Source: a virus (Duplodnaviria > Heunggongvirae > Uroviricota > Caudoviricetes). Taken from it: a stretch of 64,000 nucleotides of DNA. The translations under genes were made by a program, and so were the position numbers. The stretch is taken from positions 15,734-79,733 of IMG/VR virus record IMGVR_UViG_3300046674_000485; one strand, written 5' to 3'. Positions 1 through 64,000 of this stretch are shown one piece after another; positions within the stretch are counted from its first letter, which is position 1; the number at the start of each line of letters is the position of its first letter. A model generated the notes under the pieces. That model saw only the letters and a list, made by a program, of their open reading frames with translations, was not told the origin of the DNA and ran no database searches.

Positions 1-90
1 GAGAACGACGACTTCGACAAGGCCGACGTCGACGCAGCCGCCCGCCTGGGCAAGTCCTTCGACGTCCGCATCGTCGACAACGCATCATGA
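1..90 (+). CDS. C-terminal end of an upstream gene (partial; 5' end outside window)
   Basis: frame-1 is open from the window edge to TGA 88-90; GC3-rich codons; stop overlaps next start (ATGA). Confidence 0.4.
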   Translation, partial: ENDDFDKADVDAAARLGKSFDVRIVDNAS

Positions 91-347
91 GCAAGGCGCC
101 ACCCGTCAAGGACCGCCCGAAGTGCCCGGCGTGCAGCAGGCCGCTGAAGCCCAACATGACGCCGCGCTTCTGGAGCGACCCGGAGCGCCGCGCCATCGAG
201 CCGTCGAAGTGGACCGGCACCTACAAGCGCTACGGCGCCTTCTGCACGCTGACCTGTTGCGATGCCTACGCCAACGAGATGTACAAGCGCCACGGCACGA
301 CCTTCGTCGTCGCCAGGATCTCCCTTCAAACCAAGGAGCCTCAGTGA
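87..347 (+). CDS. small Cys-rich hypothetical protein (CPAC...CTLTCC), 86 aa
   Basis: ORF track 87..347; ATG overlaps upstream stop; high GC3; CxxC pairs suggest metal binding. Confidence 0.55.
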   Translation: MSKAPPVKDRPKCPACSRPLKPNMTPRFWSDPERRAIEPSKWTGTYKRYGAFCTLTCCDAYANEMYKRHGTTFVVARISLQTKEPQ

Positions 348-652
348 CCACAGCGACCCCCACCCTCTCCCCCTCGCGCGCCAGGGCGAAGCAGCGCTAC
401 CTCGACTGGCTGCGATCCGAGTCGGGCCTGAGCTTCGGCGACTGGCTGAAGAACGGCGGCGACCCGGAGCCGGACCACTACTGCACCAGCTGCGCCGGCA
501 CCGGCATGGGGCGCTACGAGGGCGGCCACTGCACCAGCTGCCACGGCACCGGCGACAGCAGCCATGTCCCGCGGATGCGGCGCTGCGACGACGAGGAGCC
601 GGCCAGCCACGAGGAGTACCTCGAGCGGCGCGGTCGGCGTTTTTTTGGCTGA
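344..652 (+). CDS. zinc-finger protein with two DnaJ-type CxxCxGxG motifs (CTSCAGTG, CTSCHGTG), 102 aa
   Basis: GTG 344 overlaps previous stop (GTGA); same frame as ORF 122..652; motifs read from translation. Confidence 0.55.
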   Translation: MTTATPTLSPSRARAKQRYLDWLRSESGLSFGDWLKNGGDPEPDHYCTSCAGTGMGRYEGGHCTSCHGTGDSSHVPRMRRCDDEEPASHEEYLERRGRRFFG

Positions 653-655
653 GCT

Positions 656-727
656 GCCAACATTTCTTTGTTTGGCTCGTTGCGCTGCGGTTGGATCTTG
701 TGCATAATCAAGCCTCAACAACAGGAG
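656..727 (+). promoter_or_regulatory. early promoter/operator copy 1
   Basis: GCCAACATTTCTTTGTTTGGC at 656-677, TTGGATCTTGTGCATAATCA at 691-710 and CTCAACAACAGGAG RBS box; near-identical copy sits at 1736-1780. Confidence 0.5.
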
Positions 728-735
728 ATCGCCGC

Positions 736-1188
736 ATGAAAGTCTCTCGCGCGCCCAACGGCATGCTGACCTACCGCTACTCGACCGGCCGGGGCGGCAT
801 GTCGTTCGCCTTCACCATGCTGTGCGAGGTGGGCCAGCCCTACCAGTCGGCAGCCAAGGCCCAGCTGGACGCCCTGCGCAGCCAGGGCTACGTCATCGAG
901 ACCCGCAACCTCGAGGCGAAGCCCTGGGTCGCCGACTTCGCGGTGAAGCCCAAGGTCGCCAGCCAGAGTGATCGCAACGCAAACCTGCTGGCCGCCCTGG
1001 GCGACCGCCTCGTGATGGTCTCGGTGGGCGAGCCCAAGCCCAAGGGCGCCATCGTCGCGCCGCTCTCGGTCATCTGCCCGGGCCACAAGTTCGGCCTGCT
1101 GGACGACGGCATGGGCGAGCTGGCCCGCGTGCCGGCCGATGCCTGGGCCGCCGCGCACTACCACGCAACCACCGGAGTCTCATCGTGA
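736..1188 (+). CDS. hypothetical protein, 150 aa
   Basis: in-frame ATG 736 of ORF 262..1188, preceded by AGGAG; the 262 start would run through the promoter element. Confidence 0.6.
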   Translation: MKVSRAPNGMLTYRYSTGRGGMSFAFTMLCEVGQPYQSAAKAQLDALRSQGYVIETRNLEAKPWVADFAVKPKVASQSDRNANLLAALGDRLVMVSVGEPKPKGAIVAPLSVICPGHKFGLLDDGMGELARVPADAWAAAHYHATTGVSS

Positions 1189-1400
1189 ACAAGTCCACCG
1201 CCCGCGAAGTGGCGACCATCAAGACGTTCGCCGCGTCCAAGGCCGCCGACCAGCGCACCTATGCAGCACGCACCCTGGCCGTGCTGCTGCGCGCCTGCAA
1301 GCGCAGCGACAAGCCCGTCCTCGAGGGGCTGATCGATTCCTGCGGCCTGCGCGGCCTGCTGCGCCAGGAGAACGGCGCCTGGGTGGCGGTCGACGTATGA
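1185..1400 (+). CDS. hypothetical protein, 71 aa
   Basis: ORF track; GTG overlaps upstream stop (GTGA); GC3-rich. Confidence 0.5.
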   Translation: MNKSTAREVATIKTFAASKAADQRTYAARTLAVLLRACKRSDKPVLEGLIDSCGLRGLLRQENGAWVAVDV

Positions 1401-1708
1401 GCAACATCGTCCTGACCCCGCACACCGCCCTGGTGAACGGCCGCATGACCGGCTTGGCCGGCTGCTCCCTGGTGCATCAGTCGCAGTGCCAGAGCGCCGC
1501 CACCTGCCTGCGCGCCGACCCGAAGCTGGCGCGCCCCGTCTACCCCGAGCCCGCCAAGCGGTCGATGGTGCAGCGCTGCTCGCAGTTCATCCCTGGGCCG
1601 ATTGGCCACGGAGCGCACGCCGCCAGCAAGAAGCTGGCCCGCCCCTGCAGCGCGCACGACCAGCTCGCCGGCGGCGTCTGCGGCAACTGCCTTTACCGCG
1701 AACCCTGA
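1397..1708 (+). CDS. Cys-rich hypothetical protein, 103 aa
   Basis: ATG 1397 overlaps stop (ATGA); frame of ORF 1139..1708; 8 Cys residues. Confidence 0.5.
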   Translation: MSNIVLTPHTALVNGRMTGLAGCSLVHQSQCQSAATCLRADPKLARPVYPEPAKRSMVQRCSQFIPGPIGHGAHAASKKLARPCSAHDQLAGGVCGNCLYREP

Positions 1709-1728
1709 CCGCTTTCGGTTGACTCGCC

Positions 1729-1800
1729 AACATTTCTTTGTTGTTATGCTTGCGAGTATGTTGGTTCTTGTGCATAATCAGGGGCTCGCAAATACCTCCA
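1729..1800 (+). promoter_or_regulatory. early promoter/operator copy 2
   Basis: TTGACT 1729-1734; GCCAACATTTCTTTGTTG 1736-1753; TTGGTTCTTGTGCATAATCA 1761-1780; AAGGAAA RBS before GTG 1811. Confidence 0.5.
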
Positions 1801-1810
1801 AGGAAACCCC

Positions 1811-2503
1811 GTGAACCGAGTTCTCAAACGATCCACCCTGGCCGCGCTGATCTCAGCCTGCCTGCTTGCCGCATGTGGCGGCGGTGGATCCCCTGCATCG
1901 AGCCTCCCCGCGGTCGCCACCTCGGCGCCGGCCAAGCCCACGGCGGCGAGGAGTGAGCCGCCGGCCAAGGCGGACGCCTGCTCGGTGTACTTCTGGGGCG
2001 ACTCGATCTCGGCCCTGACGGCGCCGCGCCTGGGCGCCACCCTGAAGCTGAAGACCCACGGCGTGGTCGGCGGCACCGCCCTGGCCGCGCAGACCGCTCT
2101 CCTGCAGGATGAGCTCGTGGCCCGGTTCGTCGTGATCGAGTACGGCACGAACGACGCCAACAGCCTCGCCCCCTTCGAGCCCGCGATGCGCGCGATGCTG
2201 GAGCGCATCAAGGCGGTCGGCCGCACGCCGGTGGTGGTCGGCCTGTCGAACGCGACGGTCGGCGAGCTGGCCGTGCATGCGAACTACAACCTGATCGCGA
2301 AGTCGCTGGCGAGTGAGTACGGCGCGCTGTTCGTCGACTGGGCCGCGGTGCCCTGGTCGCCGGCCGACCTGATGGCAGACGGCGTGCACCCGGCCGACGC
2401 CTACCAGCAGCGCCTCGCAGACCAGCTGACCCAGGTCATCGTCGACGCAGCGCCCGAGTGCGCGCCGGCCGCCCCCATCATCAACCCAGAGGATCCATCA
2501 TGA
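1811..2503 (+). CDS. SGNH/GDSL-family hydrolase lipoprotein
   Basis: signal peptide with lipobox LLAAC; FWGDSIS (GDS block), EYGTNDA (GxND) and DGVHP (DxxH) blocks in order. Confidence 0.75.
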   Translation: MNRVLKRSTLAALISACLLAACGGGGSPASSLPAVATSAPAKPTAARSEPPAKADACSVYFWGDSISALTAPRLGATLKLKTHGVVGGTALAAQTALLQDELVARFVVIEYGTNDANSLAPFEPAMRAMLERIKAVGRTPVVVGLSNATVGELAVHANYNLIAKSLASEYGALFVDWAAVPWSPADLMADGVHPADAYQQRLADQLTQVIVDAAPECAPAAPIINPEDPS

Positions 2504-2943
2504 CCAAGCACGTGTTCACCGTCGTCGGCCGCGGCGACTTCCCCATCGACATGCTGCGCTACGACGAGTGCAAGTTCGCCACTGACGCGGACGAGACCGC
2601 GGCCGGCATCGGCTACATCTCCGGCCGGCGCAGCGTCACCGTGATCAGCGAGACGAAGCGCCCCACCCCCGCCCGGTGGGAGTCGTACGGCTGGATCGTC
2701 CAGGGCCACACGGGTCGCATCGATGCGGCGCCCAAGTACCCAGGCCTGAAGGTCCGCGTCCTCGTCGGCGCCCAGGCGGCCTACGCCTGCATCAGCACGA
2801 CCACCATCAGCCTGGACGTCATGCTGCACGGCGCCATGGGTGCACCCGCCTCACTGCGCCGCAGCGCCCAGGAGATGCGCGACAAGGCTGCCCAGCTGGT
2901 CGCGCGCGCCGAGCTGATCGAAGCCGCGGAGCGCCTTCTGTGA
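2500..2943 (+). CDS. hypothetical protein, 147 aa
   Basis: ATG 2500 after GAGGA; overlaps upstream stop; frame of ORF 2458..2943. Confidence 0.55.
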   Translation: MTKHVFTVVGRGDFPIDMLRYDECKFATDADETAAGIGYISGRRSVTVISETKRPTPARWESYGWIVQGHTGRIDAAPKYPGLKVRVLVGAQAAYACISTTTISLDVMLHGAMGAPASLRRSAQEMRDKAAQLVARAELIEAAERLL

Positions 2944-3179
2944 GCAAGTCAGACGCAGCCGGCGACGTCATCGAGCTCGCGCTCGAGATCGCCTGCTGGC
3001 CACCAGCCAGCCCAGACAAGTACGCCCGCTATGCCTACGTCGACTGGGAGCTGATCCGCCGACTGCGCGCCCGGCTCGAGCTGGCCGGCATCGACTGGCG
3101 CAAGCTCAAGAAAGACATCGCGGCCGAGCGCCGCGGCATCCCCTTCCAACCCATCACCATCACCCCGGAGAAGCAGTGA
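2940..3179 (+). CDS. hypothetical protein, 79 aa
   Basis: GTG 2940 overlapping stop (GTGA); frame of ORF 2676..3179. Confidence 0.45.
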   Translation: MSKSDAAGDVIELALEIACWPPASPDKYARYAYVDWELIRRLRARLELAGIDWRKLKKDIAAERRGIPFQPITITPEKQ

Positions 3180-4009
3180 GCACCACCACCCCAACCCCGC
3201 CGGCGCTCGAGCCGCTGGAGGCCCAGATCATCGAGTTCGCCCGCAAGAACGACATGCTCGCCGAGGTCTGCCACTTCGTCGACTACGACCCCGACGTCGG
3301 CCGAGTGCCCGAGCACTGGCGCGTGCGCTATCAGGTCATGGCGATCGCGCGGGCCCTGGCCCGGCCGGATCCGTACCGCGAGCACTTGGCGAAGCAGGCC
3401 GAGGGCATCGAGCAGGAGCGCCTGCAGCGGTGCTTGACGCTGATGGGCAGCGCATCTGCCGGCGCCGGCCAGGAGGGCTTTGCAGCATGCCTCGCCGAGA
3501 ACGTGAACCGCCTGACGCGGGCCGTCGATTCGCACCTCGCCTCCTCCTTCGTGCAGCGCATGGCCACGGTTGCGCTCGATGCCAGTCGAGATCCCGTGCA
3601 GCCGCAACCCGCAGCGGTGCCGCTGTCCTCGATGCCAGAGCTGCAGGCCGCCGTCGCCGCGGGCTTGGCCGACGGGTCGCTGGTGCCGCAAGGTGCGCAG
3701 GCGATGAACCCCTGGAAGCCCGACGACAACGAGCTGCAGGCCCGCCGCATCGGCAAGTCGCTCGAGGAGCTCGGCGAACTGGTCGGCGTCCTGGCGCGCA
3801 TCAGCATCCAGGGCATGGATGCCATCGACCCGGCGAGCGGCAAGACCAACCGCGTCCGCATGGCCGAGGAGACGGCCGACGTCATGGCCCAGATCGAGTG
3901 CAACATCGTGGCGTTCGGCATGGACCGTCAGGTCTTGCACCTGCGCGAGCTGCGCAAGCGCCGGCAGATGGCCGAGTGGGAAGCGCTGCTCACGGGAGCC
4001 CAGGCATGA
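3176..4009 (+). CDS. protein with C-terminal MazG-like NTP-pyrophosphohydrolase domain
   Basis: C-terminus LEELGELVGVL...MAEETADVMAQIECNIVAFGMD matches MazG EExxE/EExxD helices; GTGA overlap start. Confidence 0.55.
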   Translation: MSTTTPTPPALEPLEAQIIEFARKNDMLAEVCHFVDYDPDVGRVPEHWRVRYQVMAIARALARPDPYREHLAKQAEGIEQERLQRCLTLMGSASAGAGQEGFAACLAENVNRLTRAVDSHLASSFVQRMATVALDASRDPVQPQPAAVPLSSMPELQAAVAAGLADGSLVPQGAQAMNPWKPDDNELQARRIGKSLEELGELVGVLARISIQGMDAIDPASGKTNRVRMAEETADVMAQIECNIVAFGMDRQVLHLRELRKRRQMAEWEALLTGAQA

Positions 4010-4827
4010 GCACCCCCAAGAACGTCGCGCTGCTGCGGCAGCTCATCGCCCGGTCGATCGCCGACAGCAACACCATCGGCGACTACGACACCTACCGCGA
4101 GACGGCCCGGCTGCAGGCCGAGCTCGAGGAGATCCTGGCGCCGGACATCAGCAAGCTCGAGGAGATCCGCCAAGTCCTGGCCGCGGTGCACTCCGAGCAC
4201 GAGCGCTTCGGCGGCCGGTTCCCCGATGGCTTCAACTCCCGTGTGTTCGTCTGGCTGCGCGACACCGTGTGCCAGCAGCCCGCCCCAGGCACGCCGGCCC
4301 CGGCCGTCGAGCTCGACACCTTCGAGTGCTACAGCACCAGCGGCGAGGACTACAGCCAGGACACCCTGGGCGAGGCGCTCGCCGATCTCGAACCCGGCGA
4401 CACCCTCCACATCGGCACGGCCGTGCGCCGCCTGCCGAGCGCCTTCTTCCACGTCGACACCCTGCTCGACAACATGGGAGATGCCGCGAGCGACGAGGCC
4501 GGAGAGCACGCCGACGGCTTCCCCAATCTGCCGAAGGACAAGATCGCCGACCTCAAGAGAATGGTCGGCAGCTGGCTCGACGCCAACCTGACCGTCGACT
4601 TCTGGACGGTGCGCAACACCCGCGAGGTGACCGTCACCCAGGCGATGATCGACAGCGGCGACCTCCAAGATCAGGATCTGCCCGAGGGCGTCTTCGATCG
4701 CGACGGCAAGCACTTCGCAACCTGCGTCGGCTGCGAACGCGACACCGAGATCCTGTGCGACATCCGCGAGATCCCGGCCACCGATTACCGACACTACTGC
4801 GGCGGCGGCCCACGCTGCTGCCCCTGA
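4006..4827 (+). CDS. hypothetical protein with Cys-rich C-terminus, 273 aa
   Basis: ATG 4006 (ATGA overlap); frame of ORF 3430..4827; ends CVGCERD...CGGGPRCCP. Confidence 0.55.
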   Translation: MSTPKNVALLRQLIARSIADSNTIGDYDTYRETARLQAELEEILAPDISKLEEIRQVLAAVHSEHERFGGRFPDGFNSRVFVWLRDTVCQQPAPGTPAPAVELDTFECYSTSGEDYSQDTLGEALADLEPGDTLHIGTAVRRLPSAFFHVDTLLDNMGDAASDEAGEHADGFPNLPKDKIADLKRMVGSWLDANLTVDFWTVRNTREVTVTQAMIDSGDLQDQDLPEGVFDRDGKHFATCVGCERDTEILCDIREIPATDYRHYCGGGPRCCP

Positions 4828-4832
4828 TCATC

Positions 4833-5540
4833 ATGACAATCATCCACAGACTCAAGACCGACCCCACCCCCTTCGAGGCCGTGCACACCGGCAAGAAGAC
4901 CTTCGAGATCCGCGCCAACGATCGCGGCTTCCAAGTCGGCGACGCGCTGCGCCTGCTCGAGACGAAGTACTCTGGCGCCCAGATGCGCGACGGCCTGCCG
5001 CTCGAATACACCGGCCGAGAGATGCTGCGCACCATCTCGCACGTGCTCGAGGGCTATGGCCTGCAGCCGGGCTGGTGCATCCTGTCGCTGGCCCCGTTGC
5101 CCCAGGTTCCCGCTGGCTGTCGCCTGCTGCCGCTCGAGCCGGTGGCCGAGATGATCGGCGCCATGGCCTCGACCGATGCAACCGGCAACATCAACGGCGT
5201 GCCCAGCCTGGGCATCGTCGGCGCCACCCAGGCCTATGCCCAGCTGATGGAGCTGGCCATCGAGGCGACCGAGTACCAGCCCAGGATGACACTCGATGCA
5301 TGCCAGCTGCGGCATGCGGCCGAGTTTGCAGCGGCGGACTACGAGATGGAAGAGGACCAGCGCGGCACCGAGATGACGTTCCAGCGCCTGCCGGTCCCGG
5401 CCATCGGCACCGACGGCGACGAGATGCCGGCCGGCATGTACTGCTGGTACACCGAGTATCCCGAGGAGGGTGCGCTGCACCTCGAGACCTACGACGAGAT
5501 CCAGGCACGCTTGGCATCGGCCTCCGCCCCACAATTCTGA
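4833..5540 (+). CDS. DUF3850/ASCH-like N-terminal domain fused to unknown C-terminal region
   Basis: MTIIHRLKTDPTPFEAVHTGKKTFEIRANDRGFQVGD matches DUF3850 signature; in-frame ATG 4833 of ORF 3819..5540. Confidence 0.55.
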   Translation: MTIIHRLKTDPTPFEAVHTGKKTFEIRANDRGFQVGDALRLLETKYSGAQMRDGLPLEYTGREMLRTISHVLEGYGLQPGWCILSLAPLPQVPAGCRLLPLEPVAEMIGAMASTDATGNINGVPSLGIVGATQAYAQLMELAIEATEYQPRMTLDACQLRHAAEFAAADYEMEEDQRGTEMTFQRLPVPAIGTDGDEMPAGMYCWYTEYPEEGALHLETYDEIQARLASASAPQF

Positions 5541-5545
5541 CCACC

Positions 5546-6310
5546 ATGGCACACCTCAAGTCCCAAACTTTTCAGCGCGCCAACAAGGCCGGCGAGCAGC
5601 TGGTGTTCAACAGCACGGTCACCGTCGACAGCGATGGCATCTTCGCCTGGACGATCCCCGACGAGCTGGCCGAGAGTGCCGAGAAGATGGCGCGTGCGCG
5701 CCCCTCGTCGGCGCCCTGCGTGCGGGTCTGGAAACCGAAGACCCACTGGCGGGTGACGTGCGCCACGCTGGACGGCGGCGACGGCTTCATCCGCGCTGCG
5801 ATGGACGACTACCTCGCGGTCGAGATCCACACCGAGCGAGTGATCGTCTACGCTCACGACTGCAAGGTCTGCTATTCGGAGGCGCTCGATGGATCGCTGC
5901 ACCCGAACGGATACTTCGCCGAGAAGGAGCCCGGCAAGGCCAAGCACGGCGGCAAGCTGCACGCCACCGAGCACTCGCGCTATTTCTGCGTCGGCATCTT
6001 TGCGCGCGTCTACGACCGGGTCACCTACATCCGCCCGGCCAGCCAGAAGATCGAACTGAAGCGCGTCGGCTTTGACATCTACGACAAGAGCCCTGCAGCC
6101 CGGCTCAACGCCTTCATCGGGCTGTCGCTCGATGCCAACGAGCGCACGCCCTACATGCCCTACACCGACGAGGCCGCCGACTTCTTCACGAACATGATGA
6201 CCGGCATGTGCGAGCTCGCGCGAAAGCTGGATGACTTCCTGGGCGATCGCGAGAAGCTCGAGCTGGCCATCAGCCGGCAGGCCCTGCTCCTGGGCGCGCC
6301 GGCTGCATGA
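5546..6310 (+). CDS. hypothetical protein, 254 aa
   Basis: ATG 5546 in frame of ORF 5075..6310; GC3-rich. Confidence 0.55.
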   Translation: MAHLKSQTFQRANKAGEQLVFNSTVTVDSDGIFAWTIPDELAESAEKMARARPSSAPCVRVWKPKTHWRVTCATLDGGDGFIRAAMDDYLAVEIHTERVIVYAHDCKVCYSEALDGSLHPNGYFAEKEPGKAKHGGKLHATEHSRYFCVGIFARVYDRVTYIRPASQKIELKRVGFDIYDKSPAARLNAFIGLSLDANERTPYMPYTDEAADFFTNMMTGMCELARKLDDFLGDREKLELAISRQALLLGAPAA

Positions 6311-6600
6311 TGCCGACCGACGCCGAGATCATTGCGCTGCGCAAGGAGTGCTTCGGCGGCCGCTTCGGGGCGCCGGCGCGCACGCCCTGGGGCGACACGC
6401 TGAAGTTCGCCAGGGCGCTGCTCGAGCGCTACGGCAGGACCGACCTGACGCCGGACCAGATCGACGCCATCCTCCTGGCCGCCGGCAGCACCGGGGAGAA
6501 GCAGGTGTGGTTCACCCGGCCGGAGGCGCGGCGCGCCGTGATCGCTGCTGCTAGGCCAGCAGATCCGCAGGCGTCTTGCCCGCAGCCAGCGCAGCCTTGA
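6307..6600 (+). CDS. hypothetical protein, 97 aa
   Basis: ORF track; ATGA overlap; 3' 50 nt overlap the convergent H-NS-like gene. Confidence 0.4.
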   Translation: MMPTDAEIIALRKECFGGRFGAPARTPWGDTLKFARALLERYGRTDLTPDQIDAILLAAGSTGEKQVWFTRPEARRAVIAAARPADPQASCPQPAQP

Positions 6601-6907
6601 ACCACTCGGGCCTCTTGCCCATCCCGCCCCAGGCATTGCCGCTCTCGTCGCGGTACTTGATGGGGCGGCCTGCCTTTGCCGGCGGCTTGGCGGACTTGGC
6701 CCGCTCGATGGCTGCCCTGGCGATCGCCGGCGCCGTGCCGCGCTTGGTCTTGCGCCCGAAGATGTCGACCTCCGTCAGCCCGTAGTGGGCGACGGCCTCC
6801 TTGATCTTGGCGATCACCTCCGCCGCCTCGCTCTTGCGCAGCACCTCGGCCTGGGCCTGCAGTTGCGCGATCTGTTTCTGAAGCTGGGCCAGGGTCGTCT
6901 GTGCCAT
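6551..6907 (-). CDS. H-NS-family nucleoid-associated protein (betaproteobacterial BpH3-like)
   Basis: 118 aa: N-terminal coiled coil MAQTTLAQLQKQIAQLQ; C-terminal RPIKYRDESGNAWGGMGKRPEWF DNA-binding motif; only the last 118 codons of ORF 6551..7624 are real. Confidence 0.8.
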   Translation of the reverse strand: MAQTTLAQLQKQIAQLQAQAEVLRKSEAAEVIAKIKEAVAHYGLTEVDIFGRKTKRGTAPAIARAAIERAKSAKPPAKAGRPIKYRDESGNAWGGMGKRPEWFKAALAAGKTPADLLA

Positions 6908-6944
6908 GGGAAAGTACCTATTACGTTGAAAGGCGCAGAGGATA

Positions 6945-6963
6945 CCAACATAAATCCGTTGGC
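6945..6963. promoter_or_regulatory. operator-like inverted repeat CCAACATAAATCCGTTGGC
   Basis: same GCCAAC...GTTGGC family as other early promoters; sits in the divergent region between the H-NS-like gene and the gene at 7004. Confidence 0.45.
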
Positions 6964-7003
6964 CTGCTAACATGACGTTACAACCACCATCGGAGAAGAC
7001 GCC

Positions 7004-7207
7004 ATGAAGAAGATCCTCGCCGCCGCCCTCCTGGCGCTCGCCGCCTCCCAGGCCTTCGCCGTCACGGCGTTCTGGAATGGGCAGATCCAGTTCGTGACGA
7101 CCGTCTCCTATCAGCAGGGCGTGCGCTGCGGCTACACCTACCCAGGCGGGACCGTCACCCAGGTCTTCATCGGCGGCACCTGCCCCAACCAGATCGAAGT
7201 CCAGTAG
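7004..7207 (+). CDS. small secreted protein, 67 aa
   Basis: ORF track; N-terminal signal peptide MKKILAAALLALAASQAFA; RBS GGAGAAG. Confidence 0.55.
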   Translation: MKKILAAALLALAASQAFAVTAFWNGQIQFVTTVSYQQGVRCGYTYPGGTVTQVFIGGTCPNQIEVQ

Positions 7208-7224
7208 CCCCGGCCACCCCAGCG

Positions 7225-7251
7225 AAGCGCCCACCCCGGGCGCTTTTTTTT
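7225..7251 (+). terminator. rho-independent terminator
   Basis: AAGCGCCC-ACCCC-GGGCGCTT hairpin followed by an 8-T run. Confidence 0.7.
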
Positions 7252-7260
7252 CGCGCGCTC

Positions 7261-7345
7261 GCAACTTTCTGTTGTTGCGCCAATGAAAAGTGTTGACTCC
7301 CATTTGGTTCATGTGCAGAATCAAACCCGTCAACAACTTGTTGGC
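7261..7345 (+). promoter_or_regulatory. early promoter/operator copy 3
   Basis: GCAACTTTCTGTTGTTGC palindrome; TTGACT 7293-7298, 17 nt spacer, CAGAAT; TGTGCAGAATCA box; GTCAACAACTTGTTGGCGCAACAACAGGAAG. Confidence 0.55.
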
Positions 7346-7363
7346 GCAACAACAGGAAGATTC

Positions 7364-7645
7364 ATGCAGGCCATCACCACCAAGTACTTCGGCCCGACCA
7401 ACACCCGGGGCGCGCGCATCAAGGCGAGCTGCCCAGCGGGTTCCGTATCGGTCCCCTACGACGACGAGCTGAACACCGAAGAGATGCACACCGCGGCCTT
7501 CAAGGTACTGGTCGCGAAGCTCGGCTGGACCACCCCGAGCTACGGCAACTGGTTCATCGGCGGCACCCAGGCCGGATACGTCTTCGTCGCCTCCGGCCGC
7601 GAAGGCATCGGCGCCGGCTCGCACTTCACCTATCAGGTCGCCTGA
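7364..7645 (+). CDS. hypothetical protein, 93 aa
   Basis: internal ATG 7364 of ORF 7283..7645 after AGGAAG; the upstream part of that ORF is the promoter region. Confidence 0.55.
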   Translation: MQAITTKYFGPTNTRGARIKASCPAGSVSVPYDDELNTEEMHTAAFKVLVAKLGWTTPSYGNWFIGGTQAGYVFVASGREGIGAGSHFTYQVA

Positions 7646-7647
7646 TC

Positions 7648-8043
7648 ATGGACTCCCTCAACGTCGGCCTGGACGACCGCGTCTCCGTCTTCGCCATCTG
7701 CCAAGCGCATCAACAGCTCGAGTCCGACTACAACCACGGCGGCTGGTTGCGCGAGCGGCCCAGCAACCAGCGCCGCAAGGAGTCCACCGGCTGCCAGCTG
7801 CTGCGCCTGAAGTTTGAGTCGCGCAGCTGGTGGGTGGAGATCTGCCAGGAGGTCGACCCCGACGTCGGCTGCGACCCAGACGACGATGCCGTGCGGGACA
7901 TCTACCTGTACAACGTGCTGAAGTGGGGCCTGCCAATCGACGCCGAGATGATGGCCTTCATCAAGGCCCGGTACGTCGAGTCGTTCTGGTCGAAGTACCC
8001 GCAGTGCCAAGGGATCGACTACCTCCAGGGTCGCGCGCCGTGA
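7648..8043 (+). CDS. hypothetical protein, 131 aa
   Basis: ORF track; 3-nt gap after upstream stop; GC3-rich. Confidence 0.55.
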   Translation: MDSLNVGLDDRVSVFAICQAHQQLESDYNHGGWLRERPSNQRRKESTGCQLLRLKFESRSWWVEICQEVDPDVGCDPDDDAVRDIYLYNVLKWGLPIDAEMMAFIKARYVESFWSKYPQCQGIDYLQGRAP

Positions 8044-8216
8044 CCACCGCCCAACTGGTGCACCACCTGCTGCACGACCTGATCGGCGATGCGCGCATGG
8101 CCAAGGGCTCGACCAGGGCGCACCTGCTGCGCCAGATCTGCCAGCTGTACAAGGCCCGCCACACCGTGCGCCTGGACCGATTCGGCTGGCCGATCCTCCC
8201 AGGCTGGAGCAGGTAG
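8040..8216 (+). CDS. hypothetical protein, 58 aa
   Basis: GTG 8040 (GTGA overlap); frame of ORF 7830..8216. Confidence 0.4.
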   Translation: MTTAQLVHHLLHDLIGDARMAKGSTRAHLLRQICQLYKARHTVRLDRFGWPILPGWSR

Positions 8217-8218
8217 CC

Positions 8219-8443
8219 ATGGCACGAGACAGAGGCATCCACCTCGCCAAGGAGCTGATCGCCGCCGCAGGCCTGACTGCCGACGAGATCAGCGTCACCA
8301 AGAAGAGCGCGGTGCGCGCCATCGTCCGAGCACCGGACGGCCGCACCGAGCTGCAGTTTTTCCCCGGCACCCCCAGCGATTGGCGGGGGCGCCACAACAA
8401 GCTGGCACTGCTTCGGCGGTTCCGCGAAGGCCCAACCCAATGA
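8219..8443 (+). CDS. hypothetical protein, 74 aa
   Basis: ORF track; GC3-rich. Confidence 0.5.
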   Translation: MARDRGIHLAKELIAAAGLTADEISVTKKSAVRAIVRAPDGRTELQFFPGTPSDWRGRHNKLALLRRFREGPTQ

Positions 8444-8820
8444 CCCTATCCCACGCCCAGATCATGAACGTCAACACCACCTTCCTCGCACCCGTCGCGG
8501 CGATGAGCGCGCCCCTTCCGCGCGACGCCCAGGCGCTGCAGCTCATCAACGTGCAGCGCCGCTATGCCGACAAGCCCGGCGCCCTGCCCGACCTCGAGGA
8601 GCGCGAGCAGCTGCAGCCCGGCAACTGGGTGCTGCTCGTGGTGCGCGACTACCCCGTCGAGAAGAACGTCGGCGTGCACATCACCGAGCGCCGCGGCGAC
8701 GGCAGCTACACCGGCATCACCCTGGCCTCGACGTACGCCGTCGGCCGCGGCACCCAGATCACCTTCGGCCCCGAGCACATCCTGCAGCTGGACACCCTGG
8801 TCGAGGAGCTCGCATCGTGA
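8440..8820 (+). CDS. hypothetical protein, 126 aa
   Basis: ATG 8440 (ATGA overlap); frame of ORF 8089..8820. Confidence 0.5.
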   Translation: MTLSHAQIMNVNTTFLAPVAAMSAPLPRDAQALQLINVQRRYADKPGALPDLEEREQLQPGNWVLLVVRDYPVEKNVGVHITERRGDGSYTGITLASTYAVGRGTQITFGPEHILQLDTLVEELAS

Positions 8821-9008
8821 CCGAGGTCCGCGTGAAAGTCGCCGGCCGCGAGTACGTAGTGACGAACTTCAACGGGCACCGGAAAGTGCTGGCGGTTTGC
8901 CGGCGCCGCTGCAACAACGGGCGCATCACCGAGTCCCTGCGCTTCATGCGCGCAGGGTCCGCGCTCTCGCTCGCCGCCATTGCCCAGGCCGACAGGAGTG
9001 CATCGTGA
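8817..9008 (+). CDS. hypothetical protein, 63 aa
   Basis: ORF track; GTGA overlap. Confidence 0.4.
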   Translation: MTEVRVKVAGREYVVTNFNGHRKVLAVCRRRCNNGRITESLRFMRAGSALSLAAIAQADRSAS

Positions 9009-9352
9009 ACCTCGACATGTTCAGCGAGCTCGATGCCCTCTTCGGCGGGCCGCCCGCGGCACCTGCTGCAGCACCGACCCCGGCCCCTGCGCCGGCGCCC
9101 GCCCCCGTGGCTGCGCCCGTCGCTGCGCCGAAGCCGAAGCCGGCCGCACCGCCGGCCATCGAGTACCTCATGCAGCCCTGCGGCACCAACCGCTGGAGCT
9201 ACAAGAGCCAGATCATCGCCTACGACTCGCGCAAGGAGACCGTCGCCGGCCGCGGCCGGTGGTCGTGCATCGAGGGCATCGGCAAGCCCGAGGTGCGTGG
9301 CCACAGCCACCGCGAGATCTGCGCAGCCATCGACGCCAGGAGCCAGTCATGA
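9005..9352 (+). CDS. hypothetical protein with Pro/Ala-rich linker, 115 aa
   Basis: GTG 9005 (GTGA overlap); frame of ORF 8564..9352. Confidence 0.45.
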   Translation: MNLDMFSELDALFGGPPAAPAAAPTPAPAPAPAPVAAPVAAPKPKPAAPPAIEYLMQPCGTNRWSYKSQIIAYDSRKETVAGRGRWSCIEGIGKPEVRGHSHREICAAIDARSQS

Positions 9353-9600
9353 AAGCGAAGATGCGCCCGCGCTCGATCAAGCCATTCAACCTGCTGCGCA
9401 AGCCGCCGGTGTCGCGCATCCCTGGCGGCTACCCCGGGATCGTCGGCTGCACGCTCGGCCCCCTGCACGACAAGCACATCCCGATGCGCTTCGAGAGCGG
9501 CACCCTGGTGATCACGCTGCGCGGCGAGACCGGCCACTACACCCGCAAGGGCGAGTGGATCCAATTCAACGGCGCCGTTAACAATCAGTTGGCCGCTTAA
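9349..9600 (+). CDS. hypothetical protein, 83 aa
   Basis: ATG 9349 (ATGA overlap); frame of ORF 8980..9600. Confidence 0.45.
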   Translation: MKAKMRPRSIKPFNLLRKPPVSRIPGGYPGIVGCTLGPLHDKHIPMRFESGTLVITLRGETGHYTRKGEWIQFNGAVNNQLAA

Positions 9601-9648
9601 CATTCACTTGGTTTTAGAGCACAATCAACCATCACCACAGAGGCACAC

Positions 9649-9957
9649 ATGAAAAAGCTCCTCCTCCTGGCCGCGCTCCTGGCAGCGGCCGCCGCCCAGG
9701 CCGAGATCCTGGCCGTCATCCCCAACAAGGAAGGCGGCAAGATCTCGTTCACCACCACGAAGGGCGACTGCTCGGCTGGCAAGGTGGCCATGACGTACGG
9801 GACCAGCAACGACACCTCCCTCGGCTGCTGGCTCTGGCAGCCCGAGCTCGAGGCGGCCGTTGTCCGCTGGTCGGACGGCAGCCTGTCCACCTACCCGCTC
9901 AGCATGATGGAGAAGCCCAAGGCCCCGGCCGCCAAGAGCGGAGGGCCCAGCCTGTGA
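9649..9957 (+). CDS. secreted hypothetical protein, 102 aa
   Basis: signal peptide MKKLLLLAALLAAAAAQA; ORF track. Confidence 0.55.
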   Translation: MKKLLLLAALLAAAAAQAEILAVIPNKEGGKISFTTTKGDCSAGKVAMTYGTSNDTSLGCWLWQPELEAAVVRWSDGSLSTYPLSMMEKPKAPAAKSGGPSL

Positions 9958-10244
9958 GCCACGCCACCACCCCCAACCTCGAGCACCTGCACGCCTGCTA
10001 CCGCAGCGGGCAGATCGAGATCTCCGACTGGGTCAAGCTGAAGGCCGAGCATCCCGAGCTGTCCGACTACGCCATCGAGGCGAACCTCAACGAGAAGACG
10101 GTCGTCGTGCCGCGCATCGAGCTCGAGCGCGCCGAGCAGCAGACCCTCAAGGAGTTGGGCTTCGACGACGTCTTCGAACTGGCCGCAGCGTACCGCACGC
10201 TGAGCCGCTTTTCTGAAACCGCAACGGCAATCGCATGCATCTGA
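9954..10244 (+). CDS. hypothetical protein, 96 aa
   Basis: ORF track; GTGA overlap. Confidence 0.5.
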   Translation: MSHATTPNLEHLHACYRSGQIEISDWVKLKAEHPELSDYAIEANLNEKTVVVPRIELERAEQQTLKELGFDDVFELAAAYRTLSRFSETATAIACI

Positions 10245-10438
10245 CCAACCTCCTCCGCCCCCGCGGCCCCGCCATCTCCGACGCCGAGCTCAAGGCCCTG
10301 GCCGAACGCAACCTCGCGCGCGCCGCCCAGGCACGCGAGCGCATGGGCATCCGCCTGTGCATCCACCCGGCGAACGCGCCGACCAAGAACCGCCGGACCC
10401 CCGTCCTGGCCAGCTTCCACCACGGTCTCTTCTCGTGA
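10235..10438 (+). CDS. hypothetical protein, 67 aa
   Basis: ORF track. Confidence 0.4.
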   Translation: MHLTNLLRPRGPAISDAELKALAERNLARAAQARERMGIRLCIHPANAPTKNRRTPVLASFHHGLFS

Positions 10439-10452
10439 CAAACTCCCGCCCC

Positions 10453-10668
10453 ATGAACACCGACAAACCCAAGCAAGGCGGCGTCCGCCCCAACTCCGGA
10501 CGGCCCGCGCCGGACGGCGCCAAGAACGTGAAGAACGTGAGCATCGCCCTGACCCCGGCCCAGATCGAATGGCTGGACCAAGGCGGCAGCAAGTCTGCCA
10601 AGGTGCGCGCGCTGATCGACAAGGAGATCGCGGCCGAGGCCAAGAAGGCGGCGAAGCGGGCTGCCTAG
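10453..10668 (+). CDS. small basic DNA-binding-like protein (possible ribbon-helix-helix), 71 aa
   Basis: internal ATG 10453 of ORF 10357..10668; GGVRPNSGRP plus NVSIALTPAQIEWLD pattern. Confidence 0.4.
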   Translation: MNTDKPKQGGVRPNSGRPAPDGAKNVKNVSIALTPAQIEWLDQGGSKSAKVRALIDKEIAAEAKKAAKRAA

Positions 10669-11048
10669 TGCAGCGTCTCGCCGAGCTGCTGCAGCGCCCA
10701 CAGGGCGGCGCGGCGGCGCGGCTCCTTGCGGTCTGACGCCGCGATCTCTCGCCACCGTGCGATCTGCCTGGGCCGAGCCTCTGCAAAGAGCTCGGCCTTT
10801 TCTTCGGCCGACGCATCCTTGGCCTGATCGGTGAAAAAGTTGCAGGCGTGGCAGCCCCACACCGAGTATTCGTCGCCGGCCTTGTAGTGGCCGCCGGTGC
10901 CGTAGTCCGACACGCCTCGAGGATGGCAGGCCACCACCGTGGCCGGGTCGTGGTTGCACATCGGCGACTGCAGCAGGCAGTCCTGGCCGCGCGCCAGATC
11001 CAGCAGCTGGCGGTTGGCCCCGCGCGGCTGCTTCAGGAATGACCGCAT
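10665..11048 (-). CDS. DUF1364/YbcO-like putative nuclease (Cys/His cluster)
   Basis: last 127 codons of ORF 10665..11393; CNHDPATVVACHPRGVSDYGTGGHYKAGDEYSVWGCHACN resembles prophage YbcO. Confidence 0.55.
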   Translation of the reverse strand: MRSFLKQPRGANRQLLDLARGQDCLLQSPMCNHDPATVVACHPRGVSDYGTGGHYKAGDEYSVWGCHACNFFTDQAKDASAEEKAELFAEARPRQIARWREIAASDRKEPRRRAALWALQQLGETLH

Positions 11049-11422
11049 CAGTGGATGGTGGGTCGGATGAACTGGAACGCCAGCGCCGGCGTGGTGTCGC
11101 TCATGCTGACGGCCTGGGCCATCTCGTAGTCGGTGGCCTGGGCGATCGCGCGGCGCTCGTCGCGCTGCTGCTGCTCGTAGCGCACGACCGGCTGCGCGCT
11201 GGCCAGGGCGTTCATGAAGGCGCGGCGATCGGCGATCGTCTCGAGGCTGGCCAGCCGCTTTTGCAGGTGCTTCAGCAGCTTCGCCTGGGCCTTGTCCTTG
11301 CCGGCGTTGCGCACGACCACCAGCTGGACGTCGCCGCCGTTGAAGGTGAAGTGCAGGGTGCGGATCCCGCACTTCTCGACGGCATTCACCCACTGGGTGA
11401 GCTCTTCATGGGTGACGATCAA
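11048..11422 (-). CDS. hypothetical protein, 124 aa
   Basis: ORF track; stop overlaps next start. Confidence 0.5.
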   Translation of the reverse strand: MIVTHEELTQWVNAVEKCGIRTLHFTFNGGDVQLVVVRNAGKDKAQAKLLKHLQKRLASLETIADRRAFMNALASAQPVVRYEQQQRDERRAIAQATDYEMAQAVSMSDTTPALAFQFIRPTIH

Positions 11423-11937
11423 TGGAGTCTCCTGGCGACCGAGCTCTCGGTCGTGCGATCCAGGCGCGCGAGGGCCTCGATCAGTTCGGTGATCTCGCGG
11501 TGCAGCTTGCGCTGGACGCGACGCTTGCCCGTGCCGTGGCAGTGCTTGCAGAGGTTGGCCGTGAGGAAGGGGGTGCCCTCGGCCACCAGCTTGCCGCGGC
11601 CATGGCAGTGCGGGCAGGCCGGGTTCACGTGGTGCGCCAGGGCCAGCTCGGCGGCGCGGTGCGTGTTGGCCGCGTTGAGCCGCCAGTTGCGCACGCCGTT
11701 CATCTTCCTGGCCAACCCCAGCACCGCATCCCTGGCGCGCCTGTAGCCCGTCTGCGTGCCGCCGATGTGCAGGAACATCAGCTCGCCGGCCGCGGCCCCC
11801 GCCTCCTTGGCAGCAAGGCCCAGGGCAACGAGGTGGTCGGCATCGCCCACGCCACGCGGGCGCAGGGTCAGGTCGGAGGATTGAATCGCGCTGTGCAGGC
11901 GCTCGAGCACCGTCGGCTTGTCGTTCGGATCGATCAT
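11419..11937 (-). CDS. zinc-finger protein (CPHCHGRGK...CKHCHGTGK, DnaJ-type CxxCxGxG), 172 aa
   Basis: in-frame ATG 11937 of ORF 11419..12300. Confidence 0.55.
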   Translation of the reverse strand: MIDPNDKPTVLERLHSAIQSSDLTLRPRGVGDADHLVALGLAAKEAGAAAGELMFLHIGGTQTGYRRARDAVLGLARKMNGVRNWRLNAANTHRAAELALAHHVNPACPHCHGRGKLVAEGTPFLTANLCKHCHGTGKRRVQRKLHREITELIEALARLDRTTESSVARRLH

Positions 11938-12365
11938 GCTGCGAGGTAGTCCTTGATGATCTGCATGGCGTCGTCCCAGCCGTAGGCCACGTGTGCGGCG
12001 TAGCCGTGCAGTCGGTAGTGGGCGAGCCACTCGTCCTGAAGTTCGGTGGTGCTCCCTGCCGCCTTGCTCAGGCGCACGCCCTTGATGGCCGGAATGCGCG
12101 GCGTCTTGAGCTCGATGCGCAGGCCATGGAAGCCCTTGCGCGGGACGTCGAGGAAAACGTCCGGCACGCCGGCCTTCAGGCCCTCGGCCACCATGACGGC
12201 GGCCGTGATCTTGTCGCGCAGCCCGCCGTTCGGGACCGAGTGCAGCCAGTGCAGCTCGGGCATCGTGCCCTTGGCCATCTCGGCCCAGCGGAACAGACAC
12301 TTCTGGTGGCCGCTCTCGGTCATGTGGCGGCCGCTCTGTTTGCGCACGAGCTCATCGACGGTCAT
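11934..12365 (-). CDS. VRR-NUC domain nuclease
   Basis: in-frame ATG 12365 of ORF 11934..12491; ESGHQKCLFRWA...LHSVPNGG...KAGVPDVFL...GLRIELK match VRR-NUC PD-(D/E)xK motifs. Confidence 0.8.
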   Translation of the reverse strand: MTVDELVRKQSGRHMTESGHQKCLFRWAEMAKGTMPELHWLHSVPNGGLRDKITAAVMVAEGLKAGVPDVFLDVPRKGFHGLRIELKTPRIPAIKGVRLSKAAGSTTELQDEWLAHYRLHGYAAHVAYGWDDAMQIIKDYLAA

Positions 12366-12645
12366 TGCTCGTCCGCGCCATCGGGCCGCGGCCTTCCTTG
12401 CGTGCGACCGCGCCCTTCGAGGTCTGGCTCTCGCCGATGGGCTTGGCCAGCTCGACCTCCAGGCGCTTCTCCGCGCCGGCCGCCCAGGCACGCACGTCGC
12501 CCACCCGCCAGCGCGTGCGGTTGGTGAAGTGGCCGTTGCTCGAGGTGCCGAAGCGCGGCTTGGGGAAGTCGTTGCCCAGCACCATCGCGCGCAGCTCGCT
12601 GCCCGTGATCCGGATCCACTCGAGCACCTCGTCCTTGGTGATCAT
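12352..12645 (-). CDS. AlpA-like phage transcriptional regulator (HTH)
   Basis: MITKDEVLEWIRITGSELRAMVLGNDFPKPRFG...WRVGDVRAW pattern; alternative GTG start at 12690. Confidence 0.5.
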   Translation of the reverse strand: MITKDEVLEWIRITGSELRAMVLGNDFPKPRFGTSSNGHFTNRTRWRVGDVRAWAAGAEKRLEVELAKPIGESQTSKGAVARKEGRGPMARTSNDRR

Positions 12646-12693
12646 GGCGTGCGGTGAGGCGATGCCCACCCAGGAAGGGATCGCGGTCACGGC

Positions 12694-12969
12694 TCAGGCG
12701 TTGAGGGCGTTGCGGATGGTGGCGCTGGGGCGGAACAGCGCAGCGCGGCGGGCCGGCACGATCACGGTCTCGCCGGTGTGCAGGTTGCGCGCCTTCTTGG
12801 CGGGCCGGTCGCTCACCGAGAACTTGCCCAGGCCGAGCACCGAGACTGGGTTGCCCAGGACGATCTCGCTGTGGAGCACGTCCTGGGTGGCGTCGAGAAC
12901 TTCGCGGATGGCCTGCTTCGTATAGCCCGAAGACTCCGCCACCGCATCAATCAAAACATTCTTTTTCAT
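12694..12969 (-). CDS. hup: HU/IHF-family histone-like DNA-binding protein
   Basis: 91 aa: MKKNVLIDAVAESSGYTKQAIREVLDA...VLGLGKFSVSDRPAKKARNLHTGETVIVPARRAALFRPS; last 91 codons of ORF 12694..13167. Confidence 0.85.
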   Translation of the reverse strand: MKKNVLIDAVAESSGYTKQAIREVLDATQDVLHSEIVLGNPVSVLGLGKFSVSDRPAKKARNLHTGETVIVPARRAALFRPSATIRNALNA

Positions 12970-13023
12970 GGCCAACAGTTTGTTGTGTTGGCTTGATTCT
13001 AAATGTTGGTTTGCTGCTGTCGA
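12970..13023 (-). promoter_or_regulatory. promoter with operator for the HU-to-YbcO sub-operon
   Basis: minus strand TCGACA, 16 nt spacer, TAGAAT, then GCCAACACAACAAACTGTTGGC operator before the HU ATG. Confidence 0.5.
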
Positions 13024-13033
13024 ACAGTGACCC

Positions 13034-13528
13034 CTACCGCCTGCCGTACTCGAAGGCCAGCAGCTGCTCGATGGTGTTGCGCAGCCACTCCTCGCTGCGC
13101 GAGTTCTTGTACACGTGGCGCAGCGCGGCGTTGAGCACGTCGGAGAAGATGCGCTCCTTCTCCTCATCGGTGCGGTTGCCGTAGGCGATCGACTTCGCGC
13201 GCAGCCGGGTCGTGCCGTCGATGCTGAAGGTCGCCTCGAAGTGCCCGGCCAGGATCGTCAGCTGCTCGCGGAACGTGTCGAACGAGGGCTTCACCAGCTG
13301 GCCGCGGTACTCCACGCCGGCGTCGAGCGTCTCCTCGAAGGCCTCGAAGCAGAACTTGAACAGCATGATCAGCTTCTGGTGGAACTTGAGGTTGTGCTCG
13401 GTCATCTTCGTGGCCTTGACCCGCACGCCGGCGCCGAGCTTCAGCTTCTGGATGACTGCCGCGTCCTCCTCGGTGGACGGGATGAGCGTGTTGTTGGCGC
13501 CCTTGATGAGGATGATCTCCTCGGCCAT
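13034..13528 (-). CDS. hypothetical phage protein, 164 aa
   Basis: in-frame ATG 13528 of ORF 13034..13729. Confidence 0.5.
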   Translation of the reverse strand: MAEEIILIKGANNTLIPSTEEDAAVIQKLKLGAGVRVKATKMTEHNLKFHQKLIMLFKFCFEAFEETLDAGVEYRGQLVKPSFDTFREQLTILAGHFEATFSIDGTTRLRAKSIAYGNRTDEEKERIFSDVLNAALRHVYKNSRSEEWLRNTIEQLLAFEYGRR

Positions 13529-13929
13529 CAGTCCACCTTCGTGAACGTGCGGACCACCACCATCTCCTCCCGCTCCTTGCAGTCGAGCTGGTAGGCCGCG
13601 CCCATCCAGTCGATCGCCTCGGGCTCGGCGTGCTTGCCGCCGCCGTACCAGTAGGTCCAGCCCACCCAGGTGCCATCGGGCATCTGCGCGGCCACCGACT
13701 TGGCTTCGTAGTGGCGCGACCAGTCGCACGGCAGCTTGGTCTCGACGGTGCCGGAGCGCATCTCGTTGCGGGCATCCTGAAGGTTGCAGTCGTCGCCGTC
13801 GATGGCTTCGTAGATCTGGTCCACGTTCTCGGCAGTCAGCGGGGTCTTCGGCACATCCACGCTGCCGTGCCGCATGGCGACCATGATGATGGCGGTCTTG
13901 ATTTTTTGCTCGGGGGTCATTGGGGTCAT
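13528..13929 (-). CDS. hypothetical protein, 133 aa
   Basis: ORF track; stop overlaps next start. Confidence 0.5.
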   Translation of the reverse strand: MTPMTPEQKIKTAIIMVAMRHGSVDVPKTPLTAENVDQIYEAIDGDDCNLQDARNEMRSGTVETKLPCDWSRHYEAKSVAAQMPDGTWVGWTYWYGGGKHAEPEAIDWMGAAYQLDCKEREEMVVVRTFTKVD

Positions 13930-14183
13930 GCTGCTTTTTTCGGTTGGTCGATGATGCCGAGCAGGATCAGGCGGTCCTGCACGAGTGAGGAAATTTCAGG
14001 GACGAAGCACGGCACCTCCGCCAGGAACGCGCGCATCTCGACGCGCATCGCCGGCGGATCCTTCTGGTACAGCCGCACGAAGCGCACGACGTGGTGCTCG
14101 GGCAGCGCCTCGTCGAGCGCGGCCGAGGCTGCCGCCAGCCTGGGCGACAGCGGCTCCTTGGTGAGGAGGCGGGCCTTGATCAT
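13926..14183 (-). CDS. hypothetical protein, 85 aa
   Basis: in-frame ATG 14183 of ORF 13926..14477. Confidence 0.45.
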   Translation of the reverse strand: MIKARLLTKEPLSPRLAAASAALDEALPEHHVVRFVRLYQKDPPAMRVEMRAFLAEVPCFVPEISSLVQDRLILLGIIDQPKKAA

Positions 14184-14500
14184 GCTGGCTCGAGCTCGAG
14201 CTCGCGCACCCGGGCCGGGGCCGGCTCGTCGATGTAGACGCCGCCGTCGGCATCCGGGTCGCGGATGGGCACGAGGTAGCGGCCGGGAATCGTGGACTGG
14301 CGGTCTTCGTTGTCCGTCATCCGAACAATGCCATCTTCGTCGCTGCAGGCAATCAGTCGCGAGGCATCCTTCCACACCCAGGCAGGCCGATCGCTGATGT
14401 CCTCGCTCAGCTCGACAACCGTCAGGGTGGCGCCGATGTTGGCCTCGCAGTCGTGGTCCTCGCCGACGATGACGCACATGTCTCCGGGTTCGATCTTCAT
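14180..14500 (-). CDS. hypothetical protein, 106 aa
   Basis: ORF track. Confidence 0.5.
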   Translation of the reverse strand: MKIEPGDMCVIVGEDHDCEANIGATLTVVELSEDISDRPAWVWKDASRLIACSDEDGIVRMTDNEDRQSTIPGRYLVPIRDPDADGGVYIDEPAPARVRELELEPA

Positions 14501-15078
14501 GCCTGGGGCTCCAGTGCGTCGAGCGCCACGAGGCGGGCCTTCTTCTCCTCGACCTCGGCGCGGATCGCCGCGCAGAACTCCGGCCAGATCTGATCGTAGA
14601 AGCCGGCGAACTGGGGGTCTTCCTTCTTCACGATGTAGGCGCCGGTGCCGAGCAGTTCGTGGTCAACGAAGTCAGGCACGCTGTGCATCTGCAGATAGAG
14701 CCCGTGCTCCGAGTCGACTTCCTCGAGGCTGTCGATCCACTCGCCCAGCTCCTCGTGCTGCTCGGCAGTGAGCTCGCCCTGGCTGTGCGCCTCGTTCGAG
14801 ATGTCGTGCGCCTTGATGATCGACTTGTCGAAGTCGAGCACCTGATAGCCGGTGCCGAGCAGCTTGGTGCCCAGGTAGTCGCGGTTGATCCGCAGCAGGA
14901 ACTCGCGCAGCGGGGAGCCCATCGCGCCCCACTGCATGGCCCAGCTGCCGAAGCTGCTGTTGATGAAGATCTCACCCACGTAGCTCTCGCCGTTGCGCCA
15001 CTCATCGAGGATGATCCCGGCGTACTCGCCGTCCTTGCGCACGGTGTACCGCGCCGCCACGTCCTTGCTCACGCTCAT
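14497..15078 (-). CDS. hypothetical protein, 193 aa
   Basis: ORF track; ATGA overlap with DnaC-like gene. Confidence 0.55.
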   Translation of the reverse strand: MSVSKDVAARYTVRKDGEYAGIILDEWRNGESYVGEIFINSSFGSWAMQWGAMGSPLREFLLRINRDYLGTKLLGTGYQVLDFDKSIIKAHDISNEAHSQGELTAEQHEELGEWIDSLEEVDSEHGLYLQMHSVPDFVDHELLGTGAYIVKKEDPQFAGFYDQIWPEFCAAIRAEVEEKKARLVALDALEPQA

Positions 15079-16079
15079 GCCCTTGCTCCTGCTTCCTTGC
15101 GATACGAGTCCCAGGTGAAGCTCACCCAGGGTGATGTCTCGAGCAGCCGGTCTTGGACCCGCTCGCCGACGAATGTCTTCAGTCCCTCGATGTCCTGATT
15201 CGTGATCAGGATCACCGGCAGCATGCGGCGGTAGCGGCGGTCCATCACCTCGAAGAGCATCAGCAGCTCCTCGTTCGTGCCGCGCTGCGCACCCACCTCA
15301 TCGAGCACCAGCAGCGGGACCGAGCTCAGCTCCTCGATCACCTCGCCCTCGGTGCGCCCGCCCTTCTTTCCGTACGTGTCGCGGATCGCGAACAGCATGC
15401 CCATCAGCGTGGTGTAGACGCCGACGTGCTTCGGGAAGATGGCCTGCAGGATGCCGCCGGCGAGGTGGCTCTTGCCCGTGCCTGGGCCGCCGCCGAAGAT
15501 CAGGCCCTTGCCCTTGTCCAGCAGCTCGTCGAAGCGCCCGGCGTAGGCCCTGGCGATGGCCTGGGCGCGGCGCTGCTCCGGCGTCGTGGCGATGAAGCTC
15601 TCGATGGTCCGGCCGATGAAGCGCTTGGGGATCGCGGTCTGGCCCAGCAGATCGGTGAGCTGGGTCATGCGCGCATCGGCGGCGCGCGAGTGCTCGGCCG
15701 CCTGCACCTCGTCGACCTCGGCCTGGGCGCAGCCAGGGCACCGGGTCCACACGGTGTGCGGCGTCTTGCCCAGGCGGTACTCGGTGCCGCGGGCGGCGTA
15801 GAAGCCGTGCGTTTCGCAGTTGCGCGGCGATTCGCCCAGGTCGACGGACAGCGGACCCGTCGGCAGCGACGCCGCGATCGGCTTCAGCGGCTGCTCGGCA
15901 GGCACGATGGAGGCGAAGCATGCCGGGCAGCTGGTCCAGCGCTCGATGGCATCCCGGCCCGGCAGGTGGTAGCGGGTGCCCTTGGCCTGGAAGGCGCCGT
16001 GCGCGGGGCAGCGCTGCTCGCGCTCGCCCAGGTCGGTCTTCAGGTCGTCGTCGCGCATCGGCTCAGTGGACTGGGGCAT
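15075..16079 (-). CDS. DnaC/IstB-like AAA+ helicase loader with duplicated N-terminal zinc-ribbon
   Basis: Walker A GGPGTGKSHLA and Walker B LLVLDEVG; N-terminus has two RCPAHG...CPAC / NCETHG...CPGC units. Confidence 0.8.
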   Translation of the reverse strand: MPQSTEPMRDDDLKTDLGEREQRCPAHGAFQAKGTRYHLPGRDAIERWTSCPACFASIVPAEQPLKPIAASLPTGPLSVDLGESPRNCETHGFYAARGTEYRLGKTPHTVWTRCPGCAQAEVDEVQAAEHSRAADARMTQLTDLLGQTAIPKRFIGRTIESFIATTPEQRRAQAIARAYAGRFDELLDKGKGLIFGGGPGTGKSHLAGGILQAIFPKHVGVYTTLMGMLFAIRDTYGKKGGRTEGEVIEELSSVPLLVLDEVGAQRGTNEELLMLFEVMDRRYRRMLPVILITNQDIEGLKTFVGERVQDRLLETSPWVSFTWDSYRKEAGARA

Positions 16080-16869
16080 GGTCGCCTCCGTCGTCAGAGC
16101 CCAGGTCGAACGACTGGAAGTCGCCGGTCTTCGAGTAGTCCTTGCCGGTCAGGTCATGCGGGTTGGATGCCTGGGCGCCGCCCGGCACGCGGATGCCCTT
16201 GTCGCTGCGGTCCCAGCTGGCCTTGAAGCCGGCCCAGCCGCGGTGGCAGCACTCGGTCAGCGCCTGCTCGAGGGTCAGGTTGGCCTTCAGGGCTTCGGCC
16301 TTGATGCCGTCCAGCGCGGTCTCGGTGAGCGGCAGCTTCTTGGCCTTGCGGAGTTTCAGGAAGTCGGCAGCCAGCTTGGCCGGCAAGTCGGCGAGCAGGG
16401 CCGCCTGAGCGGCCGCATCTCCTGAACGAAGTGAAGGAGATTTATCTTCTCTTCTCTTCTCTTCTCTAGACCGCTTTTTGTCCGCATCGGATGCGGACGC
16501 AGTGCGGGCAGCTTCGGCGGCCTCTTCCTCGCGCTCTCGGCGCTTGCGCTGGGTCTCGGTGGCGCGGCGCTTGGCACTCTGTCCGTTGTGCTCATCGAAC
16601 TCTGGAAGGGCCACGCCATCGGGGTCCGCGCTGAGCCAGTCGACCTTGCACATGGCCTCCGAAAAGCCGGCGAATCCAATCAGCTCGTCGATCGCGTCGA
16701 GCGTGTAGCCGGACAGGGATCCGTCTTCGGAGTGGGCGTCGAACAGACACCAGACCGCATGCAGTCCGCCGACGATACGCAATCTGTCCGCTTTCAATGC
16801 GGACGAGATACGGACAACCTTCGGGTGTGTGTGAAGGTCGGCCCGCATTTTGATCCAGTCGCCTGCCAT
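16063..16869 (-). CDS. phage replisome organizer (DUF1376-like replication initiator)
   Basis: N-terminus MAGDWIKMRADLHTHPKVVRIS typical of DUF1376; sits just upstream of the DnaC-like gene; holds the origin-like repeats. Confidence 0.6.
   Translation of the reverse strand: MAGDWIKMRADLHTHPKVVRISSALKADRLRIVGGLHAVWCLFDAHSEDGSLSGYTLDAIDELIGFAGFSEAMCKVDWLSADPDGVALPEFDEHNGQSAKRRATETQRKRREREEEAAEAARTASASDADKKRSREEKRREDKSPSLRSGDAAAQAALLADLPAKLAADFLKLRKAKKLPLTETALDGIKAEALKANLTLEQALTECCHRGWAGFKASWDRSDKGIRVPGGAQASNPHDLTGKDYSKTGDFQSFDLGSDDGGDHAPVH
16445..16819. other. putative phage replication origin inside the organizer gene
   Basis: (TCTTC)x4 run 16445-16467 (AT-rich for this genome); 19-nt palindrome GTCCGCATCGGATGCGGAC 16480-16498; GTCCGC-TTTCAAT-GCGGAC 16786-16804; further GTCCGC half-sites. 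Confidence 0.5.
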
Positions 16870-16931
16870 CAGCGGGCTCCTGGGGTGGGGGTGGAACGGG
16901 AGGTCATGCTTTCCTTGATTGAAGGGGTGGG

Positions 16932-16973
16932 ACTATACCAACAGTTGGCTTAGTGAGCCAACGGTTTGTTGGC
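16932..16973 (-). promoter_or_regulatory. promoter with two operator copies upstream of the replication genes
   Basis: minus strand TTGGCT, spacer, TATAGT; operators CCAACAGTTGGC 16938-16949 and GCCAACGGTTTGTTGGC 16957-16973. Confidence 0.5.
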
Positions 16974-17252
16974 TTCCTTGATAAAAAAGGGGCGCACCTT
17001 CACGGCCTGGACGGTCTTGCCGGTGATGCGGCACACGCGGTTCTCGACCCGCTCCAGGCGGACGTTCATCAGGCGGTTGCGGTCGCCCGACACGGTGGAC
17101 TTCTGCAGGCCCAGGCCGTCGGCCATCTCGGCGATGGTGGCCGTGCCGTGCTGGCGGACGTACTCGACGAGCATGTTCTGGATGCGGCTGAAGTGGCGCA
17201 CAGGCAGGGAGTGGAAGGCTTCGATGGAAGTCTCTGCGACGTTGGTTTTCAT
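16950..17252 (-). CDS. HTH DNA-binding protein (CII-position regulator), 100 aa
   Basis: in-frame ATG 17252 of ORF 16950..17486; TIAEMADGLGLQKSTVSGDRNRL helix-turn-helix. Confidence 0.5.
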   Translation of the reverse strand: MKTNVAETSIEAFHSLPVRHFSRIQNMLVEYVRQHGTATIAEMADGLGLQKSTVSGDRNRLMNVRLERVENRVCRITGKTVQAVKVRPFFIKEANKPLAH

Positions 17253-17509
17253 GATGTCTTGATGTTGAGGAAGAGGCGATCGCCGGAGCTGTACTCGCAG
17301 CAGGCGGGGAACAGTCGGCCGGTGAAGTAGCTGTAGCCGTCCTGTGCGTGGATGGCGTTGCAGCTCGGGCACATCCAGCGGCCCTCGAGAGCTCGGTAGG
17401 TGTGCCGATCGTTGAAGGTCTTGGCGATGTTGGCCAGCTCCTGCTTTCGGCGGAGCTTGGCCTGCTCCTCGCGGTGCAGGCGCCATGCGCGGCGGAGGAA
17501 GGTGATCAT
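17249..17509 (-). CDS. hypothetical Cys-containing protein, 86 aa
   Basis: ORF track; ATGA overlap; GC3-rich. Confidence 0.5.
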   Translation of the reverse strand: MITFLRRAWRLHREEQAKLRRKQELANIAKTFNDRHTYRALEGRWMCPSCNAIHAQDGYSYFTGRLFPACCEYSSGDRLFLNIKTS

Positions 17510-18021
17510 CCGATGGTGCTCATCTTGACGACGCTCTCCGGCGGCATCACGCGCACGGCACTGAAGCCATAGGTGATGGCGTCGAGCAGGTGGTCGCGGT
17601 GCGTGTAGCGGCGGAAGCGGATCTTCTTCGGGCGCCCGACCATCCTGGCCTGGACGATGCGGCGGCGCTTTCTGGCGGCGGCGCTGCGGCGAGCCGGCGG
17701 CTTCGGGCCCAGGCCGGGCAGCGGGAGCCGGCGGCTGAAGTGCGGCATCTTGATCAGCGGCATCGACTCCTTGAGGAGCTTCGACGTCAGGTCCGACGCG
17801 CGCTGCTGGAGGACTGCCTTGGCCTGCTGCTCCAGCTGCATCTCGGCCAGCGTCATGTTCTGGATGAGGATCCGCTCGCCGCTACGGAGGCGCATGTTGT
17901 GCAGCAGCTCGGCGAAGCGCCCTGGCGTCGAGGACGGATTGCCGATGACCATGATGGTCATGGTGTCGCCGGCCGGGTCGCCCAGGTCGACGCCGATGTT
18001 CGGTGGTGTCGGCGCGTTCAT
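17506..18021 (-). CDS. hypothetical protein, 171 aa
   Basis: last 171 codons of ORF 17506..18744, which is otherwise Arg/Pro-rich off-frame translation. Confidence 0.5.
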   Translation of the reverse strand: MNAPTPPNIGVDLGDPAGDTMTIMVIGNPSSTPGRFAELLHNMRLRSGERILIQNMTLAEMQLEQQAKAVLQQRASDLTSKLLKESMPLIKMPHFSRRLPLPGLGPKPPARRSAAARKRRRIVQARMVGRPKKIRFRRYTHRDHLLDAITYGFSAVRVMPPESVVKMSTIG

Positions 18022-18551
18022 CGGCGGAGCTCCCTCTTCAGCTCGGCGGCGATCATGTAGCCGAGCTCCTCGGAGATCATCCTCGTGAGATCCTCGAGCG
18101 GCGTCATGTGGATCGCTTCGCGCGTGATGCCGTAGCCCCAGGCGCCATTGCCGTACCTGAGGCGCACGTGCATTGCGCCGTCGATCAGGCTCCTCTGCGC
18201 ATCGGCCAGAAGCAGAGGGATTGGGATGTCTTGGATCGTGGACTGCACTGACGACAGGCGGCCGTCGGCATCCATCATCCTGGCGAGGGAGTGCTTGAGC
18301 TGCGGCACCTTGCGGACCATGAAATCTCGCTCGCCGTGATGACGCGCGCGCGCCATGCTCAGGACGCGAGGCGACAACAGCGAGCTGTTCTCGCCAAGGA
18401 TGCGGCGCGTCCGGTCGAGCTCGTCCTCGATCCTGGCCTTGCGGTCGACGGCGTACTTGGCCAAGCCCTCGGCCATCACGCGCGCCGCGTTGGCGTTGGC
18501 TGCGGCCTCGCGCAGGTGGCGCTTCTGGTTGCGTCCGAAACGGCGGGCCAT
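18018..18551 (-). CDS. hypothetical protein, 177 aa
   Basis: in-frame ATG 18551 of ORF 18018..19001. Confidence 0.5.
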   Translation of the reverse strand: MARRFGRNQKRHLREAAANANAARVMAEGLAKYAVDRKARIEDELDRTRRILGENSSLLSPRVLSMARARHHGERDFMVRKVPQLKHSLARMMDADGRLSSVQSTIQDIPIPLLLADAQRSLIDGAMHVRLRYGNGAWGYGITREAIHMTPLEDLTRMISEELGYMIAAELKRELRR

Positions 18552-18751
18552 CAGCGTGCCGCCTCGGAGTTGTACGACTCGCGTCGGCGGGCCACGAGGT
18601 CGTGCTGCTCGCGGGCCGCGGCATCCAGGCGGTCGAAGTGGTGCAGCAGCTCCTCGACGTCGCTCGCCTGGACGGCGATGCGCTCGAACTTGCGCTTGTG
18701 CGCGGTGGCCACGTCGGCGCGCAGGCGCTCGAGTGCTTTGGCAAAACTCAC
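18551..18751 (-). CDS. hypothetical protein, 66 aa
   Basis: GTG 18751 preceded by GGAG; frame of ORF 18551..18808. Confidence 0.4.
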   Translation of the reverse strand: MSFAKALERLRADVATAHKRKFERIAVQASDVEELLHHFDRLDAAAREQHDLVARRRESYNSEAAR

Positions 18752-19170
18752 AGGGGTGCTCCAAAAAATGCGGACTGCAGCGGATCCCTGGCAGGGGTGC
18801 TGGTCCACGAGGTGACGATGCGTTGGGTGACGGCGTCGATGGGTTCATCGAACCGCGAGTTGTCGCGTGCGCGGTAGGCGCGCATCTGCATCCGCCGGCG
18901 GTCGCGGATGGCCTGCAGCGCATCGGCGTTCTTCGACTTCGGCGGCATGGGTGCATTCGTGCCTGGGCCCTTGGCGTAGAAGGCGGTGGGTCTGCCGCCA
19001 TGGGGCACGGCCTCCCAGTGGCCGATGTGCACTTCGCCCAGGTGCTCGAGGTGCTTGAGCCAGACGAGCGCCGTCTTGGCGCTGCATCCGCTGCGCTTGC
19101 TGATGTCGTTCGCCGTTCCTGGCAGAGCTGCGCGGACGAGGTCGATCTTCGATTTGGTGGGGTTGAACAT
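18748..19170 (-). CDS. HTH-containing hypothetical regulator, 140 aa
   Basis: ORF track; ANDISKRSGCSAKTALVWLKHL helix-turn-helix. Confidence 0.5.
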   Translation of the reverse strand: MFNPTKSKIDLVRAALPGTANDISKRSGCSAKTALVWLKHLEHLGEVHIGHWEAVPHGGRPTAFYAKGPGTNAPMPPKSKNADALQAIRDRRRMQMRAYRARDNSRFDEPIDAVTQRIVTSWTSTPARDPLQSAFFGAPL

Positions 19171-19175
19171 GGTGG

Positions 19176-19478
19176 TCAGCGGCGCAGGCGCGCCAGATCA
19201 AAAACGCTGTTGGGTTGGGTGGACTTTGCGTGGGCAACGATGGAGCCGTTCTCGGCCTGGAGCTCCTGGCCCACCTGCGGGGAGGTGGTCCGGATGTAGC
19301 GCGCCGGGCGGCCCGACGCGACGTTCATCAGGTTCTGGCGGCGCAGGTGCACGCCGATTGCCTTGCGCACCGAGCGGCGCTCCAGGCTGGTCCGCTCGAT
19401 GATCTGGTCGACGGTGAGGCAGGCGCCGTCATCGAAGAGCTCGATGAGGCGGATGGGTGAGGTGATCTTCGGGGTCAT
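19176..19478 (-). CDS. hypothetical protein, 100 aa
   Basis: ORF track. Confidence 0.5.
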   Translation of the reverse strand: MTPKITSPIRLIELFDDGACLTVDQIIERTSLERRSVRKAIGVHLRRQNLMNVASGRPARYIRTTSPQVGQELQAENGSIVAHAKSTQPNSVFDLARLRR

Positions 19479-19481
19479 GGC

Positions 19482-19757
19482 TTACCAGAGGTCTTCGCTG
19501 AACAGGCCGAGTCGGTGGTTGATGTGGCTCGAGCGCAGCGGCTGCCCGCACTTGACGACGTGCAGCGCGGCCTGCTTGCGCGACAGGAAGTTGCCCTCGT
19601 GATCGATGAAGCCCTGCTCGTCTTCCAGGCCGGGCATCACGCCGATGGGCGTTGGCATGCCGGACTTCGCGCACGCGCGGATCACGTCGTGATGCCGGCC
19701 AGGACGAGGCACCGAGCACACCAGCTTGCCGATGCGGATGGCTGCTGCGACGATCAT
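19482..19757 (-). CDS. hypothetical protein, 91 aa
   Basis: in-frame ATG 19757 of ORF 19482..20156. Confidence 0.5.
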   Translation of the reverse strand: MIVAAAIRIGKLVCSVPRPGRHHDVIRACAKSGMPTPIGVMPGLEDEQGFIDHEGNFLSRKQAALHVVKCGQPLRSSHINHRLGLFSEDLW

Positions 19758-20218
19758 GCTGCCACCTCGGTGACCGACAGGCGCCCTGCTTCGGCCAGCT
19801 TGTCGGCGATCTCGTTGTAGTGGTTGCCGTCGTGGCCGCGCACCCAGGCGATGGTCTGCCCAGGCTTGCGCAGCGGGAGCATCTGCTGCCAGAGGTCGGC
19901 GTTCGGGATCGGCACCTGCACGCCGTGCTCCATGCGACGCCATCCCTTGCGGATCCAGCCCTGCCACCACGTGTTCATGCCATTCATCACGTACTGGCTG
20001 TCGGTGAAGATCTCGGCGGGGCAGCCCTGCAGCCACTCGAGCGCGCGCAGCATGGCCATCATCTCGGCGCGGTTGTTGCTGTTGCCGGGCGCCGCGGGCG
20101 TGCCGCCGTTGCGCTCGGTGATCTCGCCCCAGCGGTCGACCGCGACGAAGGCCCAACCCTCAGGGCCGCCTGGGTTCGGGAAGATCGACCCATCGGTGTA
20201 GACGGTGGCGAGGATCAT
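19754..20218 (-). CDS. rnhA: ribonuclease HI
   Basis: TDGS...NNRAEM...TDSQYV...W...KGW...VRGHDGNHYNEIAD: DEDD catalytic residues in order. Confidence 0.85.
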   Translation of the reverse strand: MILATVYTDGSIFPNPGGPEGWAFVAVDRWGEITERNGGTPAAPGNSNNRAEMMAMLRALEWLQGCPAEIFTDSQYVMNGMNTWWQGWIRKGWRRMEHGVQVPIPNADLWQQMLPLRKPGQTIAWVRGHDGNHYNEIADKLAEAGRLSVTEVAA

Positions 20219-20508
20219 GGCTTGCGATACCCCGCCAGCAGCGACTCGAGCACGTGGCCGATGTAGAACTCGTGCACGTAGACGACGGCGTCCTTGCCGC
20301 CCAGGGTGATGTCTTTGCGAACGTAGAAGTGCTTCCGCGGCACATCGAGCGTGGCATCGTTGCGCCGGATGCTGCCGACGAGCTGGAGCGTGATCTCTGG
20401 CTTCGCGGAAAGATCGAACATCGGGATCGTGTCCGGATCTGCCTGATCGGTGTCGACGCGCGCGCCGTCGTGCGGGCCGCCGATGAGGAGGTGGGTGTGC
20501 TTAGGCAT
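20215..20508 (-). CDS. hypothetical protein, 97 aa
   Basis: ORF track; ATGA overlap. Confidence 0.5.
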   Translation of the reverse strand: MPKHTHLLIGGPHDGARVDTDQADPDTIPMFDLSAKPEITLQLVGSIRRNDATLDVPRKHFYVRKDITLGGKDAVVYVHEFYIGHVLESLLAGYRKP

Positions 20509-20836
20509 GACCGCCCTTCACCACTGGCCGCGTGTGCGTGTTGAGCCAGCCCGAGCGCTCGGCCAGGGCGCACGCCTGTTGGGCGGCCTCCTGGCTGAAG
20601 TACGGCTGCACGCGGATCTTCGTCGGCGTGGCCTTGCGCATGTACGAGTCCTGGCTGAAGGGCTCGTCGCCGCCGCTCTTGCGGTGGTGCGCGCGAGCGT
20701 CGTCGATCTGCTTCGGGCTGAAGCCGACAGCGAGCCAGCCCTTATGGGTTGCGACGACGTCGGCCTTGGCCTTCTTCGTCTTGGGCGGCGCCGCCTTCGT
20801 CAGGTCGATCGGGTCGCCATGAATGTTGAAGAACAT
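20501..20836 (-). CDS. hypothetical protein, first gene of the early operon divergent from the repressor (Cro position), 111 aa
   Basis: in-frame ATG 20836 of ORF 20501..20923, directly downstream of the operator-bearing promoter. Confidence 0.45.
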   Translation of the reverse strand: MFFNIHGDPIDLTKAAPPKTKKAKADVVATHKGWLAVGFSPKQIDDARAHHRKSGGDEPFSQDSYMRKATPTKIRVQPYFSQEAAQQACALAERSGWLNTHTRPVVKGGHA

Positions 20837-20868
20837 GTGGTAGAGCTGTGGTCTGAGTGAAGCCCACG

Positions 20869-20939
20869 ACTCTACCAACATTCTGTTGGCTGGGCAACAT
20901 AAACAGGTTGTCCACCTCAACACAAATCCCGTGTATCAT
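20869..20939. promoter_or_regulatory. divergent promoter/operator region between the early operon and the repressor gene
   Basis: minus TTGCCC, 17 nt spacer, TAGAGT with palindromic operator CCAACAGAATGTTGG (20875-20889) in the spacer; plus-strand TATCAT 20934-20939 before the repressor RBS GGAG. Confidence 0.6.
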
Positions 20940-20996
20940 CTGGTTTCCGAGCAAGTCGAAACGAAGTTTTTTCGCAGTCAACGGAGTTAGCGAACC

Positions 20997-21434
20997 ATGA
21001 AAATCAAAGACCAGATCCGCGCCCGCCGAGAACAGCTCGACATCAGCGTCGTCCAGCTGGCCGAGCGACTGGGCACTAGCGACCAGACCGTGCGCTACTG
21101 GGAGAGCGGCCGCAGCCGCCCGAACAAGCACATGATCCAGCCGCTGGAGCAAGCCCTGTCGTTCACGATTGACTTTCATGAGGGCGAGTCGCCGACCAAC
21201 CCCTTCACAGCACAGACGCTGAACGAAGAGGGGGTCGAGATGGCCATTCAGTTCGCCAAGCTTCCTGTTGACGTGCGGCGTCTCTTCAAGGATCTCGCGA
21301 GCCGATACCAGCCCCACGAGGGCGAAGTTGCTGGCTCGGGTTCGACTGCGAAGAAGCAGGCCTCTCAACAAGACAAAACCCGCAGCCAGAAAGCCACGAA
21401 TGTCGCAAGCCGCCACCTCGCCAGCCACAAATGA
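20997..21434 (+). CDS. XRE-family (CI/Cro-like) transcriptional repressor
   Basis: HTH LDISVVQLAERLGTSDQTVRYWESGRSRP; divergent from the early operon. Confidence 0.8.
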   Translation: MKIKDQIRARREQLDISVVQLAERLGTSDQTVRYWESGRSRPNKHMIQPLEQALSFTIDFHEGESPTNPFTAQTLNEEGVEMAIQFAKLPVDVRRLFKDLASRYQPHEGEVAGSGSTAKKQASQQDKTRSQKATNVASRHLASHK

Positions 21435-21690
21435 ACTCGCCCTCCTGGGTATCAAGGAGCCGGATCTCGCCAACGAGATTGACTGGGAGGCGGCGCGAAT
21501 GTGCATCGAAGCACTCAACCTCGTCCTCTCGGGTGAGGCCCAGGCCTTCGAGGCGAGAGTGCACTGCTACAGCGGTGACGTCGTGGAGATGAAGTCCATC
21601 GCCGGCGCCGAGACGCAAGAAAAAGAAGCAGCCAACGTGGCCGTTTTTTTTGCTCGACGAGCCAACAAAATTTTGTCGAACCAACAATAA
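21400..21690 (+). CDS. possible small protein overlapping the repressor 3' end (uncertain)
   Basis: in-frame ATG 21400 of ORF 21268..21690; GC3-rich but no clear RBS; 3' end runs through a T-run and an operator-like element. Confidence 0.3.
   Translation: MSQAATSPATNELALLGIKEPDLANEIDWEAARMCIEALNLVLSGEAQAFEARVHCYSGDVVEMKSIAGAETQEKEAANVAVFFARRANKILSNQQ
21659..21687. promoter_or_regulatory. operator-like palindromes (ACAAAATTTTGT, GAACCAACAA)
   Basis: GAGCCAACAAAATTTTGTCGAACCAACAA, same CCAACA family. Confidence 0.35.
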
Positions 21691-22077
21691 GTAAGGTGTT
21701 AGACTTACATCGCCGACGCAAGAAGAGGTCGGCGAATTGACCCAGAAGATGGGTCAAGAAGGAGTCCCTGGTCAGTGATTGGTCAGGGCTTTCGAGAAAG
21801 GCAAGAGTGTAGCGGCCGGTAACCAGTTGTAGGGATTGTCCTACTGATGCAACTGGGAATTTGTCACACACCAGACGCCTTTCTCGAAAGTGTCATACGA
21901 AAGTAACAGAGCGTGATGCCGCCCTCGGGCGGGTCTTCAAGAGAGCCAGTCGGTCTGGGTTCCATCTTTTCAGGGTGTAGCCAAAGTGCCAGATCAGCGG
22001 GCTCTCTTGAGGGTGATCAATCCGGGCCCATCCATTCATAGCTGGTTGGCATGAACCCGGTGCGATCACTCCCTTGA

Positions 22078-22153
22078 TGGGGGCTCGCCAAGTGGGAAGG
22101 CACGTGGTTTTGATCCATGCATTGAGAAGGTTCGATTCCTTCGCCCTCTGCCA
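22078..22153 (+). tRNA. tRNA-Gln (anticodon TTG), slightly non-canonical
   Basis: TGGGGGC TC GCC..GGC A CGTGG TTTTGAT CCATG CATTGA GAAGG TTCGATT CCTTC GCCCTCT G CCA; very close to E. coli tRNA-Gln; U1:U72 mismatch and 6-nt variable loop. Confidence 0.7.
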
Positions 22154-22168
22154 GGATGGATAGTTTTT

Positions 22169-22244
22169 TGCGGGATAGCTCAGGCGGTAGAGCAGGGGTC
22201 TCATACGCCTCGTGTCGCTGGTTCGAGTCCAGCTCCCGCAACCA
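22169..22244 (+). tRNA. tRNA with CAT anticodon (Met elongator or Ile2/lysidine type)
   Basis: TGCGGGA TA GCTC AGGCGGTA GAGC A GGGGT CTCATAC GCCTC GTGTC GCTGG TTCGAGT CCAGC TCCCGCA A CCA; perfect 7-bp acceptor stem; encoded CCA; T-arm resembles Ile2. Confidence 0.85.
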
Positions 22245-23245
22245 GAGTGCGAGTGTGTCGTGAAGCAGGTATGCCGGCCCGAAGCTGGATCAGTCCTGTA
22301 AGCGACACCAGAGCACGCCAGTAAGGCCCAAGGCAGATGGGGCGCATCGAGGTTCAAGCCCTTGAGACAACGGCCTCGCCACGGGCCGGTGCTGCAGCAC
22401 GAAGGAGATACGCAGTGGACATGATGTGTCTTGCTTCGGCAGGGCCATCATGAGAGACAGCAGGCCGACGAGCGAACCGTCGGTCGCAGAGCCAGGGCGT
22501 CGCTGCCTGGGTGATGCGCGAGAGGATGCAGGGCCACCGCGGCCCGGCGGCCTGGACCGGATGGATTTCCGCCCAGGCGAATCGAAGCAGCTGCCTCCCA
22601 TGATGGAAGTCAGCCCAGAACTCCGGCATCGCATGCCGGCCGCCCAGGGTTAAGTGTGGTGGGATTGTTGACCTGACGCCGGCTCAGGTATGCGAAGCCG
22701 GCACCATCATGACTGCAGCCTGCGAGGTTCGATTCCTCGGGGACGGGGGAAAGTCCAAACGGGTAACGCCCGCCCTATCTCGATGTGCTCCAGGCCGCAG
22801 CCATGATGGTGGCGCACCGCTGGGTGCACCTTGAAGTAGTGAAACGACACATCGTCCCGGTGGCCACCGCGGGCGGTTGAGGGAAGCGAACTTGCGTCGG
22901 GTCAGATCCGGCCACTGTCAACCATCATTGAAGCGGGTTGCGTCTTTAACCGGCTCCCGACGGTAGGCATACCGAGGGCTGCGCGATGTCGACGTCCAGG
23001 CCTGGACAGCCCGCTTCAATGATGGTCAACCGATGCGCGATAGACACGCGCCCCGGCGGGTTGAGGTTTCTCGGCCGCCATCAATCATCAAGAGAGCTGC
23101 AACTGAACAGGGCTTCGGCCCGGCGGGACCATGGCCGTGCTCGAGCCACCCTGCAGTAGGCGGCAGCTCTCTTGATGGTGTTGCGCAGCAATGCGTGAGC
23201 GCTGGGCCAGTAGCCGGGGGTGACGTCACCGGCGGCCGTCCAGCG

Positions 23246-23319
23246 ATCGCTGTAGCTCAGTTGGTAGAGCAGCGGCCGCAAGCCGTGTGTCGGTGGTTCG
23301 AATCCACTCAGCAGCACCA
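23246..23319 (+). pseudogene. tRNA-like element (pseudo-tRNA)
   Basis: canonical D-arm TAGCTCAGTTGGTAGAGC and T-arm GGTGGTTCGAATCCACT with CCA end; anticodon arm has a 5-nt loop (GCGGC-CGCAA-GCCGT) and a 4-5 bp acceptor stem. Confidence 0.6.
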
Positions 23320-23629
23320 TCAACCATCATTGAACCGCTTTCGTGCTGGTGCACCAGCAACGCTAGACGATGCTCAGACCCCGGTCGAACGGGGCCCGGT
23401 CATTCGAGACAGGCCTTTCGAAGGCGCGGCGAGAGCGGTTCAATGATGGTGAAGGCGAGAGCCTGACGGAGATCCCGCCCAGCGCGCGCGAGCGCCTGGA
23501 CCGATGCGCCCGCAAGGGCTGGCAGAGCGCGGGCACCATCAATGCAAATGCTTGCACCCTGGCTACAACAGGGCGCAGAGGCGACTCGATAAAGGAAGTC
23601 GTCGCAGCTGGTGTGAGCCCCGCAACTTC

Positions 23630-23669
23630 GCCAACTATCTGTTGGCAGTCCAACGATCCGTTGTATACT
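23630..23669 (+). promoter_or_regulatory. sigma70-type promoter with overlapping operator for the leftward-like operon
   Basis: TTGGCA 23642-23647, 16 nt spacer, TATACT 23664-23669; palindrome GCCAACTATCTGTTGGC 23630-23646 overlaps the -35. Confidence 0.65.
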
Positions 23670-23696
23670 GTTGAGCTCTTCAAAACGAGTCTCGAC

Positions 23697-23852
23697 ATGA
23701 TCGCTTGGTACTGGCTTCTCCCCGTCTTCTTCGCCGGCATCGCGGCCACCCTGGCCGTCATCGCCCTCCTCCGCTGCAGCGACAACGCCTCCGCCATGGA
23801 GTGCGAGCAGGACTGCGATCAGCACTCCACCCCGTACTTCCTGCCCCTGTGA
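23697..23852 (+). CDS. small membrane protein, 51 aa
   Basis: in-frame ATG 23697 of ORF 23370..23852; hydrophobic stretch WYWLLPVFFAGIAATLAVIALL. Confidence 0.5.
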   Translation: MIAWYWLLPVFFAGIAATLAVIALLRCSDNASAMECEQDCDQHSTPYFLPL

Positions 23853-24241
23853 AGTGCCCGATCTGCGGCGGCGAGTCGCGCGTGCTCGACACGCGTGATG
23901 GCGCCAACCTCACCACGCGCCGCCGGCGCCGCTGCCTGGACGTCGACACCCACACGTTCACGACCATCGAGGGCCACGCCACGATCATCGACCGCTCGAG
24001 CAAGGTCAAGCGCGCAGCCGACACGATCCTGGCCAGGATCGAGCTCTGGCACCGCGACATCGAGATCGCGCGACAGCTCTACACCGGGTACAAGCCGCTC
24101 GCCGAGCGCTTCGGCCTGACGCATGACGGCCTCTATGCGGCGGCACAGCGCGGCCGCGCGCACATCCGCGCGATGGCCCCGAAAAAGATTTTGCTTAAGA
24201 ACCAACAAAAACTTGTTGACGCAAACGAAGTGCGTGCATAA
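23849..24241 (+). CDS. zinc-finger protein with Ogr/Delta-like C-x2-C-x22-C spacing
   Basis: GTG 23849 (GTGA overlap); VKCPICGGESRVLDTRDGANLTTRRRRRCLD; 3' end overlaps the next promoter. Confidence 0.5.
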   Translation: MKCPICGGESRVLDTRDGANLTTRRRRRCLDVDTHTFTTIEGHATIIDRSSKVKRAADTILARIELWHRDIEIARQLYTGYKPLAERFGLTHDGLYAAAQRGRAHIRAMAPKKILLKNQQKLVDANEVRA

Positions 24242-24246
24242 GATTC
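24201..24246 (+). promoter_or_regulatory. promoter/operator for the recombination genes
   Basis: ACCAACAAAAACTTGTTGAC; TTGACG 24216-24221, 17 nt spacer, TAAGAT; GTGCATAAGATTCA box; GTCAACAACACAGGAG RBS box. Confidence 0.55.
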
Positions 24247-24275
24247 AACCCGTCAACAACACAGGAGTTCAGGAA

Positions 24276-25751
24276 ATGGAAGTTCTCGAGAAGCCGCAGG
24301 GGCTGGCCCTGCTTGATGTCGAGCCGAAGCCGGACGCGCTTGCGCTGATGGTTTCGCAGGCGCTCGCCACGTACGACCCGCTGGTCGCCGAGATCGATGA
24401 GCTGCGCGACGCCGTGCAGAACACCGTCTTCGATCTGACCAAGACGAAGGAGCGCAAGGAAGCGATCCGCATCCGCGCCGCGATCAACGCGATCCCCGGC
24501 AAGCTGGACGGCGCCTACAAGGCGTGGAACCAGCCGCGCCTGAAGGCCGCCGAATCGATGCGCGACAAGGCCGCCGAGCTGAAGGCCTTGGTGCCCGGCA
24601 TCGTCGAGCCCCTGGACAAGCAGATCAAGCTGGACGACGAGCGCCGCGAGCAAGACCGTATCGCCGAGATCGCCCGCGTCGACGGCATCCGCACGAAGCT
24701 GTCGGGCATCACCGCGCTGCCGATCAAGCTGGCTGCGGCCTCGGCCGACCAGCTGGCCCAGACCATCGCCTACCTCCGCTCCCAAGAGGTCAAGGCCGAG
24801 ACCTTCGCCGAGTTCCTGGCGGAAGCCACCCAGGCTGTGGCCGACGTCCTGGCGGCGCTCGAGGTGCTGCGCGTCGCTGCCGTGAAGCGCGAAGAGGATG
24901 CCGCCGAGCTGGTGCGCCTGCGTGAGCAGCAGGCCCTGCGCGACAAGGAGGAAGCCGACCGCCGCGAGAAGGAGCGCCTCGAGAACGAAGCGCGCCTGGA
25001 GCAGCAGCGCCAGGACGAGGAGGCTGCACGCCAGCGCAAGATCCTGGCCGACGCTGAAGAGCAGGCCCGGGTGGACGCTCACAACCAAGCGATCGCCGAC
25101 TCGGCGCGTGCCCTGGCGGCCCAGCGCGACGCGTTCGCCAACGAGCTGGCCATCGCCAAGTTCGCCGAGGGCATGCGCTCGAAGCTGACCGATGCCGCCA
25201 TGAACCAGACCTCGGCGTTCGTCAACCAGTGCATGCAGGAAGTGGCGGCCGCGGACTTCCGCGCGCTGTTCGAGGCGGACACCAAGGGCATCCTGGGCGA
25301 CGTCAAGGAGGAGGTGCTGTCGAAGCTGTCGACCCTGCTCGAGACGGTGACCACCCGCGAGGTGCGCGAAGCCGACGCTGCAGCCCAGGCCGCCGCGGCC
25401 ATCGAGACGGCCAAGGCGCCGGCGCCGCAGCAGGCCGCCGCGCTGAGCGCCGACCAGCAGCTCTACAGGGACTCCGGCGGCGCGCTCGGCACCGCAGACG
25501 CTCCGCAGGCTGCCGCCAGCGTGGACGTGAACGACGCCCTGCTCGAGCTCAACACCCAGGCCCAGGCCGACGCGAACGACGTCGCGCTCGAGGCTCTGCT
25601 GCCGGACGACGCCATCGTGCGCCCCGACGACAAGACCATCCTGCACATGGTCGCCACCACCTTCGGCGTGTCCGAAGCCATCGCCCTGGACTGGTTCTCG
25701 TCCATGGACCTCTCTGCCCTCGAAAACCACGTGGAGTACGGCAATGTCTAA
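24276..25751 (+). CDS. coiled-coil protein of unknown function, 491 aa
   Basis: in-frame ATG 24276 of ORF 24123..25751 after AGGAG; central EEDAAELVRLREQQALRDKEEADRREKERLENEARLEQQRQDEE coiled coil. Confidence 0.6.
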   Translation: MEVLEKPQGLALLDVEPKPDALALMVSQALATYDPLVAEIDELRDAVQNTVFDLTKTKERKEAIRIRAAINAIPGKLDGAYKAWNQPRLKAAESMRDKAAELKALVPGIVEPLDKQIKLDDERREQDRIAEIARVDGIRTKLSGITALPIKLAAASADQLAQTIAYLRSQEVKAETFAEFLAEATQAVADVLAALEVLRVAAVKREEDAAELVRLREQQALRDKEEADRREKERLENEARLEQQRQDEEAARQRKILADAEEQARVDAHNQAIADSARALAAQRDAFANELAIAKFAEGMRSKLTDAAMNQTSAFVNQCMQEVAAADFRALFEADTKGILGDVKEEVLSKLSTLLETVTTREVREADAAAQAAAAIETAKAPAPQQAAALSADQQLYRDSGGALGTADAPQAAASVDVNDALLELNTQAQADANDVALEALLPDDAIVRPDDKTILHMVATTFGVSEAIALDWFSSMDLSALENHVEYGNV

Positions 25752-26748
25752 CACCCAACTCGCGACGGTCGACAAGATCGTCTACGACGTCCGCGACCAG
25801 TTCGCGTCCATGGTCGCCGACCCCTCGATCAAGTTCGAGGCGGAGGCTGAGTTCGCGATCCAGCAGATCACGAAGAACGACTACAGCATCAAGCTGGCCC
25901 GGGGCAACCCGGCGGCCGTGCAGGATGCCGTGCGCAGCGTGGCGGCCATCGGCGTGACGCTGAACCCGGCGATGGCGCACGCCTATCTGGCGCCGCGCGA
26001 CAACAAGATCCAGCTGATCATCGGCTACCGCGGCTTCATCCACATGGCGCTGTCCAGCGGACAGATCTCCCTGGTGCACGCCGAGCTCGTCTACTCGAAC
26101 GACGTCTACACGCCGCAGGGCCACGACAAGCAGCCGCTGCACGAGTACAGCCCGTTCGCGAAGCTCGAGTCGCGCGGCGAGCTGGTGGGCGTCTACGTCA
26201 CTGCCAAGCGCACCAACGGCGACTGGATCACCGACGTCATGTCGGCCGAGGATGTGATGCGGATCCGCGACCGCAGCGAGAGCTGGAAGGCGCACGTCGC
26301 GAGCAAGCACCAGAAGAAGACGCCCTGGGTCACCGACATGGCCGAGATGTGGAAGAAGACGGTGATCCGCCGCGCCTACAAGAGCTGGCCGCTCGAGGGC
26401 CCGGCTGCCGAGCGCATGGCCAAGGCCGTCGAGCACAGCAACCAAGTCGGCGAGGGCATCAACTTCGAAGCCGAGCAGCAGCAGTCCGCGGGCCAGGGTG
26501 CGCCGGCCGCGGCTGCCAAGCCGGAGAAGAAGCCGTTCCAGCTGCGTGAGTACCTCAAGCAGATCGCTGCGTGCAACTCGCCCGCCGAGGTCAAGAAGCT
26601 GCGCCGCGACGGTCAGGCGATCGCCAGCGCGAACGAGGACAAGTACGCCTACGACGAGATCACCCGCTGCTCTCGCGTGCGGGAGGCGTTCCTCACCAAC
26701 AACCAGGGCGTCAGCGACGCCGTCGTCAAGGAGAAAGCAAATGTCTGA
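25744..26748 (+). CDS. recT: RecT-family single-strand annealing recombinase
   Basis: AHAYLAPRDNKIQLIIGYRGFIHMALSSGQIS and DMAEMWKKTVIRRAYKSWP match the RecT core. Confidence 0.85.
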   Translation: MSNTQLATVDKIVYDVRDQFASMVADPSIKFEAEAEFAIQQITKNDYSIKLARGNPAAVQDAVRSVAAIGVTLNPAMAHAYLAPRDNKIQLIIGYRGFIHMALSSGQISLVHAELVYSNDVYTPQGHDKQPLHEYSPFAKLESRGELVGVYVTAKRTNGDWITDVMSAEDVMRIRDRSESWKAHVASKHQKKTPWVTDMAEMWKKTVIRRAYKSWPLEGPAAERMAKAVEHSNQVGEGINFEAEQQQSAGQGAPAAAAKPEKKPFQLREYLKQIAACNSPAEVKKLRRDGQAIASANEDKYAYDEITRCSRVREAFLTNNQGVSDAVVKEKANV

Positions 26749-27598
26749 AGTCATCGACACCGCACCGAAGCTCATCGTCTGCGAGGGCGGCTCGCCCGAG
26801 TGGCATCAGGCGCGCTGCGGCGCGACTACCGCCAGCCTGTTCAGCACCGCCGTCGAGGTGATGCAGAAGGACAGCCCGAAGAAGGACGCCGAGGGCAAGC
26901 CCGTGCGCGTGAAGGGAGACCTCACCGCGGCGAACGAGGAGCTGGCTGCGGCCACCGCCTTCGAGCTCATCAGCGAGGAGCCCTACGACGAGGGCATGTT
27001 CGACAACTTCTACATGAAGCGCGGCCGCGAGGAAGAGTGGAAGGCGCGCGCGGCCTATGTCCAGCGCTATGACGTCGAGGTCTACGAGGGCGGCGTGCTG
27101 CTCACCTACGACCGCCAGTTCGGCTACAGCACCGACGGCGCCGTCGAGGGCCAGAAGGGTGGCGTCGAGATCAAGACGCCCTACAACTGCTCGAAGATCA
27201 TGGACATGCTCAACAGCGGCAGCACCGCCGAGTACGACCACCAGATCCAGGGCGGCATGTGGATCGCCGGCTGGGAGTGGGTCGACTTCATCATGTGGAT
27301 GCCGCAGCTGCGCAAGGTCGGCAACGAGCTCTACGTGAAGCGGATCTACCGCAACGACAAGTTCATCGACGAGATGGTCAAGGGCCTGCTGCAGCACCGC
27401 GCGCGCGTGCTCGAGCTGGTCGACTTCTTCAAGATCCCGCACGCCGAGCGCCCAGGAATGATCCTGCCGCCGTCGTTCACCGACGTCGTGTCGCGCCCTG
27501 TCGCGGCGCCGGCGCCCGCCACCCAGGCGGAAGCCGTCGAGGACATCAAGGTTCTCGACATCCCCGAGCCCATCCCGGGCCTTGCCAACCTGTTCTGA
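26741..27598 (+). CDS. YqaJ-like viral recombinase exonuclease (PD-(D/E)xK)
   Basis: in-frame ATG 26741 of ORF 26498..27598 after AAGGAGAAAG; GYSTDGAVEG...GGVEIKTPYNCSK motif; typical RecT partner. Confidence 0.8.
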   Translation: MSEVIDTAPKLIVCEGGSPEWHQARCGATTASLFSTAVEVMQKDSPKKDAEGKPVRVKGDLTAANEELAAATAFELISEEPYDEGMFDNFYMKRGREEEWKARAAYVQRYDVEVYEGGVLLTYDRQFGYSTDGAVEGQKGGVEIKTPYNCSKIMDMLNSGSTAEYDHQIQGGMWIAGWEWVDFIMWMPQLRKVGNELYVKRIYRNDKFIDEMVKGLLQHRARVLELVDFFKIPHAERPGMILPPSFTDVVSRPVAAPAPATQAEAVEDIKVLDIPEPIPGLANLF

Positions 27599-27600
27599 AA

Positions 27601-28026
27601 ATGATCGAAGCACCACAACGCGCAGAGATGCGCGGCCGCACGCAGCAGCTCGCACTGCAGAGCGCCCTCAAGTACCTCGCGGTGGCGGGGGCGCAGTTCG
27701 CCGTCATCGATGCCGAGGGCGGCCGCCACGGCGAGCTGCAGGTGATGCCGCCCCCGACGGGCCGCACGCGCGTCTCTCTGCCGCCCATCAACCCGGCGTA
27801 CCGCCACATCGAGAAGTGCAAGAGCCTGAAGGCCCTGGGCAATTCGTTCGAGATCTTGTGCAACGAGGGCGAGGATGTTCAGCGCATCGTCCAGGCCATC
27901 GAGACCCTGCTGCGGCAGCACATCCGCAACGACCAGATCGAGCTCATGGGTGCGCCGGCACCGCTGAAGGATGCCTTCAGCATCATGGTCGAGGGAACCT
28001 TTATCTACGTCACGAGGATGCTCTGA
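27601..28026 (+). CDS. hypothetical protein, 141 aa
   Basis: in-frame ATG 27601 of ORF 27259..28026. Confidence 0.5.
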   Translation: MIEAPQRAEMRGRTQQLALQSALKYLAVAGAQFAVIDAEGGRHGELQVMPPPTGRTRVSLPPINPAYRHIEKCKSLKALGNSFEILCNEGEDVQRIVQAIETLLRQHIRNDQIELMGAPAPLKDAFSIMVEGTFIYVTRML

Positions 28027-28027
28027 G

Positions 28028-28249
28028 ATGAACGCCAAGAAGGCAAAAGCGATGCGCAAGGTCGCGCGCGAAGAGATGGTCGGCAACATCGACCGAGAGC
28101 TGATCCTCGTGCGTCGACGCAACAAGCTCGGCAAGGTGAGCGGCCGCGTGGCCAACGAGCCGCTGTCGGTGCGCGCCATGTACCAGCAGCTGAAGGGTAA
28201 GTACAAGGAGGCGATGAGCGGCCGCCTCCAGCTGGGCAACGCCCAGTAA
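28028..28249 (+). CDS. hypothetical basic protein, 73 aa
   Basis: in-frame ATG 28028 of ORF 27971..28249. Confidence 0.5.
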   Translation: MNAKKAKAMRKVAREEMVGNIDRELILVRRRNKLGKVSGRVANEPLSVRAMYQQLKGKYKEAMSGRLQLGNAQ

Positions 28250-28300
28250 TTCCGCCGTCTCACAACCAACCGGCGATAGAACTTCGCCTGAAAGCAAACC

Positions 28301-28990
28301 ATGTCCTCACTCAATAAAGTCCAACTTATCGGCCACCTGGGCCGCGACCCTGAAGGCCGCACCATGCCCAGCGGCGACCGCGTCTGCAACATCAGCCTTG
28401 CCACCACCGACACGTGGAAGGACAAGCAGAGCGGCGAGAAGATGGAGGCCACCGAGTGGCACCGCATCAGCTTCTTCGGCCGCCTCGCCGAGGTGGTCGA
28501 GGAGTACACCCGCACGGGCTCCCAGATCTATGTCGAGGGCAAGCTCCAGACGCGCAAGTACACCGACAAGGACGGCGTCGAGCGGTACTCGACCGAGATC
28601 CGCGCCGACTCGATGCAGCTGCTCGGCAGCCCGCGTGGCGAAGGCGGCGGCGGTGGCGAGCGCGGCGGCAATGACCGCGGCGGCCAGCAGCGCAACCAGG
28701 GCGACAACGGCCGCGGCCAGCAGCGCCAGGACACCCGCGGCCAGGGCAACGGCAACAGCCAGGGCAACCAGGGCGGCGGCCGCAACAGCTACGCCGACCA
28801 GCGCGGTGGCGGCGGCCAGCGTCAGGCGGCGCCGCAGCAGCAGCGCAGCCAGGGCAACACCACTCAGCAGCGCAGCGGCGCGGCCGGCTCGTCGGGCTTC
28901 GACGACATGGATGACGACATCCCGTTCGTTACGTCGGTGGGCGTCGAGCCGTCGAAGTCGAAGCGCCTGCGTCGCGCCGATTTCCGCTGA
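28301..28990 (+). CDS. ssb: single-stranded DNA-binding protein with 20-aa extension beyond the DDDIPF tip
   Basis: OB-fold N-terminus [18 protein letters not shown]...[12 protein letters not shown]; Gly/Gln-rich linker; acidic DMDDDIPF followed by [20 protein letters not shown]. Confidence 0.9.
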
Positions 28991-29007
28991 GTTTTTTTCT
29001 CGAGGGT

Positions 29008-29048
29008 GCCAACAACTTGTTGGCCTTATGGGCTACACTCTGTTGGCA
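29008..29048 (+). promoter_or_regulatory. operator palindrome GCCAACAACTTGTTGGC with putative -10 TACACT
   Basis: 17-bp perfect palindrome 29008-29024; TACACT 29034-29039; second TGTTGGCA half-site 29041-29048; AGGAG RBS. Confidence 0.5.
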
Positions 29049-29072
29049 CCTCAACACTTTCAGGAGTTTTTC

Positions 29073-29537
29073 ATGAGCATTCAAGGTCAAGTTTTCGAGC
29101 AAGTCGCCGACGTTGCGGCGCCCACCTTCCCCGAGTTCCGCATCTTCGGCGGCGATAGCGATGCCAGCACCAGTGGCGCCGGCAAGTTCGTCGTGCTGTT
29201 CACCAACGAAACCACGGGCGTCGTGGTGAGCTCGCTCAACCGATTCAATCCAGTCGGCCTGCACTCGAGCACCTGGGAGCCAAAGTCCTTCTCGCGCTTC
29301 GACGGCTTCCTGTTGCTGCACAACACCACGACCGATGTGCCGCCCGACGAGGCAATCGCCGAGATGCTGAGCATGACCGGCGAAGCGCGGGCCCAGGACG
29401 AGCTCGCGGCGTCGATGCCCGAGTTCAAGTTCGACGCCCCCGTCGAGATCACCCCCGAGCTGGGCTCCTTCATGCAAGCCCTCCGGGCCGCTGCGATCCA
29501 CGCCTTCCCTGGCGCCGTGGTCTCGATCAAGGCCTGA
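29073..29537 (+). CDS. hypothetical protein, 154 aa
   Basis: in-frame ATG 29073 of ORF 28398..29537. Confidence 0.5.
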   Translation: MSIQGQVFEQVADVAAPTFPEFRIFGGDSDASTSGAGKFVVLFTNETTGVVVSSLNRFNPVGLHSSTWEPKSFSRFDGFLLLHNTTTDVPPDEAIAEMLSMTGEARAQDELAASMPEFKFDAPVEITPELGSFMQALRAAAIHAFPGAVVSIKA

Positions 29538-29596
29538 TCGCAGCCCTCCCCCGCCGGCCCCGCGCCGGCGGCTCTCATTCCCCACTGGAGTCCATC

Positions 29597-30295
29597 GTGA
29601 CCACCACCATTTCCAATTTCCAGCGCACGGCCAACTGGCTGGCCACGTGCGGCAAGAAGCCCAACGGCCTGACCATGAGCGTCCAGGCCGGCGTGATGCT
29701 CGAGGAGGTCTGCGAGCTCCTCGACTCGATGACCCTGGGCTCGCCGAGCGGCATCGCTTCCAACCTCGTGAGCGAGGCCTCGCGCGTGCTCAAGGAGGTC
29801 GGCCTGCAGATGAAGAGCGGCGACTGCCACGTCTACTTCCACGACCGCAAGGCCGCCGTCGATGCCTTCGCCGACATCAAGGTGACCGTCGACGGCACGG
29901 CCTACCTGGGCGGCTTCCTGATGGATGTCGCGGACAAGAAGGTGCTCGACGCGAACGATGACAAGTTCGAAGAGGATGGACGCCCCGTGATCCTGCCGGG
30001 CGGCAAGATCGGCAAGCGCCAGGGATGGGTCGGCCCAGACCACACGGACAGCGTGGGCGAGCTGCCGCCGGTCGACGAAGAGTCGACACCCTTCCACCAG
30101 ACGACCGACGCAGCGAAGTGGGCCCGGGCCATCAAGCGCATGCACCCAGGCCTGGACGAGGGTGAGATGCTCGCGTGGTTCGCCAACGCGATCATGAGCG
30201 GTCGCGACGAAGGCAGGCAGGCAGTGTCGCCCGCGTCTGACACTGCCGCCGAGAATGCCGTCGAGGCTGGTCAGCGAGTGCTCCAGACTGCCTGA
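29597..30295 (+). CDS. hypothetical protein, 232 aa (weak MazG-like helix at N-terminus)
   Basis: ORF track; VMLEEVCELLDSM...RVLKEVG. Confidence 0.5.
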   Translation: MTTTISNFQRTANWLATCGKKPNGLTMSVQAGVMLEEVCELLDSMTLGSPSGIASNLVSEASRVLKEVGLQMKSGDCHVYFHDRKAAVDAFADIKVTVDGTAYLGGFLMDVADKKVLDANDDKFEEDGRPVILPGGKIGKRQGWVGPDHTDSVGELPPVDEESTPFHQTTDAAKWARAIKRMHPGLDEGEMLAWFANAIMSGRDEGRQAVSPASDTAAENAVEAGQRVLQTA

Positions 30296-30322
30296 GTAGG
30301 AACAACAGCGAGGAGAAGAATC

Positions 30323-30685
30323 ATGCGTCGTCGTTTTTCTGATCACCTGCCAGAGTCCACCGTCGAGATCATCCGATCGATGGAGAAGCTCAAGGGTAAG
30401 ACCTTCGCGGTGCGACTCGCTGTTTTCCTCGAGGTCATTCAGATGCGAGAGCTCGTGCACGCGTGCCGAGCCAACCCGCACGATGACCTCATCGACTATC
30501 GCGCCGATGCGATCACCGAGAGCATCGTGGCCAAGATCCTGGCCGGCATCCGTCAGGCCGATCGCGGCGACTTCGTTCGAATCGCCTCCCACCTCAATCA
30601 GCGCCGCGGCTCCCGCTTCGTGCGTGTGGATCGCTCCGGCAGCTACGCACCCAAGTACCGCAAGAGCAAGAAGAAAAAGGACTAG
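30323..30685 (+). CDS. hypothetical protein, 120 aa
   Basis: ORF track; RBS GAGGAG. Confidence 0.5.
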   Translation: MRRRFSDHLPESTVEIIRSMEKLKGKTFAVRLAVFLEVIQMRELVHACRANPHDDLIDYRADAITESIVAKILAGIRQADRGDFVRIASHLNQRRGSRFVRVDRSGSYAPKYRKSKKKKD

Positions 30686-31153
30686 ATGTCAGACCCCAAG
30701 CATCCGACCAACCCCGCCTGGGTGATGGAGGATCCACTCATCAATCCGCCGCCCCGCGGCGAAGAGCTGCTGATGGTGAACAGCGGCGGCTCCCTCATCA
30801 AGGGCCTCTGGGATCCGACGTGCATCGCCTGGAGCCGCAAGCCCAAGGTGCCGCAGAGCGTCAAGGACCGGATGACTGCTGCCGTCCTGGCGCGTCAGCT
30901 GCGCCAGGATGTCTCGCTGTTCAAGGTGGGCGACGTCCTCGAGACCGACTACCACAGCCCGTGCGGCGCGAGCGCGCACATGCAGCTCACCCAGCACACG
31001 CTGCTCGAGATCCGCCAGGGCCAGAGTCAGACTGGCCTCATGTTCCGCGTGCACCCGCCGCTGAACAAGGACTACCTCTACCCCTCCGGCGTCGCGCCCG
31101 AGGACCGCGGCTGGATCGACGCCGCGTGGTTCCGCCGGGTGCTGCCGGCATGA
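30686..31153 (+). CDS. hypothetical protein, 155 aa
   Basis: ORF track. Confidence 0.5.
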   Translation: MSDPKHPTNPAWVMEDPLINPPPRGEELLMVNSGGSLIKGLWDPTCIAWSRKPKVPQSVKDRMTAAVLARQLRQDVSLFKVGDVLETDYHSPCGASAHMQLTQHTLLEIRQGQSQTGLMFRVHPPLNKDYLYPSGVAPEDRGWIDAAWFRRVLPA

Positions 31154-31341
31154 GCCTCAACTACGAAGTCGTCACCTCGCTGGGCGACCAGATGATCCTG
31201 CAAGAGGTGTTTGCCCCAGGCATCGAGGAGAAGAGCTACGCGCTGTCCCGCGCGATCACCAACCTCCGCGATCAGCAGGTGCGCGAGGCCCTGATCGCGT
31301 TGGGCTGGACCCCTCCCCCGCCGGGCTGGAGGCCGGCATGA
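31150..31341 (+). CDS. hypothetical protein, 63 aa
   Basis: in-frame ATG 31150 (ATGA overlap) of ORF 30820..31341. Confidence 0.4.
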   Translation: MSLNYEVVTSLGDQMILQEVFAPGIEEKSYALSRAITNLRDQQVREALIALGWTPPPPGWRPA

Positions 31342-31541
31342 AGGTCGCCCTGGTCGTCCTGGCTCTGCTCCTGGCAGGGTGTGGCAAGAGCGGCGGCAAC
31401 GAGCACGCCGTCTTGCTCGACAAGGGCTGCGTCTTCAAGTCGCGTGGCGCCGTCGGCAAGGCGTGCAGCCGCTACGGCTGCCGCGATGTCATCGGCACCA
31501 CCTACAGCTGCCCGGCCTACGAGGCCTCGGTCGCTGACTGA
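31338..31541 (+). CDS. small lipoprotein, 67 aa
   Basis: signal peptide with lipobox LLAGC; ATGA overlap. Confidence 0.5.
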   Translation: MKVALVVLALLLAGCGKSGGNEHAVLLDKGCVFKSRGAVGKACSRYGCRDVIGTTYSCPAYEASVAD

Positions 31542-31576
31542 GCGAAATTTTTTCCCGCAACCACAACCATAACCAA

Positions 31577-32467
31577 ATGAACTTCTCTTTCCTCAAGCCC
31601 AAACACATCATCAGCATGGTCGGCGCGCTCATCGCGCTCATCTTCCTGCTGGCCGTCAATCCACTGCACACGGTGCCCACCGGCTACCGCGGCGTGATCA
31701 CCCAGGGCGGCCGGATCCTGGGCGTCGAGCCCGAGGGCTTCGTGCTGGTGGCGCCCTGGCAGAAGCTGACGATCTTCAATGTGCGCGCCGAGGCGGCCAA
31801 CGTCCAGAACGCCGACGGCGCGACGAGCGACACGCAGCCCGTGACCACGAGCCTGACCGTGCGCTACAGCATCTCGCCCGACAAGGTGGCCACGGTCTTC
31901 GAGCAATACAGCCGCGACGGCAACCTCGACAGCTACATCATCACGGCCACGAACGAGACGTTCAAGTCGGTCACCGCGCGCTTCACGGCCACCGAGCTGA
32001 TCAGCAAGCGGCAGATGGTGTCGAACGAGATTGCCGGCCTGCTGCGCACCAAGGTTTCGATCTACGGCGCCCAGGTCATCAACATCGACATGACCGAGTT
32101 CAAGTTCTCGCCGGACTACATGAAGGCGATCAACGAGAAGGTGACCCAGGAGCAGCTCAAGCAGGCCGCCGACAACAAGTACCTGACGGTGCAGTCCGAG
32201 CAGAAGCAGAAGGTCGCCATCGCCCGGGCCGAGGCTGATGCCGTGCAGGCGCGCGCCGATGGCGAGGCCTATGCCCTGACCAAGGTGGCCACCGCCCAGG
32301 CCGACGCACTGAAGATCCAGAACGCCGCCCTGGCCCAGAACAAGGACGTGCTCGAGCTGCGCCGCATCGAGGTCGCCATGGAGCAGGCGAAGCGCTGGAA
32401 GGGTGATGTGCCGACCAGCGTCTACGCCGGCGCCCCGATCCCCTTCCTGAGCGTCGACAAGAAATGA
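31577..32467 (+). CDS. SPFH/band-7 (prohibitin/HflC-like) membrane protein
   Basis: N-terminal TM helix; YRGVITQGGRILGVEPEGFVLVAPWQKLTIFNVRAE SPFH core; C-terminal coiled coil. Confidence 0.8.
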   Translation: MNFSFLKPKHIISMVGALIALIFLLAVNPLHTVPTGYRGVITQGGRILGVEPEGFVLVAPWQKLTIFNVRAEAANVQNADGATSDTQPVTTSLTVRYSISPDKVATVFEQYSRDGNLDSYIITATNETFKSVTARFTATELISKRQMVSNEIAGLLRTKVSIYGAQVINIDMTEFKFSPDYMKAINEKVTQEQLKQAADNKYLTVQSEQKQKVAIARAEADAVQARADGEAYALTKVATAQADALKIQNAALAQNKDVLELRRIEVAMEQAKRWKGDVPTSVYAGAPIPFLSVDKK

Positions 32468-32721
32468 TGGAGCTCGGGCGTTCGAGGGGGAGCGGCGCCC
32501 GCCTGGGGCTGATGCTGGCCGCCCTGGCCATGGCCGGCACGGCTCCGGCCATGGTCTCCAACATGCCCTCACTCCGCAGCGCGGGGCCGCGCCGCCGCCG
32601 ACCGCCGACGCCAGCAGCGGTGGTCCAGCGCCGTCGCGAGACCAACGCCGAGATCGCCGCCTGGAACGCCTCCGTCCAGGCGCGGCGCGACGCCAAGCTC
32701 GCGGCCCGGCGCGGTCGGTGA
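32464..32721 (+). CDS. small Arg-rich membrane-associated protein, 85 aa
   Basis: ORF track; ATGA overlap with the SPFH stop. Confidence 0.4.
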   Translation: MMELGRSRGSGARLGLMLAALAMAGTAPAMVSNMPSLRSAGPRRRRPPTPAAVVQRRRETNAEIAAWNASVQARRDAKLAARRGR

Positions 32722-32763
32722 GAATGGGCGCTCGCTGCCGGCGCCCGCAATAGACCACCTACC

Positions 32764-33085
32764 CTAGATACCCTATCTAGGGTAGCTACTCGAGATAGTC
32801 TAGATACCCTAGATAGGTTATCTAGCCAATGTATTGGATGTATTGACGATACATTGAATAGCTATCACGCCGTCGCTCCGGACAGGCCTCAACCCCCGGT
32901 GTTACCCCGGGGCCGATGTGGCGGCGGCGTGATGGATCCTGTTGGCTCTCCAATACATTTCATACATACGATACATCGTGTAGCTACGATAGGTATCCTA
33001 TGAATTAATGCTCCTCTATGTATCGTATCTGTTGGATGGTCAATAGATAGTGTTGACAGGCTATGGATTGCATGTATCCTATGCA
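32764..33085. repeat. iteron/centromere-like repeat field upstream of parA
   Basis: five CTAGATA/TATCTAG half-sites at 32764-32825, including CCCTAGATACCCTATCTAGGG; ATACAT x3 at 32953-32976; GTATCCTATG x2; AT-rich for this genome. Confidence 0.6.
33053..33080 (+). promoter_or_regulatory. parA promoter
   Basis: TTGACA 33053-33058, 16 nt spacer, TATCCT 33075-33080, overlapped by a GTATCCTATG repeat; AGGAG RBS. Confidence 0.6.
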
Positions 33086-33113
33086 GCGTCTAAACGTTAC
33101 ATACAGGAGCGCC

Positions 33114-33806
33114 ATGGCCAACAAGATCATCCTCGTCGGCAGCGAGAAGGGCGGGGTGGGCAAGACCACCGTCGCCTTCAACCTCGCCACCATGCGGGTC
33201 AAGCAGGGCAGGAGCGTCCTGCTGCTGGACGCCGACAGCCAGGGCAGCTCCGCCATGTGGGCCGGGCTGCGCAGCGACGCCGAGTTCCAGCCGACCCTGG
33301 TGTGCGTGCAGAAGTCGGGGAAGATCGGCCGCGATCTGCTCGAGCTGAGCAAGACCTACGAGATCATCATCGACGCCGGCGGCCGCGACTCCGTCGAGCT
33401 GCGGCAGGCGATCGCCGTCGCGGACCAGTGGATCATCCCGGTGAAGGCTGGCCAGCTGGACCTGTTGTCGATCACCAAGATGCGCAACCTGAAGCGCGAG
33501 GTCTACGAGCGGGTCGAGCAGACCCCCGAGACGCGCGTGCTGCTGAACGCCATCGCGCCGTCGACCAGGGAGGGCGAGGACGCCCGGGCCGCGCTGCTGC
33601 AGCAGAACGAGGGCGAGGAGGCTGGCGGGGCAGGGGACATGCCGGTCATGTCCGCCATGCTGACCGACCGCGTGGCGGTGCGCCGCTCGATCACGCACGG
33701 CTGCGCGGTGGTCGAGCTGCCAGCCAGGGAGAACGCCGGCGCCGCGGTGGCCGAGTTCAAGAGCGTGTTCGAAGAAGTCTTTGGAGAGAGCTATGTCGAG
33801 GCCTAA
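33114..33806 (+). CDS. parA: ParA/MinD-family partition ATPase
   Basis: deviant Walker A KGGVGKTT; LLLDADSQGS; IIIDAGG; in-frame ATG 33114 of ORF 33063..33806. Confidence 0.85.
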   Translation: MANKIILVGSEKGGVGKTTVAFNLATMRVKQGRSVLLLDADSQGSSAMWAGLRSDAEFQPTLVCVQKSGKIGRDLLELSKTYEIIIDAGGRDSVELRQAIAVADQWIIPVKAGQLDLLSITKMRNLKREVYERVEQTPETRVLLNAIAPSTREGEDARAALLQQNEGEEAGGAGDMPVMSAMLTDRVAVRRSITHGCAVVELPARENAGAAVAEFKSVFEEVFGESYVEA

Positions 33807-34251
33807 GCTGACTGTCCAGGCGCCGAGCGCCGAGGAGATGGCGCGCCGCCAGCAGAGCGCGCTCCAGGCCGTCGCCGTGGCCACTGGCAAGAGCGAGGTG
33901 CTCGACAAGCTGGAGCAGTGGACCGAGGAGCCGGCCGCCGCCCTGGCGCCCGCGGAGCCGGCCCCGGTAGCCGCCAAACCGCGCCGGGCGAAGACGGTGA
34001 AGGGTGGGGCAGGGGAGGTCGCTGCGGAGGCGCCTGCGGCCCCGGAGCCGCCGCCCAGGCCGAAGCGCCCCTGGGAGGAGCCGAGCCCTGACGCGACGCA
34101 CCCCTACCACGTGATCCTGTCGGAGCGCCTGTTCCGGAAAATGGACTTCGCCTGGAAGCGCAAGGGCTACAAGAGCGCGCGCGAGTTCACCCTCATGGCG
34201 CTCGAGGCGGCCGCCGATCAGGCGCTGAAGGAGCTCGGGGAGGCGCCATGA
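33793..34251 (+). CDS. ParG/ParB-like small partition protein (C-terminal ribbon-helix-helix)
   Basis: ATG 33793 overlaps the parA 3' end; Pro/Ala-rich linker; C-terminal YHVILSERLFRKMDFAWKRKGYKSAREFTLMALEAAADQ. Confidence 0.5.
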   Translation: MSRPKLTVQAPSAEEMARRQQSALQAVAVATGKSEVLDKLEQWTEEPAAALAPAEPAPVAAKPRRAKTVKGGAGEVAAEAPAAPEPPPRPKRPWEEPSPDATHPYHVILSERLFRKMDFAWKRKGYKSAREFTLMALEAAADQALKELGEAP

Positions 34252-34814
34252 CCGAAGGCGAGCAGCAGGAGCTGGACCTCCAGGCTGAATACGGGTGGTT
34301 CCACGTCATGCGGCCCAGGATCCTGAAGGGGCTCCTGGCCGAGGTCGGCGAGACCGCCTGGGCCGTCTACACCGTGATCAAGTGCCACGCCAACCACCAC
34401 ACCGGCGTGGCCCACCCGAGCCAGGAGACGATCGGCCGGCTGATCGGGAAGTCCACCGAGACCGTCAGCCGGGCGACGAAGGCCCTCATCAAGGCCAAGC
34501 TGCTGACCGAGACGGTCAGAGGCAGGCACAAGGAGTACACCATGCTCGAGTCCGCGCCGGTCGTTGAACGCACCTCTGGCACCCCGCACGGGGCCGCCGA
34601 GTGGCAGTACGTGCCGAAGGAGTTCGGCGCCCAGGTGGCCGCGCTGAAGTCGTTCATCGAGAACGGCATCGATCTGCCGAGCGGCATCACCCTGAACCTG
34701 AACGTCACTCTGATCCAGCAGCGCGACCATGGGTCGGTCACGGTGAACATCGACCCCGGCGTGGCCCAGCGCGCCGACATGCAGGCCCTGGTGGCCAAGC
34801 TCAAAGGCCTCTGA
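34248..34814 (+). CDS. winged-helix DNA-binding protein (possible plasmid-type Rep/regulator)
   Basis: ORF track; HTH IGRLIGKSTETVSRATKALIKAKLL; lies between the par genes and the DnaA-box region. Confidence 0.5.
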   Translation: MTEGEQQELDLQAEYGWFHVMRPRILKGLLAEVGETAWAVYTVIKCHANHHTGVAHPSQETIGRLIGKSTETVSRATKALIKAKLLTETVRGRHKEYTMLESAPVVERTSGTPHGAAEWQYVPKEFGAQVAALKSFIENGIDLPSGITLNLNVTLIQQRDHGSVTVNIDPGVAQRADMQALVAKLKGL

Positions 34815-34854
34815 TCTCGCACTGCCTAATTAACGGGCATCCTGAAAAGCGGCT

Positions 34855-34995
34855 TTCTTCTTTCTTTAATTCTTATACCTCTCGTTGTTCCCACATGGAC
34901 GAGGGGTATTTATCCACAATCACCCGCACCCGTGCGGTGTATTGAATTTTCGGCCGTCGAATTGTGAACATGTAATCCACTGTTTCTGTGGATAA
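34855..34995. other. putative DnaA-dependent (plasmid-type) replication origin
   Basis: perfect DnaA boxes TTATCCACA 34910-34918 and TGTGGATAA 34987-34995 in inverted orientation; AT-rich TTTCTTTAATTCTTATACC 34861-34880; GCACCCGTGC palindrome. Confidence 0.55.
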
Positions 34996-35054
34996 CTTTT
35001 CGCAACACAATAACTGTTATGTCAAATTGGACCCGGAGAAGCTGTTGAATCGCC

Positions 35055-35100
35055 AATGAAAAAAGAGGGTCGCTTTTACCCCTTTCGGGAAGCGACCCTC
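35055..35100 (-). terminator. rho-independent terminator of the virion operon (minus strand)
   Basis: 11-bp stem GAGGGTCGCTT/AAGCGACCCTC; on the minus strand the hairpin is followed by TTTTTTCATT. Confidence 0.65.
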
Positions 35101-35116
35101 CATAAACTCTAACCCA

Positions 35117-35311
35117 ATGCTATTGCTCACCGTCGCCCTGGTCGCCTTCATCGGGTTCTTCGCCCTGTTCCCCGACAAGGTGCGGGCCATCAAGGATGGC
35201 TCCGGCACCGTCGTCGGGTGGCTGGTGGCGATCGGGGCGGCAGGCTGGGTGATCGGCGCGCTGCTGCAGCTGGCCCGCTACGGCACGATCACCACCCCCT
35301 GCTGCGGCTAA
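35117..35311 (+). CDS. possible small two-TM membrane protein, 64 aa (uncertain)
   Basis: ORF track; GC3-rich; weak RBS; convergent and stop-overlapping with the giant gene. Confidence 0.3.
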   Translation: MLLLTVALVAFIGFFALFPDKVRAIKDGSGTVVGWLVAIGAAGWVIGALLQLARYGTITTPCCG

Positions 35312-38300
35312 TAGATCGCCTTGGCGTTGTCGCTCTGCCGGTCGCGGATCGCCTGGATGCGGTCACGCTTCTCGGCCGGCGACGCGGCGCTGCGCTCGAT
35401 GTCGTGGATCGACTGGTTCGCCTTGGCCTGGGCCTGCTTGACGTGCTCCACCTTGGTGTAGCGCGCGAGCTCCTCGGCGTGGTCCTTGGCGAACGCCTTG
35501 GCGTCCTCGGCCTTCCCCTCCTTCATCAGCTGGCGGTGCGTGGCGTAGGCCTGCTCGAGCGCCTTGGCCTGCTCGTAGACCGAGCTCACGTACTTGGAGC
35601 TGGGCTCCGGCAGGCTGCGCACGATACCCTGGGTCACGACCCGCAGGTAGTCCGCCTCCGGCCGGGTCGGCTCGTTGGTCATCGGGCGGATGGCCATGTC
35701 CGCGCCCGACACCACGAAGGTGCCGAGCCAGCCGAAGTAGCCCTTCAGCAGTGAGTCGATCTGCACCGGGCTCAGGCCCTCGGCGCCGACCGTGCTGGTC
35801 ACCGAGTTGAGCGCCGTGCTCGCCGCGCGCGCCACCATGCTGGTGCCCGAGTTGTAGCGATACTCCGACTTCAGCTTCTCCATGCCGGCCGTCTCGATCG
35901 GGCGGCCGGTGAAGGCGTCCTTGTTCGAGTAGACGTCGATGATCGGCTTGACCGCCTGGGGGATCGGGTTCATCGACAGGTTGTCGCTGGCGATGTGCAG
36001 CAGCCGGTCGCGGAAGCGCGTGGCCGTGAACTCCTTGTTCGTGAACAGCTCCACGCCGCGCTCGGCCAGCGTCGCGATGGCGCCGATCTCGAATGGCTTG
36101 GGGATGCGGAACGCGGTGCCGCCCAGCTTGAACCACCAGAAGCCATCGCGGTCGAAGTCCTCGCGCTTCTTCCAGTCCTCGTCGTCGCCGTACGCGGCCA
36201 TCAGGGCGACCGACACCAGGGCGACGGCGCCCGTCACCATGGCGAAGCGGCGCGGATCCTCCTGGGCTGCACGGCCCAGCTTGTACAAGCCCTGCAGCCG
36301 GGCGTTCATGAACGGCACGACCTGGGTCAGGAACCGGATGCTGGCCCAGGTGCCCTGCATCGAGAAGTCCATCAGGTCGCGCGCCATCAGCGACGCCTCG
36401 GCGTGGCCGACGCCCTGCTTGCGCAGCTGGCTGTAGAGCGCCGAGCGGTTGATCTCTTCGCCGCGGTTGCCGATCTCGTGATAGGCCTGGACCGCCGGGT
36501 CGACGAACTTGTCGTAGAAGGCCTTCACCTTCTCCGGGTTGTTCAGGATCGTCGACTCCTTGACGCCGCGCTTCACCAGCTGGCGGATGCGCTCGGAAGC
36601 GTTGCCGTCCATCATGGTGCCGAATCGGATCAGACCGCCGCTGGCCAGCGCGGAGACGTACTCCTGGCTGTCGCGGGCCGAGTGCTTCAGGCCGTCGGCG
36701 ATGTTCTTCACCGGGTTGTAGGAAAGGCCGCTCGTGCCGATGGCCTGGATCGTGTCGCGGATCAGGTTGCGCACCTTGAACGCGGGCGACGCCGTCACGC
36801 CGGCGGTGAGCCAGTGCTTCATGGTCGACAGCGCGTCCATCAGCGGGCCCTTCAGGCCGGCGTATTCCAGGCTGTTGATCGCGGCCAGGACGTAGGGATC
36901 CTCGACCAAGAAGTGGCGCTGCTTGCCGCCATCCATGAACCAGACGACGCCGTTCTTGTTGCCGGTCGACTTGCCCATCTCGCGCACGGCATCCTCGCTC
37001 GCCTCGATGGCGACGCCGACGTTCTGCGCTGCCTCGAGGGTCGCGCGCGCGGCGCGGTTCTTGGCCGCCGCGTCGATCAGGTGGGACCAGTTCTGCAGCG
37101 TGTTGGACAGCAGATCGGAGCTGAGCTTGTCCTTGCCGCCCTTGAGCTTCTTGAAGGCCTGCTGGCGTGCGATGCCGCCCTTGATCTTCGAGCCCATGAA
37201 GGCGCCATCCTCTTCGCTCACGCGGTAGAAGGGCACGTAGAACTCGCTCTCCCAGAACTTGCGCGCCTCGCCGTCGATCAGGCCGCTCTGCTCGGCCATG
37301 TCCATCGTGTTCTTGTTGAACTCGTTGAACTTCTCCAGGCTGTCGCGGTAGGCCGCGGCGCGGTCGGTGGTCGTGCTGCCATCCTGCATCGTGTACGGGC
37401 GGGCCAGCTGGCCGTCGGCGAGCGACTTGCCGGCTGCGATGTCCTCGGCCGTGAAGAGGTGCTCGCGGTCTTCCTTGGACAGCTTCTCGGCGCGGTTGGC
37501 CGCGATCCACTGCATGAAGTCCTCGAGCTCGGCGCCCAGCGGGTTGCCGACCTTTTCGATGAAGCCGCCCGTCATGTCGGCGTCGTAGGCGTTGTCCACC
37601 AGCTTCAGCTTGCCGTGGTGCAGCAGCGCCTCGAACGCGCCGGCCGCACCCTTGGACAGGCGCGCCAGGGTGTAGGCCTCGCCGCCGAGATCCTTCAGCG
37701 GGCGGAATTGGTCGACGAGGCCCTGGGCCATCTTCTTGCCGATGTCCTGGCGCGCCTCCTTCAGGCGCTCCTTCAGGCTCTTCTCTTCGGTCGTGCGGCC
37801 GATGTTGCGGAACATCGCCTCCTGCTCTGGCGTGTAGGCGCGGCCGCTGTGGCCGGTCGTGCGCTCCTTCGAGAACAGCGGCGCGCCGCCCTCGAGCTGC
37901 TCGCGCATGGCTGGGGTGATGTCGATGGCGAGCTGATTGGCTGCTGCAGCTGCAGAGTCTTCAACCTCCTCTGCAATCCTGTAGGTGCTCTCGCCATAGT
38001 CGTCATCCTCCTCGATGGCTGACAACTTGGCTTCGGCGGCGGCGCGGCTGTCGACCTCGGCAACCCAGTCGACATTGCCCGTGTCGTTCCAAACCTCTTC
38101 GATGATGTACTTGGTCTTTTTTGCGCCGACGCTTGTCTCGCCCACCTTCCCGCCCAGCTTTTTCGCGAGGTCGCGTGCCACCTGGGGGACGATGCCATCG
38201 TAGAAGGCCTTCATGCCTTCACCGCCGACTTCGAGCTCGACGCCGCTCAGGATGCGCTGGCTGTTCATGTCGCGCTTGGTGTCGAGCAGCTTGCGGGCGA

Positions 38301-41300
38301 CTTCCTTGCCGATGATGTCATCGAGCTCGCTGTCGCTTTCAACCTGCTTCTTGAACACGTTGGCGCCATCCTTGCGGGCGACCAGCGTCTTGTCATCGTA
38401 GTAGACGACCTGATCAATCTGCTTGCGCAGGCTGTACAGGTCGGCCGCCTGCTTGCCGTTGATGAAGGCCACCTTGTCGTAGTCGCCGCGCGCGGCCTCG
38501 ACCAGGGCGCGCTTCATGGCCAGGGCGACCCAGCTCTTGGTGTCGGCGACGAAGGGGCCGGCTGGCGCGCCTTTGGTGAGTTCCGATTCGCCATACGTGC
38601 GGTGCGCTTTCTTCAGCGCCAGGGCGTCGTCGTCTGCGTGCACGAAGCCGATGACGTTTCCGGCCACCACCACCTCGTAGGTGTCCTCGTCGTCCGTCTC
38701 GTCAGTGCTCTTGCGCACGGTGACATCGAGCTTCTTGGCGAAGCCGATCCTCTTGGCCTGCTGCCCCCAGTCGGACTGGATCTCGTTGACGAACAGCACC
38801 TTGTTGCCGTCGGCATCGGTGCGGTCGTCCAGGCGCAGATGCGCCAGGATGTTCTTCTGGTCCCAGTGGCCGGAGGTGTAGGGCTTTGGCCGGTCTGGCA
38901 GGCTCTTCATTTCCTTCACCGCGGCGACGTTCTCTTCGTCGGTGAGATCAACCCACCGCTTGCCGAAGAGGCGCTTGGCAATCGCGTCGGTCGTCGAGTC
39001 GTCCGGCAGCGTGATCAGCACCTCGCGGTAGTTGTCGCCGCCGGGCACGGTGTACGTGGCGTACTTGGTCTCGACGGTCTCGGGGCCGTACTTATTGACG
39101 GCGTCCTTCAGATGTTGCGGCAGATCGCGGTAGTCGATGTCCTCGCCATCGGGGTCGATGAAGTGGGCGGCATCGCCATAGTCATCCACGGCGATCTTGT
39201 AGCCGGTGCCGGCGAAGGCTTCGCGCATGGCTGCGTCCTTGCTTGGGTCGCGACCCAGCACGGTCTCGCCAACCTGCACGCCGTTCTCGTCGACCCAGGT
39301 GGCGAGCTCGTCCTTCGAGATCTTGTCGCGGCCGCGCATCTTGAGCATGTCGAAGACGCCCGACCACTCGAGCTCGTCGGCCTTCACGCCCATCTTGCCG
39401 GCGTTGGCCTTGAGCCACTGGGCCCAGGCCGGCGCGGCCTGCGTCGCGAGGCGCTCGGGCACGGCGGCCAGGGCGCTCGAGAGCTGGCTGTAGTAGATGC
39501 CGCGGTCGGCGCTGCGCTTGGCATCGCCCGCCTGCAGTCGCTCCCACGCCAAAGCAGCCGGGCCCGTCAGCGTTTTGGGGTCGACCTTTTCCTGCGTGCC
39601 CCACTTGCGAAGCCCGTACACATCAGGGCGACCCAGGCTCGGCACTCCCTGCGTCTTGTCCAGCGCGATGCCACCCTTCTTCAGGATGGCGGCCGCCCGA
39701 TCGAAGTCCATCTCGCCGCCGGCGGCGCTGTCATCGATCATGGTGCGCAGATCGGAGGCGATCTTCTTGTCGTCCGTTTCCGCGGGCCACTTGCCGGCGC
39801 GCTCCAGGCGCGACAGGTCGTTGGCCGCAATCTCGATCAGGTTGGGGCCCGACAGCACCTCGGTGCGGAATGGGCGCGTCGGCGCCAACCGGCTTCGCGG
39901 GTACTTCTTGTCGAGAGCTTCGAACGCGGCGAGGCGCTCTGGGCCCGCCGGGATCTCGTTGGCCGCGGCCCAGTCGGCACGCGACTCGCGGTCGGCGGCG
40001 GTCTGCAGCTCGTCGTCCCAGACTTGGCCGAACTGCACGTCGCCAGCCCCCAGCTTCACCCGGAACGCGTGGATCGCGCGCTCCTTGGTGGGGGCGTACT
40101 TGAGGTACGCGCGCGCCTGCTTGACGGCGCGCTCGGCCTCCTCGGCATCGCGTGCCAGATAGCCGTACAGGCCATTGCCCAGCGGGCGGATCTGCATGCC
40201 GCCGGCGCCCTCGCCCTTGCCGAGGTAGCCCGCATCGAGCTGATCGAAGTCGCTGCCGGCGTGGATGATGAGGTGCTCGCGCTCGGCGCTGAACTTCACG
40301 CTGGCGTCGGGGCGCATGAACTTCTCTTTCAGCTCGGCGCGGTGGGCCCACGAGATGGGCGTCAGCGTGCCGGTGAGGAAGCCCTGCTCGGCCTTGTCGT
40401 GCGCCCAGCGCTGCGGGGTCGCGAACAGGCTCGTGAGCGGCTTGGCGTCGTCGGTGGTGCCCACGTAGTAGACGACCGGCACGCGCTCGACGCCGGCCTT
40501 GGCCAGGGCCATCATGCGGTGGCGGCCCTCGTGGCCGGTGACCTTGAACGAGCCGCGCATCGGCGAGTCATCCTCGATCTTGCCCTCGAGGAAGATCTCC
40601 TGGCTCTGCTTCTTCAGCTCGGCCGCATCCAGGGGCGTCGCCTCGCTCTCCAGGCGCGCGCGCTCGGCCGCCGGGGTGGTGGCCGCCAGGAAGTCCTTCG
40701 GGCTCACCCAGCCGGCGTAGGCCTTGGTGCGGTTGTCGTCCTGGGTGTAGGCGTACTTCGACATCAGCTGGTCGATGCGGTCGCCATCCCAGGCGGCGCG
40801 GTCACGGCTGCGGGTGATGTCTTTCTTCGACGGGTCGAAGCCGCCGTCGTTGCCGATGGCCGACTTCACCTGGGCCGACTCGAAGGCGACGAAGACATCG
40901 CCATGCGTCGCGTCGCGGAAGACGACGCCGTCGTGCCCGGCGCGCTTGAGCTGCTCCCACAGGGCGCCCTGGGCCTTCTTGTAGTTGGACGCGTACTTGA
41001 TGACGTCCGGCCACTCCGCGTAGACCTTGGGATTCTGGATCGACAGGTAGACCGGGATGACCCGGCTGGCCGTGTTCTTGGGGACGTACTTGCCGCCCTC
41101 GAAGATGTGGCCCATGCTGTCGTTTTCGACGGCGTACTGGGATGCGCCCTCGGTGCTGTCGGTGAACCAGATGCCGTTCTTCGGCGCCTTGAAGGACTTG
41201 AAGTCGACGTCGGCCGAGGTGCCGGTGTAGACGACCTTGGGCTTGCCGTCAGCGTCGACGATCTTCGATTCGCGGAACCACGCCTTGAAGGCGGGCGTGC

Positions 41301-44300
41301 CAGTGCGATCGGCCGAGCGCGTAATGTCGGCCTGGGCCGGATCGAAGGCGCCGCTGTTGCCGGTGGCGCTCTTGATCTGGGTCGGATCGAAGGCGATGAA
41401 CTCGTTGCGACCGTGGTTCATCAGGCCGTCGTAGCCCAGGGCCTTCAGCTCGGCGACGTCATCCTCGGTCAGGAAGGCCGAGGACGTCTTGTCCGAGAGC
41501 ATCTTGTTCAGGCGGTCGAGCCGCTTGCCCATGCCGAGCACGCGAGCCACCACAGCCTTCACCTTGCCGACCGGGTCTTGGTCGATCACCAGCGGGTGCT
41601 TCAGGGACAGGTAGACCGGCATGACGTTCGCACCGTCGCGGCCACCGTAGACGGCTGCATAGCCGGGCGATGGGCTGAAGTAGAAGCCGTGCGTGTAGGT
41701 CGGCTCGCCCTTCTTCGCATCCAGGCTGAACTGCGAGAAGTCGCCGCTGGTGCCGTGATAGACGACGAGCGGCTTGCCCTGGTCGTCGACAACCTTGCTG
41801 TCGCCGAACCAGCGCTTGAACTCGGGGGTGCCGGTTACTCGGTCGCGGGAGAGGCGAGCTTCGCTGCCTGGACCTTGATCCTGGCCAGCTTCTCCGGATG
41901 CTCCCGGTTCACCTTGTCGAAGTGCGCCCGGGCCGCGGCCATCCGCTGCTCGCGCTCGGCCGGCGTCGGCGGCGGCACGCGTGGCCGCGAAGGTGTTCCA
42001 GTCGAGTTTTCCGTCATACGCTGCTCCGTCTTCGAGGTTCTGTTGAGGAATGCCCACCCGCTCCCAGAAGCCGCGGGCCTCGGTCACGATGTTGGACACA
42101 TCCAGGGTAACATTTTGTTGGCTGGCCAGCAAGGTTTTGATGGCGCGGACGCCGACGCCCTTGGAGCGCCCTTCCTTGTTGACCTCGATGTCGTAGAGCG
42201 CCTTGAGCTTTCCGTCCACGAACAGCAGATCGGTGTAGCCCAGGAACTCGCCGGTGGTCGGCTCGACCAGCTGCAGCTGGTACATCTTCTCGCGGCTCGG
42301 GTCCGCGGGGATGTAGTCGAAGCGCTCGGTCGGGTTGCCGTAGCCGATGAAGAGGTCGTGGCTGGAGAACTCCGGCGCGCCGGCCTCGTCGATCTGGGTG
42401 TCCACCTGGGGGCGCTCGATGGAGCGCTTGGCCGCCGGCAGGCTGCCCTGGCGCGCCTTCTCCGGCATGGCTGCGATGAAGTCCTTCATCGGCTTGTCGA
42501 CCTTGCGGTCGCCGGTGAGCGAGAACTCGACCGGCAGCAGCGCGGCCTTCTGGCGCGCGAAGCCGCGCTCCTTGGCCGACAGGGACTGGTCCAGGCCGCT
42601 GCGGAAATTGACCCAGCTGTTCTGGCCGCGGGTCTCCGACGTCAGCGCCCAGCGCGCCCAGGGGTTGGACGTGGTGGCCATGTGGTTCTTCCAGGCGGCC
42701 TCCTCCCCCTTCGGGCCGAACTGGGTCTCGCTCATGCCGTGCGCGAAGTAGTCGTGCACCGTGCGCAGCAGATCGTTCATCAGCAGCGGCGTGCCGTTGA
42801 CGTCCTCCAGGCCGGTCTGCTCGAGCAGCGGGTGGCCGGTGAAGTCGACGCCCTCGGGCCCGAACGACTCGGGGCCGGTGCCGTAGACGAACATGTGGTT
42901 GTTGTCGAGGATGTCCTGGCGCATGCCCTTGGAGTTGGCATAGGGCTCGCCGTCGCCCTTCCAGATCTCGACCTTGATCGGCAGCGCCTTGAACTGGGTG
43001 ACCAGCTCCTTGGCCAGCTCGGTGTAGGCGCGCTTGACCTGGGGGCGCTTCAGGTCGTTGTCGGGCAGCGCCTCGTAGGCGTCGCCGATCTCGCGCTGCA
43101 GGGCGGCCTGCTCGGGCGAGACCTCCGCGGCCTGTTCGAAGGCCTTGACCTTCTCCTGGCCGTTGAGGTACTCGGCTACTCGGCGCGCGGTTTGGCTTGC
43201 GGCCGACGGCCCTGGGGCAACGTCGCCACGAATTCGTTCGTATCCGATTGTTCCTTCACCGTGACCGTATGGCCAGAGGCGCGCAACCGACTGTTCAGAT
43301 CCAGAGCTGCTTTTTCCAAGGCGTTCAGCGGCTCGCTCGATGGCTTGCTTGAAGGCACTGATTTGTTCGTCATTGTTGACATCTCCAACGTAGTAAGCCT
43401 CGACGAAATCATCGCCGAACGTGAGCCCGTAGAGACCCGACTCGTCGATCACCTTCTGGATCTGCTTGGCGGTCAGCGCCTGCTTCAGATCCCAGCGATA
43501 CGACAGCGTCGCGTACGAGCCATCCTCGAACACGGTGCCCAGCTTGGCCGTCGTCGGCTTGCGCACATGCACCTGCTCTTGATTGAAATTATCCGCGAAC
43601 TTCGCCAGAGCCGCCAACACTTTGTTGGAGTCGTTGTCGGTGAACGTCACGGTCATGCCCAGCGACGGCTCCGAGGCGCCGCCGTACAGGCCGGTGCTGC
43701 GGTCGACCACCAGCTTGGCGGAGGTGCCGGCCATCAGGTGGCGCAGGCTGTCCGCGGCGATGTCCTGCAGCAGCGCGTGGGCGAACTTGTCGCCCTTGCC
43801 AGCCTTGACGTACAGCTCGGCGATGCCGGGGATGCTGTTGGTGGCGGCCGACAGGGTGACCGAGATTCGGTCCTTGGTGTCGGCGTTGGCCAGGATCCGC
43901 GCCTCGCGGTCGGCCGGGTTGTCGGCGATGGCCGAGTTGAACGACGTCGCGCCATCGGCGGCGAACGAGCCGGCGTCGGATCCCTCCCAGGCCATCGGCT
44001 CCATGCCGCCGGCCATGTTGAAGATCTCGTTGCGGGCCTCTGCGCGCGAGAGCTCGCCGGCCTTCACGCGGTCCCAGACGGCGCTGACCTTGGGGGCCAG
44101 CTGGCTCTTGCGGGCCGCCGGGAACAGTGCGCGCACCGCCTCCCAGGTGATCGACTGCATCTCGCGCGGCAGCACGTTGCGCTTGGCCGCCGCGTCGCGG
44201 TAGGCGTCGGCGAACAGGCCATAGCTGCCGCCGGCGCCGGTCTCGGCATTGCTGCCGGCCGTGCCGAAGTTGTCCTTGACCTCGGGCGTGTTGCCCGACA

Positions 44301-47300
44301 GCGCCTTCACCAGCGCCGCGGCGATCGCGTGCGTGTCGATGGTGACGTGGCCCTGCTCGCTCTGCGGCGCCACGATGTTGTTGTAGAAGTTGCGCACCTT
44401 GTGCTCGCCGCCGAGCATCTTGTCGATGTTCTTGACGGAGCCGCTGCGCAGGATCGAGACGGCCTTGCCGATGGTGCTGAAGCCGCCCCAGGTGATCGAG
44501 CTCTCGCCGTCGTCGTTCTTGGTGACGTAGTCGCCGAAGCCGCCCTCGGGCGTGATCAGGCGGTAGCGGCGCTCGAAGTAGGTCTCGTCGAAGATCCGCG
44601 TGAAGCGCGCGGCATCCTCGAGGTCCATGCTCTCGAGCGTCTCGCCCTCCAGGCGCTTCGCATCGGCGATCAGGCGCGCGCGGTCGTCGCGGTCCTTGAC
44701 CGTCTTGGCGGCGCCGACGTAGCTCTGCACCCAGGCGGTCATGTCCTTGGTCCACACCTCGCGGCCGCGGTTGCGGTTGATGTCGATGACGCGCTCGCCC
44801 AGGCTGACGTTCTTGAACCAGTCCATCTGCGGGCTGAGCACGGCCAGGACGCCGGCGGCTTGGCGCTCGGTGATGTCGTACTTCGTGGTCCAGTCGTTGG
44901 CGATGCGGTTGGCACCGTCGTACCAGAGGCGCGCGCGCTTGGAGATGTCGGCCGGCACGAGGTCGTGCAGCCACAGCAGGTTGTCGACGACGACCTCGTG
45001 GAGCTCGGCCATCAGCTTCTTCGGGTTGCCCTTGCCCGACAGCGTGTTGTAGGTGCGCAGGGCCTTGGCGATCGCGTCGACGTGGCGCTCGGAGGCGCGG
45101 ATGTCGTCGCCGTCGATGACCCAGTTCTCGGTGTAGCTCTTGTCCTCGGAGCCCTTCGCGCGCGGCACCGTGGTGCTGAGTTCGATGCGCGACTCGGGGT
45201 CGGTGAAGTCTTCGCGCTGGCGGGACTGGGTGATGTCGCCGGACGCGCCGTCGAACTCGCCGTTGTTTCCGGTGGCGCTCTTGATCTGCTCCGGATTGAA
45301 GGCAACCCAGTCGTCGCGGAGGTCGCCGAAATCCGTGTCGCTGTCTCGGATGACGATGCCATCGTTGCCGGCTGCCTGCAGCGCCTTGCGCAGGGCGGTG
45401 GCCGAGCCGGCCTTCTTCAGCGCACTCTCGAACGCGTCGTGACCCTGGTATTCCTTGGGGGACTTGATGGACAGGAAGACATCCATGACGCGCGCTTCGC
45501 CACCGCTTTCCTCGGCAGCATCCACCGAGAAACTGATCGCGGCGCTGCGTGCGTCGGAGTCGGCAAGTTCATGCTCGTCGCTGCTGGCTGCGGCGGCTGT
45601 GAACCATGCGCCGATGTCGCCAGGGTAGTCGGTGCCCTCGCGCCCGGTGCGGAACTCGGAGAGATCCACGGCGGTCCCGTGGTAAGCCACCAGCGGCTTG
45701 CCGTTGGCGCCCACCGCCTTCGAGTCGCCGAACCACTTGTCGAACTCGGCAGGGGTCTCGCGCTCGGCGCTGCGGCGCACGGCCATGCCCTCGGGGACGA
45801 CGGGCTCGCTGCCGGCCGCCACGAGCGCCTTGTTGATGTCGTCGCGGCCCACCAGGGTCGCGGTCGTGCCTGGGCCCTGCGGGTGGTCGTCGAAGGTGAG
45901 CGTCGCGCCGCGGCCGCTGGCCTTCGTGATCATGCCCTCATTGTCGCCCTTCTTGGCGCGCTGGCCAACGAGCTGGTCCTTGATGTGGCGGAGGTCGCCG
46001 GCCACCGCTTCAGGGCGATAGCGCTTCCAGAACTCGAAGGCGTCGTCGCTCAGCGAGATGGCGGGCTTGAGCTGCTTGCCGGCCTTCTCCTCGATCTGCG
46101 CGTACATCTGGCGCGCGATGCCGCGCTGGCGGTAGTCTGGATGGACGGCCGACTCCATGATGACGAAGTCGCCGTTCGAGTCGTTCCAGGCGTGGGCACG
46201 ACCGACGACGCGCTTGCCGACCTTGGCCACCGCGGAGTCTTTCATGCCGCCCTGCTCGACGACAACCGCCTTGCGCGCGGCGCTCTGCTTGGCCTGCTCG
46301 ATCTGCGCCTGCATCTCCGGCTGGCTCAGACCCTGGTCACGCACGTAGTCGGCCACCGCGGTGGTGAACGCGGCGCGGATCTCGGCCATGTTGTCGACCA
46401 GCTCGGCCGACTTGTAGTTGCCCTGGCGGATCGTCTTCGTCAGGCGCTCGAGCGCGCCGTTGATGAAGGCGGCCAGCTGGGCGATGATGCCCTGCGCCTG
46501 GGCGCCGTTGTCCTGGCGGATCTTGGCGAAGACGTCGTTCCAGAACGAGCCGTCGGTCATCAGGTCGCCGCCCAGGTCGGAGGTGACCTCCTCGAGGACG
46601 GAGCCCTGGTCGTAGCCCAGGTCGGTGTAGACCTTGCGGGCGCCGGTCTTCAGGCGCGCAGCCACGACCGCCTCGAGCGCAGCGTGCGCCTTCGGGTTGT
46701 CGGCCTTCAGCTGGTGCATGAGTTCGTGCCCGAACACGGCCAGCGGCGAGATGCCGGTCGCTTCGTTCAGGTAGATCAGGCCCGACGCGCCAGGGACGAC
46801 GAAGCCGTCGCCCACAGTGTTGCTCGGGTCGCTGAAGAACTCAACCTTCTTGCCGAAGAGCGCGCCGATGCCGCGCAGCATGGCGGCCTGGGCCTTGGTC
46901 ACGCGCAGCGCCTTGCCGCCGCGGGCAGCCGATGCGGTCTCGGGCAGCTCGCTGGCGCGCACGCGCTGGAGCTCGAGCTGCTTGCCGTTGACGTTGATGG
47001 TGAAGTGCTGGGCGCCCGGGGCGATCGGCTCCGGCGCAGTCATCACCACCGGCGCGGCCGGCTTCTTCGAGGTCTTCGGGTTCTTGGCCCAGGCCTTGAA
47101 CTCCTCGACCGTCATCTGGGTCACGGCGCGGCGGCGGCGCGGGCCCGAGCCATCGCTGAAGTGGGCGTCGTAGATCTTCTCGGCCTGGGCCTGGGTGGTC
47201 ACGCCGACCACAGCCTTCACCTCGTCGAACGAGCCGTCGTCGTTGTACTGGTCGAAGACGAACACCGGCGCGCCGTGGCGCGGGTTCGGCGCGACGTAGA

Positions 47301-50300
47301 GGTCGACCGGGTCGCCGTCGGCGCCTTCGGTGTGCAGCAGCTCGCCGTAGTCGGCCGTCATCTTGACGGACCAGGGCTTGCCGCCAGGATCCTCGCCGCT
47401 GCGGGTGGTGCCGATCGGGTTCTCGATCTTGAGGTCCATGCCGTCGTGGCGGGCCTTGACCGCATCGCCCTCCTCGCCCGACGACTTGTCGGCGCGCTCG
47501 CGGTACTCGGCGGCGATCTGTGCGCGCGCAAGCACGGCGTCGGCCGCGCCGTCCAGGCGGAAGCGCTGGCGGTGGGCGTTGACCATGTCGAAGGTGCCGT
47601 CGTCGTTGCGCACGACGTGGCGGTAGCCGTTGTCCACCAGCTGCCGCAGGGTCGCCTTGCGCTTGCGGTGCACGGCGGTGCCTGGGCCCGCGGGGATGGC
47701 CACGCGCGGCGCCGGGACGCTCTCGCCGGCGCGCTCGGCGGACTGCTTGACCTCGGCCTCGCGCAGGCTGGCCAGCTCGGTCTTGTCGGCGGCCGACAGG
47801 TTGAACGGGCTCGAGGCTGCGTTCTGCAGGATCGCCATCTGCGCGGCGGTGTAGCGGGCGCGCGCGGCGTCCGCGACGGCCTTCTGCTCGGCGGTGCGCA
47901 GCGCGGGGATGGTCTTCAGCGCAGCCAGCGTGGAGTCGACGCTCGGCGCGACGGCAGCGCGCGGCGCCGGTGCGGCGGCGGGCGGGCCCTGGCGGGTGCC
48001 CTGGCCAACCTCGACGGACGAGCTCGGGCTGCGGGCATGCGCGGCCTCGCGCTCGGCGGTCTCGCTGAGCACCGGCGTCTGCGGGTTGTAGCGCGTGGAC
48101 TCGCGCGGCTTATTGCCGAGGGCGATGCCCGTGGCCTGCGTCAGCTTTTCGTCGGTCGACAGCGGCGCGGCGAGCGTCGGGTCGATGCGGTCGTAGGGCT
48201 TGCCCAGGCCTGCCTCGTGGAAGATCTGCGCTTCCGCGGGCGAGGCGACGCCACCGCGCTCGGCGACAGCCTTGTGGGCGGCGGTGATGACGGCCTGACG
48301 CGGGGCGTCCTCGGCCTTGCGGCTGGCCTCGCTGCCGGCCAGGGCGGCACCCTCGAGGCGCTCCTGTTCGCCGGCCGCAAGGGGTTGCGCAACGGGGGTT
48401 GCGGGGGTTGCTTCAGGGGTTGCGACCGGCGCGCCCAGGCGCTGCTCGCGGTTGGTCTGGGCCTGGGCCTGGGCGGAGGCCTTGTCGGCTGCCGTCGAGG
48501 CGCCGTTGATCTGGTCCTGCAGATCCTTGTCGCGGTCGGCGCCGGCGCGGCGCTCGGACGGCGTGGTGGGCGCGCTGCGCGGCACGTCGGTGGCGGCTGC
48601 CGTCTCGGTCGGCGCGACGGTCGGAGCCACCTGCTGGCCAGCCCACTCCATGGCGAACTCCAGGCGCGACAGGGCCTGCTCGCGCGCGGCGGCCGGCGTG
48701 CTCGGGCTCTGGGCGATCGCGAGGTCGTTGACGAACTTCGTGGCCCCGGCCTTGTCCTCGGCCTGCAGCTTGGCGATGACGCCACCCTCGCGCGCGCTGG
48801 ACGCGATGGCGCGGGCCTTGTCCATGATCGGATCGGCCTGGGGCGCGTTGGCGGCAGCCTCCTGGGCCGCGGCAGCCTGCTCCTGGCCAACCTGCTGCGC
48901 GATGGCGTCGGGCGTGTTGCCGGCCATGGCGGCCTTCGACAGCGAGCCGCCGGCGGCCGCAGCATCGGCCACGGGGGCCAGCGCTGCGGTGCGCTGGTGG
49001 AGCGCGGTGCCGGCGCCGCCGGCTGCGCCACCGAAGGCGCCCACGGCGGCGGAGTCGATCCGCTCCTTCTCAGCTTCGGGCGTGAAGAGATCCTTCTTCG
49101 CGCCGAACTGCTCGATGCCGGTCTGCACGTACTCGGTGCCGCCCTGGGTCACGACGCCCTTCGGCGCTTCGGTGGCGAGGCGCTTGGCGTAGCTGCCGGC
49201 GGTCGAGCCTTCCTTCATGCCCAGCAGGCCCTTGGCCATCATCAGGTCGGCAGCCGTGTCAACGCCGGCGGCGGCCAGCGCGGAGGCCCACACGCGGCCG
49301 ATGTCGACCTGTTCGCCGGTCTTGCCGGCCTGCTCGACGGCGTCGCCGTAGATCGAGCCGCCTTCCTGGCGGATGTTGTTCGCGAAGATGGACGACGCGG
49401 CACCCATCTGGCCAGCGACCTTGCCGGCGGCAGCGGCGCCGATCTGCTCCTTCGTCATGGCCTTGCCGGCCTCGCTGGCGGAGAGCTTGGCCATCTCCTT
49501 CTCGACCAAGCCCTCGGCCAGGGTCTTGACGGCTGCCTTGCCGATGCTCTTGCCGATGATCGCGCCGACGCCGCCGGTCACGACCGACTCGGCCACCTGA
49601 TAGCCCAGGTAGCCGATGGCGTAGGCGGCCCACTGCGACAGGTCGCCGTCCTTGCCGATGGCGTCGGTGAACGAGGAGTGCTCGCCGAACAGCTTGCCGG
49701 CTTCCTTGTTCTTGCCCTCGGCGAACGCCATCAGGTTCTGCTGCACGGCCGGCGCGATGCCGGCGGTGTTCAGGATCAGTGAGCCGACCTGGGCGGCCAG
49801 CGCCTGGGAGCTCTTGGCGCCGCCGAGCGCGGAGTTTTTCAGCGTGCCGAGGAACGTCTTTTCGTCGGGCAGCGCATCGCGCGAGTAGGGATCCACCCCG
49901 GGCTGCTGCTGTGCCTGGGCGCCACCGCCGTCGACCGCGGCCGCACCGGGCTGCACGCCGGCCTTGCGCGCGGCGGCAATGATGGATGGCACGTAGTTCT
50001 GGGTCTCGGCCGGGAGGAAGCGCAGCCACGCGTCGGGCGTGCCGGCCATCTTCGCGCGAGAGAGCGCGGAGGTCATGGCGCCGGGGCCGGCGTTGTAGGC
50101 GGCCAGGGCCTTGAGCTCGTCGCCACCGAAGTCGGCGAGCTGCTTGTTGAAGTAGGCCGAGCCGAGCGCGGCGTTGTAGGCCTTGTCGGTGCGGTAGCGC
50201 AGCTCATCGTACGGCAGGCCAGCAAGGCGAGCGGCCTCGGGCGCCGTCCCCGGCATGACCTGGGCAACGCCGATGGCACCCTTGGGGCTGGTGATGACCT

Positions 50301-50532
50301 TGCCGGCGGCATCGAACTGCTTGTTGCCAGACTCCTGGCCGAGCAGATAGTTGAACAGCGGGTGATCAGCGCCCGCGCGCGGCTGTGCGGCGGGCGCGGC
50401 CGACTGGCCTGCCAGCTCGAACTGGAAGTCGGCAGCCGGGGCTGGTGCCGCCGTCGACTGTGCGGCGGGCGACGCGGCGATTGCGGGGGCTGCTGCGGCG
50501 CCGGGCGCCAGTTCGAATTGGAAATCGCTCAT
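35308..50532 (-). CDS. giant 5074-aa multi-domain polyvalent (DarB-like) virion protein with N-terminal lytic transglycosylase
   Basis: single uninterrupted ORF; residues 55-190 are an SLT domain (ESGN...AIGVAQVMP...AYNAGPG); HELMH zincin motif at 46714-46728; GNAT-like segment near 46003-46215; ParB/Srx-like GHEGRHR near 40453-40665; three repeated modules. Confidence 0.85.
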   Translation of the reverse strand: MSDFQFELAPGAAAAPAIAASPAAQSTAAPAPAADFQFELAGQSAAPAAQPRAGADHPLFNYLLGQESGNKQFDAAGKVITSPKGAIGVAQVMPGTAPEAARLAGLPYDELRYRTDKAYNAALGSAYFNKQLADFGGDELKALAAYNAGPGAMTSALSRAKMAGTPDAWLRFLPAETQNYVPSIIAAARKAGVQPGAAAVDGGGAQAQQQPGVDPYSRDALPDEKTFLGTLKNSALGGAKSSQALAAQVGSLILNTAGIAPAVQQNLMAFAEGKNKEAGKLFGEHSSFTDAIGKDGDLSQWAAYAIGYLGYQVAESVVTGGVGAIIGKSIGKAAVKTLAEGLVEKEMAKLSASEAGKAMTKEQIGAAAAGKVAGQMGAASSIFANNIRQEGGSIYGDAVEQAGKTGEQVDIGRVWASALAAAGVDTAADLMMAKGLLGMKEGSTAGSYAKRLATEAPKGVVTQGGTEYVQTGIEQFGAKKDLFTPEAEKERIDSAAVGAFGGAAGGAGTALHQRTAALAPVADAAAAGGSLSKAAMAGNTPDAIAQQVGQEQAAAAQEAAANAPQADPIMDKARAIASSAREGGVIAKLQAEDKAGATKFVNDLAIAQSPSTPAAAREQALSRLEFAMEWAGQQVAPTVAPTETAAATDVPRSAPTTPSERRAGADRDKDLQDQINGASTAADKASAQAQAQTNREQRLGAPVATPEATPATPVAQPLAAGEQERLEGAALAGSEASRKAEDAPRQAVITAAHKAVAERGGVASPAEAQIFHEAGLGKPYDRIDPTLAAPLSTDEKLTQATGIALGNKPRESTRYNPQTPVLSETAEREAAHARSPSSSVEVGQGTRQGPPAAAPAPRAAVAPSVDSTLAALKTIPALRTAEQKAVADAARARYTAAQMAILQNAASSPFNLSAADKTELASLREAEVKQSAERAGESVPAPRVAIPAGPGTAVHRKRKATLRQLVDNGYRHVVRNDDGTFDMVNAHRQRFRLDGAADAVLARAQIAAEYRERADKSSGEEGDAVKARHDGMDLKIENPIGTTRSGEDPGGKPWSVKMTADYGELLHTEGADGDPVDLYVAPNPRHGAPVFVFDQYNDDGSFDEVKAVVGVTTQAQAEKIYDAHFSDGSGPRRRRAVTQMTVEEFKAWAKNPKTSKKPAAPVVMTAPEPIAPGAQHFTINVNGKQLELQRVRASELPETASAARGGKALRVTKAQAAMLRGIGALFGKKVEFFSDPSNTVGDGFVVPGASGLIYLNEATGISPLAVFGHELMHQLKADNPKAHAALEAVVAARLKTGARKVYTDLGYDQGSVLEEVTSDLGGDLMTDGSFWNDVFAKIRQDNGAQAQGIIAQLAAFINGALERLTKTIRQGNYKSAELVDNMAEIRAAFTTAVADYVRDQGLSQPEMQAQIEQAKQSAARKAVVVEQGGMKDSAVAKVGKRVVGRAHAWNDSNGDFVIMESAVHPDYRQRGIARQMYAQIEEKAGKQLKPAISLSDDAFEFWKRYRPEAVAGDLRHIKDQLVGQRAKKGDNEGMITKASGRGATLTFDDHPQGPGTTATLVGRDDINKALVAAGSEPVVPEGMAVRRSAERETPAEFDKWFGDSKAVGANGKPLVAYHGTAVDLSEFRTGREGTDYPGDIGAWFTAAAASSDEHELADSDARSAAISFSVDAAEESGGEARVMDVFLSIKSPKEYQGHDAFESALKKAGSATALRKALQAAGNDGIVIRDSDTDFGDLRDDWVAFNPEQIKSATGNNGEFDGASGDITQSRQREDFTDPESRIELSTTVPRAKGSEDKSYTENWVIDGDDIRASERHVDAIAKALRTYNTLSGKGNPKKLMAELHEVVVDNLLWLHDLVPADISKRARLWYDGANRIANDWTTKYDITERQAAGVLAVLSPQMDWFKNVSLGERVIDINRNRGREVWTKDMTAWVQSYVGAAKTVKDRDDRARLIADAKRLEGETLESMDLEDAARFTRIFDETYFERRYRLITPEGGFGDYVTKNDDGESSITWGGFSTIGKAVSILRSGSVKNIDKMLGGEHKVRNFYNNIVAPQSEQGHVTIDTHAIAAALVKALSGNTPEVKDNFGTAGSNAETGAGGSYGLFADAYRDAAAKRNVLPREMQSITWEAVRALFPAARKSQLAPKVSAVWDRVKAGELSRAEARNEIFNMAGGMEPMAWEGSDAGSFAADGATSFNSAIADNPADREARILANADTKDRISVTLSAATNSIPGIAELYVKAGKGDKFAHALLQDIAADSLRHLMAGTSAKLVVDRSTGLYGGASEPSLGMTVTFTDNDSNKVLAALAKFADNFNQEQVHVRKPTTAKLGTVFEDGSYATLSYRWDLKQALTAKQIQKVIDESGLYGLTFGDDFVEAYYVGDVNNDEQISAFKQAIERAAERLGKSSSGSEQSVARLWPYGHGEGTIGYERIRGDVAPGPSAASQTARRVAEYLNGQEKVKAFEQAAEVSPEQAALQREIGDAYEALPDNDLKRPQVKRAYTELAKELVTQFKALPIKVEIWKGDGEPYANSKGMRQDILDNNHMFVYGTGPESFGPEGVDFTGHPLLEQTGLEDVNGTPLLMNDLLRTVHDYFAHGMSETQFGPKGEEAAWKNHMATTSNPWARWALTSETRGQNSWVNFRSGLDQSLSAKERGFARQKAALLPVEFSLTGDRKVDKPMKDFIAAMPEKARQGSLPAAKRSIERPQVDTQIDEAGAPEFSSHDLFIGYGNPTERFDYIPADPSREKMYQLQLVEPTTGEFLGYTDLLFVDGKLKALYDIEVNKEGRSKGVGVRAIKTLLASQQNVTLDVSNIVTEARGFWERVGIPQQNLEDGAAYDGKLDWNTFAATRAAADAGRARAADGRGPGALRQGEPGASGEAGQDQGPGSEARLSRDRVTGTPEFKRWFGDSKVVDDQGKPLVVYHGTSGDFSQFSLDAKKGEPTYTHGFYFSPSPGYAAVYGGRDGANVMPVYLSLKHPLVIDQDPVGKVKAVVARVLGMGKRLDRLNKMLSDKTSSAFLTEDDVAELKALGYDGLMNHGRNEFIAFDPTQIKSATGNSGAFDPAQADITRSADRTGTPAFKAWFRESKIVDADGKPKVVYTGTSADVDFKSFKAPKNGIWFTDSTEGASQYAVENDSMGHIFEGGKYVPKNTASRVIPVYLSIQNPKVYAEWPDVIKYASNYKKAQGALWEQLKRAGHDGVVFRDATHGDVFVAFESAQVKSAIGNDGGFDPSKKDITRSRDRAAWDGDRIDQLMSKYAYTQDDNRTKAYAGWVSPKDFLAATTPAAERARLESEATPLDAAELKKQSQEIFLEGKIEDDSPMRGSFKVTGHEGRHRMMALAKAGVERVPVVYYVGTTDDAKPLTSLFATPQRWAHDKAEQGFLTGTLTPISWAHRAELKEKFMRPDASVKFSAEREHLIIHAGSDFDQLDAGYLGKGEGAGGMQIRPLGNGLYGYLARDAEEAERAVKQARAYLKYAPTKERAIHAFRVKLGAGDVQFGQVWDDELQTAADRESRADWAAANEIPAGPERLAAFEALDKKYPRSRLAPTRPFRTEVLSGPNLIEIAANDLSRLERAGKWPAETDDKKIASDLRTMIDDSAAGGEMDFDRAAAILKKGGIALDKTQGVPSLGRPDVYGLRKWGTQEKVDPKTLTGPAALAWERLQAGDAKRSADRGIYYSQLSSALAAVPERLATQAAPAWAQWLKANAGKMGVKADELEWSGVFDMLKMRGRDKISKDELATWVDENGVQVGETVLGRDPSKDAAMREAFAGTGYKIAVDDYGDAAHFIDPDGEDIDYRDLPQHLKDAVNKYGPETVETKYATYTVPGGDNYREVLITLPDDSTTDAIAKRLFGKRWVDLTDEENVAAVKEMKSLPDRPKPYTSGHWDQKNILAHLRLDDRTDADGNKVLFVNEIQSDWGQQAKRIGFAKKLDVTVRKSTDETDDEDTYEVVVAGNVIGFVHADDDALALKKAHRTYGESELTKGAPAGPFVADTKSWVALAMKRALVEAARGDYDKVAFINGKQAADLYSLRKQIDQVVYYDDKTLVARKDGANVFKKQVESDSELDDIIGKEVARKLLDTKRDMNSQRILSGVELEVGGEGMKAFYDGIVPQVARDLAKKLGGKVGETSVGAKKTKYIIEEVWNDTGNVDWVAEVDSRAAAEAKLSAIEEDDDYGESTYRIAEEVEDSAAAAANQLAIDITPAMREQLEGGAPLFSKERTTGHSGRAYTPEQEAMFRNIGRTTEEKSLKERLKEARQDIGKKMAQGLVDQFRPLKDLGGEAYTLARLSKGAAGAFEALLHHGKLKLVDNAYDADMTGGFIEKVGNPLGAELEDFMQWIAANRAEKLSKEDREHLFTAEDIAAGKSLADGQLARPYTMQDGSTTTDRAAAYRDSLEKFNEFNKNTMDMAEQSGLIDGEARKFWESEFYVPFYRVSEEDGAFMGSKIKGGIARQQAFKKLKGGKDKLSSDLLSNTLQNWSHLIDAAAKNRAARATLEAAQNVGVAIEASEDAVREMGKSTGNKNGVVWFMDGGKQRHFLVEDPYVLAAINSLEYAGLKGPLMDALSTMKHWLTAGVTASPAFKVRNLIRDTIQAIGTSGLSYNPVKNIADGLKHSARDSQEYVSALASGGLIRFGTMMDGNASERIRQLVKRGVKESTILNNPEKVKAFYDKFVDPAVQAYHEIGNRGEEINRSALYSQLRKQGVGHAEASLMARDLMDFSMQGTWASIRFLTQVVPFMNARLQGLYKLGRAAQEDPRRFAMVTGAVALVSVALMAAYGDDEDWKKREDFDRDGFWWFKLGGTAFRIPKPFEIGAIATLAERGVELFTNKEFTATRFRDRLLHIASDNLSMNPIPQAVKPIIDVYSNKDAFTGRPIETAGMEKLKSEYRYNSGTSMVARAASTALNSVTSTVGAEGLSPVQIDSLLKGYFGWLGTFVVSGADMAIRPMTNEPTRPEADYLRVVTQGIVRSLPEPSSKYVSSVYEQAKALEQAYATHRQLMKEGKAEDAKAFAKDHAEELARYTKVEHVKQAQAKANQSIHDIERSAASPAEKRDRIQAIRDRQSDNAKAIY

Positions 50533-50543
50533 CGGCTCTTTTC

Positions 50544-52208
50544 TTAGATGTTGTTGACGCGCTTGTAGATCTGCATCTGGGTCGCCTTGTCGACTGCATC
50601 GAAGTCGGGGGACGCCTGGAACTTCGCGAGATCTGCGCGGCTGCCAGTCTTCAGGAGCTCGGCTGCCTTGGCGGGCGCGGCTGCCTTGCGCTCGGCGTCG
50701 GCGGCCTTGTTGTCGGCGGCCATCTTTTCGGCGGCCACGCGGCGCTCGGGAATGGTCAGATTCAGGCCGCCGGCCGGGCGAATGGCGGGCGCCGCGCCGG
50801 GTGCCGAGCCGGGCGCGGTCGCGGGCTTGGCGGCGTCGGGCTTGCCGCCGGGCGCCTTGGTGTAGGTGCGGATCAGGTCGAGCTTGTTGTCGATGATCTG
50901 CATCTGCCGCTGGAACGTCGCGTCGTCCTTGATCGCGCCCTTGGCCTGGGCCTTGAGCTCGTCGTACTTGACAGGGTCGAAGGCGGCGTCGACCAGCGTC
51001 TGGCGGTTGGCCTCGGGCTGCAGCTGCAGCATGCGGCCGACCTCCTGCTGCATGAAGGCCTTGCCGTCCTTGCCCTTCATGTTGGTCTCGACGAACTTCT
51101 CGACCTGACCCGGCTTCATGTAGCCCGAGCCCAGGTTGAAGGTGCGGCCGCCGGCGATGCCGGAGGTGTCCTTGAACGTCTGGTCGATCGTGCCGGTGAG
51201 CGGGTTCACGCGCGGCTCGAGACTCGCCGGATTGGCGGCCGCCTCGAAGGCGATGCGCGTGGCCACGCCAGGATCCAGATTCGGATCGGTGCGCAGGATC
51301 GACGGCAGGTAGGAGTTGGCGCGAGCGCGGGCCTCCGGCGGCTGGTCCTTGCCGTTCTTCTCGAACAGGTCGTCGAGCATGGACTGGGCGACGGTCTGCG
51401 GCGTCGCCGGGCCCTTCCCGCCTTTGCCCGTGCCGCCAGCCCCGCCGGCCGTGCGCGGGCGCATGTCGATCCAGTTGCCTTCGGCGTCTTGCACGAGGCC
51501 GCCGTACGGGCGATCGTTGCCTTCGGCGATGGTCGCGCCGGTCGCGACGTTGATCGCGCGCTCCCCTGGCTTGAGCACCTTCATGTTGGCCTTGTCGATG
51601 GCCGCCCGGTAGCGCTGGTACGGGCCCTCGATGGACTGGGCATTCAGGAAGGTCTCGCTGCCGTCCGGATGCTTCAGGCGGATCGCGGCCTTGGTGATCG
51701 GGTTGCCGCCGACATCGACCATGCCCTCCTGGGCCGGCACGACGTCGGCCGAGACGATCTTCGGCACCTTGTTGAGCGCCGGCATCAGCGGCGTGCGCGC
51801 AGCCTGCTCGATGGAGGCGGCGAGCGCAGTCGGGTCACCGGCCGCGGCGACGGCGCCGATCTGCCCCAGGACCGTGTCGGTGATGGCGGCCGCCTTCTGC
51901 GGATGCGTCATCGCCTCGAGCGCGGTCTGGTGGATCATGCTCTGCGTCTCGTAGGCGCTCTTGGCCTTCGTGACGTCGAGCAGCAGCGGGCGCAGCTCCT
52001 CCTTGTCGGCGAGGTCTGCGGACTGCGAGGCCAGCGCCTGCTGGGCGACGGTCGTCTGGTCCGGCAGCAGCTGCTTCTGCGCGTCGATGCGCTGGCTCTC
52101 CAGGGAGTTGCGCTCCTGCTGGATGTTGTCGGCTTCCTGCTGACGCACGCCAGCCTGAAAACCAACCCCTGCAGCGCCCAGGCCGCCTGCGAATGCACCA
52201 AGTCCCAT
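50544..52208 (-). CDS. virion structural/internal protein, 554 aa
   Basis: ORF track; strong RBS AAGGAAAAG; sits between the Gly-rich protein and the giant gene (T7 gp15-like position). Confidence 0.6.
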   Translation of the reverse strand: MGLGAFAGGLGAAGVGFQAGVRQQEADNIQQERNSLESQRIDAQKQLLPDQTTVAQQALASQSADLADKEELRPLLLDVTKAKSAYETQSMIHQTALEAMTHPQKAAAITDTVLGQIGAVAAAGDPTALAASIEQAARTPLMPALNKVPKIVSADVVPAQEGMVDVGGNPITKAAIRLKHPDGSETFLNAQSIEGPYQRYRAAIDKANMKVLKPGERAINVATGATIAEGNDRPYGGLVQDAEGNWIDMRPRTAGGAGGTGKGGKGPATPQTVAQSMLDDLFEKNGKDQPPEARARANSYLPSILRTDPNLDPGVATRIAFEAAANPASLEPRVNPLTGTIDQTFKDTSGIAGGRTFNLGSGYMKPGQVEKFVETNMKGKDGKAFMQQEVGRMLQLQPEANRQTLVDAAFDPVKYDELKAQAKGAIKDDATFQRQMQIIDNKLDLIRTYTKAPGGKPDAAKPATAPGSAPGAAPAIRPAGGLNLTIPERRVAAEKMAADNKAADAERKAAAPAKAAELLKTGSRADLAKFQASPDFDAVDKATQMQIYKRVNNI

Positions 52209-52217
52209 GTCTTTTCC

Positions 52218-53000
52218 TTAGTCGCCGATGCCGCCGCTGCCGGAGAACATTGGCGTGTACGCCGCGGAGTTCGTGTCGGCCCCCACGTTCGAGTAGGTGA
52301 TGCCGCCACCGCCGCTGCCGATGCCGCCGCCGTTGGCCGCGCCGCCGCTGCCCGAGCCGAGCCAGCTCTGGAAGGCCTTGGACTGCGTGAGGCCACCCAG
52401 GGCTTGGCCGAACTGGCCGATGCCATTGGCCTCGTGGGCGTACTGGCTGTTGGCGGCAGCGATCTGCTGGCCCATCACGCCGGAGCCGGTGGCCGATGCG
52501 GCACCCAGGCCGCTCATGGCGGATGCCGGCATGCCCTTGCCCAGGCTCAGCGCGTTGGTCATCTTGGCGTCGCCGCGGGCGATCACCTTCTCGCGCGCAT
52601 CGTTCTGGCCGGTGGCGGAGCTGGCCGCCTCGGCGAGGTCGATGGCGCCCGATTGCTGCAGGTACTTTTGGCTCTGCGGGTTGACGCCCGACTTGGCCAG
52701 CTGCGAGCGGGCGTTGTTGAAGGCCGCGGCGTTCGCGGCATTCACCTGACCGGCGGCCTTGTTCTGGTTCGCGATCGAGCCGGCACCGCGGGCCTCGTCG
52801 ACGTACTCGTTCTCGAGCGGCGCGTACGTGTCGAGGTATCGCTGCCACTGCTGCTTGGCCATGTCGAGCTGCTGCGCCTCGATCATCTGCTGGCCGGCGG
52901 CGGCCTCCCTGGTGGCGGAGGCCTGCTTGCCTGCGGCGTTGTTGGCCATGACGCCGCCAACGACGGCTGCGCCAACGGCGCCTACTGCTGCAACACTCAT
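52218..53000 (-). CDS. Gly/Ala-rich virion protein, 260 aa
   Basis: in-frame ATG 53000 of ORF 52218..53144; ATGA overlap. Confidence 0.55.
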   Translation of the reverse strand: MSVAAVGAVGAAVVGGVMANNAAGKQASATREAAAGQQMIEAQQLDMAKQQWQRYLDTYAPLENEYVDEARGAGSIANQNKAAGQVNAANAAAFNNARSQLAKSGVNPQSQKYLQQSGAIDLAEAASSATGQNDAREKVIARGDAKMTNALSLGKGMPASAMSGLGAASATGSGVMGQQIAAANSQYAHEANGIGQFGQALGGLTQSKAFQSWLGSGSGGAANGGGIGSGGGGITYSNVGADTNSAAYTPMFSGSGGIGD

Positions 53001-53557
53001 GTGGATGCCTCTTCGAGTTGGAGCGTCTGCTGCAGCGGAGGCAGGGACGCGAGATAGCTGTCGACGGACTTGTAGGTGAGCAAGTCGCCGATCTGGTCGG
53101 AGGTCAGGCCCGACGGCACATCGACCGCCACGAAGGTGGTCCACTTGCAGCGGGTGTGCGCGTACGCCGCGCGCTTGGTGCCTGCGGGCGTCACGACCGT
53201 GAAGCCTGCGCTGACGCGCACCATGCCGTGCTCGCCGAGCATCGACATCTCGCCCTCACTGAGGACGTTGATCTGGGGGTGTCGGTGGATCTTGCCGATG
53301 ATGATGGTGTCGGCCGGCGCGATCATCTCGCGGGCCACCATCCCCGGCACGACGTAGTGCCGGACTGGCATGTCCTGCTGTGGGAACTTCAGGAGCTCCT
53401 GCTCGAGGAACTCGAGGTGCCGCAGCGTGTGGGCTTCCGGCAGGTAGCCGATCGACTCGTTGCCGTAGATCCGGGTGATCATGGCCTGGAGGATGGGCGT
53501 GACATCGCCCTGCTCCTGGGGCAGCTCGATCACTCCGTCATCGGCCAACACGATCAT
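52997..53557 (-). CDS. hypothetical virion-associated protein, 186 aa
   Basis: ORF track; downstream of an internal operator-bearing promoter. Confidence 0.5.
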   Translation of the reverse strand: MIVLADDGVIELPQEQGDVTPILQAMITRIYGNESIGYLPEAHTLRHLEFLEQELLKFPQQDMPVRHYVVPGMVAREMIAPADTIIIGKIHRHPQINVLSEGEMSMLGEHGMVRVSAGFTVVTPAGTKRAAYAHTRCKWTTFVAVDVPSGLTSDQIGDLLTYKSVDSYLASLPPLQQTLQLEEAST

Positions 53558-53593
53558 GAATAGAAGCCCTCTGCGCAGTGGTTGCGCGCGAGG

Positions 53594-53630
53594 ATTCTAC
53601 TTTTTGCGACGCCAACAACACCCCGTTGGG
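53594..53630 (-). promoter_or_regulatory. internal promoter with operator inside the structural module
   Basis: minus-strand -10 TAGAAT (plus ATTCTA 53594-53599) and operator GCCAACAACACCCCGTTGGG 53611-53630. Confidence 0.45.
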
Positions 53631-53671
53631 ATCACTCGCGCCAGAGGGAAACCTGGCTATTTGTTGACTGC

Positions 53672-54220
53672 TCAGGCGATCGTGATGGCTTCGACTTCGG
53701 CGGCCGTTTCGGCTGCGGCGACCAGGGCCTTCATCTGCCAGGACCAGCCGTACAGGAGCGTCCCCCGCTCGGTGATGGCGATGGCGAGGCGGCCGAGCCA
53801 GGACTGGTACTCGACCAGCGTGGCGAAGACGTGGTTGCTGTTGTCGTAGTCGCGCCAGACCATGAGCTCCGCGGGCATCGAGATGCCCATCCCGAGCCGC
53901 TGGGCGATCTCCTGCAGCTTGGCGCTGATGTTGGCCTGGGCCGTCTTGTCGGCGTCCAGCATGGCGCCCTCGTAGGCGATCGGGGCCTCGGTCTTGCGCC
54001 GGCGCGCCTCCTCGATCTCGCTCAGCTTGCGCAGCTTGACGATGTCGACGCTCTCGGGCGCCGGCACGACCGCGCCGTCGACCACCTGGGCGGGCCCCCA
54101 GATGATGTTGTCGGACTGGACGTAGGCCTCGCCGTCGCCCAGATTGATCTGCATGTCCTCTTCAGGGCACTCGACGAAGCGGCGCACGAGGCCGGTGGAG
54201 ATCTCGTAGACGGCGTTCAT
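53672..54220 (-). CDS. putative tail-fibre assembly chaperone, 182 aa
   Basis: in-frame ATG 54220 of ORF 53672..54505; immediately downstream of a tail-fibre gene; size typical. Confidence 0.45.
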   Translation of the reverse strand: MNAVYEISTGLVRRFVECPEEDMQINLGDGEAYVQSDNIIWGPAQVVDGAVVPAPESVDIVKLRKLSEIEEARRRKTEAPIAYEGAMLDADKTAQANISAKLQEIAQRLGMGISMPAELMVWRDYDNSNHVFATLVEYQSWLGRLAIAITERGTLLYGWSWQMKALVAAAETAAEVEAITIA

Positions 54221-55689
54221 CGCTTGCACCCCAGGGCCACAATGTTGGCGTTGAAAAAAGTAAAGCCGCCGGTGGAGCCGACGTTCAGGACGTAGTTGCC
54301 GCCGGCGCCGGTGGAGTCGATCCACGACACGGCGCCGGTGACCATGTCGGGGTCGTTTGCGGTCATGTAGGACAGGGTCAGGAACGTCCCGTCCCGGTAC
54401 AGGCTCATCGTCACGTTGGAGCTCGTGCCCACGCCCAGGCTCTTCACGCTGACGCTGGCGGTCACGAAGACCTTGCTGATCCCGCCGGGAACTGGTGCAG
54501 AGCACAGGTTGGCCCCGCCCGACGCGACCGTCCCGCCGCCGTTGGCGCCCGAGCGCGGGACCATCACCGTCTCGTTGTCGAGCTTCAGCGTGTCGATCTC
54601 GGCGTTGCCGATCTTGGCCCGGGTGATCTGTGCGTCAGCGATCAGGGCGTTGGTGATCTGCGCGGTGCCGATCTTCGCCGTCGTGATCTGCGCGTCGCCG
54701 ATCTTCGCATTGGTGATCGCGGCGTCGCCGATCTGCGCGGTGCCGATGGTGGCCTCGCCGATCACGGCCTTCTTGATGTAGACGCCGGCCGGGTACACCA
54801 CGCCGTTGACCCACTGGGGGTAGGTCAGGACCATGAAGGGGATCGAGGAGCCCTGCCCGATCTGCGTGGCCGCGTCGGGCGTCGAGCTGGTGGCGGCGAT
54901 GAAGAACGTGTCCGCACGCACGCCGAAGTCGATGGTGCCGCCTCCGCTGCTGCCGGCGCCGCTGGTGGCCGACAGGCCGAAGCCGCCGACGACGGTGCGC
55001 CCGTACACATCGATCTGCGCGCGCACGCTGTAGATCGAGTTGAAGGTGCCGTTGGCCGCGCTGGCGTAGCTGTTCAGATCCTGCTTGATCGAGGTGCTGT
55101 TCACCACCCCGGTGTTCGGGTCGGTGACGGCCGCGATGACCTGGGTCCACTTCGTGGCGCTCACGCCCGAGGGCGACACCGCAGCCAGGGCGCCGTCCTG
55201 AATGACCGCCGAGGCGCCGCCGATGGATGCCCAGATGGTGTTCACCGCGGAGGCGAGCGCGTCGTCCTTCTGGGCCCGGGTCAGGGTCTCCTGCGCGATG
55301 GCCGCGCGCGAGCCGTCCAGGGCGGCATTGATCTGGGCCTCGATGGCGCTGGTGTTGATCGCGCCGATGTTCTGCTCGAGCGCCTGGAAGATCAGGCTCT
55401 TGCGGACGTTGTCCTGCAGCGCGGCGATGGTGGCGTCCACCTGCATGGCCAGATCGCTGACGCCGACCGAGCCGCCGATGCCCGGGGTGAAGGTGGCCGC
55501 GATGGCGTCGAACGACGTCTGCAGCACCTGATCGCGCGTGAGGAACTGCTTGCCGCCCGGGCCGCTCAGGCCGTTGCGCTCGTTCCAGGCGGCGGTCATC
55601 GCGTCGATCCACGACTGGACCGCGGGGTCCGCCACGCCGAGCGCCGGCGGCAGCGCGCCGAGCTGGGCGTCTGGCCGCGCCTTAAACAT
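54217..55689 (-). CDS. tail fibre protein
   Basis: tandem AQIGDAAITNAKIGDAQITTAKIGTAQITNALIADAQITRAKIGNAEIDTLKLD repeats typical of phage fibre shafts; Gly/Ser-rich distal domain. Confidence 0.7.
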   Translation of the reverse strand: MFKARPDAQLGALPPALGVADPAVQSWIDAMTAAWNERNGLSGPGGKQFLTRDQVLQTSFDAIAATFTPGIGGSVGVSDLAMQVDATIAALQDNVRKSLIFQALEQNIGAINTSAIEAQINAALDGSRAAIAQETLTRAQKDDALASAVNTIWASIGGASAVIQDGALAAVSPSGVSATKWTQVIAAVTDPNTGVVNSTSIKQDLNSYASAANGTFNSIYSVRAQIDVYGRTVVGGFGLSATSGAGSSGGGTIDFGVRADTFFIAATSSTPDAATQIGQGSSIPFMVLTYPQWVNGVVYPAGVYIKKAVIGEATIGTAQIGDAAITNAKIGDAQITTAKIGTAQITNALIADAQITRAKIGNAEIDTLKLDNETVMVPRSGANGGGTVASGGANLCSAPVPGGISKVFVTASVSVKSLGVGTSSNVTMSLYRDGTFLTLSYMTANDPDMVTGAVSWIDSTGAGGNYVLNVGSTGGFTFFNANIVALGCKR

Positions 55690-57610
55690 GCTGCAGCTCC
55701 TCGAAGGTGCGCGCGATCGTGAACTCGGTGACCTTGGCCGCCGACTGCAGGCGCACGGCCCAGCGCAGCGCGAGGTTCATGTCCGGCAGGCGGAAGTGCC
55801 CGGCGCTGGCCAGGACCACCTGATAGGCCTGCACGTTGTCGGCGTAGAGCGTCAGCGTGACCGGGCCCTCGCACACGATGTAGCCGCAGCCGAAGGTGGT
55901 GTGCCGCGGGAAGATGAAGTCCTTGCTGCGCCAGTCGAAGGTGTTCACCGCGCCCTCGTTGAAGCGGTAGACCTTGTTGGCCAGGGTGTAGTAGAGCGTG
56001 TCGTTCACCGGCAGCGGGAACAGCGCGTCGACCCGGCGGTTGTTGCGCACGAACGATCCCGCGTCGTCGTCGAAGCGGAACATGAAGCCTTTGGCCTGGG
56101 TGGTCGAGTTGGCCACCAGCACGCCGTCGTAGTAGCCGAAGATCAGGCTGGCATCGAGCAGCACGTCGGCATACTCGGCGCGCCACTTCTTGCGGAAGAA
56201 GAGCTTCTGGCTCACCTCCATGGTGCCGTTGCTGCCGATGACCATCGGGATGCCGTCGTTCGACGCATAGGCGACGCCGTCGTCCATCTGGACCATGCTG
56301 CGCTGCGCGATGCCCGGCTGCGGCAGGCGGATCTTCGTCTGCTGCAGCGACGCCGGCACGGTGCCGATCATCACGTAGACGCCGTCAGTGGTGGTCACCA
56401 CCAGCGACTGCTGCGTCGCCTTGATGCCGCGGATGGCCGTCTTGAAGGTCGAGCTGTAGGGCCACGCGTGCATCTTCCAGGGCTCGCTCATGTACAACGT
56501 CGTGCCCTTGAACGCGGCGGCCCAGCCGTTGGGCGCCATCTCGAAGCCCTCCATGCCCAGGCCGCTCGGCAGCCACTCCTGGCTCTCGAGCGCGGTGCCG
56601 GCGCTGGTCGGCTTGGTGGCCCCGTCGTAGAAGCGCGTGGGCACGCCGCCGTCCTGCACGGCAGCCGTCTTGATGTAGGAGGCGACCGAGCCGAAGGTGC
56701 GGTAGATGTTGGACTTCAGGAAGGGCCGGAAGCCCGTGAAGTCCGGCGGGGTCACGTCGATCTGGACGTCCTGCACGTAGGTCAGGGAGACCGTGTCCGG
56801 CGGTGCCGCGGCGCTCTCCTCGTTCCACGTGTTCTCCATGGTGTACGTGTAGGCCCGGGTCTCCGCAACGCCCCAGGTGAGGTACATCACGCCGCGCACC
56901 GAGTCCTCCTCGAGCTTGCCCTCGACCGTGCCAGGAACGGCCGACGACTTGGTCGTGCTGCCGGTGGTGGTCGACAGCGAGAAGATCTCCTTGCCCGCCG
57001 ACGTGTCGGTGAAGATCAGCCGCGCGCCCATGCGGCGGCTCGCCGGCGCGCCGGAGGCCGATGGCTTGGCGATCTGGTAGACCCGCAGCGCCTGGATGGG
57101 CGTGACGACCGCGGAGGCCTTGTTCACGATGGAGCTGTCGGCGAGGTTCACCCACCACGACTCCGCGGTGATCGCCACCGACGGGTAGTCGGGCAGCGTG
57201 GTGCGGTCGCGCACGGTGAGCGTCGGCTTGACGATGGGATTGGGTGTCCCCGCGCGCACGCCACCCGTGGGTGTCGGGCCGTTGTTGGCCATTCCCAGCT
57301 TGCTCACCGCCTTGATGATCCCCTCGCTCGGCGAGAGGTAGTAGATGCGGCGGAACGAGTCGTCGTCCAGCGGGCTGTTGAAGGCCACCGTCTCGACCGG
57401 CCAGCTGTAGAACAGGATGCCGTCTTCGGTGTAGACCCCCTTGGCCGGGTTGTTCGCCATGGTGGCGATCTCCATGCCGTCCTGGGAGGGGACGAGCGCG
57501 CCTGAGTCGAAGAAGCAATCCTTCGCGGAGGCGGCGTTGTTCGGCGGCAGCAGGTGCGGCTCGCTTCGGGGGATCTCCCCCTTGAAGCCCTTCAAGACAA
57601 TCGTCGGCAT
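55682..57610 (-). CDS. large tail/baseplate structural protein, 642 aa
   Basis: ORF track; position between fibre genes. Confidence 0.5.
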   Translation of the reverse strand: MPTIVLKGFKGEIPRSEPHLLPPNNAASAKDCFFDSGALVPSQDGMEIATMANNPAKGVYTEDGILFYSWPVETVAFNSPLDDDSFRRIYYLSPSEGIIKAVSKLGMANNGPTPTGGVRAGTPNPIVKPTLTVRDRTTLPDYPSVAITAESWWVNLADSSIVNKASAVVTPIQALRVYQIAKPSASGAPASRRMGARLIFTDTSAGKEIFSLSTTTGSTTKSSAVPGTVEGKLEEDSVRGVMYLTWGVAETRAYTYTMENTWNEESAAAPPDTVSLTYVQDVQIDVTPPDFTGFRPFLKSNIYRTFGSVASYIKTAAVQDGGVPTRFYDGATKPTSAGTALESQEWLPSGLGMEGFEMAPNGWAAAFKGTTLYMSEPWKMHAWPYSSTFKTAIRGIKATQQSLVVTTTDGVYVMIGTVPASLQQTKIRLPQPGIAQRSMVQMDDGVAYASNDGIPMVIGSNGTMEVSQKLFFRKKWRAEYADVLLDASLIFGYYDGVLVANSTTQAKGFMFRFDDDAGSFVRNNRRVDALFPLPVNDTLYYTLANKVYRFNEGAVNTFDWRSKDFIFPRHTTFGCGYIVCEGPVTLTLYADNVQAYQVVLASAGHFRLPDMNLALRWAVRLQSAAKVTEFTIARTFEELQHV

Positions 57611-57611
57611 C

Positions 57612-58040
57612 TCAGGCGGTCGTCTCGACCGTGTTGAGGTACTCGCACAGCTCGAGCAGGCTGCGTGGACTGTACGAGGTCGGTGCTGGCAGGCCGAGTG
57701 CGGCCGCGCACCACTCCGAGCAGAACGACGCCTTCGACTGATCGAAGGGTCGGTTGAAGATCTGAGCTCGGATCAGGTCCAGCCAGCTGTACGGCTGGCG
57801 AAACGTGCGGACATAGTAGTCCCACACCGTGCCCTGGTCGGCCCATGGGAGCACTACGATGTCCCAGTCGGGCGTGTCGAAGTTGATCATCTTGCCGCGC
57901 ACGCCACCGTCCAGCAGGCTCGAGCTCATGCCCATGCCGTTGACGATGAGCTCGCAGTGGCTGTAGGGGCTGCGCGTCCACATGCGGATGAGCGCGTTGC
58001 CGATGCGGCCCTTGCCCTTGTACATCGCGAGTTTGACCAT
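57612..58040 (-). CDS. hypothetical protein with Cys/His pair (SPYSHCELIV), 142 aa
   Basis: in-frame ATG 58040 of ORF 57612..58097. Confidence 0.45.
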   Translation of the reverse strand: MVKLAMYKGKGRIGNALIRMWTRSPYSHCELIVNGMGMSSSLLDGGVRGKMINFDTPDWDIVVLPWADQGTVWDYYVRTFRQPYSWLDLIRAQIFNRPFDQSKASFCSEWCAAALGLPAPTSYSPRSLLELCEYLNTVETTA

Positions 58041-58050
58041 GTCGTGTTCC

Positions 58051-58635
58051 TTAGACCAGGGTGTCGCTGAAGGAGGTTGGCCATCCGGCCAGGACATTGA
58101 AGGACGCCGGATCCTCGGAGGCCTGCAGCTGCGCGTTGAGCGCCTCGGCGTGCGCGAAGAGCGCGATGTCGCTCGCCGCCTCGGCCTGGAAGATCTGGGC
58201 TGCGAGCTGCGGCGTCATGGTCGTGAAGGCGCCGCTGAGCGTCTTCCATGCGATGCCGGCTGGCATGTTGGCGCCCATCATCACCAGGGCCAGCTGCTGG
58301 ATGCGGCTGTCGCTGTCGGAGTGGAACCAGAACTCGCCGACCTTCACGCCATCCTTCTGGCGGCGGTCGCGCTCGATCTTGATGGCCTCCCAGAGGACGA
58401 CGCGAGGGTCCAGCGACGGAGGCGCCTGCGGCGGCCCCGGGGGCGTGAAGGTGATGGGCGGCGGCACCGGCGCAGCGGGCACGGGCGTCGCGTTCACCAT
58501 CCGCAAGTTGTCGCCGACCGCGTACTTGGACGCATCGGGGACCAGCAGCTTCTGAGAGAACTCGGCCGGCGGCGGCGCGGAGAGCGACTGGATCGCAAGG
58601 ATGACGCCCACGGCGTCGAGGTAGATCAGGTTCAT
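58051..58635 (-). CDS. putative tail-fibre assembly protein (DUF4376-like)
   Basis: ORF track; VVLWEAIKIERDRRQKDGVKVGEFWFHSDSDSRIQ pattern; downstream of a fibre gene. Confidence 0.45.
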   Translation of the reverse strand: MNLIYLDAVGVILAIQSLSAPPPAEFSQKLLVPDASKYAVGDNLRMVNATPVPAAPVPPPITFTPPGPPQAPPSLDPRVVLWEAIKIERDRRQKDGVKVGEFWFHSDSDSRIQQLALVMMGANMPAGIAWKTLSGAFTTMTPQLAAQIFQAEAASDIALFAHAEALNAQLQASEDPASFNVLAGWPTSFSDTLV

Positions 58636-60410
58636 GCTGCTTCCAATGCGGCCACGCGGGCCTTCAGTTCATCGATGATCTCGGCCTGCTGCGAGATCGC
58701 ATGCATCGCGGCCATCAACATCGGGTATTGATTCGGCTGGAGCCATGTCGATTCGTCGTGCACCCACTCGGGATCGATGGCATGGAATTGCTGGGCGATG
58801 CCGCCGAGCTTGTGCAGGCGGCCGTCGTCGACGCGGAAGCCGCTCTCCAGCAGGCGGTAGTTGAACTGCTTCCAGTCGATCTGCCGGATCTTCGCCAGGG
58901 AGTCCTCGGCGGTCGGGGCGATGTTCTCCTTGAGGCGCTCGTCGGACCCGAGGACGCCCCACGACACGTCGCCATAGCCACCGATGGCGATGATCATCTG
59001 GCTCGCCCCGCTGTTGCGCAGGTTGACAACCGCCGAGCCGGCGTTGTTGACGAAGTAGTTGATGCCCTGGCCCGAGAGTGCACCGCTGTTAGCGACGTGG
59101 AGGGAGCCGGGCTGCGTCAGATGCTGCGCCTGTCCGTCGCCCTCGGTGCACCAGATGTAGGCCGGGTTGTTGCCCCAGTTGTTGTAGGCCCAGCCGCCCA
59201 CGCCGCTGACCTGACCCGAGTTGGTCGAGTAGCCGGAGGCGCCGCTGATGGCGATCGGCCACGTCGCGCCGAAGTAGGTGCCGTCCACTTGGACATCGAG
59301 GTTGGCGCCGGTCCAGCCCATGTACAGCTGGGCCCCGTGGGGTCGCAGCGAAAACACCTGCTCGCGGTTGCCGACGTCACTGAGACCCACCATGGCCTTG
59401 GTGAGGCCGGTGGCGCCGCCGTTGAAGGTCACGCCGCTGTTGATGACGAAGCTGCCATCGCTGTTCAGGACGTAGAACGGGGTGCTCAGGTAGGCGCCGC
59501 TGGAGTTGTAGCGAATCAGGGCAAAGTTGTTGCCGGCGTCGCCCATCTGCAGGCCCCAGCGGAAATTGCCGGTCTCGTCTTGCCCGTAGTACACCGCCGA
59601 ATCGCCGGAGGTCGCCTTCCTCGTGGCGATCCACGACTGGAACGTCGGGGTGTATGCGGCGGCCTTGAGGTTCAGCGCGGTCTGCGTGGCCGTGCTGACG
59701 GGCTTGCTCGCATCGCTCGTGTTGTCGACGTTGCCCAGGCCGATCGCGGCCTTGGTCGGCGCGATGACAGGAAGGCCGGTGGCGCGCATGTACGACCGGC
59801 ACACCCAGACCCCGCCGCCGGAGGAGATGAACTCCGCAGCGTCGCCCGCGCCGACGACGATGTTGGCGCCGGATGGCAGGGACAGCGAGGCGCTGTGAGT
59901 CAGCGTCGGCGTCGACGCGAAGATGAGGTTGCGCACGGCACCGGATGCCACCGTGCCCAGGCCGGTGATGGGGCCGCCGGCGCCGGTCACGTAGACGTTG
60001 TTCGATGGGACCGTCGCGAGGTCGACCGTCGCCGCGGCAGCGATGGACACCATGGGCGCGAGGTTCAGTGCGCCCGACATGTCGTCGCCGGCGGACTGCA
60101 GCATGTCAGCGAAGCCGGCCGCGGTGCCGACAGCTGCGATGGTGGCGCCCGCGCTCCAGGCGAGCGCCGAGCTGCCCTCCTGGGCCCGGGTGATCGTGAA
60201 GGTGTCGGTGGCGCGCGCCGTCACCAGCACGTACTCGCGCGCGTCGGTGTCGAGGTCGCCCGCCTGGATGACGGCGCGGAACGACTGGCCCGCCGCGAGC
60301 ACGGGGAACTTGGCGCCCGCGCCGGCGAAGACCGACAGCGAGGTGGCGGCCCCCGTGATGCCGGCCGCCAGCGTCGTGACGGCTCGATTCGAAAAGCGAC
60401 GGTTTCCCAT
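58632..60410 (-). CDS. tail fibre/spike with C-terminal intramolecular chaperone (peptidase S74) domain
   Basis: C-terminal GSDERLKENI autoproteolytic motif followed by a coiled coil; Gly/Ser-rich beta-rich body. Confidence 0.75.
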   Translation of the reverse strand: MGNRRFSNRAVTTLAAGITGAATSLSVFAGAGAKFPVLAAGQSFRAVIQAGDLDTDAREYVLVTARATDTFTITRAQEGSSALAWSAGATIAAVGTAAGFADMLQSAGDDMSGALNLAPMVSIAAAATVDLATVPSNNVYVTGAGGPITGLGTVASGAVRNLIFASTPTLTHSASLSLPSGANIVVGAGDAAEFISSGGGVWVCRSYMRATGLPVIAPTKAAIGLGNVDNTSDASKPVSTATQTALNLKAAAYTPTFQSWIATRKATSGDSAVYYGQDETGNFRWGLQMGDAGNNFALIRYNSSGAYLSTPFYVLNSDGSFVINSGVTFNGGATGLTKAMVGLSDVGNREQVFSLRPHGAQLYMGWTGANLDVQVDGTYFGATWPIAISGASGYSTNSGQVSGVGGWAYNNWGNNPAYIWCTEGDGQAQHLTQPGSLHVANSGALSGQGINYFVNNAGSAVVNLRNSGASQMIIAIGGYGDVSWGVLGSDERLKENIAPTAEDSLAKIRQIDWKQFNYRLLESGFRVDDGRLHKLGGIAQQFHAIDPEWVHDESTWLQPNQYPMLMAAMHAISQQAEIIDELKARVAALEAA

Positions 60411-60413
60411 TGC

Positions 60414-60914
60414 TTAGCTGATCGTGATGGTCCAGGTGAACTGGAGCCCCAGGCCTGCCGGCTTGGTGATCGAGCCCGTCAGTGCGCGCGCAACCATGGT
60501 GCCGGCGGCCGCGGCGTTGAACAGGCCCACCTCCTCCACGGCGCCGGTGCCGGTGCCGGCCGGCACGGTGGCGATGTAGGTGGCGACGTTGGCCACCGGC
60601 GTGGCCGAGCTGATGGCCACGCGTGCGGTCTCGGTCACGAGCGCCGTCTGGCCCGCGGCGGCCGCGGTGGTGCCGCTGCCGATGGCCACGTGCGAGATCG
60701 CGTTCATGGCGACGCCGCAGATGCGGCTGGCGATGTAGGCCTTGCCGGCATCGACCACCAGATTGCAGAAGCCGCCCGTGCCATCGATGGGCATGCCGCC
60801 CGCGTCGACGTACTGCCAGCGCACCATGCCGCTGGGCATGACGCCGTCGTTGGTCGCCAGGATGGCGGCAGCTGCGATCTGGTCGAGCGCGAAGGCCTTG
60901 TCTTTGGTGTTCAT
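60414..60914 (-). CDS. virion structural protein, 166 aa
   Basis: in-frame ATG 60914 of ORF 60414..61061. Confidence 0.5.
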   Translation of the reverse strand: MNTKDKAFALDQIAAAAILATNDGVMPSGMVRWQYVDAGGMPIDGTGGFCNLVVDAGKAYIASRICGVAMNAISHVAIGSGTTAAAAGQTALVTETARVAISSATPVANVATYIATVPAGTGTGAVEEVGLFNAAAAGTMVARALTGSITKPAGLGLQFTWTITIS

Positions 60915-60997
60915 GGGGATCCTTTCGAGGGTGGCAATGAAGAGGAGCGCGCACACCGGCGGCCAGCCTGGGCGGCTGGGTCGGGTGCTGCGGGGGA

Positions 60998-62443
60998 TCA
61001 GGGGGCGGCGGTCTTGTACGGGTGGCCTGCTGGCAGGCTTGCCTGCATGCCCCATCGCCATGCGAGGTAGCCCTCGACGTTCTGTCGGTCAGCGACGCTG
61101 AGTGCGCCGACGATCATCAGCACCTCGGCCTGATCGCCGACGAGGGTGCCGGCGATGCCGCCGCCCGTGCCGTAGGCGCCGACCAGGGCGATCTGGCTGT
61201 CGGTCGCGGAGGTGTTGCCCGATGTCTGCCAGGAGCTCGAGGAGAACTTCTGGGTGCCGTTGATCCACGTGGACAGCGACCTGTTGACGAAGTCGCCGAT
61301 GCCCGCGGCAATCATCCAGCCGGTGCCCTGGTCGCTCGCGTCGCCGGTGCCCTGGTAGCCGTCGCCGTCCAGGCGCCGGCCGCCGGCCTCGAGGTCGCCG
61401 CCGCTGGTCTGCGATCGGCCCAGCGTGAAGCGCGCACGCCCGAAGTCGCCGTTCTTGGTCCACAGGCCGAGCACGCCGTCGGCGCCGCCGGTCTTGCGGT
61501 GGACGGAGAAGATCGTCGCGCCGCTCGCGTTGTTGAGCATCGCGTTCGCTGCGCCGCCCAGCTGGAATGCCGCGAGCTTGCTCGAGCCGTCTCCGCCCCA
61601 CACTGCGCGGCCGTTGAGCGTGTTGGCCAGGGTGGCGCGATTGGTCGCGCTGCCGCCGTACGCGCTGGCATGGAAGCCGCCGCCAGAGAGGTCGGCCAGG
61701 ATGCTGAGCTCGCCGCTGACCAGCGTGTTCGACGGGCTGTCGGAGATGAACCACGCCTTGGCGTTCGGCAGCATGGCCGGGGTCCAGGGCACCGGCGCCG
61801 GCGGGGTCTTGGCGGCGCCCATGATCGAGGCGCCGATGCTGAACTCGCCAGGGCGCGAGAACACGAGGATGGTGTTCAGGTCGATGATGCCCAGGACATC
61901 CGTCGCGGTCGCCGACTCGGTGCGCGCCATGTTTGCGAACGGGGTCATCTGGTCGACCGCCGTCACGCTTTCGGCCCGGCTGAAGTCGCTGATCATCGCG
62001 ATGGCGTCCGCCACCGCGACCGAGTCGGCGATGGTGTTCAGCACGCCCAGCTGCACGATGGTGTCGAGCGCCGTCTGCGCCTCGGCCAGCTGCCGCACGC
62101 CCAGCTGGGTCATCGCGTCGGCCACGCCGGCGCTGTCGGCCACCACGCCCTTGAAGATGATGGCCAGCTGATCGGCCACGTTGGTGACGTCGTCGGTGAA
62201 GTTGCCGGTGCGGCTGATCACGTCGTCGTCCACCGAGACGGAGTCGGCGACGGACCACAGCATGGTGATGCTGGTGATCACGTCCGCCGCGACGGCGGGA
62301 TCGGCCAGGACGAAGCGCCCGAGCTGCGTCAGTGCGTCGACGACGGCGGGGGCATCGGCGATGCTGGCCCGCGGATCTGGCACGCGGTTCGGGACGCCCG
62401 AGACCGTCAGCAGGCCGGTGCCTGCGTCGACGTGGATCGGCAT
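60998..62443 (-). CDS. tail fibre/receptor-binding protein with C-terminal lectin-like domain
   Basis: ORF track; N-terminal repetitive Ala/Asp/Val segments; C-terminus ends ADRQNVEGYLAWRWG as in ConA-like fibre tips. Confidence 0.55.
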   Translation of the reverse strand: MPIHVDAGTGLLTVSGVPNRVPDPRASIADAPAVVDALTQLGRFVLADPAVAADVITSITMLWSVADSVSVDDDVISRTGNFTDDVTNVADQLAIIFKGVVADSAGVADAMTQLGVRQLAEAQTALDTIVQLGVLNTIADSVAVADAIAMISDFSRAESVTAVDQMTPFANMARTESATATDVLGIIDLNTILVFSRPGEFSIGASIMGAAKTPPAPVPWTPAMLPNAKAWFISDSPSNTLVSGELSILADLSGGGFHASAYGGSATNRATLANTLNGRAVWGGDGSSKLAAFQLGGAANAMLNNASGATIFSVHRKTGGADGVLGLWTKNGDFGRARFTLGRSQTSGGDLEAGGRRLDGDGYQGTGDASDQGTGWMIAAGIGDFVNRSLSTWINGTQKFSSSSWQTSGNTSATDSQIALVGAYGTGGGIAGTLVGDQAEVLMIVGALSVADRQNVEGYLAWRWGMQASLPAGHPYKTAAP

Positions 62444-62610
62444 CGCTTAGCCGCCGGCCCGGGCAGCGTCGAGCAGCGGCGCGTCGAGGGCGCTCGGCTC
62501 GCTGTCGGAGAGCGCGGCGACTTGCACCTTCACCTGCTGCGCGGCGACAGCGAGGCGGGGAGCCTCCTGCGCCTCAACGACGAGCAGGCTCTGGCGTGCC
62601 ATCGGCAGGC

Positions 62611-63018
62611 TCAAGCGAAGTCCTCACGCACGGCGAACTGCAGGAGGTCGAGCCACGTCTGCTTGCGGCCGTCCGGATAGGTGACCTCGATCTCGCCCTC
62701 GAAGTTGCCGGCGGTGTCCAGCGAGGTGGCCGACCACTGGATCGCGCAGCGCCCGCCCTTGCCGGCAACGTTGTAGGGCGCAGCGGCGTCGATGGTCTGG
62801 GCGCCGGTCTCCTCGTCGATGGCGGTCACGCGCCCGTAGAGCTTCGGCAGCAGGAGCGTCTCCTTCAGCGTCTTGCTGCCGACGGTGCGCAGGTACATGC
62901 GGACGGCGGTCGCCGGGTCCGACAGGTCGATGGGCAGGCCGGTGACCTCGTCGGTCAGCGACAGGCTGATGTCCGGCATGCGGTCGTGCTGGACGAGCTT
63001 GAACTTGATGTTGGCCAT
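62611..63018 (-). CDS. hypothetical virion protein, 135 aa
   Basis: ORF track. Confidence 0.5.
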   Translation of the reverse strand: MANIKFKLVQHDRMPDISLSLTDEVTGLPIDLSDPATAVRMYLRTVGSKTLKETLLLPKLYGRVTAIDEETGAQTIDAAAPYNVAGKGGRCAIQWSATSLDTAGNFEGEIEVTYPDGRKQTWLDLLQFAVREDFA

Positions 63019-63022
63019 GGGC

Positions 63023-63649
63023 TTATCCGAAGGCGCGCGGGCGCACGAAGGTGGATGCGGGCACGTTGCCGTGCTCGGTGTCGATGGAGGCCGCCTCGAC
63101 GCCGGTGTTGAAGATGCCAGTCCAGTAGGCGCCGAGCTGCGGGTCGGACCAGGGCTTCTTCGGCTGCAGCATCAGCGCGCCTTTCGCGCCCGCCTCGAGC
63201 AGCGCGCCGTGGTACAGCGCGATGTCGTCAGGGATCGAGGTGGCGGCGAGCACGGGCTGGAACACGGCCTTCACGCGCAGCGAGTCGGTGGGCGCGTCGG
63301 GCGTCGGGTAGACGGTGACCGTCTGCCGCGCGCCGGTGTTGAAGAAGAGCGGCGCCTGGGCGGTGGCGCCCGGCTCGAACGTGCGCTCGAGGTAGGTCTG
63401 GTCCTGGCCGGTGAGCTGCCGACCGCCGCACCACACCTCGCGCACGAACAGCGTCAGCGCGCCCTGCGGCGGGTCGATGTCGTAGGTCGGGTTGCCGTCC
63501 TGCAACAGGATCGGATCCACCCAGGCGGCCCAGGCCTTCGAACGCTCGCACAGGCGCTGCAGCGCACGCACGACGGCGATGCGCGCAGTCTCATCGGGGC
63601 AGCTGGGCAGATCCCCCATGATGTTCGGCAGGAAGTCGGAGATCTTCAT
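63023..63649 (-). CDS. hypothetical virion protein, 208 aa
   Basis: ORF track. Confidence 0.5.
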   Translation of the reverse strand: MKISDFLPNIMGDLPSCPDETARIAVVRALQRLCERSKAWAAWVDPILLQDGNPTYDIDPPQGALTLFVREVWCGGRQLTGQDQTYLERTFEPGATAQAPLFFNTGARQTVTVYPTPDAPTDSLRVKAVFQPVLAATSIPDDIALYHGALLEAGAKGALMLQPKKPWSDPQLGAYWTGIFNTGVEAASIDTEHGNVPASTFVRPRAFG

Positions 63650-63653
63650 TCGC

Positions 63654-64000
63654 TCAGCTCGAGGTGGCCGGAGCCGTGCCCGTCATGGGCAGCGACTTCA
63701 GGTTGGGGTTGACGCCGGTCATGGCGTGGGCCTGGGCGTTGATCGAGTCGACGAACAGCTTGCTGTGCGCAGCCACGAGGTTCAGGTTGCCCTGGGCCTC
63801 GGCGTCCTTCATGTAGGCGCGTGCCAGGACGTAGTTCAGGAGGTCGTCCACGAACTTGTCGTCGACCGACAGCGTGGTGGTCAGCGGCGCGCCGGCGGTG
63901 TAGTCGAGCGTGCTGTCCAGCTTCTTCGGGTCGAACAGCCCGGCGAGCTCCACCCAGACGGTGGCGCTGGAGGCGATGCCTGGGCAGACCCAGAACTGCT
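63654..64000 (-). CDS. structural-module gene, probably partial (frame stays open to the window edge)
   Basis: ORF track gives GTG 63953, but the same frame has no stop up to 64000, so the 5' end may lie outside the window. Confidence 0.4.
   Translation of the reverse strand, partial: QFWVCPGIASSATVWVELAGLFDPKKLDSTLDYTAGAPLTTTLSVDDKFVDDLLNYVLARAYMKDAEAQGNLNLVAAHSKLFVDSINAQAHAMTGVNPNLKSLPMTGTAPATSS

Follow-up and report, generated by a model that had tools for sequence, protein, structure and literature searches.

Is the podophage whose DNA we analysed kept in its host as a plasmid or as a chromosomal insert? The analysed stretch, 64 kb of an 85,564-nt source contig and called the window throughout, has the organisation of a lambda-like genome with temperate features (repressor-like, Q-like and RecT/exonuclease genes), and between its phage genes lies a 2.3-kb block of plasmid appearance (Table 1). 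A preliminary description, made from sequence alone, had listed here repeats, a ParA, a partner gene, a winged-helix (wHTH) protein and DnaA boxes, all of which we recovered where it had placed them or close by. Phage genes (tail, internal-virion, adaptor, O/DnaC, Q-like, repressor-like, RecT) and a ParA cassette are thus combined in one genome, the gene combination of a phage-plasmid. The reading that we prefer, with a probability of roughly two in three, is that the cassette is a plasmid-prophage maintenance module, providing partition and probably a DnaA-dependent replicon, and that the podophage prophage is most likely extrachromosomal.

Table 1. Features of the cassette and of the phage's own replication module (window coordinates).
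Feature	Position	Strand	Description
Maintenance cassette	32745-35060		2.3 kb; two repeat arrays, parA, ORF2, wHTH gene, DnaA-box block, XerD-arm-like 11-mer
Array A	32753-32860	+	12 consecutive TAnnTAnnn units, CTAGATA type; proposed centromere/operator
Palindrome	32759-32785		Perfect, 12+12, CTACCCTAGATA-ccc-TATCTAGGGTAG; inside array A
GC-rich island	32861-32940	+	Between arrays A and B; long inverted repeat, 16-bp stem
Array B	32950-33102	+	About 17 units, GATACAT/TAnnTA type; 9-bp phase shared with array A
Promoter-like site	33053-33080		TTGACA-16-TATCCT; within array B, upstream of parA
parA	33114-33806	+	230 aa; small Walker-type (KGGVGKT) partition ATPase, ParF/type Ib class
ORF2	33793-34251	+	152 aa; putative centromere-binding/ParA-adaptor protein
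wHTH gene	34248-34814	+	188 aa; HTH_36 winged helix (PF13730, 2e-8); candidate Rep-like origin-binding initiator
AT-rich tract	34853-34877		CTTTCTTCTTTCTTTAATTCTTATA, T/AT-rich; candidate DNA-unwinding element, read from sequence
First dyad	34878-34906		CCTCTCGT ... ACGAGGGG; directly abuts R1; first copy of origin-proximal repeat
DnaA box R1	34910-34918	+	TTATCCACA; perfect
Second dyad	34924-34937		CCGCAC-CC-GTGCGG; second copy of origin-proximal repeat; putative wHTH-binding site
DnaA box R2	34973-34981	+	TAATCCACT; degenerate, 2 mismatches; inverted pair with R3, 5 nt apart
DnaA box R3	34987-34995	-	TGTGGATAA; perfect; inverted pair with R2 (34973-34995)
Candidate XerCD-type site	35000-35027	+	XerD-arm-like TTATGTCAAAT at 35017-35027, weak XerC-like arm before it
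Hairpin	35065-35100	-	Perfect 11-bp stem and T-run on the - strand; terminator of convergent late operon; right cassette boundary
Phage replication module	15075-16869	-	O-like initiator 16063-16869; DnaC-like helicase loader 15075-16079

The cassette stands where relatives carry an integrase

None of 85 relatives of the phage backbone carries the cassette. Four of them (L031, L033, L030 and L034), which are 59-64% identical to the window over the C-terminal 500 aa of a giant protein, have a tyrosine integrase gene right after the giant-protein gene, at the exact junction that the cassette occupies here. The window itself yielded no integrase, serine recombinase, transposase or protelomerase in HMM scans of its predicted genes of at least 170 aa, a 5074-aa protein included, which bears out the earlier statement that these 64 kb lack an integrase. 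An N15-type linear plasmid prophage was rejected on the same scans, there being no protelomerase family hit in the scanned genes. Since a cassette with a putative centromere and origin fills the integrase slot of relatives, the phage most likely persists as a plasmid, not as a chromosomal insert.

An ordinary integrating prophage, with the cassette as passenger or remnant, would need its integrase to lie in the other 21.5 kb of the contig, which could hold one, the window being 64 of 85.6 kb; or it might integrate through XerCD at host dif, in IMEX style, using the candidate site just past the DnaA boxes. The XerD-arm-like 11-mer of that site matches at 10 of 11 positions and is the only one within 2 mismatches in the 64 kb; it is conserved beside the cassette, with identical copies 3' of the cassettes of L001, L004 and L113 and variants in two others, L013 and L016; the dif-like site of L001 is complete. 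ParA-like genes are moreover known in integrating phages, as the many distant ParA matches in Burkholderia phages illustrate. We nevertheless consider integration improbable: besides the position of the relatives' integrase, the cassette genes, which overlap, and both cis fields are intact and under selection; the 64-kb window contains no host genes or att-like junctions; and its XerC arm is weak (4/11 by eye with a 6-nt centre, while an 8-nt core with 2 mismatches needs a 9-nt centre, where XerCD sites normally have 6-8 bp between their 11-bp arms).

Ten diverged cassettes in different phages and on a plasmid

The cassette is a self-contained, horizontally mobile unit. In ten independent, diverged cassettes the gene trio has been conserved together with both cis fields, and the phage backbones that carry it are of at least five kinds, a T7-like one among them. 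It lies beside a T7-like RNA polymerase gene in L013, is accompanied by DNA polymerase A in L016, and by DnaB, primase and ligase in L002 and L004. On the circular 104-kb Polaromonas plasmid pA29BJ2, a catabolic/accessory plasmid in which no phage genes are annotated, it stands at the start of the record as the sole recognisable maintenance module, with dyads and three DnaA boxes as in the window; no other Rep is annotated there, the PLSDB annotation being incomplete, so that one could hide among the hypothetical proteins. A distant version is found in 75-kb Acinetobacter phage-plasmids (pRBH2-3; phage vB_IME_Ab2712), with a longer HTH protein (248 aa) and one DnaA box only, about 1.2 kb off. 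The wHTH homologues of pA29BJ2 and the Acinetobacter elements are 36% and 26% identical to that of the window, and the three-gene order is the same. The cassette was absent from the 185,579 species genomes searched.

This absence, and the usually virulent character of the backbones of L013, L016, L002 and L004, would fit a cassette without a role in lysogeny, acting instead during infection, or in a carrier state, whatever the lifestyle of the phage: ParA might position phage DNA, or the boxes and the wHTH protein might titrate or redirect host DnaA in takeover or pseudolysogeny. We give this view very little credence. In the window the cassette replaces the integrase of relatives in a genome with temperate features; L002 and L004 pair it with a cI-like HTH_3 gene (HMM-tested), directly 5' on the same strand and opposite the lytic genes, and in L021 a gene of the same length, judged by length and position alone, fills this cI-like slot; pA29BJ2 is a plain plasmid; and two or three boxes are probably too few for effective titration of DnaA. 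Conservation in ten loci, occurrence on a plasmid and absence from the backbone relatives, four of which have an integrase there, together support what had been proposed from sequence, namely that a temperate phage with O/DnaC genes and no integrase carries a partition and replication module of plasmid type.

A probable type Ib partition locus

The AT-rich intergenic fields of the cassette have a GC content of 0.49-0.51, against about 0.68 in the sequence around. parA overlaps ORF2 by 14 nt and ORF2 overlaps the wHTH gene by 4 nt; the three genes thus form one operon behind the promoter-like site in array B. The ParA protein has a deviant Walker A motif (GSEKGGVGKTT) and no N-terminal HTH. It matches PF13614, PF01656 and PF10609, phrog_164 (1e-37) and, over its full length, NF041546 (4e-34), with ParA 5u1g and ParF 4dzz as nearest PDB relatives, in agreement with its earlier assignment to the small type Ib ParAs. 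Among homologous cassettes ParA identity is 51-64%.

The product of ORF2 is always encoded between parA and the wHTH gene in homologous cassettes. Alignment shows that its N-terminus (MSRPKL...RQ...LEQWTEEP) is basic and conserved, that the Pro/Ala linker varies, and that the C-terminus (THPYHVILSERLFRKMDFAWKRKGYKSAREF...) is again conserved; the C-terminus forms two helices in a low-confidence AF2 monomer model. HMM, profile and PDB searches returned no family, RHH profile or PDB-structure match, and similarity to ParG or omega was not detectable by sequence or profile; Foldseek gave ParD as its sole hit, a weak one (E=5.8). Of the ribbon-helix-helix (RHH) partner proposed previously, then, the size, the position and the two-helix C-terminal module fit, and the profile and structure matches do not follow suit; an RHH-like protein is plausible.

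Upstream of parA, about 38 in-phase 9-bp units of the form TAnnTAnnn make up the two arrays. Autocorrelation at lag 9 is strong (z=7.9 in the window, 5.3-9.6 in five homologous cassettes), nearly every TAnnTA is spaced from the next by a multiple of 9, with the phase kept from 32765 to 33098, and three tandem units occur 10 times in the array region and nowhere else in the 64 kb (0 expected). The GC-rich island between the arrays has a predicted fold of -43.3 kcal/mol (z -2.9), and the arrays of L001, L002, L004 and L016 are likewise broken by GC-rich islands. A 9-bp period is found in the Polaromonas cassette too (lag-9 z=3.7), on a repeat motif that by eye differs (GTAAAGAC-like). The motifs from which a field of iterons had been surmised are fragments of this larger periodic array: the five CTAGATA/TATCTAG half-sites and the two copies of GTATCCTATG (at 32993 and 33074) are there as counted, and GATACAT/ATGTATC occurs four times. 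The parA promoter, too, was correctly placed within the repeats, where the promoter-like site lies. The repeats are real, but the array behaves like a type Ib centromere/operator and not like Rep iterons, with many short repeats 5' of parA overlapping its promoter; the candidates for Rep-binding repeats are instead the dyads beside the DnaA boxes.

In type Ib systems the small partner, encoded just 3', has a flexible N-terminal tail, and the short-repeat centromere is also the operator, overlapping the promoter. Our cassette resembles these systems (TP228 ParF/ParG/parH, pSM19035 delta/omega, pB171 par2) in its small ParA without N-terminal HTH, in the small partner gene directly 3' of parA and in the repeat array overlapping the promoter. 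It differs from them in its repeat unit, which is 9 bp (TAnnTAnnn) as against 8 bp in parH and 7 bp in the omega heptads, and in the third gene, which is always present here.

A putative DnaA-dependent origin beyond the wHTH gene

The non-coding DNA after the wHTH gene has a conserved order of elements, in which an AT-rich tract is followed by one dyad, a single DnaA box, another dyad and, last, two DnaA boxes in inverted orientation. All ten cassettes share this layout, with GGGGTATTTATCCACA as the box between the dyads, while their proteins are only 49-65% identical between loci, which argues for selection on the block itself. The two perfect, inverted boxes of the preliminary description (R1 and R3) proved to be the sole perfect DnaA boxes in the window; over the ten loci, 17 perfect boxes lie in the 10 x 230 nt that follow the wHTH gene, and the remaining 161 kb contain not one. 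R1 is kept as GGGGTATTTATCCACA in six of nine aligned cassettes and, with one or two mismatches, in another two, the arrangement TTATCCACA-N5-TGTGGATAAC is conserved in L002, L004, L013, L010 and Polaromonas, and an equivalent of the AT-rich tract is found in all aligned cassettes.

The TCTC.T and GGGGTATTT blocks of the first dyad are invariant or nearly so over nine cassettes, and dyads near-identical to CCGCAC-CC-GTGCGG are present once each in L004 and L016 and twice in L113; the same positions hold lineage-specific dyads in L013 and in Polaromonas, the latter with three copies of CCCTTA-N4-TAAGGG. That symmetry is held while sequence changes between lineages (CCGCAC..GTGCGG, CCGGGG..CCCCGG, CCCTTA..TAAGGG x3) is what a dimeric binder encoded by the cassette would lead one to expect, though small hairpins or terminators would explain the dyads equally well. 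Together with the DnaA boxes and the AT tract, the window has one clean and one divergent dyad (pA29BJ2 has three) and no classical series of direct iterons, which in Rep_3-type replicons such as pPS10, F, R6K and P1 are 17-22 bp long.

The proposed binder is the third protein of the operon, correctly described as winged-helix: besides the PF13730 match, AF2 models a wHTH with confidence, at residues 17-99 only. Its C-terminal domain is conserved, the family numbers 295 cluster representatives at E<=1e-10, and the winged-helix region gives weak matches to PHROG replication-initiator families. Curated Rep families in Pfam and NCBIfam gave no match, PF13730 alone being detected, and an initiator of the double winged-helix Rep_3 (PF01051) type was rejected on this ground and on the single confident wHTH of the AF2 model. 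Plasmid Reps with HTH_36 are known; two iteron-like repeats mark their origins, and inverted repeats overlap some of these (PMC3832669, PMC4224046). The PF13730 match and the two dyad repeats flanking R1 agree with the description of such Rep modules (PMC3832669). Those of E. coli pKL1 and Paracoccus pAES1, pAES7, pMARC3 and pMOS2 have a PF13730 initiator, as our candidate would be, and an origin adjoining rep with about two iteron-like repeats, in some with inverted repeats, a likeness drawn from their description only; in contrast to our cassette, neither a conserved cluster of DnaA boxes nor a fused ParA operon is part of their description (PMC3832669).

The same protein could, however, belong to partition. 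In PDB profile searches the wHTH protein came out closest to TubR, a centromere binder (E=0.006), and Foldseek returns generic ArsR/MarR folds for its model, a fold type common among repressors; ORF2 has no DNA-binding fold demonstrable by profile, PDB, AF2 or Foldseek. A three-part partition machine, which the invariant gene trio would suit, might thus have the wHTH protein as centromere binder, as with AspA in pNOB8 or TubR in type III systems, and ORF2 as ParA-activating adaptor. The DnaA boxes would then be regulatory, coupling expression to the cell cycle or serving as a roadblock to transcription at the convergent junction, and replication of the prophage plasmid would fall to the O/DnaC module or to some other origin of the phage, initiator and loader being already on the phage. 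We judge this unlikely, as AT tract, DnaA boxes and dyads, strictly conserved beside the wHTH gene, are classical origin anatomy, and a role confined to partition sits poorly with pA29BJ2, a 104-kb plasmid that is no phage and has no further Rep in its annotation, where the cassette is the sole visible maintenance module. The gene order, moreover, is not that of pNOB8, which is aspA-parB-parA. HTH_36 proteins, finally, are documented as Reps (PMC3832669). On the preferred reading, in which the wHTH protein would be a Rep, the phage would have a second replicon: the lambda-like replisome organizer/DnaC module noted before is borne out by phrog_2509 (7e-62) and phrog_50 (3e-62) matches of its O-like and DnaC-like proteins. 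Two GTCCGC...GCGGAC dyads and a purine-rich AT tract inside the O-like gene are the whole basis on which a candidate origin is proposed there.

Comparison with other plasmid prophages

In phages with a parABS cassette, Dedrick et al. reportedly found in 2016, the cassette occupies the slot of the relatives' integration cassette. Mycobacteriophage parABS prophages are without integrase and have two parS arrays of 8-bp repeats and a prophage-specific origin (Wetzel et al. 2020, PMC7157519). The actinobacteriophage plasmid prophages of this kind (RedRock, Alma, Miko and others) share with our phage a temperate character, a partition cassette and, over the 64 kb of the window, the lack of an integrase, and their origin lies next to the par genes, apart from lytic replication, an arrangement with a putative counterpart here (PMC7157519). 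The RedRock centromere likewise has two short-repeat arrays, of 8 bp x 8 as against 9 bp x about 12 and about 17 in the window. The ParA partner is ParB and the origin RepA- or RNA-based in the RedRock type; here they are a 152-aa protein and a putative DnaA-box/HTH_36 origin. Host phylum and all proteins are unrelated.

P1 has repA/oriR with DnaA boxes, parA-parB-parS, Cre/lox and a separate lytic oriL; its ParA is of type Ia, its ParB an HTH protein, its RepA of Rep_3 type with 19-bp direct iterons, and its recombinase its own. Family profile scans of the cassette found no homology to P1 ParA/ParB, RepA or recombinase. What the two have in common is a logic, summarised for P1 in PMC7157519: one phage genome combines a plasmid origin dependent on DnaA, partition, a site for multimer resolution and a second, lytic replicon, each of them putative in our phage.

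Proposed mechanism and significance

We propose that the two in-phase TAnnTAnnn arrays would serve as centromere and as operator around the parA promoter, following type Ib logic. The ORF2 protein would bind them through its conserved C-terminal module and stimulate the ParF-like ParA with its basic N-terminal peptide, so that ParA would segregate the copies over the nucleoid. Host DnaA would occupy the three boxes, R1 and the inverted R2/R3 pair, with the HTH_36 winged-helix protein on the dyad repeats flanking R1; together they may open the adjacent AT-rich tract and allow theta replication once per cell cycle. The XerD-arm-like site just past the origin may resolve dimers, and the O-like/DnaC-like module would drive lytic replication separately.

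More tentatively, and with somewhat less than even confidence, we suggest that the cassette is a portable 2.3-kb "plasmidisation kit" that moves among unrelated phage lineages and plasmids and makes its recipients low-copy episomes. Its parts would be a centromere of 9-bp arrays, ParA, an adaptor protein, an HTH_36 initiator, an origin with DnaA boxes and a Xer site. These recipients would include T7-like, DNA-polymerase-A and DnaB/primase backbones, usually thought virulent. If this is true, the wHTH family would represent replication initiators that cooperate with DnaA, in a class not recognised before.

The repeat field upstream of parA

The field that precedes parA consists of about 38 9-bp units (consensus TAnnTAnnn), arranged as two arrays, A and B, of 12 and about 17 units, flanking an 80-nt GC-rich island. 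The regularity is seen in the lag-9 autocorrelation (z=7.9) and in the motif TAnnTA, present 13 times against 1.6 expected, at spacings that are nearly all multiples of 9 and in a phase kept across the island; a three-unit tandem pattern gives 10 matches in the field and none elsewhere in the window (0 expected). The preliminary description had listed iterons, a ParA gene, a winged-helix gene and DnaA boxes, and all are present. The upstream motifs that it singled out exist, not as standalone elements but as pieces of the longer array, and its reading of them as Rep iterons was abandoned because the unit is 9 bp, there are ~38 copies and the field surrounds a promoter, the behaviour of a centromere/operator. 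That promoter, also anticipated, is a sigma-70-like TTGACA-16-TATCCT inside array B, 34 nt 5' of parA. Every other cassette tested likewise shows 9-bp periodicity upstream of parA (z 5.3-9.6), with units of the GATACAT/TAnnTA type. A hairpin is predicted for the island, its stem 16 bp long (-43 kcal/mol, z -2.9). In relatives, too, GC-rich islands break the arrays, that of L016, a DNA-polymerase-A contig, being structured (z -3.6) and that of L001, a 108-kb phage-like contig, not.

Proteins of the cassette

The 230-aa ParA belongs to the small partition ATPases of Walker type (phrog_164, 1e-37; full-length match to NF041546), with ParA 5u1g and ParF 4dzz as its closest solved relatives. ORF2 (152 aa), which overlaps parA by 14 nt, found no match in Pfam, PHROGs, NCBIfam or a PDB profile search. 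Alignment of seven orthologues reveals that the N-terminus is basic in all (M..RPKLR..RQ..L.EWTEEP), that the Pro/Ala linker varies greatly in length, and that there is a conserved C-terminal stretch (THPYH[IV][IV]L.ERLF.K.DFVWKR.GYKSAREF) that forms two helices in the AF2 model. In its sequence layout ORF2 is built like the centromere-binding proteins of type Ib systems. A ribbon-helix-helix (RHH) fold is unproven: the strand-helix-helix spacing would fit, hhalign comparison with approximate ParG and omega sequences and a Foldseek search were negative or insignificant, and we keep "RHH-like" as a pattern-based term only.

The third gene, overlapping ORF2 by 4 nt, encodes a 188-aa winged-helix (wHTH) protein of the HTH_36 type; two of the three cassette proteins are without an annotated family. 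Its wHTH domain (residues 17-99) is modelled confidently by AF2, its conserved C-terminal half poorly, and Foldseek returned only generic ArsR/MarR folds. A search for a classical Rep matched no Rep family. The best PDB profile match is TubR (E=0.006), as might be expected if the wHTH protein were the centromere binder of a three-component segrosome. Set beside these are a weak resemblance of the WH region to PHROG replication-initiator families and the HTH_36 Reps of pKL1 and Paracoccus plasmids, which act with about two iteron-like repeats, at times overlapped by inverted repeats (PMC3832669; PMC4224046); we regard the three-component arrangement as unlikely.

A conserved block of DnaA boxes and dyads

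The two intergenic fields of the cassette are the only strong GC troughs in the vicinity (0.49-0.51). Both perfect DnaA boxes reported earlier lie in the block 3' of the wHTH gene and are the only ones in 64 kb; a third, degenerate box pairs inversely with the second perfect one. The same order is found in nine aligned cassettes: AT-rich tract, TCTC.T, dyad, GGGGTATTTATCCACA, second dyad, TTATCCACA-N5-TGTGGATAAC; L113, a contig encoding a DUF927 primase-helicase and a further giant protein, has the same design. Over ten loci, the 230-nt stretches that follow the stop codon of the wHTH gene contain 17 perfect boxes, the other 161 kb not one. Dyad symmetry is constant and dyad sequence lineage-specific: CCGCAC..GTGCGG in the window, L004, L016 and L113, CCGGGG..CCCCGG in L013, and three copies of CCCTTA-N4-TAAGGG in Polaromonas. 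This pattern would be compatible with a co-evolving dimeric binder, and equally with a hairpin. An Rfam search of 30000-36000 gave no credible RNA family.

Beyond the last DnaA box, at 22 nt, is an XerD-arm-like 11-mer, TTATGTCAAAT, unique in 64 kb. The identical 11-mer is found 3' of the cassette in three lineages with otherwise unrelated flanks, one of which, L001, shows the dif-like site in full, TCGCATAA-TATTGA-TTATGTCAAAT. The 11-mer may serve multimer resolution, or it may be a site of the IMEX type.

Positions of features in the window and in related sequences
Feature	Sequence	Position	Strand	Remarks
H-NS-like gene	window	6551-6907	-	
Q-like antiterminator, DnaC-like loader, O-like initiator, RNase H	window	10.7-20.9 kb	-	HMM scans
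(AGAGA)n/AT tract	window	16440-16470		in O-like gene
Dyads of GTCCGCAT..ATGCGGAC type	window	16478-16500; 16785-16806		in O-like gene
Repressor-like HTH gene, three tRNAs, RecT, exonuclease, SSB, MazG, SPFH protein	window	21-32.5 kb	+	HMM scans
tRNAs Gln-TTG, Met-CAT, Cys-GCA	window	22078-22153; 22169-22244; 23246-23319		
9-bp unit field	window	32753-33102		
GC-rich island	window	32861-32940		interrupts arrays
XerD-arm-like 11-mer	window	35017-35027		context 34995-35030
62-aa ORF	window	35123-35311	+	4-nt overlap with giant-gene stop
5074-aa polyvalent virion protein (giant protein)	window	35308-50532	-	SLT, inorganic pyrophosphatase, GNAT, several ART-PolyVal, DUF7178, LPD38 domains
Tail-fibre, internal-virion, SU10-adaptor genes	window	past giant gene (block from 35.3 kb onward)	-	HMM scans
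Xer-like site, identical 11-mer	L001; L004; L113	11365-11403; 5204; 6577		
Xer-like site, variant 11-mer	L013; L016	6959; 11113		
H-NS gene	L001	6055-6474		near cassette
Cassette, 1024-aa single-subunit RNA polymerase	L013	5176-10438		cassette just 5' of polymerase
170-aa HTH_3 (cI-like) gene	L002; L004	5730-6245; 1304-1816		directly 5' of cassette
CopG-like RHH_5 gene	L004	4502-4711		directly 3' of cassette
Cassette trio	pA29BJ2	3514-5130		tblastn
H-NS gene	pA29BJ2	22946-23290		
IS605 OrfB/TnpB (Cas12f1-like TNB) gene	L028; L088	11961-13340; 11733-12992		post-giant-gene junction

Occurrence of the cassette in phages and plasmids

The wHTH protein has 24 close metagenomic relatives, and wherever their context could be read the trio of ParA, small ORF and wHTH gene was present. 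An exhaustive HMM search found 295 cluster representatives of the family at E<=1e-10, nearly all of 185-250 aa; a pattern scan of 185,579 species genomes and IMG/VR found none, a relative of the wHTH protein is present in only one of ~50,700 phage records in GenBank, and a megablast search with 30000-38000 gave no DNA match among GenBank phages or PLSDB plasmids. A second metagenome yielded a 1.4-kb contig (L020, JGI sample 3300046475) on which a gene for a protein identical to ORF2 (called from Met16) lies between a 230-aa ParA gene and the beginning of a third gene, so the phage or its cassette recurs across samples.

The backbones that carry the cassette are diverse. Besides L001, L016 and L113, they include L002 and L004, with DnaB, primase, ligase, CobT/CbbQ and PhoH, and L013, where the cassette adjoins a T7-type RNA polymerase and repeated CTAAGAGTA-like motifs lie between the two, which makes L013 a T7-like phage that carries a module for plasmid maintenance. 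The cI-like genes of L002 and L004 and the RHH_5 gene of L004 share the strand of the cassette, the lytic genes being on the other, and together with the cassette look like a compact lysogeny island; L021 has genes of equal length at the corresponding positions. An adjacent toxin-antitoxin system was considered on account of the L004 RHH_5 gene, but its partner has no family and no equivalent was found beside the window's cassette. The T7-like setting of L013 could be read to mean that the cassette works in infection or a carrier state, not in lysogeny; the cI-like neighbours in L002 and L004 sit poorly with this, and we consider it very improbable.

The trio also occurs on pA29BJ2, a 104-kb circular catabolic/accessory plasmid of Polaromonas without annotated phage genes, together with a matching block of dyads and three DnaA boxes; the annotation of this plasmid lists no further Rep. 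A distant version is found on the 75-kb Acinetobacter plasmid pRBH2-3, with phage-like neighbouring genes, and in phage vB_IME_Ab2712. The window, L001 and pA29BJ2 each have an H-NS or H-NS-like gene, a co-occurrence that could reflect xenogeneic silencing tied to an episomal lifestyle, or coincidence.

The phage backbone and the junction past the giant gene

HMM scans identify the window (67% GC, with co-oriented genes in four blocks over 64 kb) as a temperate, lambda-organised podophage, its virion genes bearing only distant resemblance to those of Stx-type, Ralstonia and Burkholderia podophages. The phage tRNAs lie in a lower-GC stretch past the repressor-like gene. The lambda-like O/DnaC module proposed at the outset is there. 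Two dyads and the tract within the O-like gene resemble a lambda-type in-gene origin, a weakly supported likeness, since there are only two sites and the dyad pattern, in a pattern search, is not enriched genome-wide.

The cassette sits at the convergent junction of the early-left and late operons. The adjacent 62-aa ORF, with two membrane spans by sequence appearance, is conserved in L028, the closest relative (54% identity), and so belongs to the phage backbone, not to the cassette. A search with the last 500 aa of the giant protein recovered 85 related phage or prophage loci, the closer ones with named hosts mostly in Betaproteobacteria; the cassette is in none of the 85. In four of them (L030, L031, L033, L034) the first gene past the giant gene encodes a tyrosine integrase, followed in L033 by a MazG homologue, so that, on gene order, integrase and cassette occupy one junction. 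L028 and L088 have an IS605 gene there, with neither integrase nor cassette, and the slot seems especially prone to mobile insertions.

The window's predicted genes of at least 170 aa include, by HMM scans, no integrase, as first noted, and no recombinase, transposase or protelomerase domain. An integrating prophage, with its integrase in the unseen part of the genome or with recourse to XerCD, would be in keeping with the Xer-like 11-mer; given a cassette in the place where the four relatives have their integrase, we rate it very improbable.

Discussion

The comparisons establish the anatomy of the cassette, its conservation, its occurrence on a plasmid and its exchange with an integrase at one slot. 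From these we infer an episomal prophage in which the cassette would provide both partition and replication. ORF2 would coat the 9-bp arrays and repress the embedded promoter, its N-terminal peptide activating ParA for nucleoid-based segregation; DnaA at the three boxes and the wHTH protein at the flanking dyads would melt the AT tract; TTATGTCAAAT may resolve dimers; and the O/DnaC module would serve lytic replication.

Plasmid prophages with par and rep functions are known, among them P1, N15 and the parABS prophages of actinobacteriophages (PMC7157519). The kind of system is thus familiar, but the cassette's own feature set is without counterpart in any annotated family or paper found: arrays of 9-bp units, a partner of ParA that falls in no known class, an HTH_36 protein, a putative origin of dyads and an inverted DnaA-box pair, and a spread over unrelated phage backbones.

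Current counts of phage-plasmids are probably too low, since the modules that maintain them are difficult to spot. The combination of ParA, small ORF, HTH_36 gene, GGGGTATTTATCCACA motif and inverted DnaA-box pair is a searchable signature that would flag metagenomic plasmid prophages, here most likely betaproteobacterial. Exchange of integrase for cassette at one junction would be a clean case of lifestyle change by module swap. If the cassette self-replicates, it would offer a compact replicon for use in high-GC proteobacteria, one that depends on DnaA and partitions itself. The T7-like contigs that carry it suggest that phages can persist as episomes in groups usually regarded as strictly lytic.

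Follow-up and report, generated by a model that had tools for sequence, protein, structure and literature searches.

A 15.2-kb gene closing a podophage virion module encodes a 5074-aa polyvalent protein with a C-terminal LPD38 anchor

T7 gp16 is a very large internal podophage protein with an N-terminal SLT domain that is ejected to cross the envelope, and the N4 virion RNA polymerase, which has a zincin, is itself counted among the polyvalent proteins. P1 DarB is a large, capsid-packaged and injected anti-host protein, and PHROG and GenBank annotators use "DarB-like" as a label for the class. Phage-type polyvalent proteins were described by Iyer et al. 2017 (PMC5512222) as multi-domain chains of conflict enzymes, of 2-15 domains, encoded with virion genes; InPase, LPD38 and lysozyme domains were exclusive to this type, GNAT domains were paired with an adjoining ART whose active site was defined as H-Y-D, and the MPTase was proposed to be a processing hub. 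Two Lessievirus giants, Bcep22 gp75 (4602 aa) and the 79% identical JC1 gp69 (4515 aa), are comparable in size to the protein reported here, and MS of CsCl-purified virions detected gp69 through 51 unique peptides (PMC9144972). Two LPD38 proteins of about half that size carry other cargo: phi24B gp47 (2811 aa; LPD1, LPD5 and a MuF-C metallopeptidase), which virion proteomics detected in abundance but the cryo-EM map does not show, and for which a role as an encapsidated ejection protein has been put forward (bioRxiv 10.64898/2026.04.10.717836), and PTXU04_00025 of an Escherichia phage (2198 aa; nothing else annotated), which was critical for infection by CRISPRi-ART.

The gene lies in a stretch of 64,000 nucleotides of a Caudoviricetes record (the window), and its features are collected in Table 1. 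A preliminary description made from the DNA alone had reported a single uninterrupted ORF and given no strand; the ORF is indeed present, starts with ATG on the minus strand and runs for 5074 codons, and examination of the sequence revealed no internal stop that would split it. A Shine-Dalgarno-like AAGAG is located 5 nt upstream of the ATG, and the stop of the upstream gene 11 nt ahead of it. GC content at codon positions 1, 2 and 3 was 0.66, 0.46 and 0.92, the pattern that genuine coding sequence should show in DNA of 65-72% GC, confirming that the gene is real, intact and of coding-type codon usage.

Table 1 Features of the giant gene and its upstream neighbour, in window coordinates.
Feature	Residues (aa)	Position	Strand	Basis or remark
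Polyvalent-protein gene, whole		35308..50532	minus	5074 aa; stop codon 35308-35310
Ala/Pro-rich leader	1-50	50383..50532	minus	read from translation
SLT lytic transglycosylase domain	52-200	49933..50379	minus	Pfam PF01464, E 3.5e-13
Gly/Ala-rich N-terminal region	245-500	49033..49800	minus	31-38% identity to the N-termini of ~18 relatives
Ala/Pro/Gln-rich low-complexity linkers	501-1010	47503..49032	minus	composition scan
Polyvalent-type inorganic pyrophosphatase (InPase)	1026-1150	47083..47457	minus	Pfam PF18823, E 5e-35
HExxH zincin (gluzincin-like) metallopeptidase module	1171-1438	46219..47022	minus	conserved metal site
GNAT acetyltransferase 1	1428-1495	46048..46251	minus	Pfam Acetyltransf_1/7/10, E ~1e-6
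ART-PolyVal copy 1	1582-1775	45208..45789	minus	PF18760, E 3.6e-18; His and Asp present
DUF7178-containing block, ~900 aa	1811-2726	42355..45102	minus	PF23802, E 1.4e-26
Weak GNAT 2	2755-2830	42043..42270	minus	Acetyltransf_1, E 0.004, below cutoff
ART-PolyVal copy 2	2885-3070	41323..41880	minus	PF18760; His and Asp present
ART-PolyVal copy 3	3071-3245	40798..41322	minus	PF18760
HEGRHR module, compact alpha/beta domain	3246-3418	40279..40797	minus	pLDDT ~90
Orphan stretch, predicted helical or disordered	3419-3665	39538..40278	minus	pLDDT mostly <50
Widespread ~560-aa module	3666-4220	37873..39537	minus	
C-terminal anchor, ~855 aa	4221-5074	35311..37872	minus	
Single strongly hydrophobic anchor helix	4763-4781	36190-36246	minus	
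LPD38 Pfam core	4784-4955	35668-36183	minus	PF18857
Upstream neighbour, 554 aa		50544..52208	minus	Cys-free; no family assigned

On the opposite strand, a plus-strand ORF of 3726 aa (38602..49782) was rejected as a gene and regarded as a GC shadow because its codon-position GC mirrors that of the giant gene (0.92/0.47/0.67) and its composition is aberrant, with L+A+G+V+R amounting to 69%. The exact 5074-aa protein, automatically named "RimI-like acetylase", is a singleton in public collections and derives from a single 85.6-kb JGI/IMG contig, and no DNA-level match to a phage was found in the phage collection. A singleton cluster from one metagenomic contig, in DNA rich enough in GC to yield spurious ORFs as long as the antisense one, might come from genes fused by mis-assembly or from a long chance ORF. 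We give this next to no credence, since the GC3 of 0.92 persists along the frame, significant family matches extend in that same frame from residue 52 to 4955, relatives of 4462-5118 aa share the overall organisation, and the two Lessievirus giants come from isolated, sequenced phages.

The leader contains a duplicated heptad, DFQFELA (aa 3-9 and 35-41). The N-terminal SLT domain noted earlier was recovered by Pfam and also by NCBIfam transglycosylase models, with the catalytic motifs ES, GVAQVM and AYNAGPG at aa 67-151; it is 64-67% identical to the SLT domains of the Delftia RG-2014 and Bordetella BPP-1 virion proteins and is common to only 2 of the 271 relatives collected. The long Ala/Gly/Pro-rich linkers described previously were placed by a composition scan at aa 1-69, 170-273, 483-892 and 2841-2906. 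Residues 723-934 are common to 5-6 relatives, and the link between aa 245-500 and a 170-aa N-domain conserved in 41 relatives was not significant. The InPase carries a DGDPVD motif, and phrog_10089, annotated as "DarB-like", spans this domain plus the region that follows (aa 1026-1369). Support was likewise obtained for the proposed zincin site, GHELMHQ at aa 1268, as H1269, E1270, H1273, E1315 and D1319 (HExxH...E...D) were invariant in 32 homologs; the module gave sub-threshold matches to Peptidase_M48 and M78, reached no Pfam model, including MPTase-PolyVal, and had no PDB match. Its intact site makes it a candidate processing protease. A motif found at module junctions, S-x-[DE]-R, is enriched in the 5074-aa protein (9 occurrences against 2.5 expected) and not across its relatives overall (0.98-1.3x), and only 38% of relatives have the looser S-x-x-R where the anchor is joined; cleavage at these junctions is speculative.

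In the central part, the GNAT-like segment of the preliminary description (aa 1457) corresponds to GNAT1, whose scores exceed the Pfam gathering scores. The weak second GNAT, matched by an NCBIfam acetyltransferase model with an E of 0.001, sits ahead of an ART copy as GNAT1 does. A triple module of roughly 160 aa, thought to fit no family, proved to be ART-PolyVal in three diverged copies of ~180 aa each, with a combined PF18760 E of 8e-50 over copies 2 and 3. Alignment of the three revealed that the strand-1 His is replaced in copy 3 (YTGT), which is possibly inactive. The DUF7178 Pfam core covers aa 1848-2135, and the whole block around it is contiguously 44-65% identical to three relatives (P0015, P0125 and P0141). 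Downstream of the ARTs, the pattern G-HEGRHR-xxAL..G..VPV was invariant in 10 sequences of a module common to ~15 relatives; the segment GHEGRHRMMALAKAGVERV, previously read as ParB/Srx-like, is present there at aa 3333, but no test supported that identity. The orphan stretch had no homolog among the 271 relatives. A cryptic GNAT-fold domain most likely resides in the ~560-aa module; it does not carry the canonical R/Q-x-x-G-x-G/A motif. Loss of the catalytic His in ART copy 3, the sub-threshold score of GNAT2 and the absence of this motif suggest that some of the enzyme modules may be inactive. About 40% of the chain belongs to no named family. This fraction comprises the linkers, the HEGRHR module and the orphan stretch, together with the DUF7178 block beyond its Pfam core, the larger part of the 560-aa module and all of the anchor except LPD38.

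The far C-terminal region had been described as a conserved stretch of roughly 1000 aa without a family. Conserved it is, but it measures ~855 aa and includes LPD38 (PF18857) within an anchor family of ~9,800 members: we found it in 9,794 representative phage proteins, in all of them C-terminal. The giants of CF418P1 (2684 aa) and phiARM81mr (3190 aa), each encoded by the last virion gene, also carry it, and PTXU04_00025 was matched by tblastn over aa ~4250-5073 (25.5% identity). The anchor has no solved structural homolog, and it did not detectably resemble known ejection proteins or portals in structure; its fold appears to be novel and mostly helical, with a single membrane-type helix, and the role proposed for it below draws on its conservation, its position and the phenotypes of relatives. 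Upstream of the anchor, cargo is shuffled module by module among relatives. It is conceivable that the protein is mainly structural, part of a trans-envelope conduit or internal core with enzyme-like modules kept mostly as vestigial spacers, as could be argued from the conduit role that the phi24B authors propose for gp47, similar to T7 gp15/gp16, from the requirement for PTXU04_00025 in infection with only its anchor annotated, and from the hydrophobic anchor helix, the long low-complexity linkers, the degenerate ART copy 3 and the weak GNAT2. We consider it unlikely, as the catalytic residues are conserved in the SLT, InPase, zincin, ART1, ART2 and GNAT1 modules, the cargo moves as intact enzyme modules in an arms-race pattern unexpected for a spacer, and members of the family range from 673 to 5118 aa, so that length is free of any ruler- or conduit-type constraint.

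The giant gene is the final one of a podophage virion module comprising tail fibres, the internal virion protein phrog_511 and an SU10-type adaptor; capsid, portal and terminase genes are absent from the window. Its 554-aa upstream neighbour, with which it is probably translationally coupled, stands where virion proteins of ~510-590 aa precede the giants of JC1, Bcep22 and CF418P1, and no sequence similarity to them was detected, so the correspondence is positional only. The suggested comparison with Bcep22-like giants was borne out: they occupy the same position after tail fibres, internal virion protein and a ~500-aa virion protein, the flanking virion genes show distant homology and synteny with those of Bcep22, the anchor-region profile matches gp75 aa 3758-4588 (E 2.9e-51), and the phrog_10089 region is common to both. 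BLASTP found no similarity to gp75 anywhere at E 1e-3, and the cargo is therefore essentially different; unlike those giants, the 5074-aa protein has an N-terminal SLT, three ARTs, GNATs and DUF7178. Cysteine is missing altogether (0/5074, against 0.81% in the other ORFs of the window; P ~1e-18), as it is in 109 of 149 relatives, in Bcep22 gp75 and in the giant of CF418P1.

Packaging of the 5074-aa protein is extrapolated from the virion data of relatives, no lysis cassette was identified beside the gene in the window, and the zincin could in principle process a polyprotein; the product might then be a late cytoplasmic polyprotein that cleaves itself by its zincin into enzymes working inside the cell that makes them, for example in host takeover or, via the SLT, in lysis. 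This seems very improbable to us, given that the gene belongs to a virion module, where tail and internal-virion genes immediately precede it, that anchor-bearing homologs are physically present in virions and virion-borne homologs have in common the extreme Cys depletion, and that the producing cell would gain little from takeover enzymes that appear late.

Strong Pfam matches to three ART-PolyVal copies, InPase and LPD38, together with the virion-module position, uphold the assignment to the polyvalent class. The domains described by Iyer et al. recur here (InPase, LPD38, lysozyme/transglycosylase, multiple H-Y-D ARTs, GNAT-ART and a zincin), and ~12-14 recognisable modules place the protein near the upper end of their range, although its zincin falls below the MPTase-PolyVal model and the HEGRHR and 560-aa modules lie outside Pfam. 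As to the term "DarB-like", the class membership holds, but Pfam, PHROG and NCBIfam detected no DarB helicase or DNA-methylase domain, making it an analogy only; no DarA, Hdf, DdrA or DdrB partner was seen in the window.

We therefore favour, with a probability of roughly 0.8, a phage-type polyvalent protein that is made late, packaged in a Bcep22/933W-like podophage capsid and ejected ahead of or with the DNA. The anchor would direct entry into the capsid and/or help to build the ejection conduit, and the SLT would cut peptidoglycan as the envelope is penetrated, in the manner of T7 gp16. During the opening minutes of infection, the ART, GNAT and InPase modules would covalently change proteins or nucleotides of the host, disarming defences or redirecting the cell. 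The functional model for the ARTs is T4 Alt, which is delivered from the capsid and modifies host proteins as infection begins (PMC5512222). It differs in being single-domain and of the R-S-E rather than the H-Y-D clade. The zincin may cut the chain in cis between modules and free the effectors, and the family-wide absence of Cys may reflect unfolded passage through the tail channel and an oxidising periplasm. The 5074-aa protein had been placed among the largest of phage proteins; it is near the top of its family's size range but not unique, since the best 150 matches include a relative of 5118 aa and five more that are 4500 aa or longer. It thus belongs recognisably to a known class, in which it is unusually large without being a size outlier.

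The giant protein of 5074 aa is encoded by a single ORF on the minus strand, which begins with an ATG at 50532 and reaches its stop codon at 35308-35310 after 5074 codons with zero interruptions; the preliminary description had proposed such an uninterrupted gene, to which the strand is now added. Long chance ORFs are common in DNA as GC-rich as this window (65-72%), and a plus-strand ORF of 3726 aa indeed lies antisense to the giant gene. The GC content at the three codon positions was 0.66/0.46/0.92 in the minus-strand frame and 0.92/0.47/0.67, its mirror image, in the antisense frame, whose translation consists of L, A, G, V and R to 69% and nearly lacks K, Y, M and N. Because of these mirrored values and this nonsense composition, the giant frame was considered real and the antisense ORF its shadow. 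Such a shadow is produced where the codons of the real gene are GC3-rich, and it is a trap for gene callers. Upstream of the giant ATG there is an AAGAG element at 5 nt, and 11 nt separate the ATG from the stop codon of the preceding gene. As an exact sequence, the protein is a singleton among public collections, where it stands on one 85.6-kb JGI/IMG contig under the automatic name 'RimI-like acetylase', and a megablast search with its gene against 50,697 phage records produced zero matches.

The window is phage DNA, in which the giant gene lies among late/virion genes, together with those for an SU10-type adaptor, tail fibres and an internal virion protein, and is the final gene of this virion module; portal, terminase and capsid genes fall outside the window. 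Elsewhere, the window encodes RecT/exonuclease, SSB, a DnaC-like loader, NinB, RNase H, ParA and three tRNAs. One of these is a tRNA-Cys, carried although the giant gene, which is the largest and takes up about a quarter of the window, is devoid of Cys codons. The gene order is that of the Bcep22-like podophages, where a 'DarB-like' protein of ~4500-4600 aa ends the virion module and its gene is likewise preceded by tail fibres and a virion protein of ~510-530 aa, and three flanking window proteins have distant homologs in Bcep22, namely gp64, gp67 and gp70. The 554-aa protein encoded just upstream of the giant matched no Pfam or PHROG family; its position is that of the virion proteins of ~510-590 aa found ahead of the giants in JC1, Bcep22 and CF418P1, to which no sequence similarity was detected, and from this position a role as partner or chaperone of the giant is possible. 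Convergent with the giant gene, the ParA-like ATPase and the HTH/replication-initiator-like protein suggest a plasmid-like prophage lifestyle, and no integrase was found among the scanned ORFs, a part of those in the window. Two MazG-like or pyrophosphohydrolase-like genes point to nucleotide-pyrophosphatase functions beyond the inorganic pyrophosphatase-type (InPase) domain of the giant.

Features of the giant protein and of its genomic surroundings (window positions, strand in brackets; residues are those of the giant)
Feature	Window position	Residues	Remarks
MazG-like or nucleotide pyrophosphohydrolase-like protein, second	3176-4009 (+)		
RNase H	19754-20218 (-)		
tRNA cluster: Gln-TTG, Met-CAT, Cys-GCA	22078-23319 (+)		GC about 0.61, the lowest in the window
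MazG-like or nucleotide pyrophosphohydrolase-like protein	29597-30295 (+)		
SPFH/Band-7 protein	31577-32467 (+)		
ParA-like partition ATPase	33063-33806 (+)		Convergent with giant gene
HTH/replication-initiator-like protein	34248-34814 (+)		Convergent with giant gene
Giant gene	35308-50532 (-)	1-5074	
Antisense shadow ORF	38602-49782 (+)		
554-aa protein	50544-52208 (-)		11-nt gap to giant gene; Cys-free
Further tail and virion proteins	(-)		Between internal virion protein and 554-aa protein
'Internal virion protein'	55682-57610 (-)		phrog_511
Tail-fibre proteins	(-)		After adaptor, upstream of giant
SU10-type head-to-tail adaptor	63023-63649 (-)		Upstream of giant
N-terminus	50383-50532 (-)	1-50	Heptad pair
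SLT		52-161 (Pfam); module 52-200	PF01464, E 3.5e-13
InPase		1026-1150	PF18823, E 5e-35
Zincin module		1171-1438	By homology; 31 relatives
GNAT1		1428-1495	Pfam
ART-PolyVal, three copies			PF18760; 67 bits for one copy, 170 bits for copies 2 and 3, above cutoff
DUF7178		1848-2135	Pfam; inside ~900-aa block 1811-2726
S-adenosylmethionine lyase, sub-threshold match	~43525-43725	2270-2336	Pfam, E 0.021
GNAT2		2755-2830	Pfam, weak
ART3	40798-41322 (-)	3071-3245	
HEGRHR module, 173 aa		3246-3418	15 relatives
Orphan stretch, 247 aa	39538-40278 (-)	3419-3665	Low-confidence helices or disorder predicted
~560-aa module		3666-4220	56 relatives; position variable
S-x-[DE]-R at anchor junction	37867-37878	4219-4222	
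C-terminal anchor		4221-5074	223 relatives
LPD38		4784-4955	PF18857, E 1.3e-37; 130.2 bits against a gathering cutoff of 27

Pfam and NCBIfam left about 45% of the chain unassigned, and the modules in these parts were mapped by homology to 271 collected relatives. The Pfam matches bore out the N-terminal lytic transglycosylase (SLT) and the GNAT segment read earlier from the sequence, and all motifs quoted at that stage were found (at aa 1268, 1457 and 3333, plus those of SLT). PDB sequence searches with aa 1150-1430, 1800-2760 and 3200-4235 found nothing. Ahead of SLT, the heptad DFQFELA occurs twice (aa 3-9 and 35-41), each time followed by an Ala/Pro-rich stretch, and could act as a signal for packaging or targeting. 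A 170-aa N-terminal domain conserved in 41 relatives was discarded for the giant, its match being fragmentary and not significant (E 0.01). Residues 245-494 are shared by about 18 proteins, closer relatives in BLAST, at 31-38% identity. In the block that contains DUF7178, beyond the Pfam core, lies the sub-threshold match to S-adenosylmethionine lyase, which if real would mean an anti-restriction activity. The orphan stretch, placed between two conserved modules, had zero homologs among the 271 relatives.

Two of the domain assignments made in the preliminary description had opposite outcomes. For the zincin, single-sequence searches gave no match, Pfam MPTase-PolyVal (PF18818) was without a match at E≤5, and a profile search of the PDB matched no solved zincin. 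A word-indexed homolog search with this region found none, and the homologs came from a representative search; single members of the set showed sub-threshold matches to Pfam M48 (E 0.0013) and M78 (E 0.05), both families of HExxH peptidases. In the alignment of 32 homologs, H1269, E1270, H1273, E1315 and D1319, that is, the HExxH site and a downstream third ligand, were invariant, and because of this we accept the module as a putative functional gluzincin-like peptidase outside the current Pfam MPTase-PolyVal model. The segment taken for ParB/Srx-like, here called the HEGRHR module, failed every corresponding test. Neither its single sequence nor 10 members matched ParB/Srx or DdrB-ParB (PF18763) in Pfam, its profile matched no ParB/Srx protein in the PDB, an hhalign comparison with a relative that carries a true DdrB-ParB domain gave a probability of 0.2%, and Foldseek with the structure model retrieved no ParB/Srx fold; the ParB/Srx assignment was therefore rejected. 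The module has an invariant core (G-HEGRHR-xxAL..G..VPV) and a confidently predicted fold (pLDDT about 90).

The three copies of a ~160-aa unit that had been said to fit no nameable family are indeed three, and their matches to Pfam PF18760 identify them as ADP-ribosyltransferases of the polyvalent-protein clade (ART-PolyVal), 37-55% identical across conserved stretches. Active sites of this clade are of the H-Y-D type (PMC5512222). The xDG aspartate was conserved in all three copies, the tyrosine position had no confident assignment, and the strand-1 histidine was kept in ART1 and ART2 (YHGT) and replaced in ART3 (YTGT). Judging from these residues, ART1 and ART2 are probably active and ART3, having lost the catalytic histidine, may be inactive, either a pseudo-enzyme or an enzyme with altered activity. 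Both GNAT1 and GNAT2 lie upstream of the next ART copy, a GNAT-ART pairing already noted by Iyer et al. 2017 (PMC5512222). The ~560-aa module (aa 3666-4220) most likely contains a third, cryptic GNAT domain, recognised by its fold. It had no Pfam match, aligned to GNAT1 with an hhalign probability of 0.4%, and shows QSDWxQxGxKxG and no canonical acetyl-CoA motif A (R/Q-x-x-G-x-G/A).

The conserved C-terminal region, likewise described as fitting no nameable family, proved conserved but nameable: it is the anchor that contains LPD38, with a match to phrog_18222 (E 4e-209) and conserved motifs DYVPFYR, IPFFNAxIQGL, KIPIPFE and FFTGRPI. An exhaustive phmmer search of 1.84 billion representatives with the anchor as query returned 9,794 matches at E≤1e-3, 7,479 of them at E≤1e-10. 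In the best 150 of the 9,794, the anchor was always at the extreme C-terminus, and protein lengths ranged from 673 to 5118 aa (median 2631), with eleven of at least 4000 aa and six of at least 4500 aa. Since relatives reach 5118 aa, the giant stands near the top of a continuous length range and is no outlier; it is large, as had been supposed, but not unique in size. An apparent size gap, with the giant 1.6 times as long as any relative, came from a word-indexed search with aa 3270-5074 that gave relatives of 3158 aa at most, and was a sampling artefact. No relative shared more than about 55% of the residues of the giant, and the cargo is therefore exchanged as modules; SLT was present in only 2 of 271 relatives.

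Homology to the giant of Bcep22 was found in the anchor. Bcep22 gp75 showed zero BLASTP similarity to the giant, whereas the anchor profile matched its aa 3758-4588 (E 2.9e-51), so that the two proteins have the anchor and the gene position in common but not the cargo. The same arrangement was seen in the giants of Achromobacter phage CF418P1 (2684 aa, anchor 40% identical) and Aeromonas phage phiARM81mr (3190 aa). The CF418P1 homolog (6481-14535) carries the anchor and InPase and is labelled 'putative portal' in GenBank; a fold search gave nothing in favour of a portal, and the label is probably a mis-annotation. The parallel with T7 gp16, an internal virion protein with an N-terminal SLT, ends at this domain, as no homology was found beyond it. 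The likeness to P1 DarB holds as an analogy only, since the DNA methyltransferase and helicase domains of DarB had no Pfam, NCBIfam or PHROG match across the 5074 aa.

The giant is the product of an intact late gene in a virion module and consists of successive enzymes, their catalytic motifs conserved, that are attached to a conserved anchor. It combines several unrelated conflict-type domains (SLT, InPase, zincin, GNAT, three ARTs, DUF7178, the extra GNAT fold and LPD38), among them InPase, LPD38 and lysozyme/transglycosylase, which are restricted to phage-type polyvalent proteins (PMC5512222). Together with the virion module and the anchor homology to Bcep22, this agrees with the polyvalent virion protein of Bcep22-like kind first proposed; the giant belongs to the class described in 2017, and its classification is unchanged. 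To our knowledge, almost no polyvalent protein has been dissected experimentally. Experimental data exist for three relatives. For JC1 gp69, 79% identical to Bcep22 gp75, 51 unique peptides were recovered from virions purified on CsCl (PMC9144972). The LPD38 protein gp47 of phi24B (2811 aa) is abundant in the virion proteome and invisible in the cryo-EM map, and was proposed by its authors to be an encapsidated ejection protein (bioRxiv 10.64898/2026.04.10.717836). The presence of these two homologs in virions is indirect evidence that the giant, too, may be packaged. PTXU04_00025 (2198 aa, LPD38 only) was critical for efficient infection by CRISPRi-ART, and PTXU04 is among the tblastn matches to the anchor of the giant.

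The composition of the giant is also unusual. It contains no cysteine (0/5074), compared to an average of 0.81% in the other window ORFs (P about 1e-18), and the depletion extends over the family, cysteine being equally absent from 109 of 149 relatives, and from Bcep22 gp75 (0/4602) and the CF418P1 giant (0/2684) as well. This absence is consistent with an unfolded passage through the tail and the oxidising periplasm, and cysteine depletion would offer a simple, testable signature of proteins ejected in this manner. The upstream 554-aa protein and the 481-aa protein of the virion module are Cys-free too. The tetrapeptide S-x-[DE]-R occurs nine times (aa 931, 1588, 2704, 2895, 3073, 3242, 3415, 3674 and 4221), 2.5 ± 1.5 being expected, and all occurrences except that at aa 931 fall at independently defined module boundaries. 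It is usually preceded by K/R or F, as in KRSADR, RRSAER, ITRSADR, KFSAER and LFSKER. A family-wide cleavage motif was rejected, as the strict form is enriched only in the giant and a few module-sharing relatives and not in the relatives at large (0.98-1.3x). In 38% of relatives a looser S-x-x-R stands at the anchor junction, 8-fold above the background of 4.5%. From its placement, S-x-[DE]-R may be a processing site, a junction cassette or a recombination junction.

Taken jointly, we give a probability of roughly 0.8 to a model in which the giant is packaged and then ejected. The anchor would mediate encapsidation and/or form part of an envelope-spanning conduit, SLT would open the peptidoglycan, the ART, GNAT and InPase modules would, early in infection, modify nucleotides or proteins of the host, and the zincin may release modules. 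A more far-reaching reading, which we regard as unlikely, makes the anchor a structurally novel, infection-essential 'cargo carrier' of a large podophage group and a near-universal delivery module. It would insert into the envelope by a single hydrophobic helix and pull an arbitrarily long, cysteine-free, unfolded effector chain through the tail, after which the zincin would cut in cis at semi-conserved [hydrophobic]-S-x-x-R junctions and free up to about a dozen enzymes, a new GNAT-fold family and an HEGRHR domain with new activities among them. If this were true, the giant would rank among the richest 'effector cassettes' in nature and could serve as a template for engineered phage protein delivery.

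The interest of the giant lies in the cryptic GNAT-fold and HEGRHR modules, the cysteine-free signature and the anchor family, very large with its about 9,800 clusters (50% identity), structurally uncharacterised and without a solved structural homolog. The exchange of cargo as discrete modules is an observation that can be generalised. Among phage weapons, polyvalent proteins are believed to be the first that reach the host, and the giant joins about a dozen modules to an anchor which in relatives is virion-borne and critical for infection. The chain can be read as a compact catalogue of early effector candidates, with two probably active ARTs, two or three domains of GNAT fold, a pyrophosphatase, a zincin, DUF7178 and the HEGRHR module.
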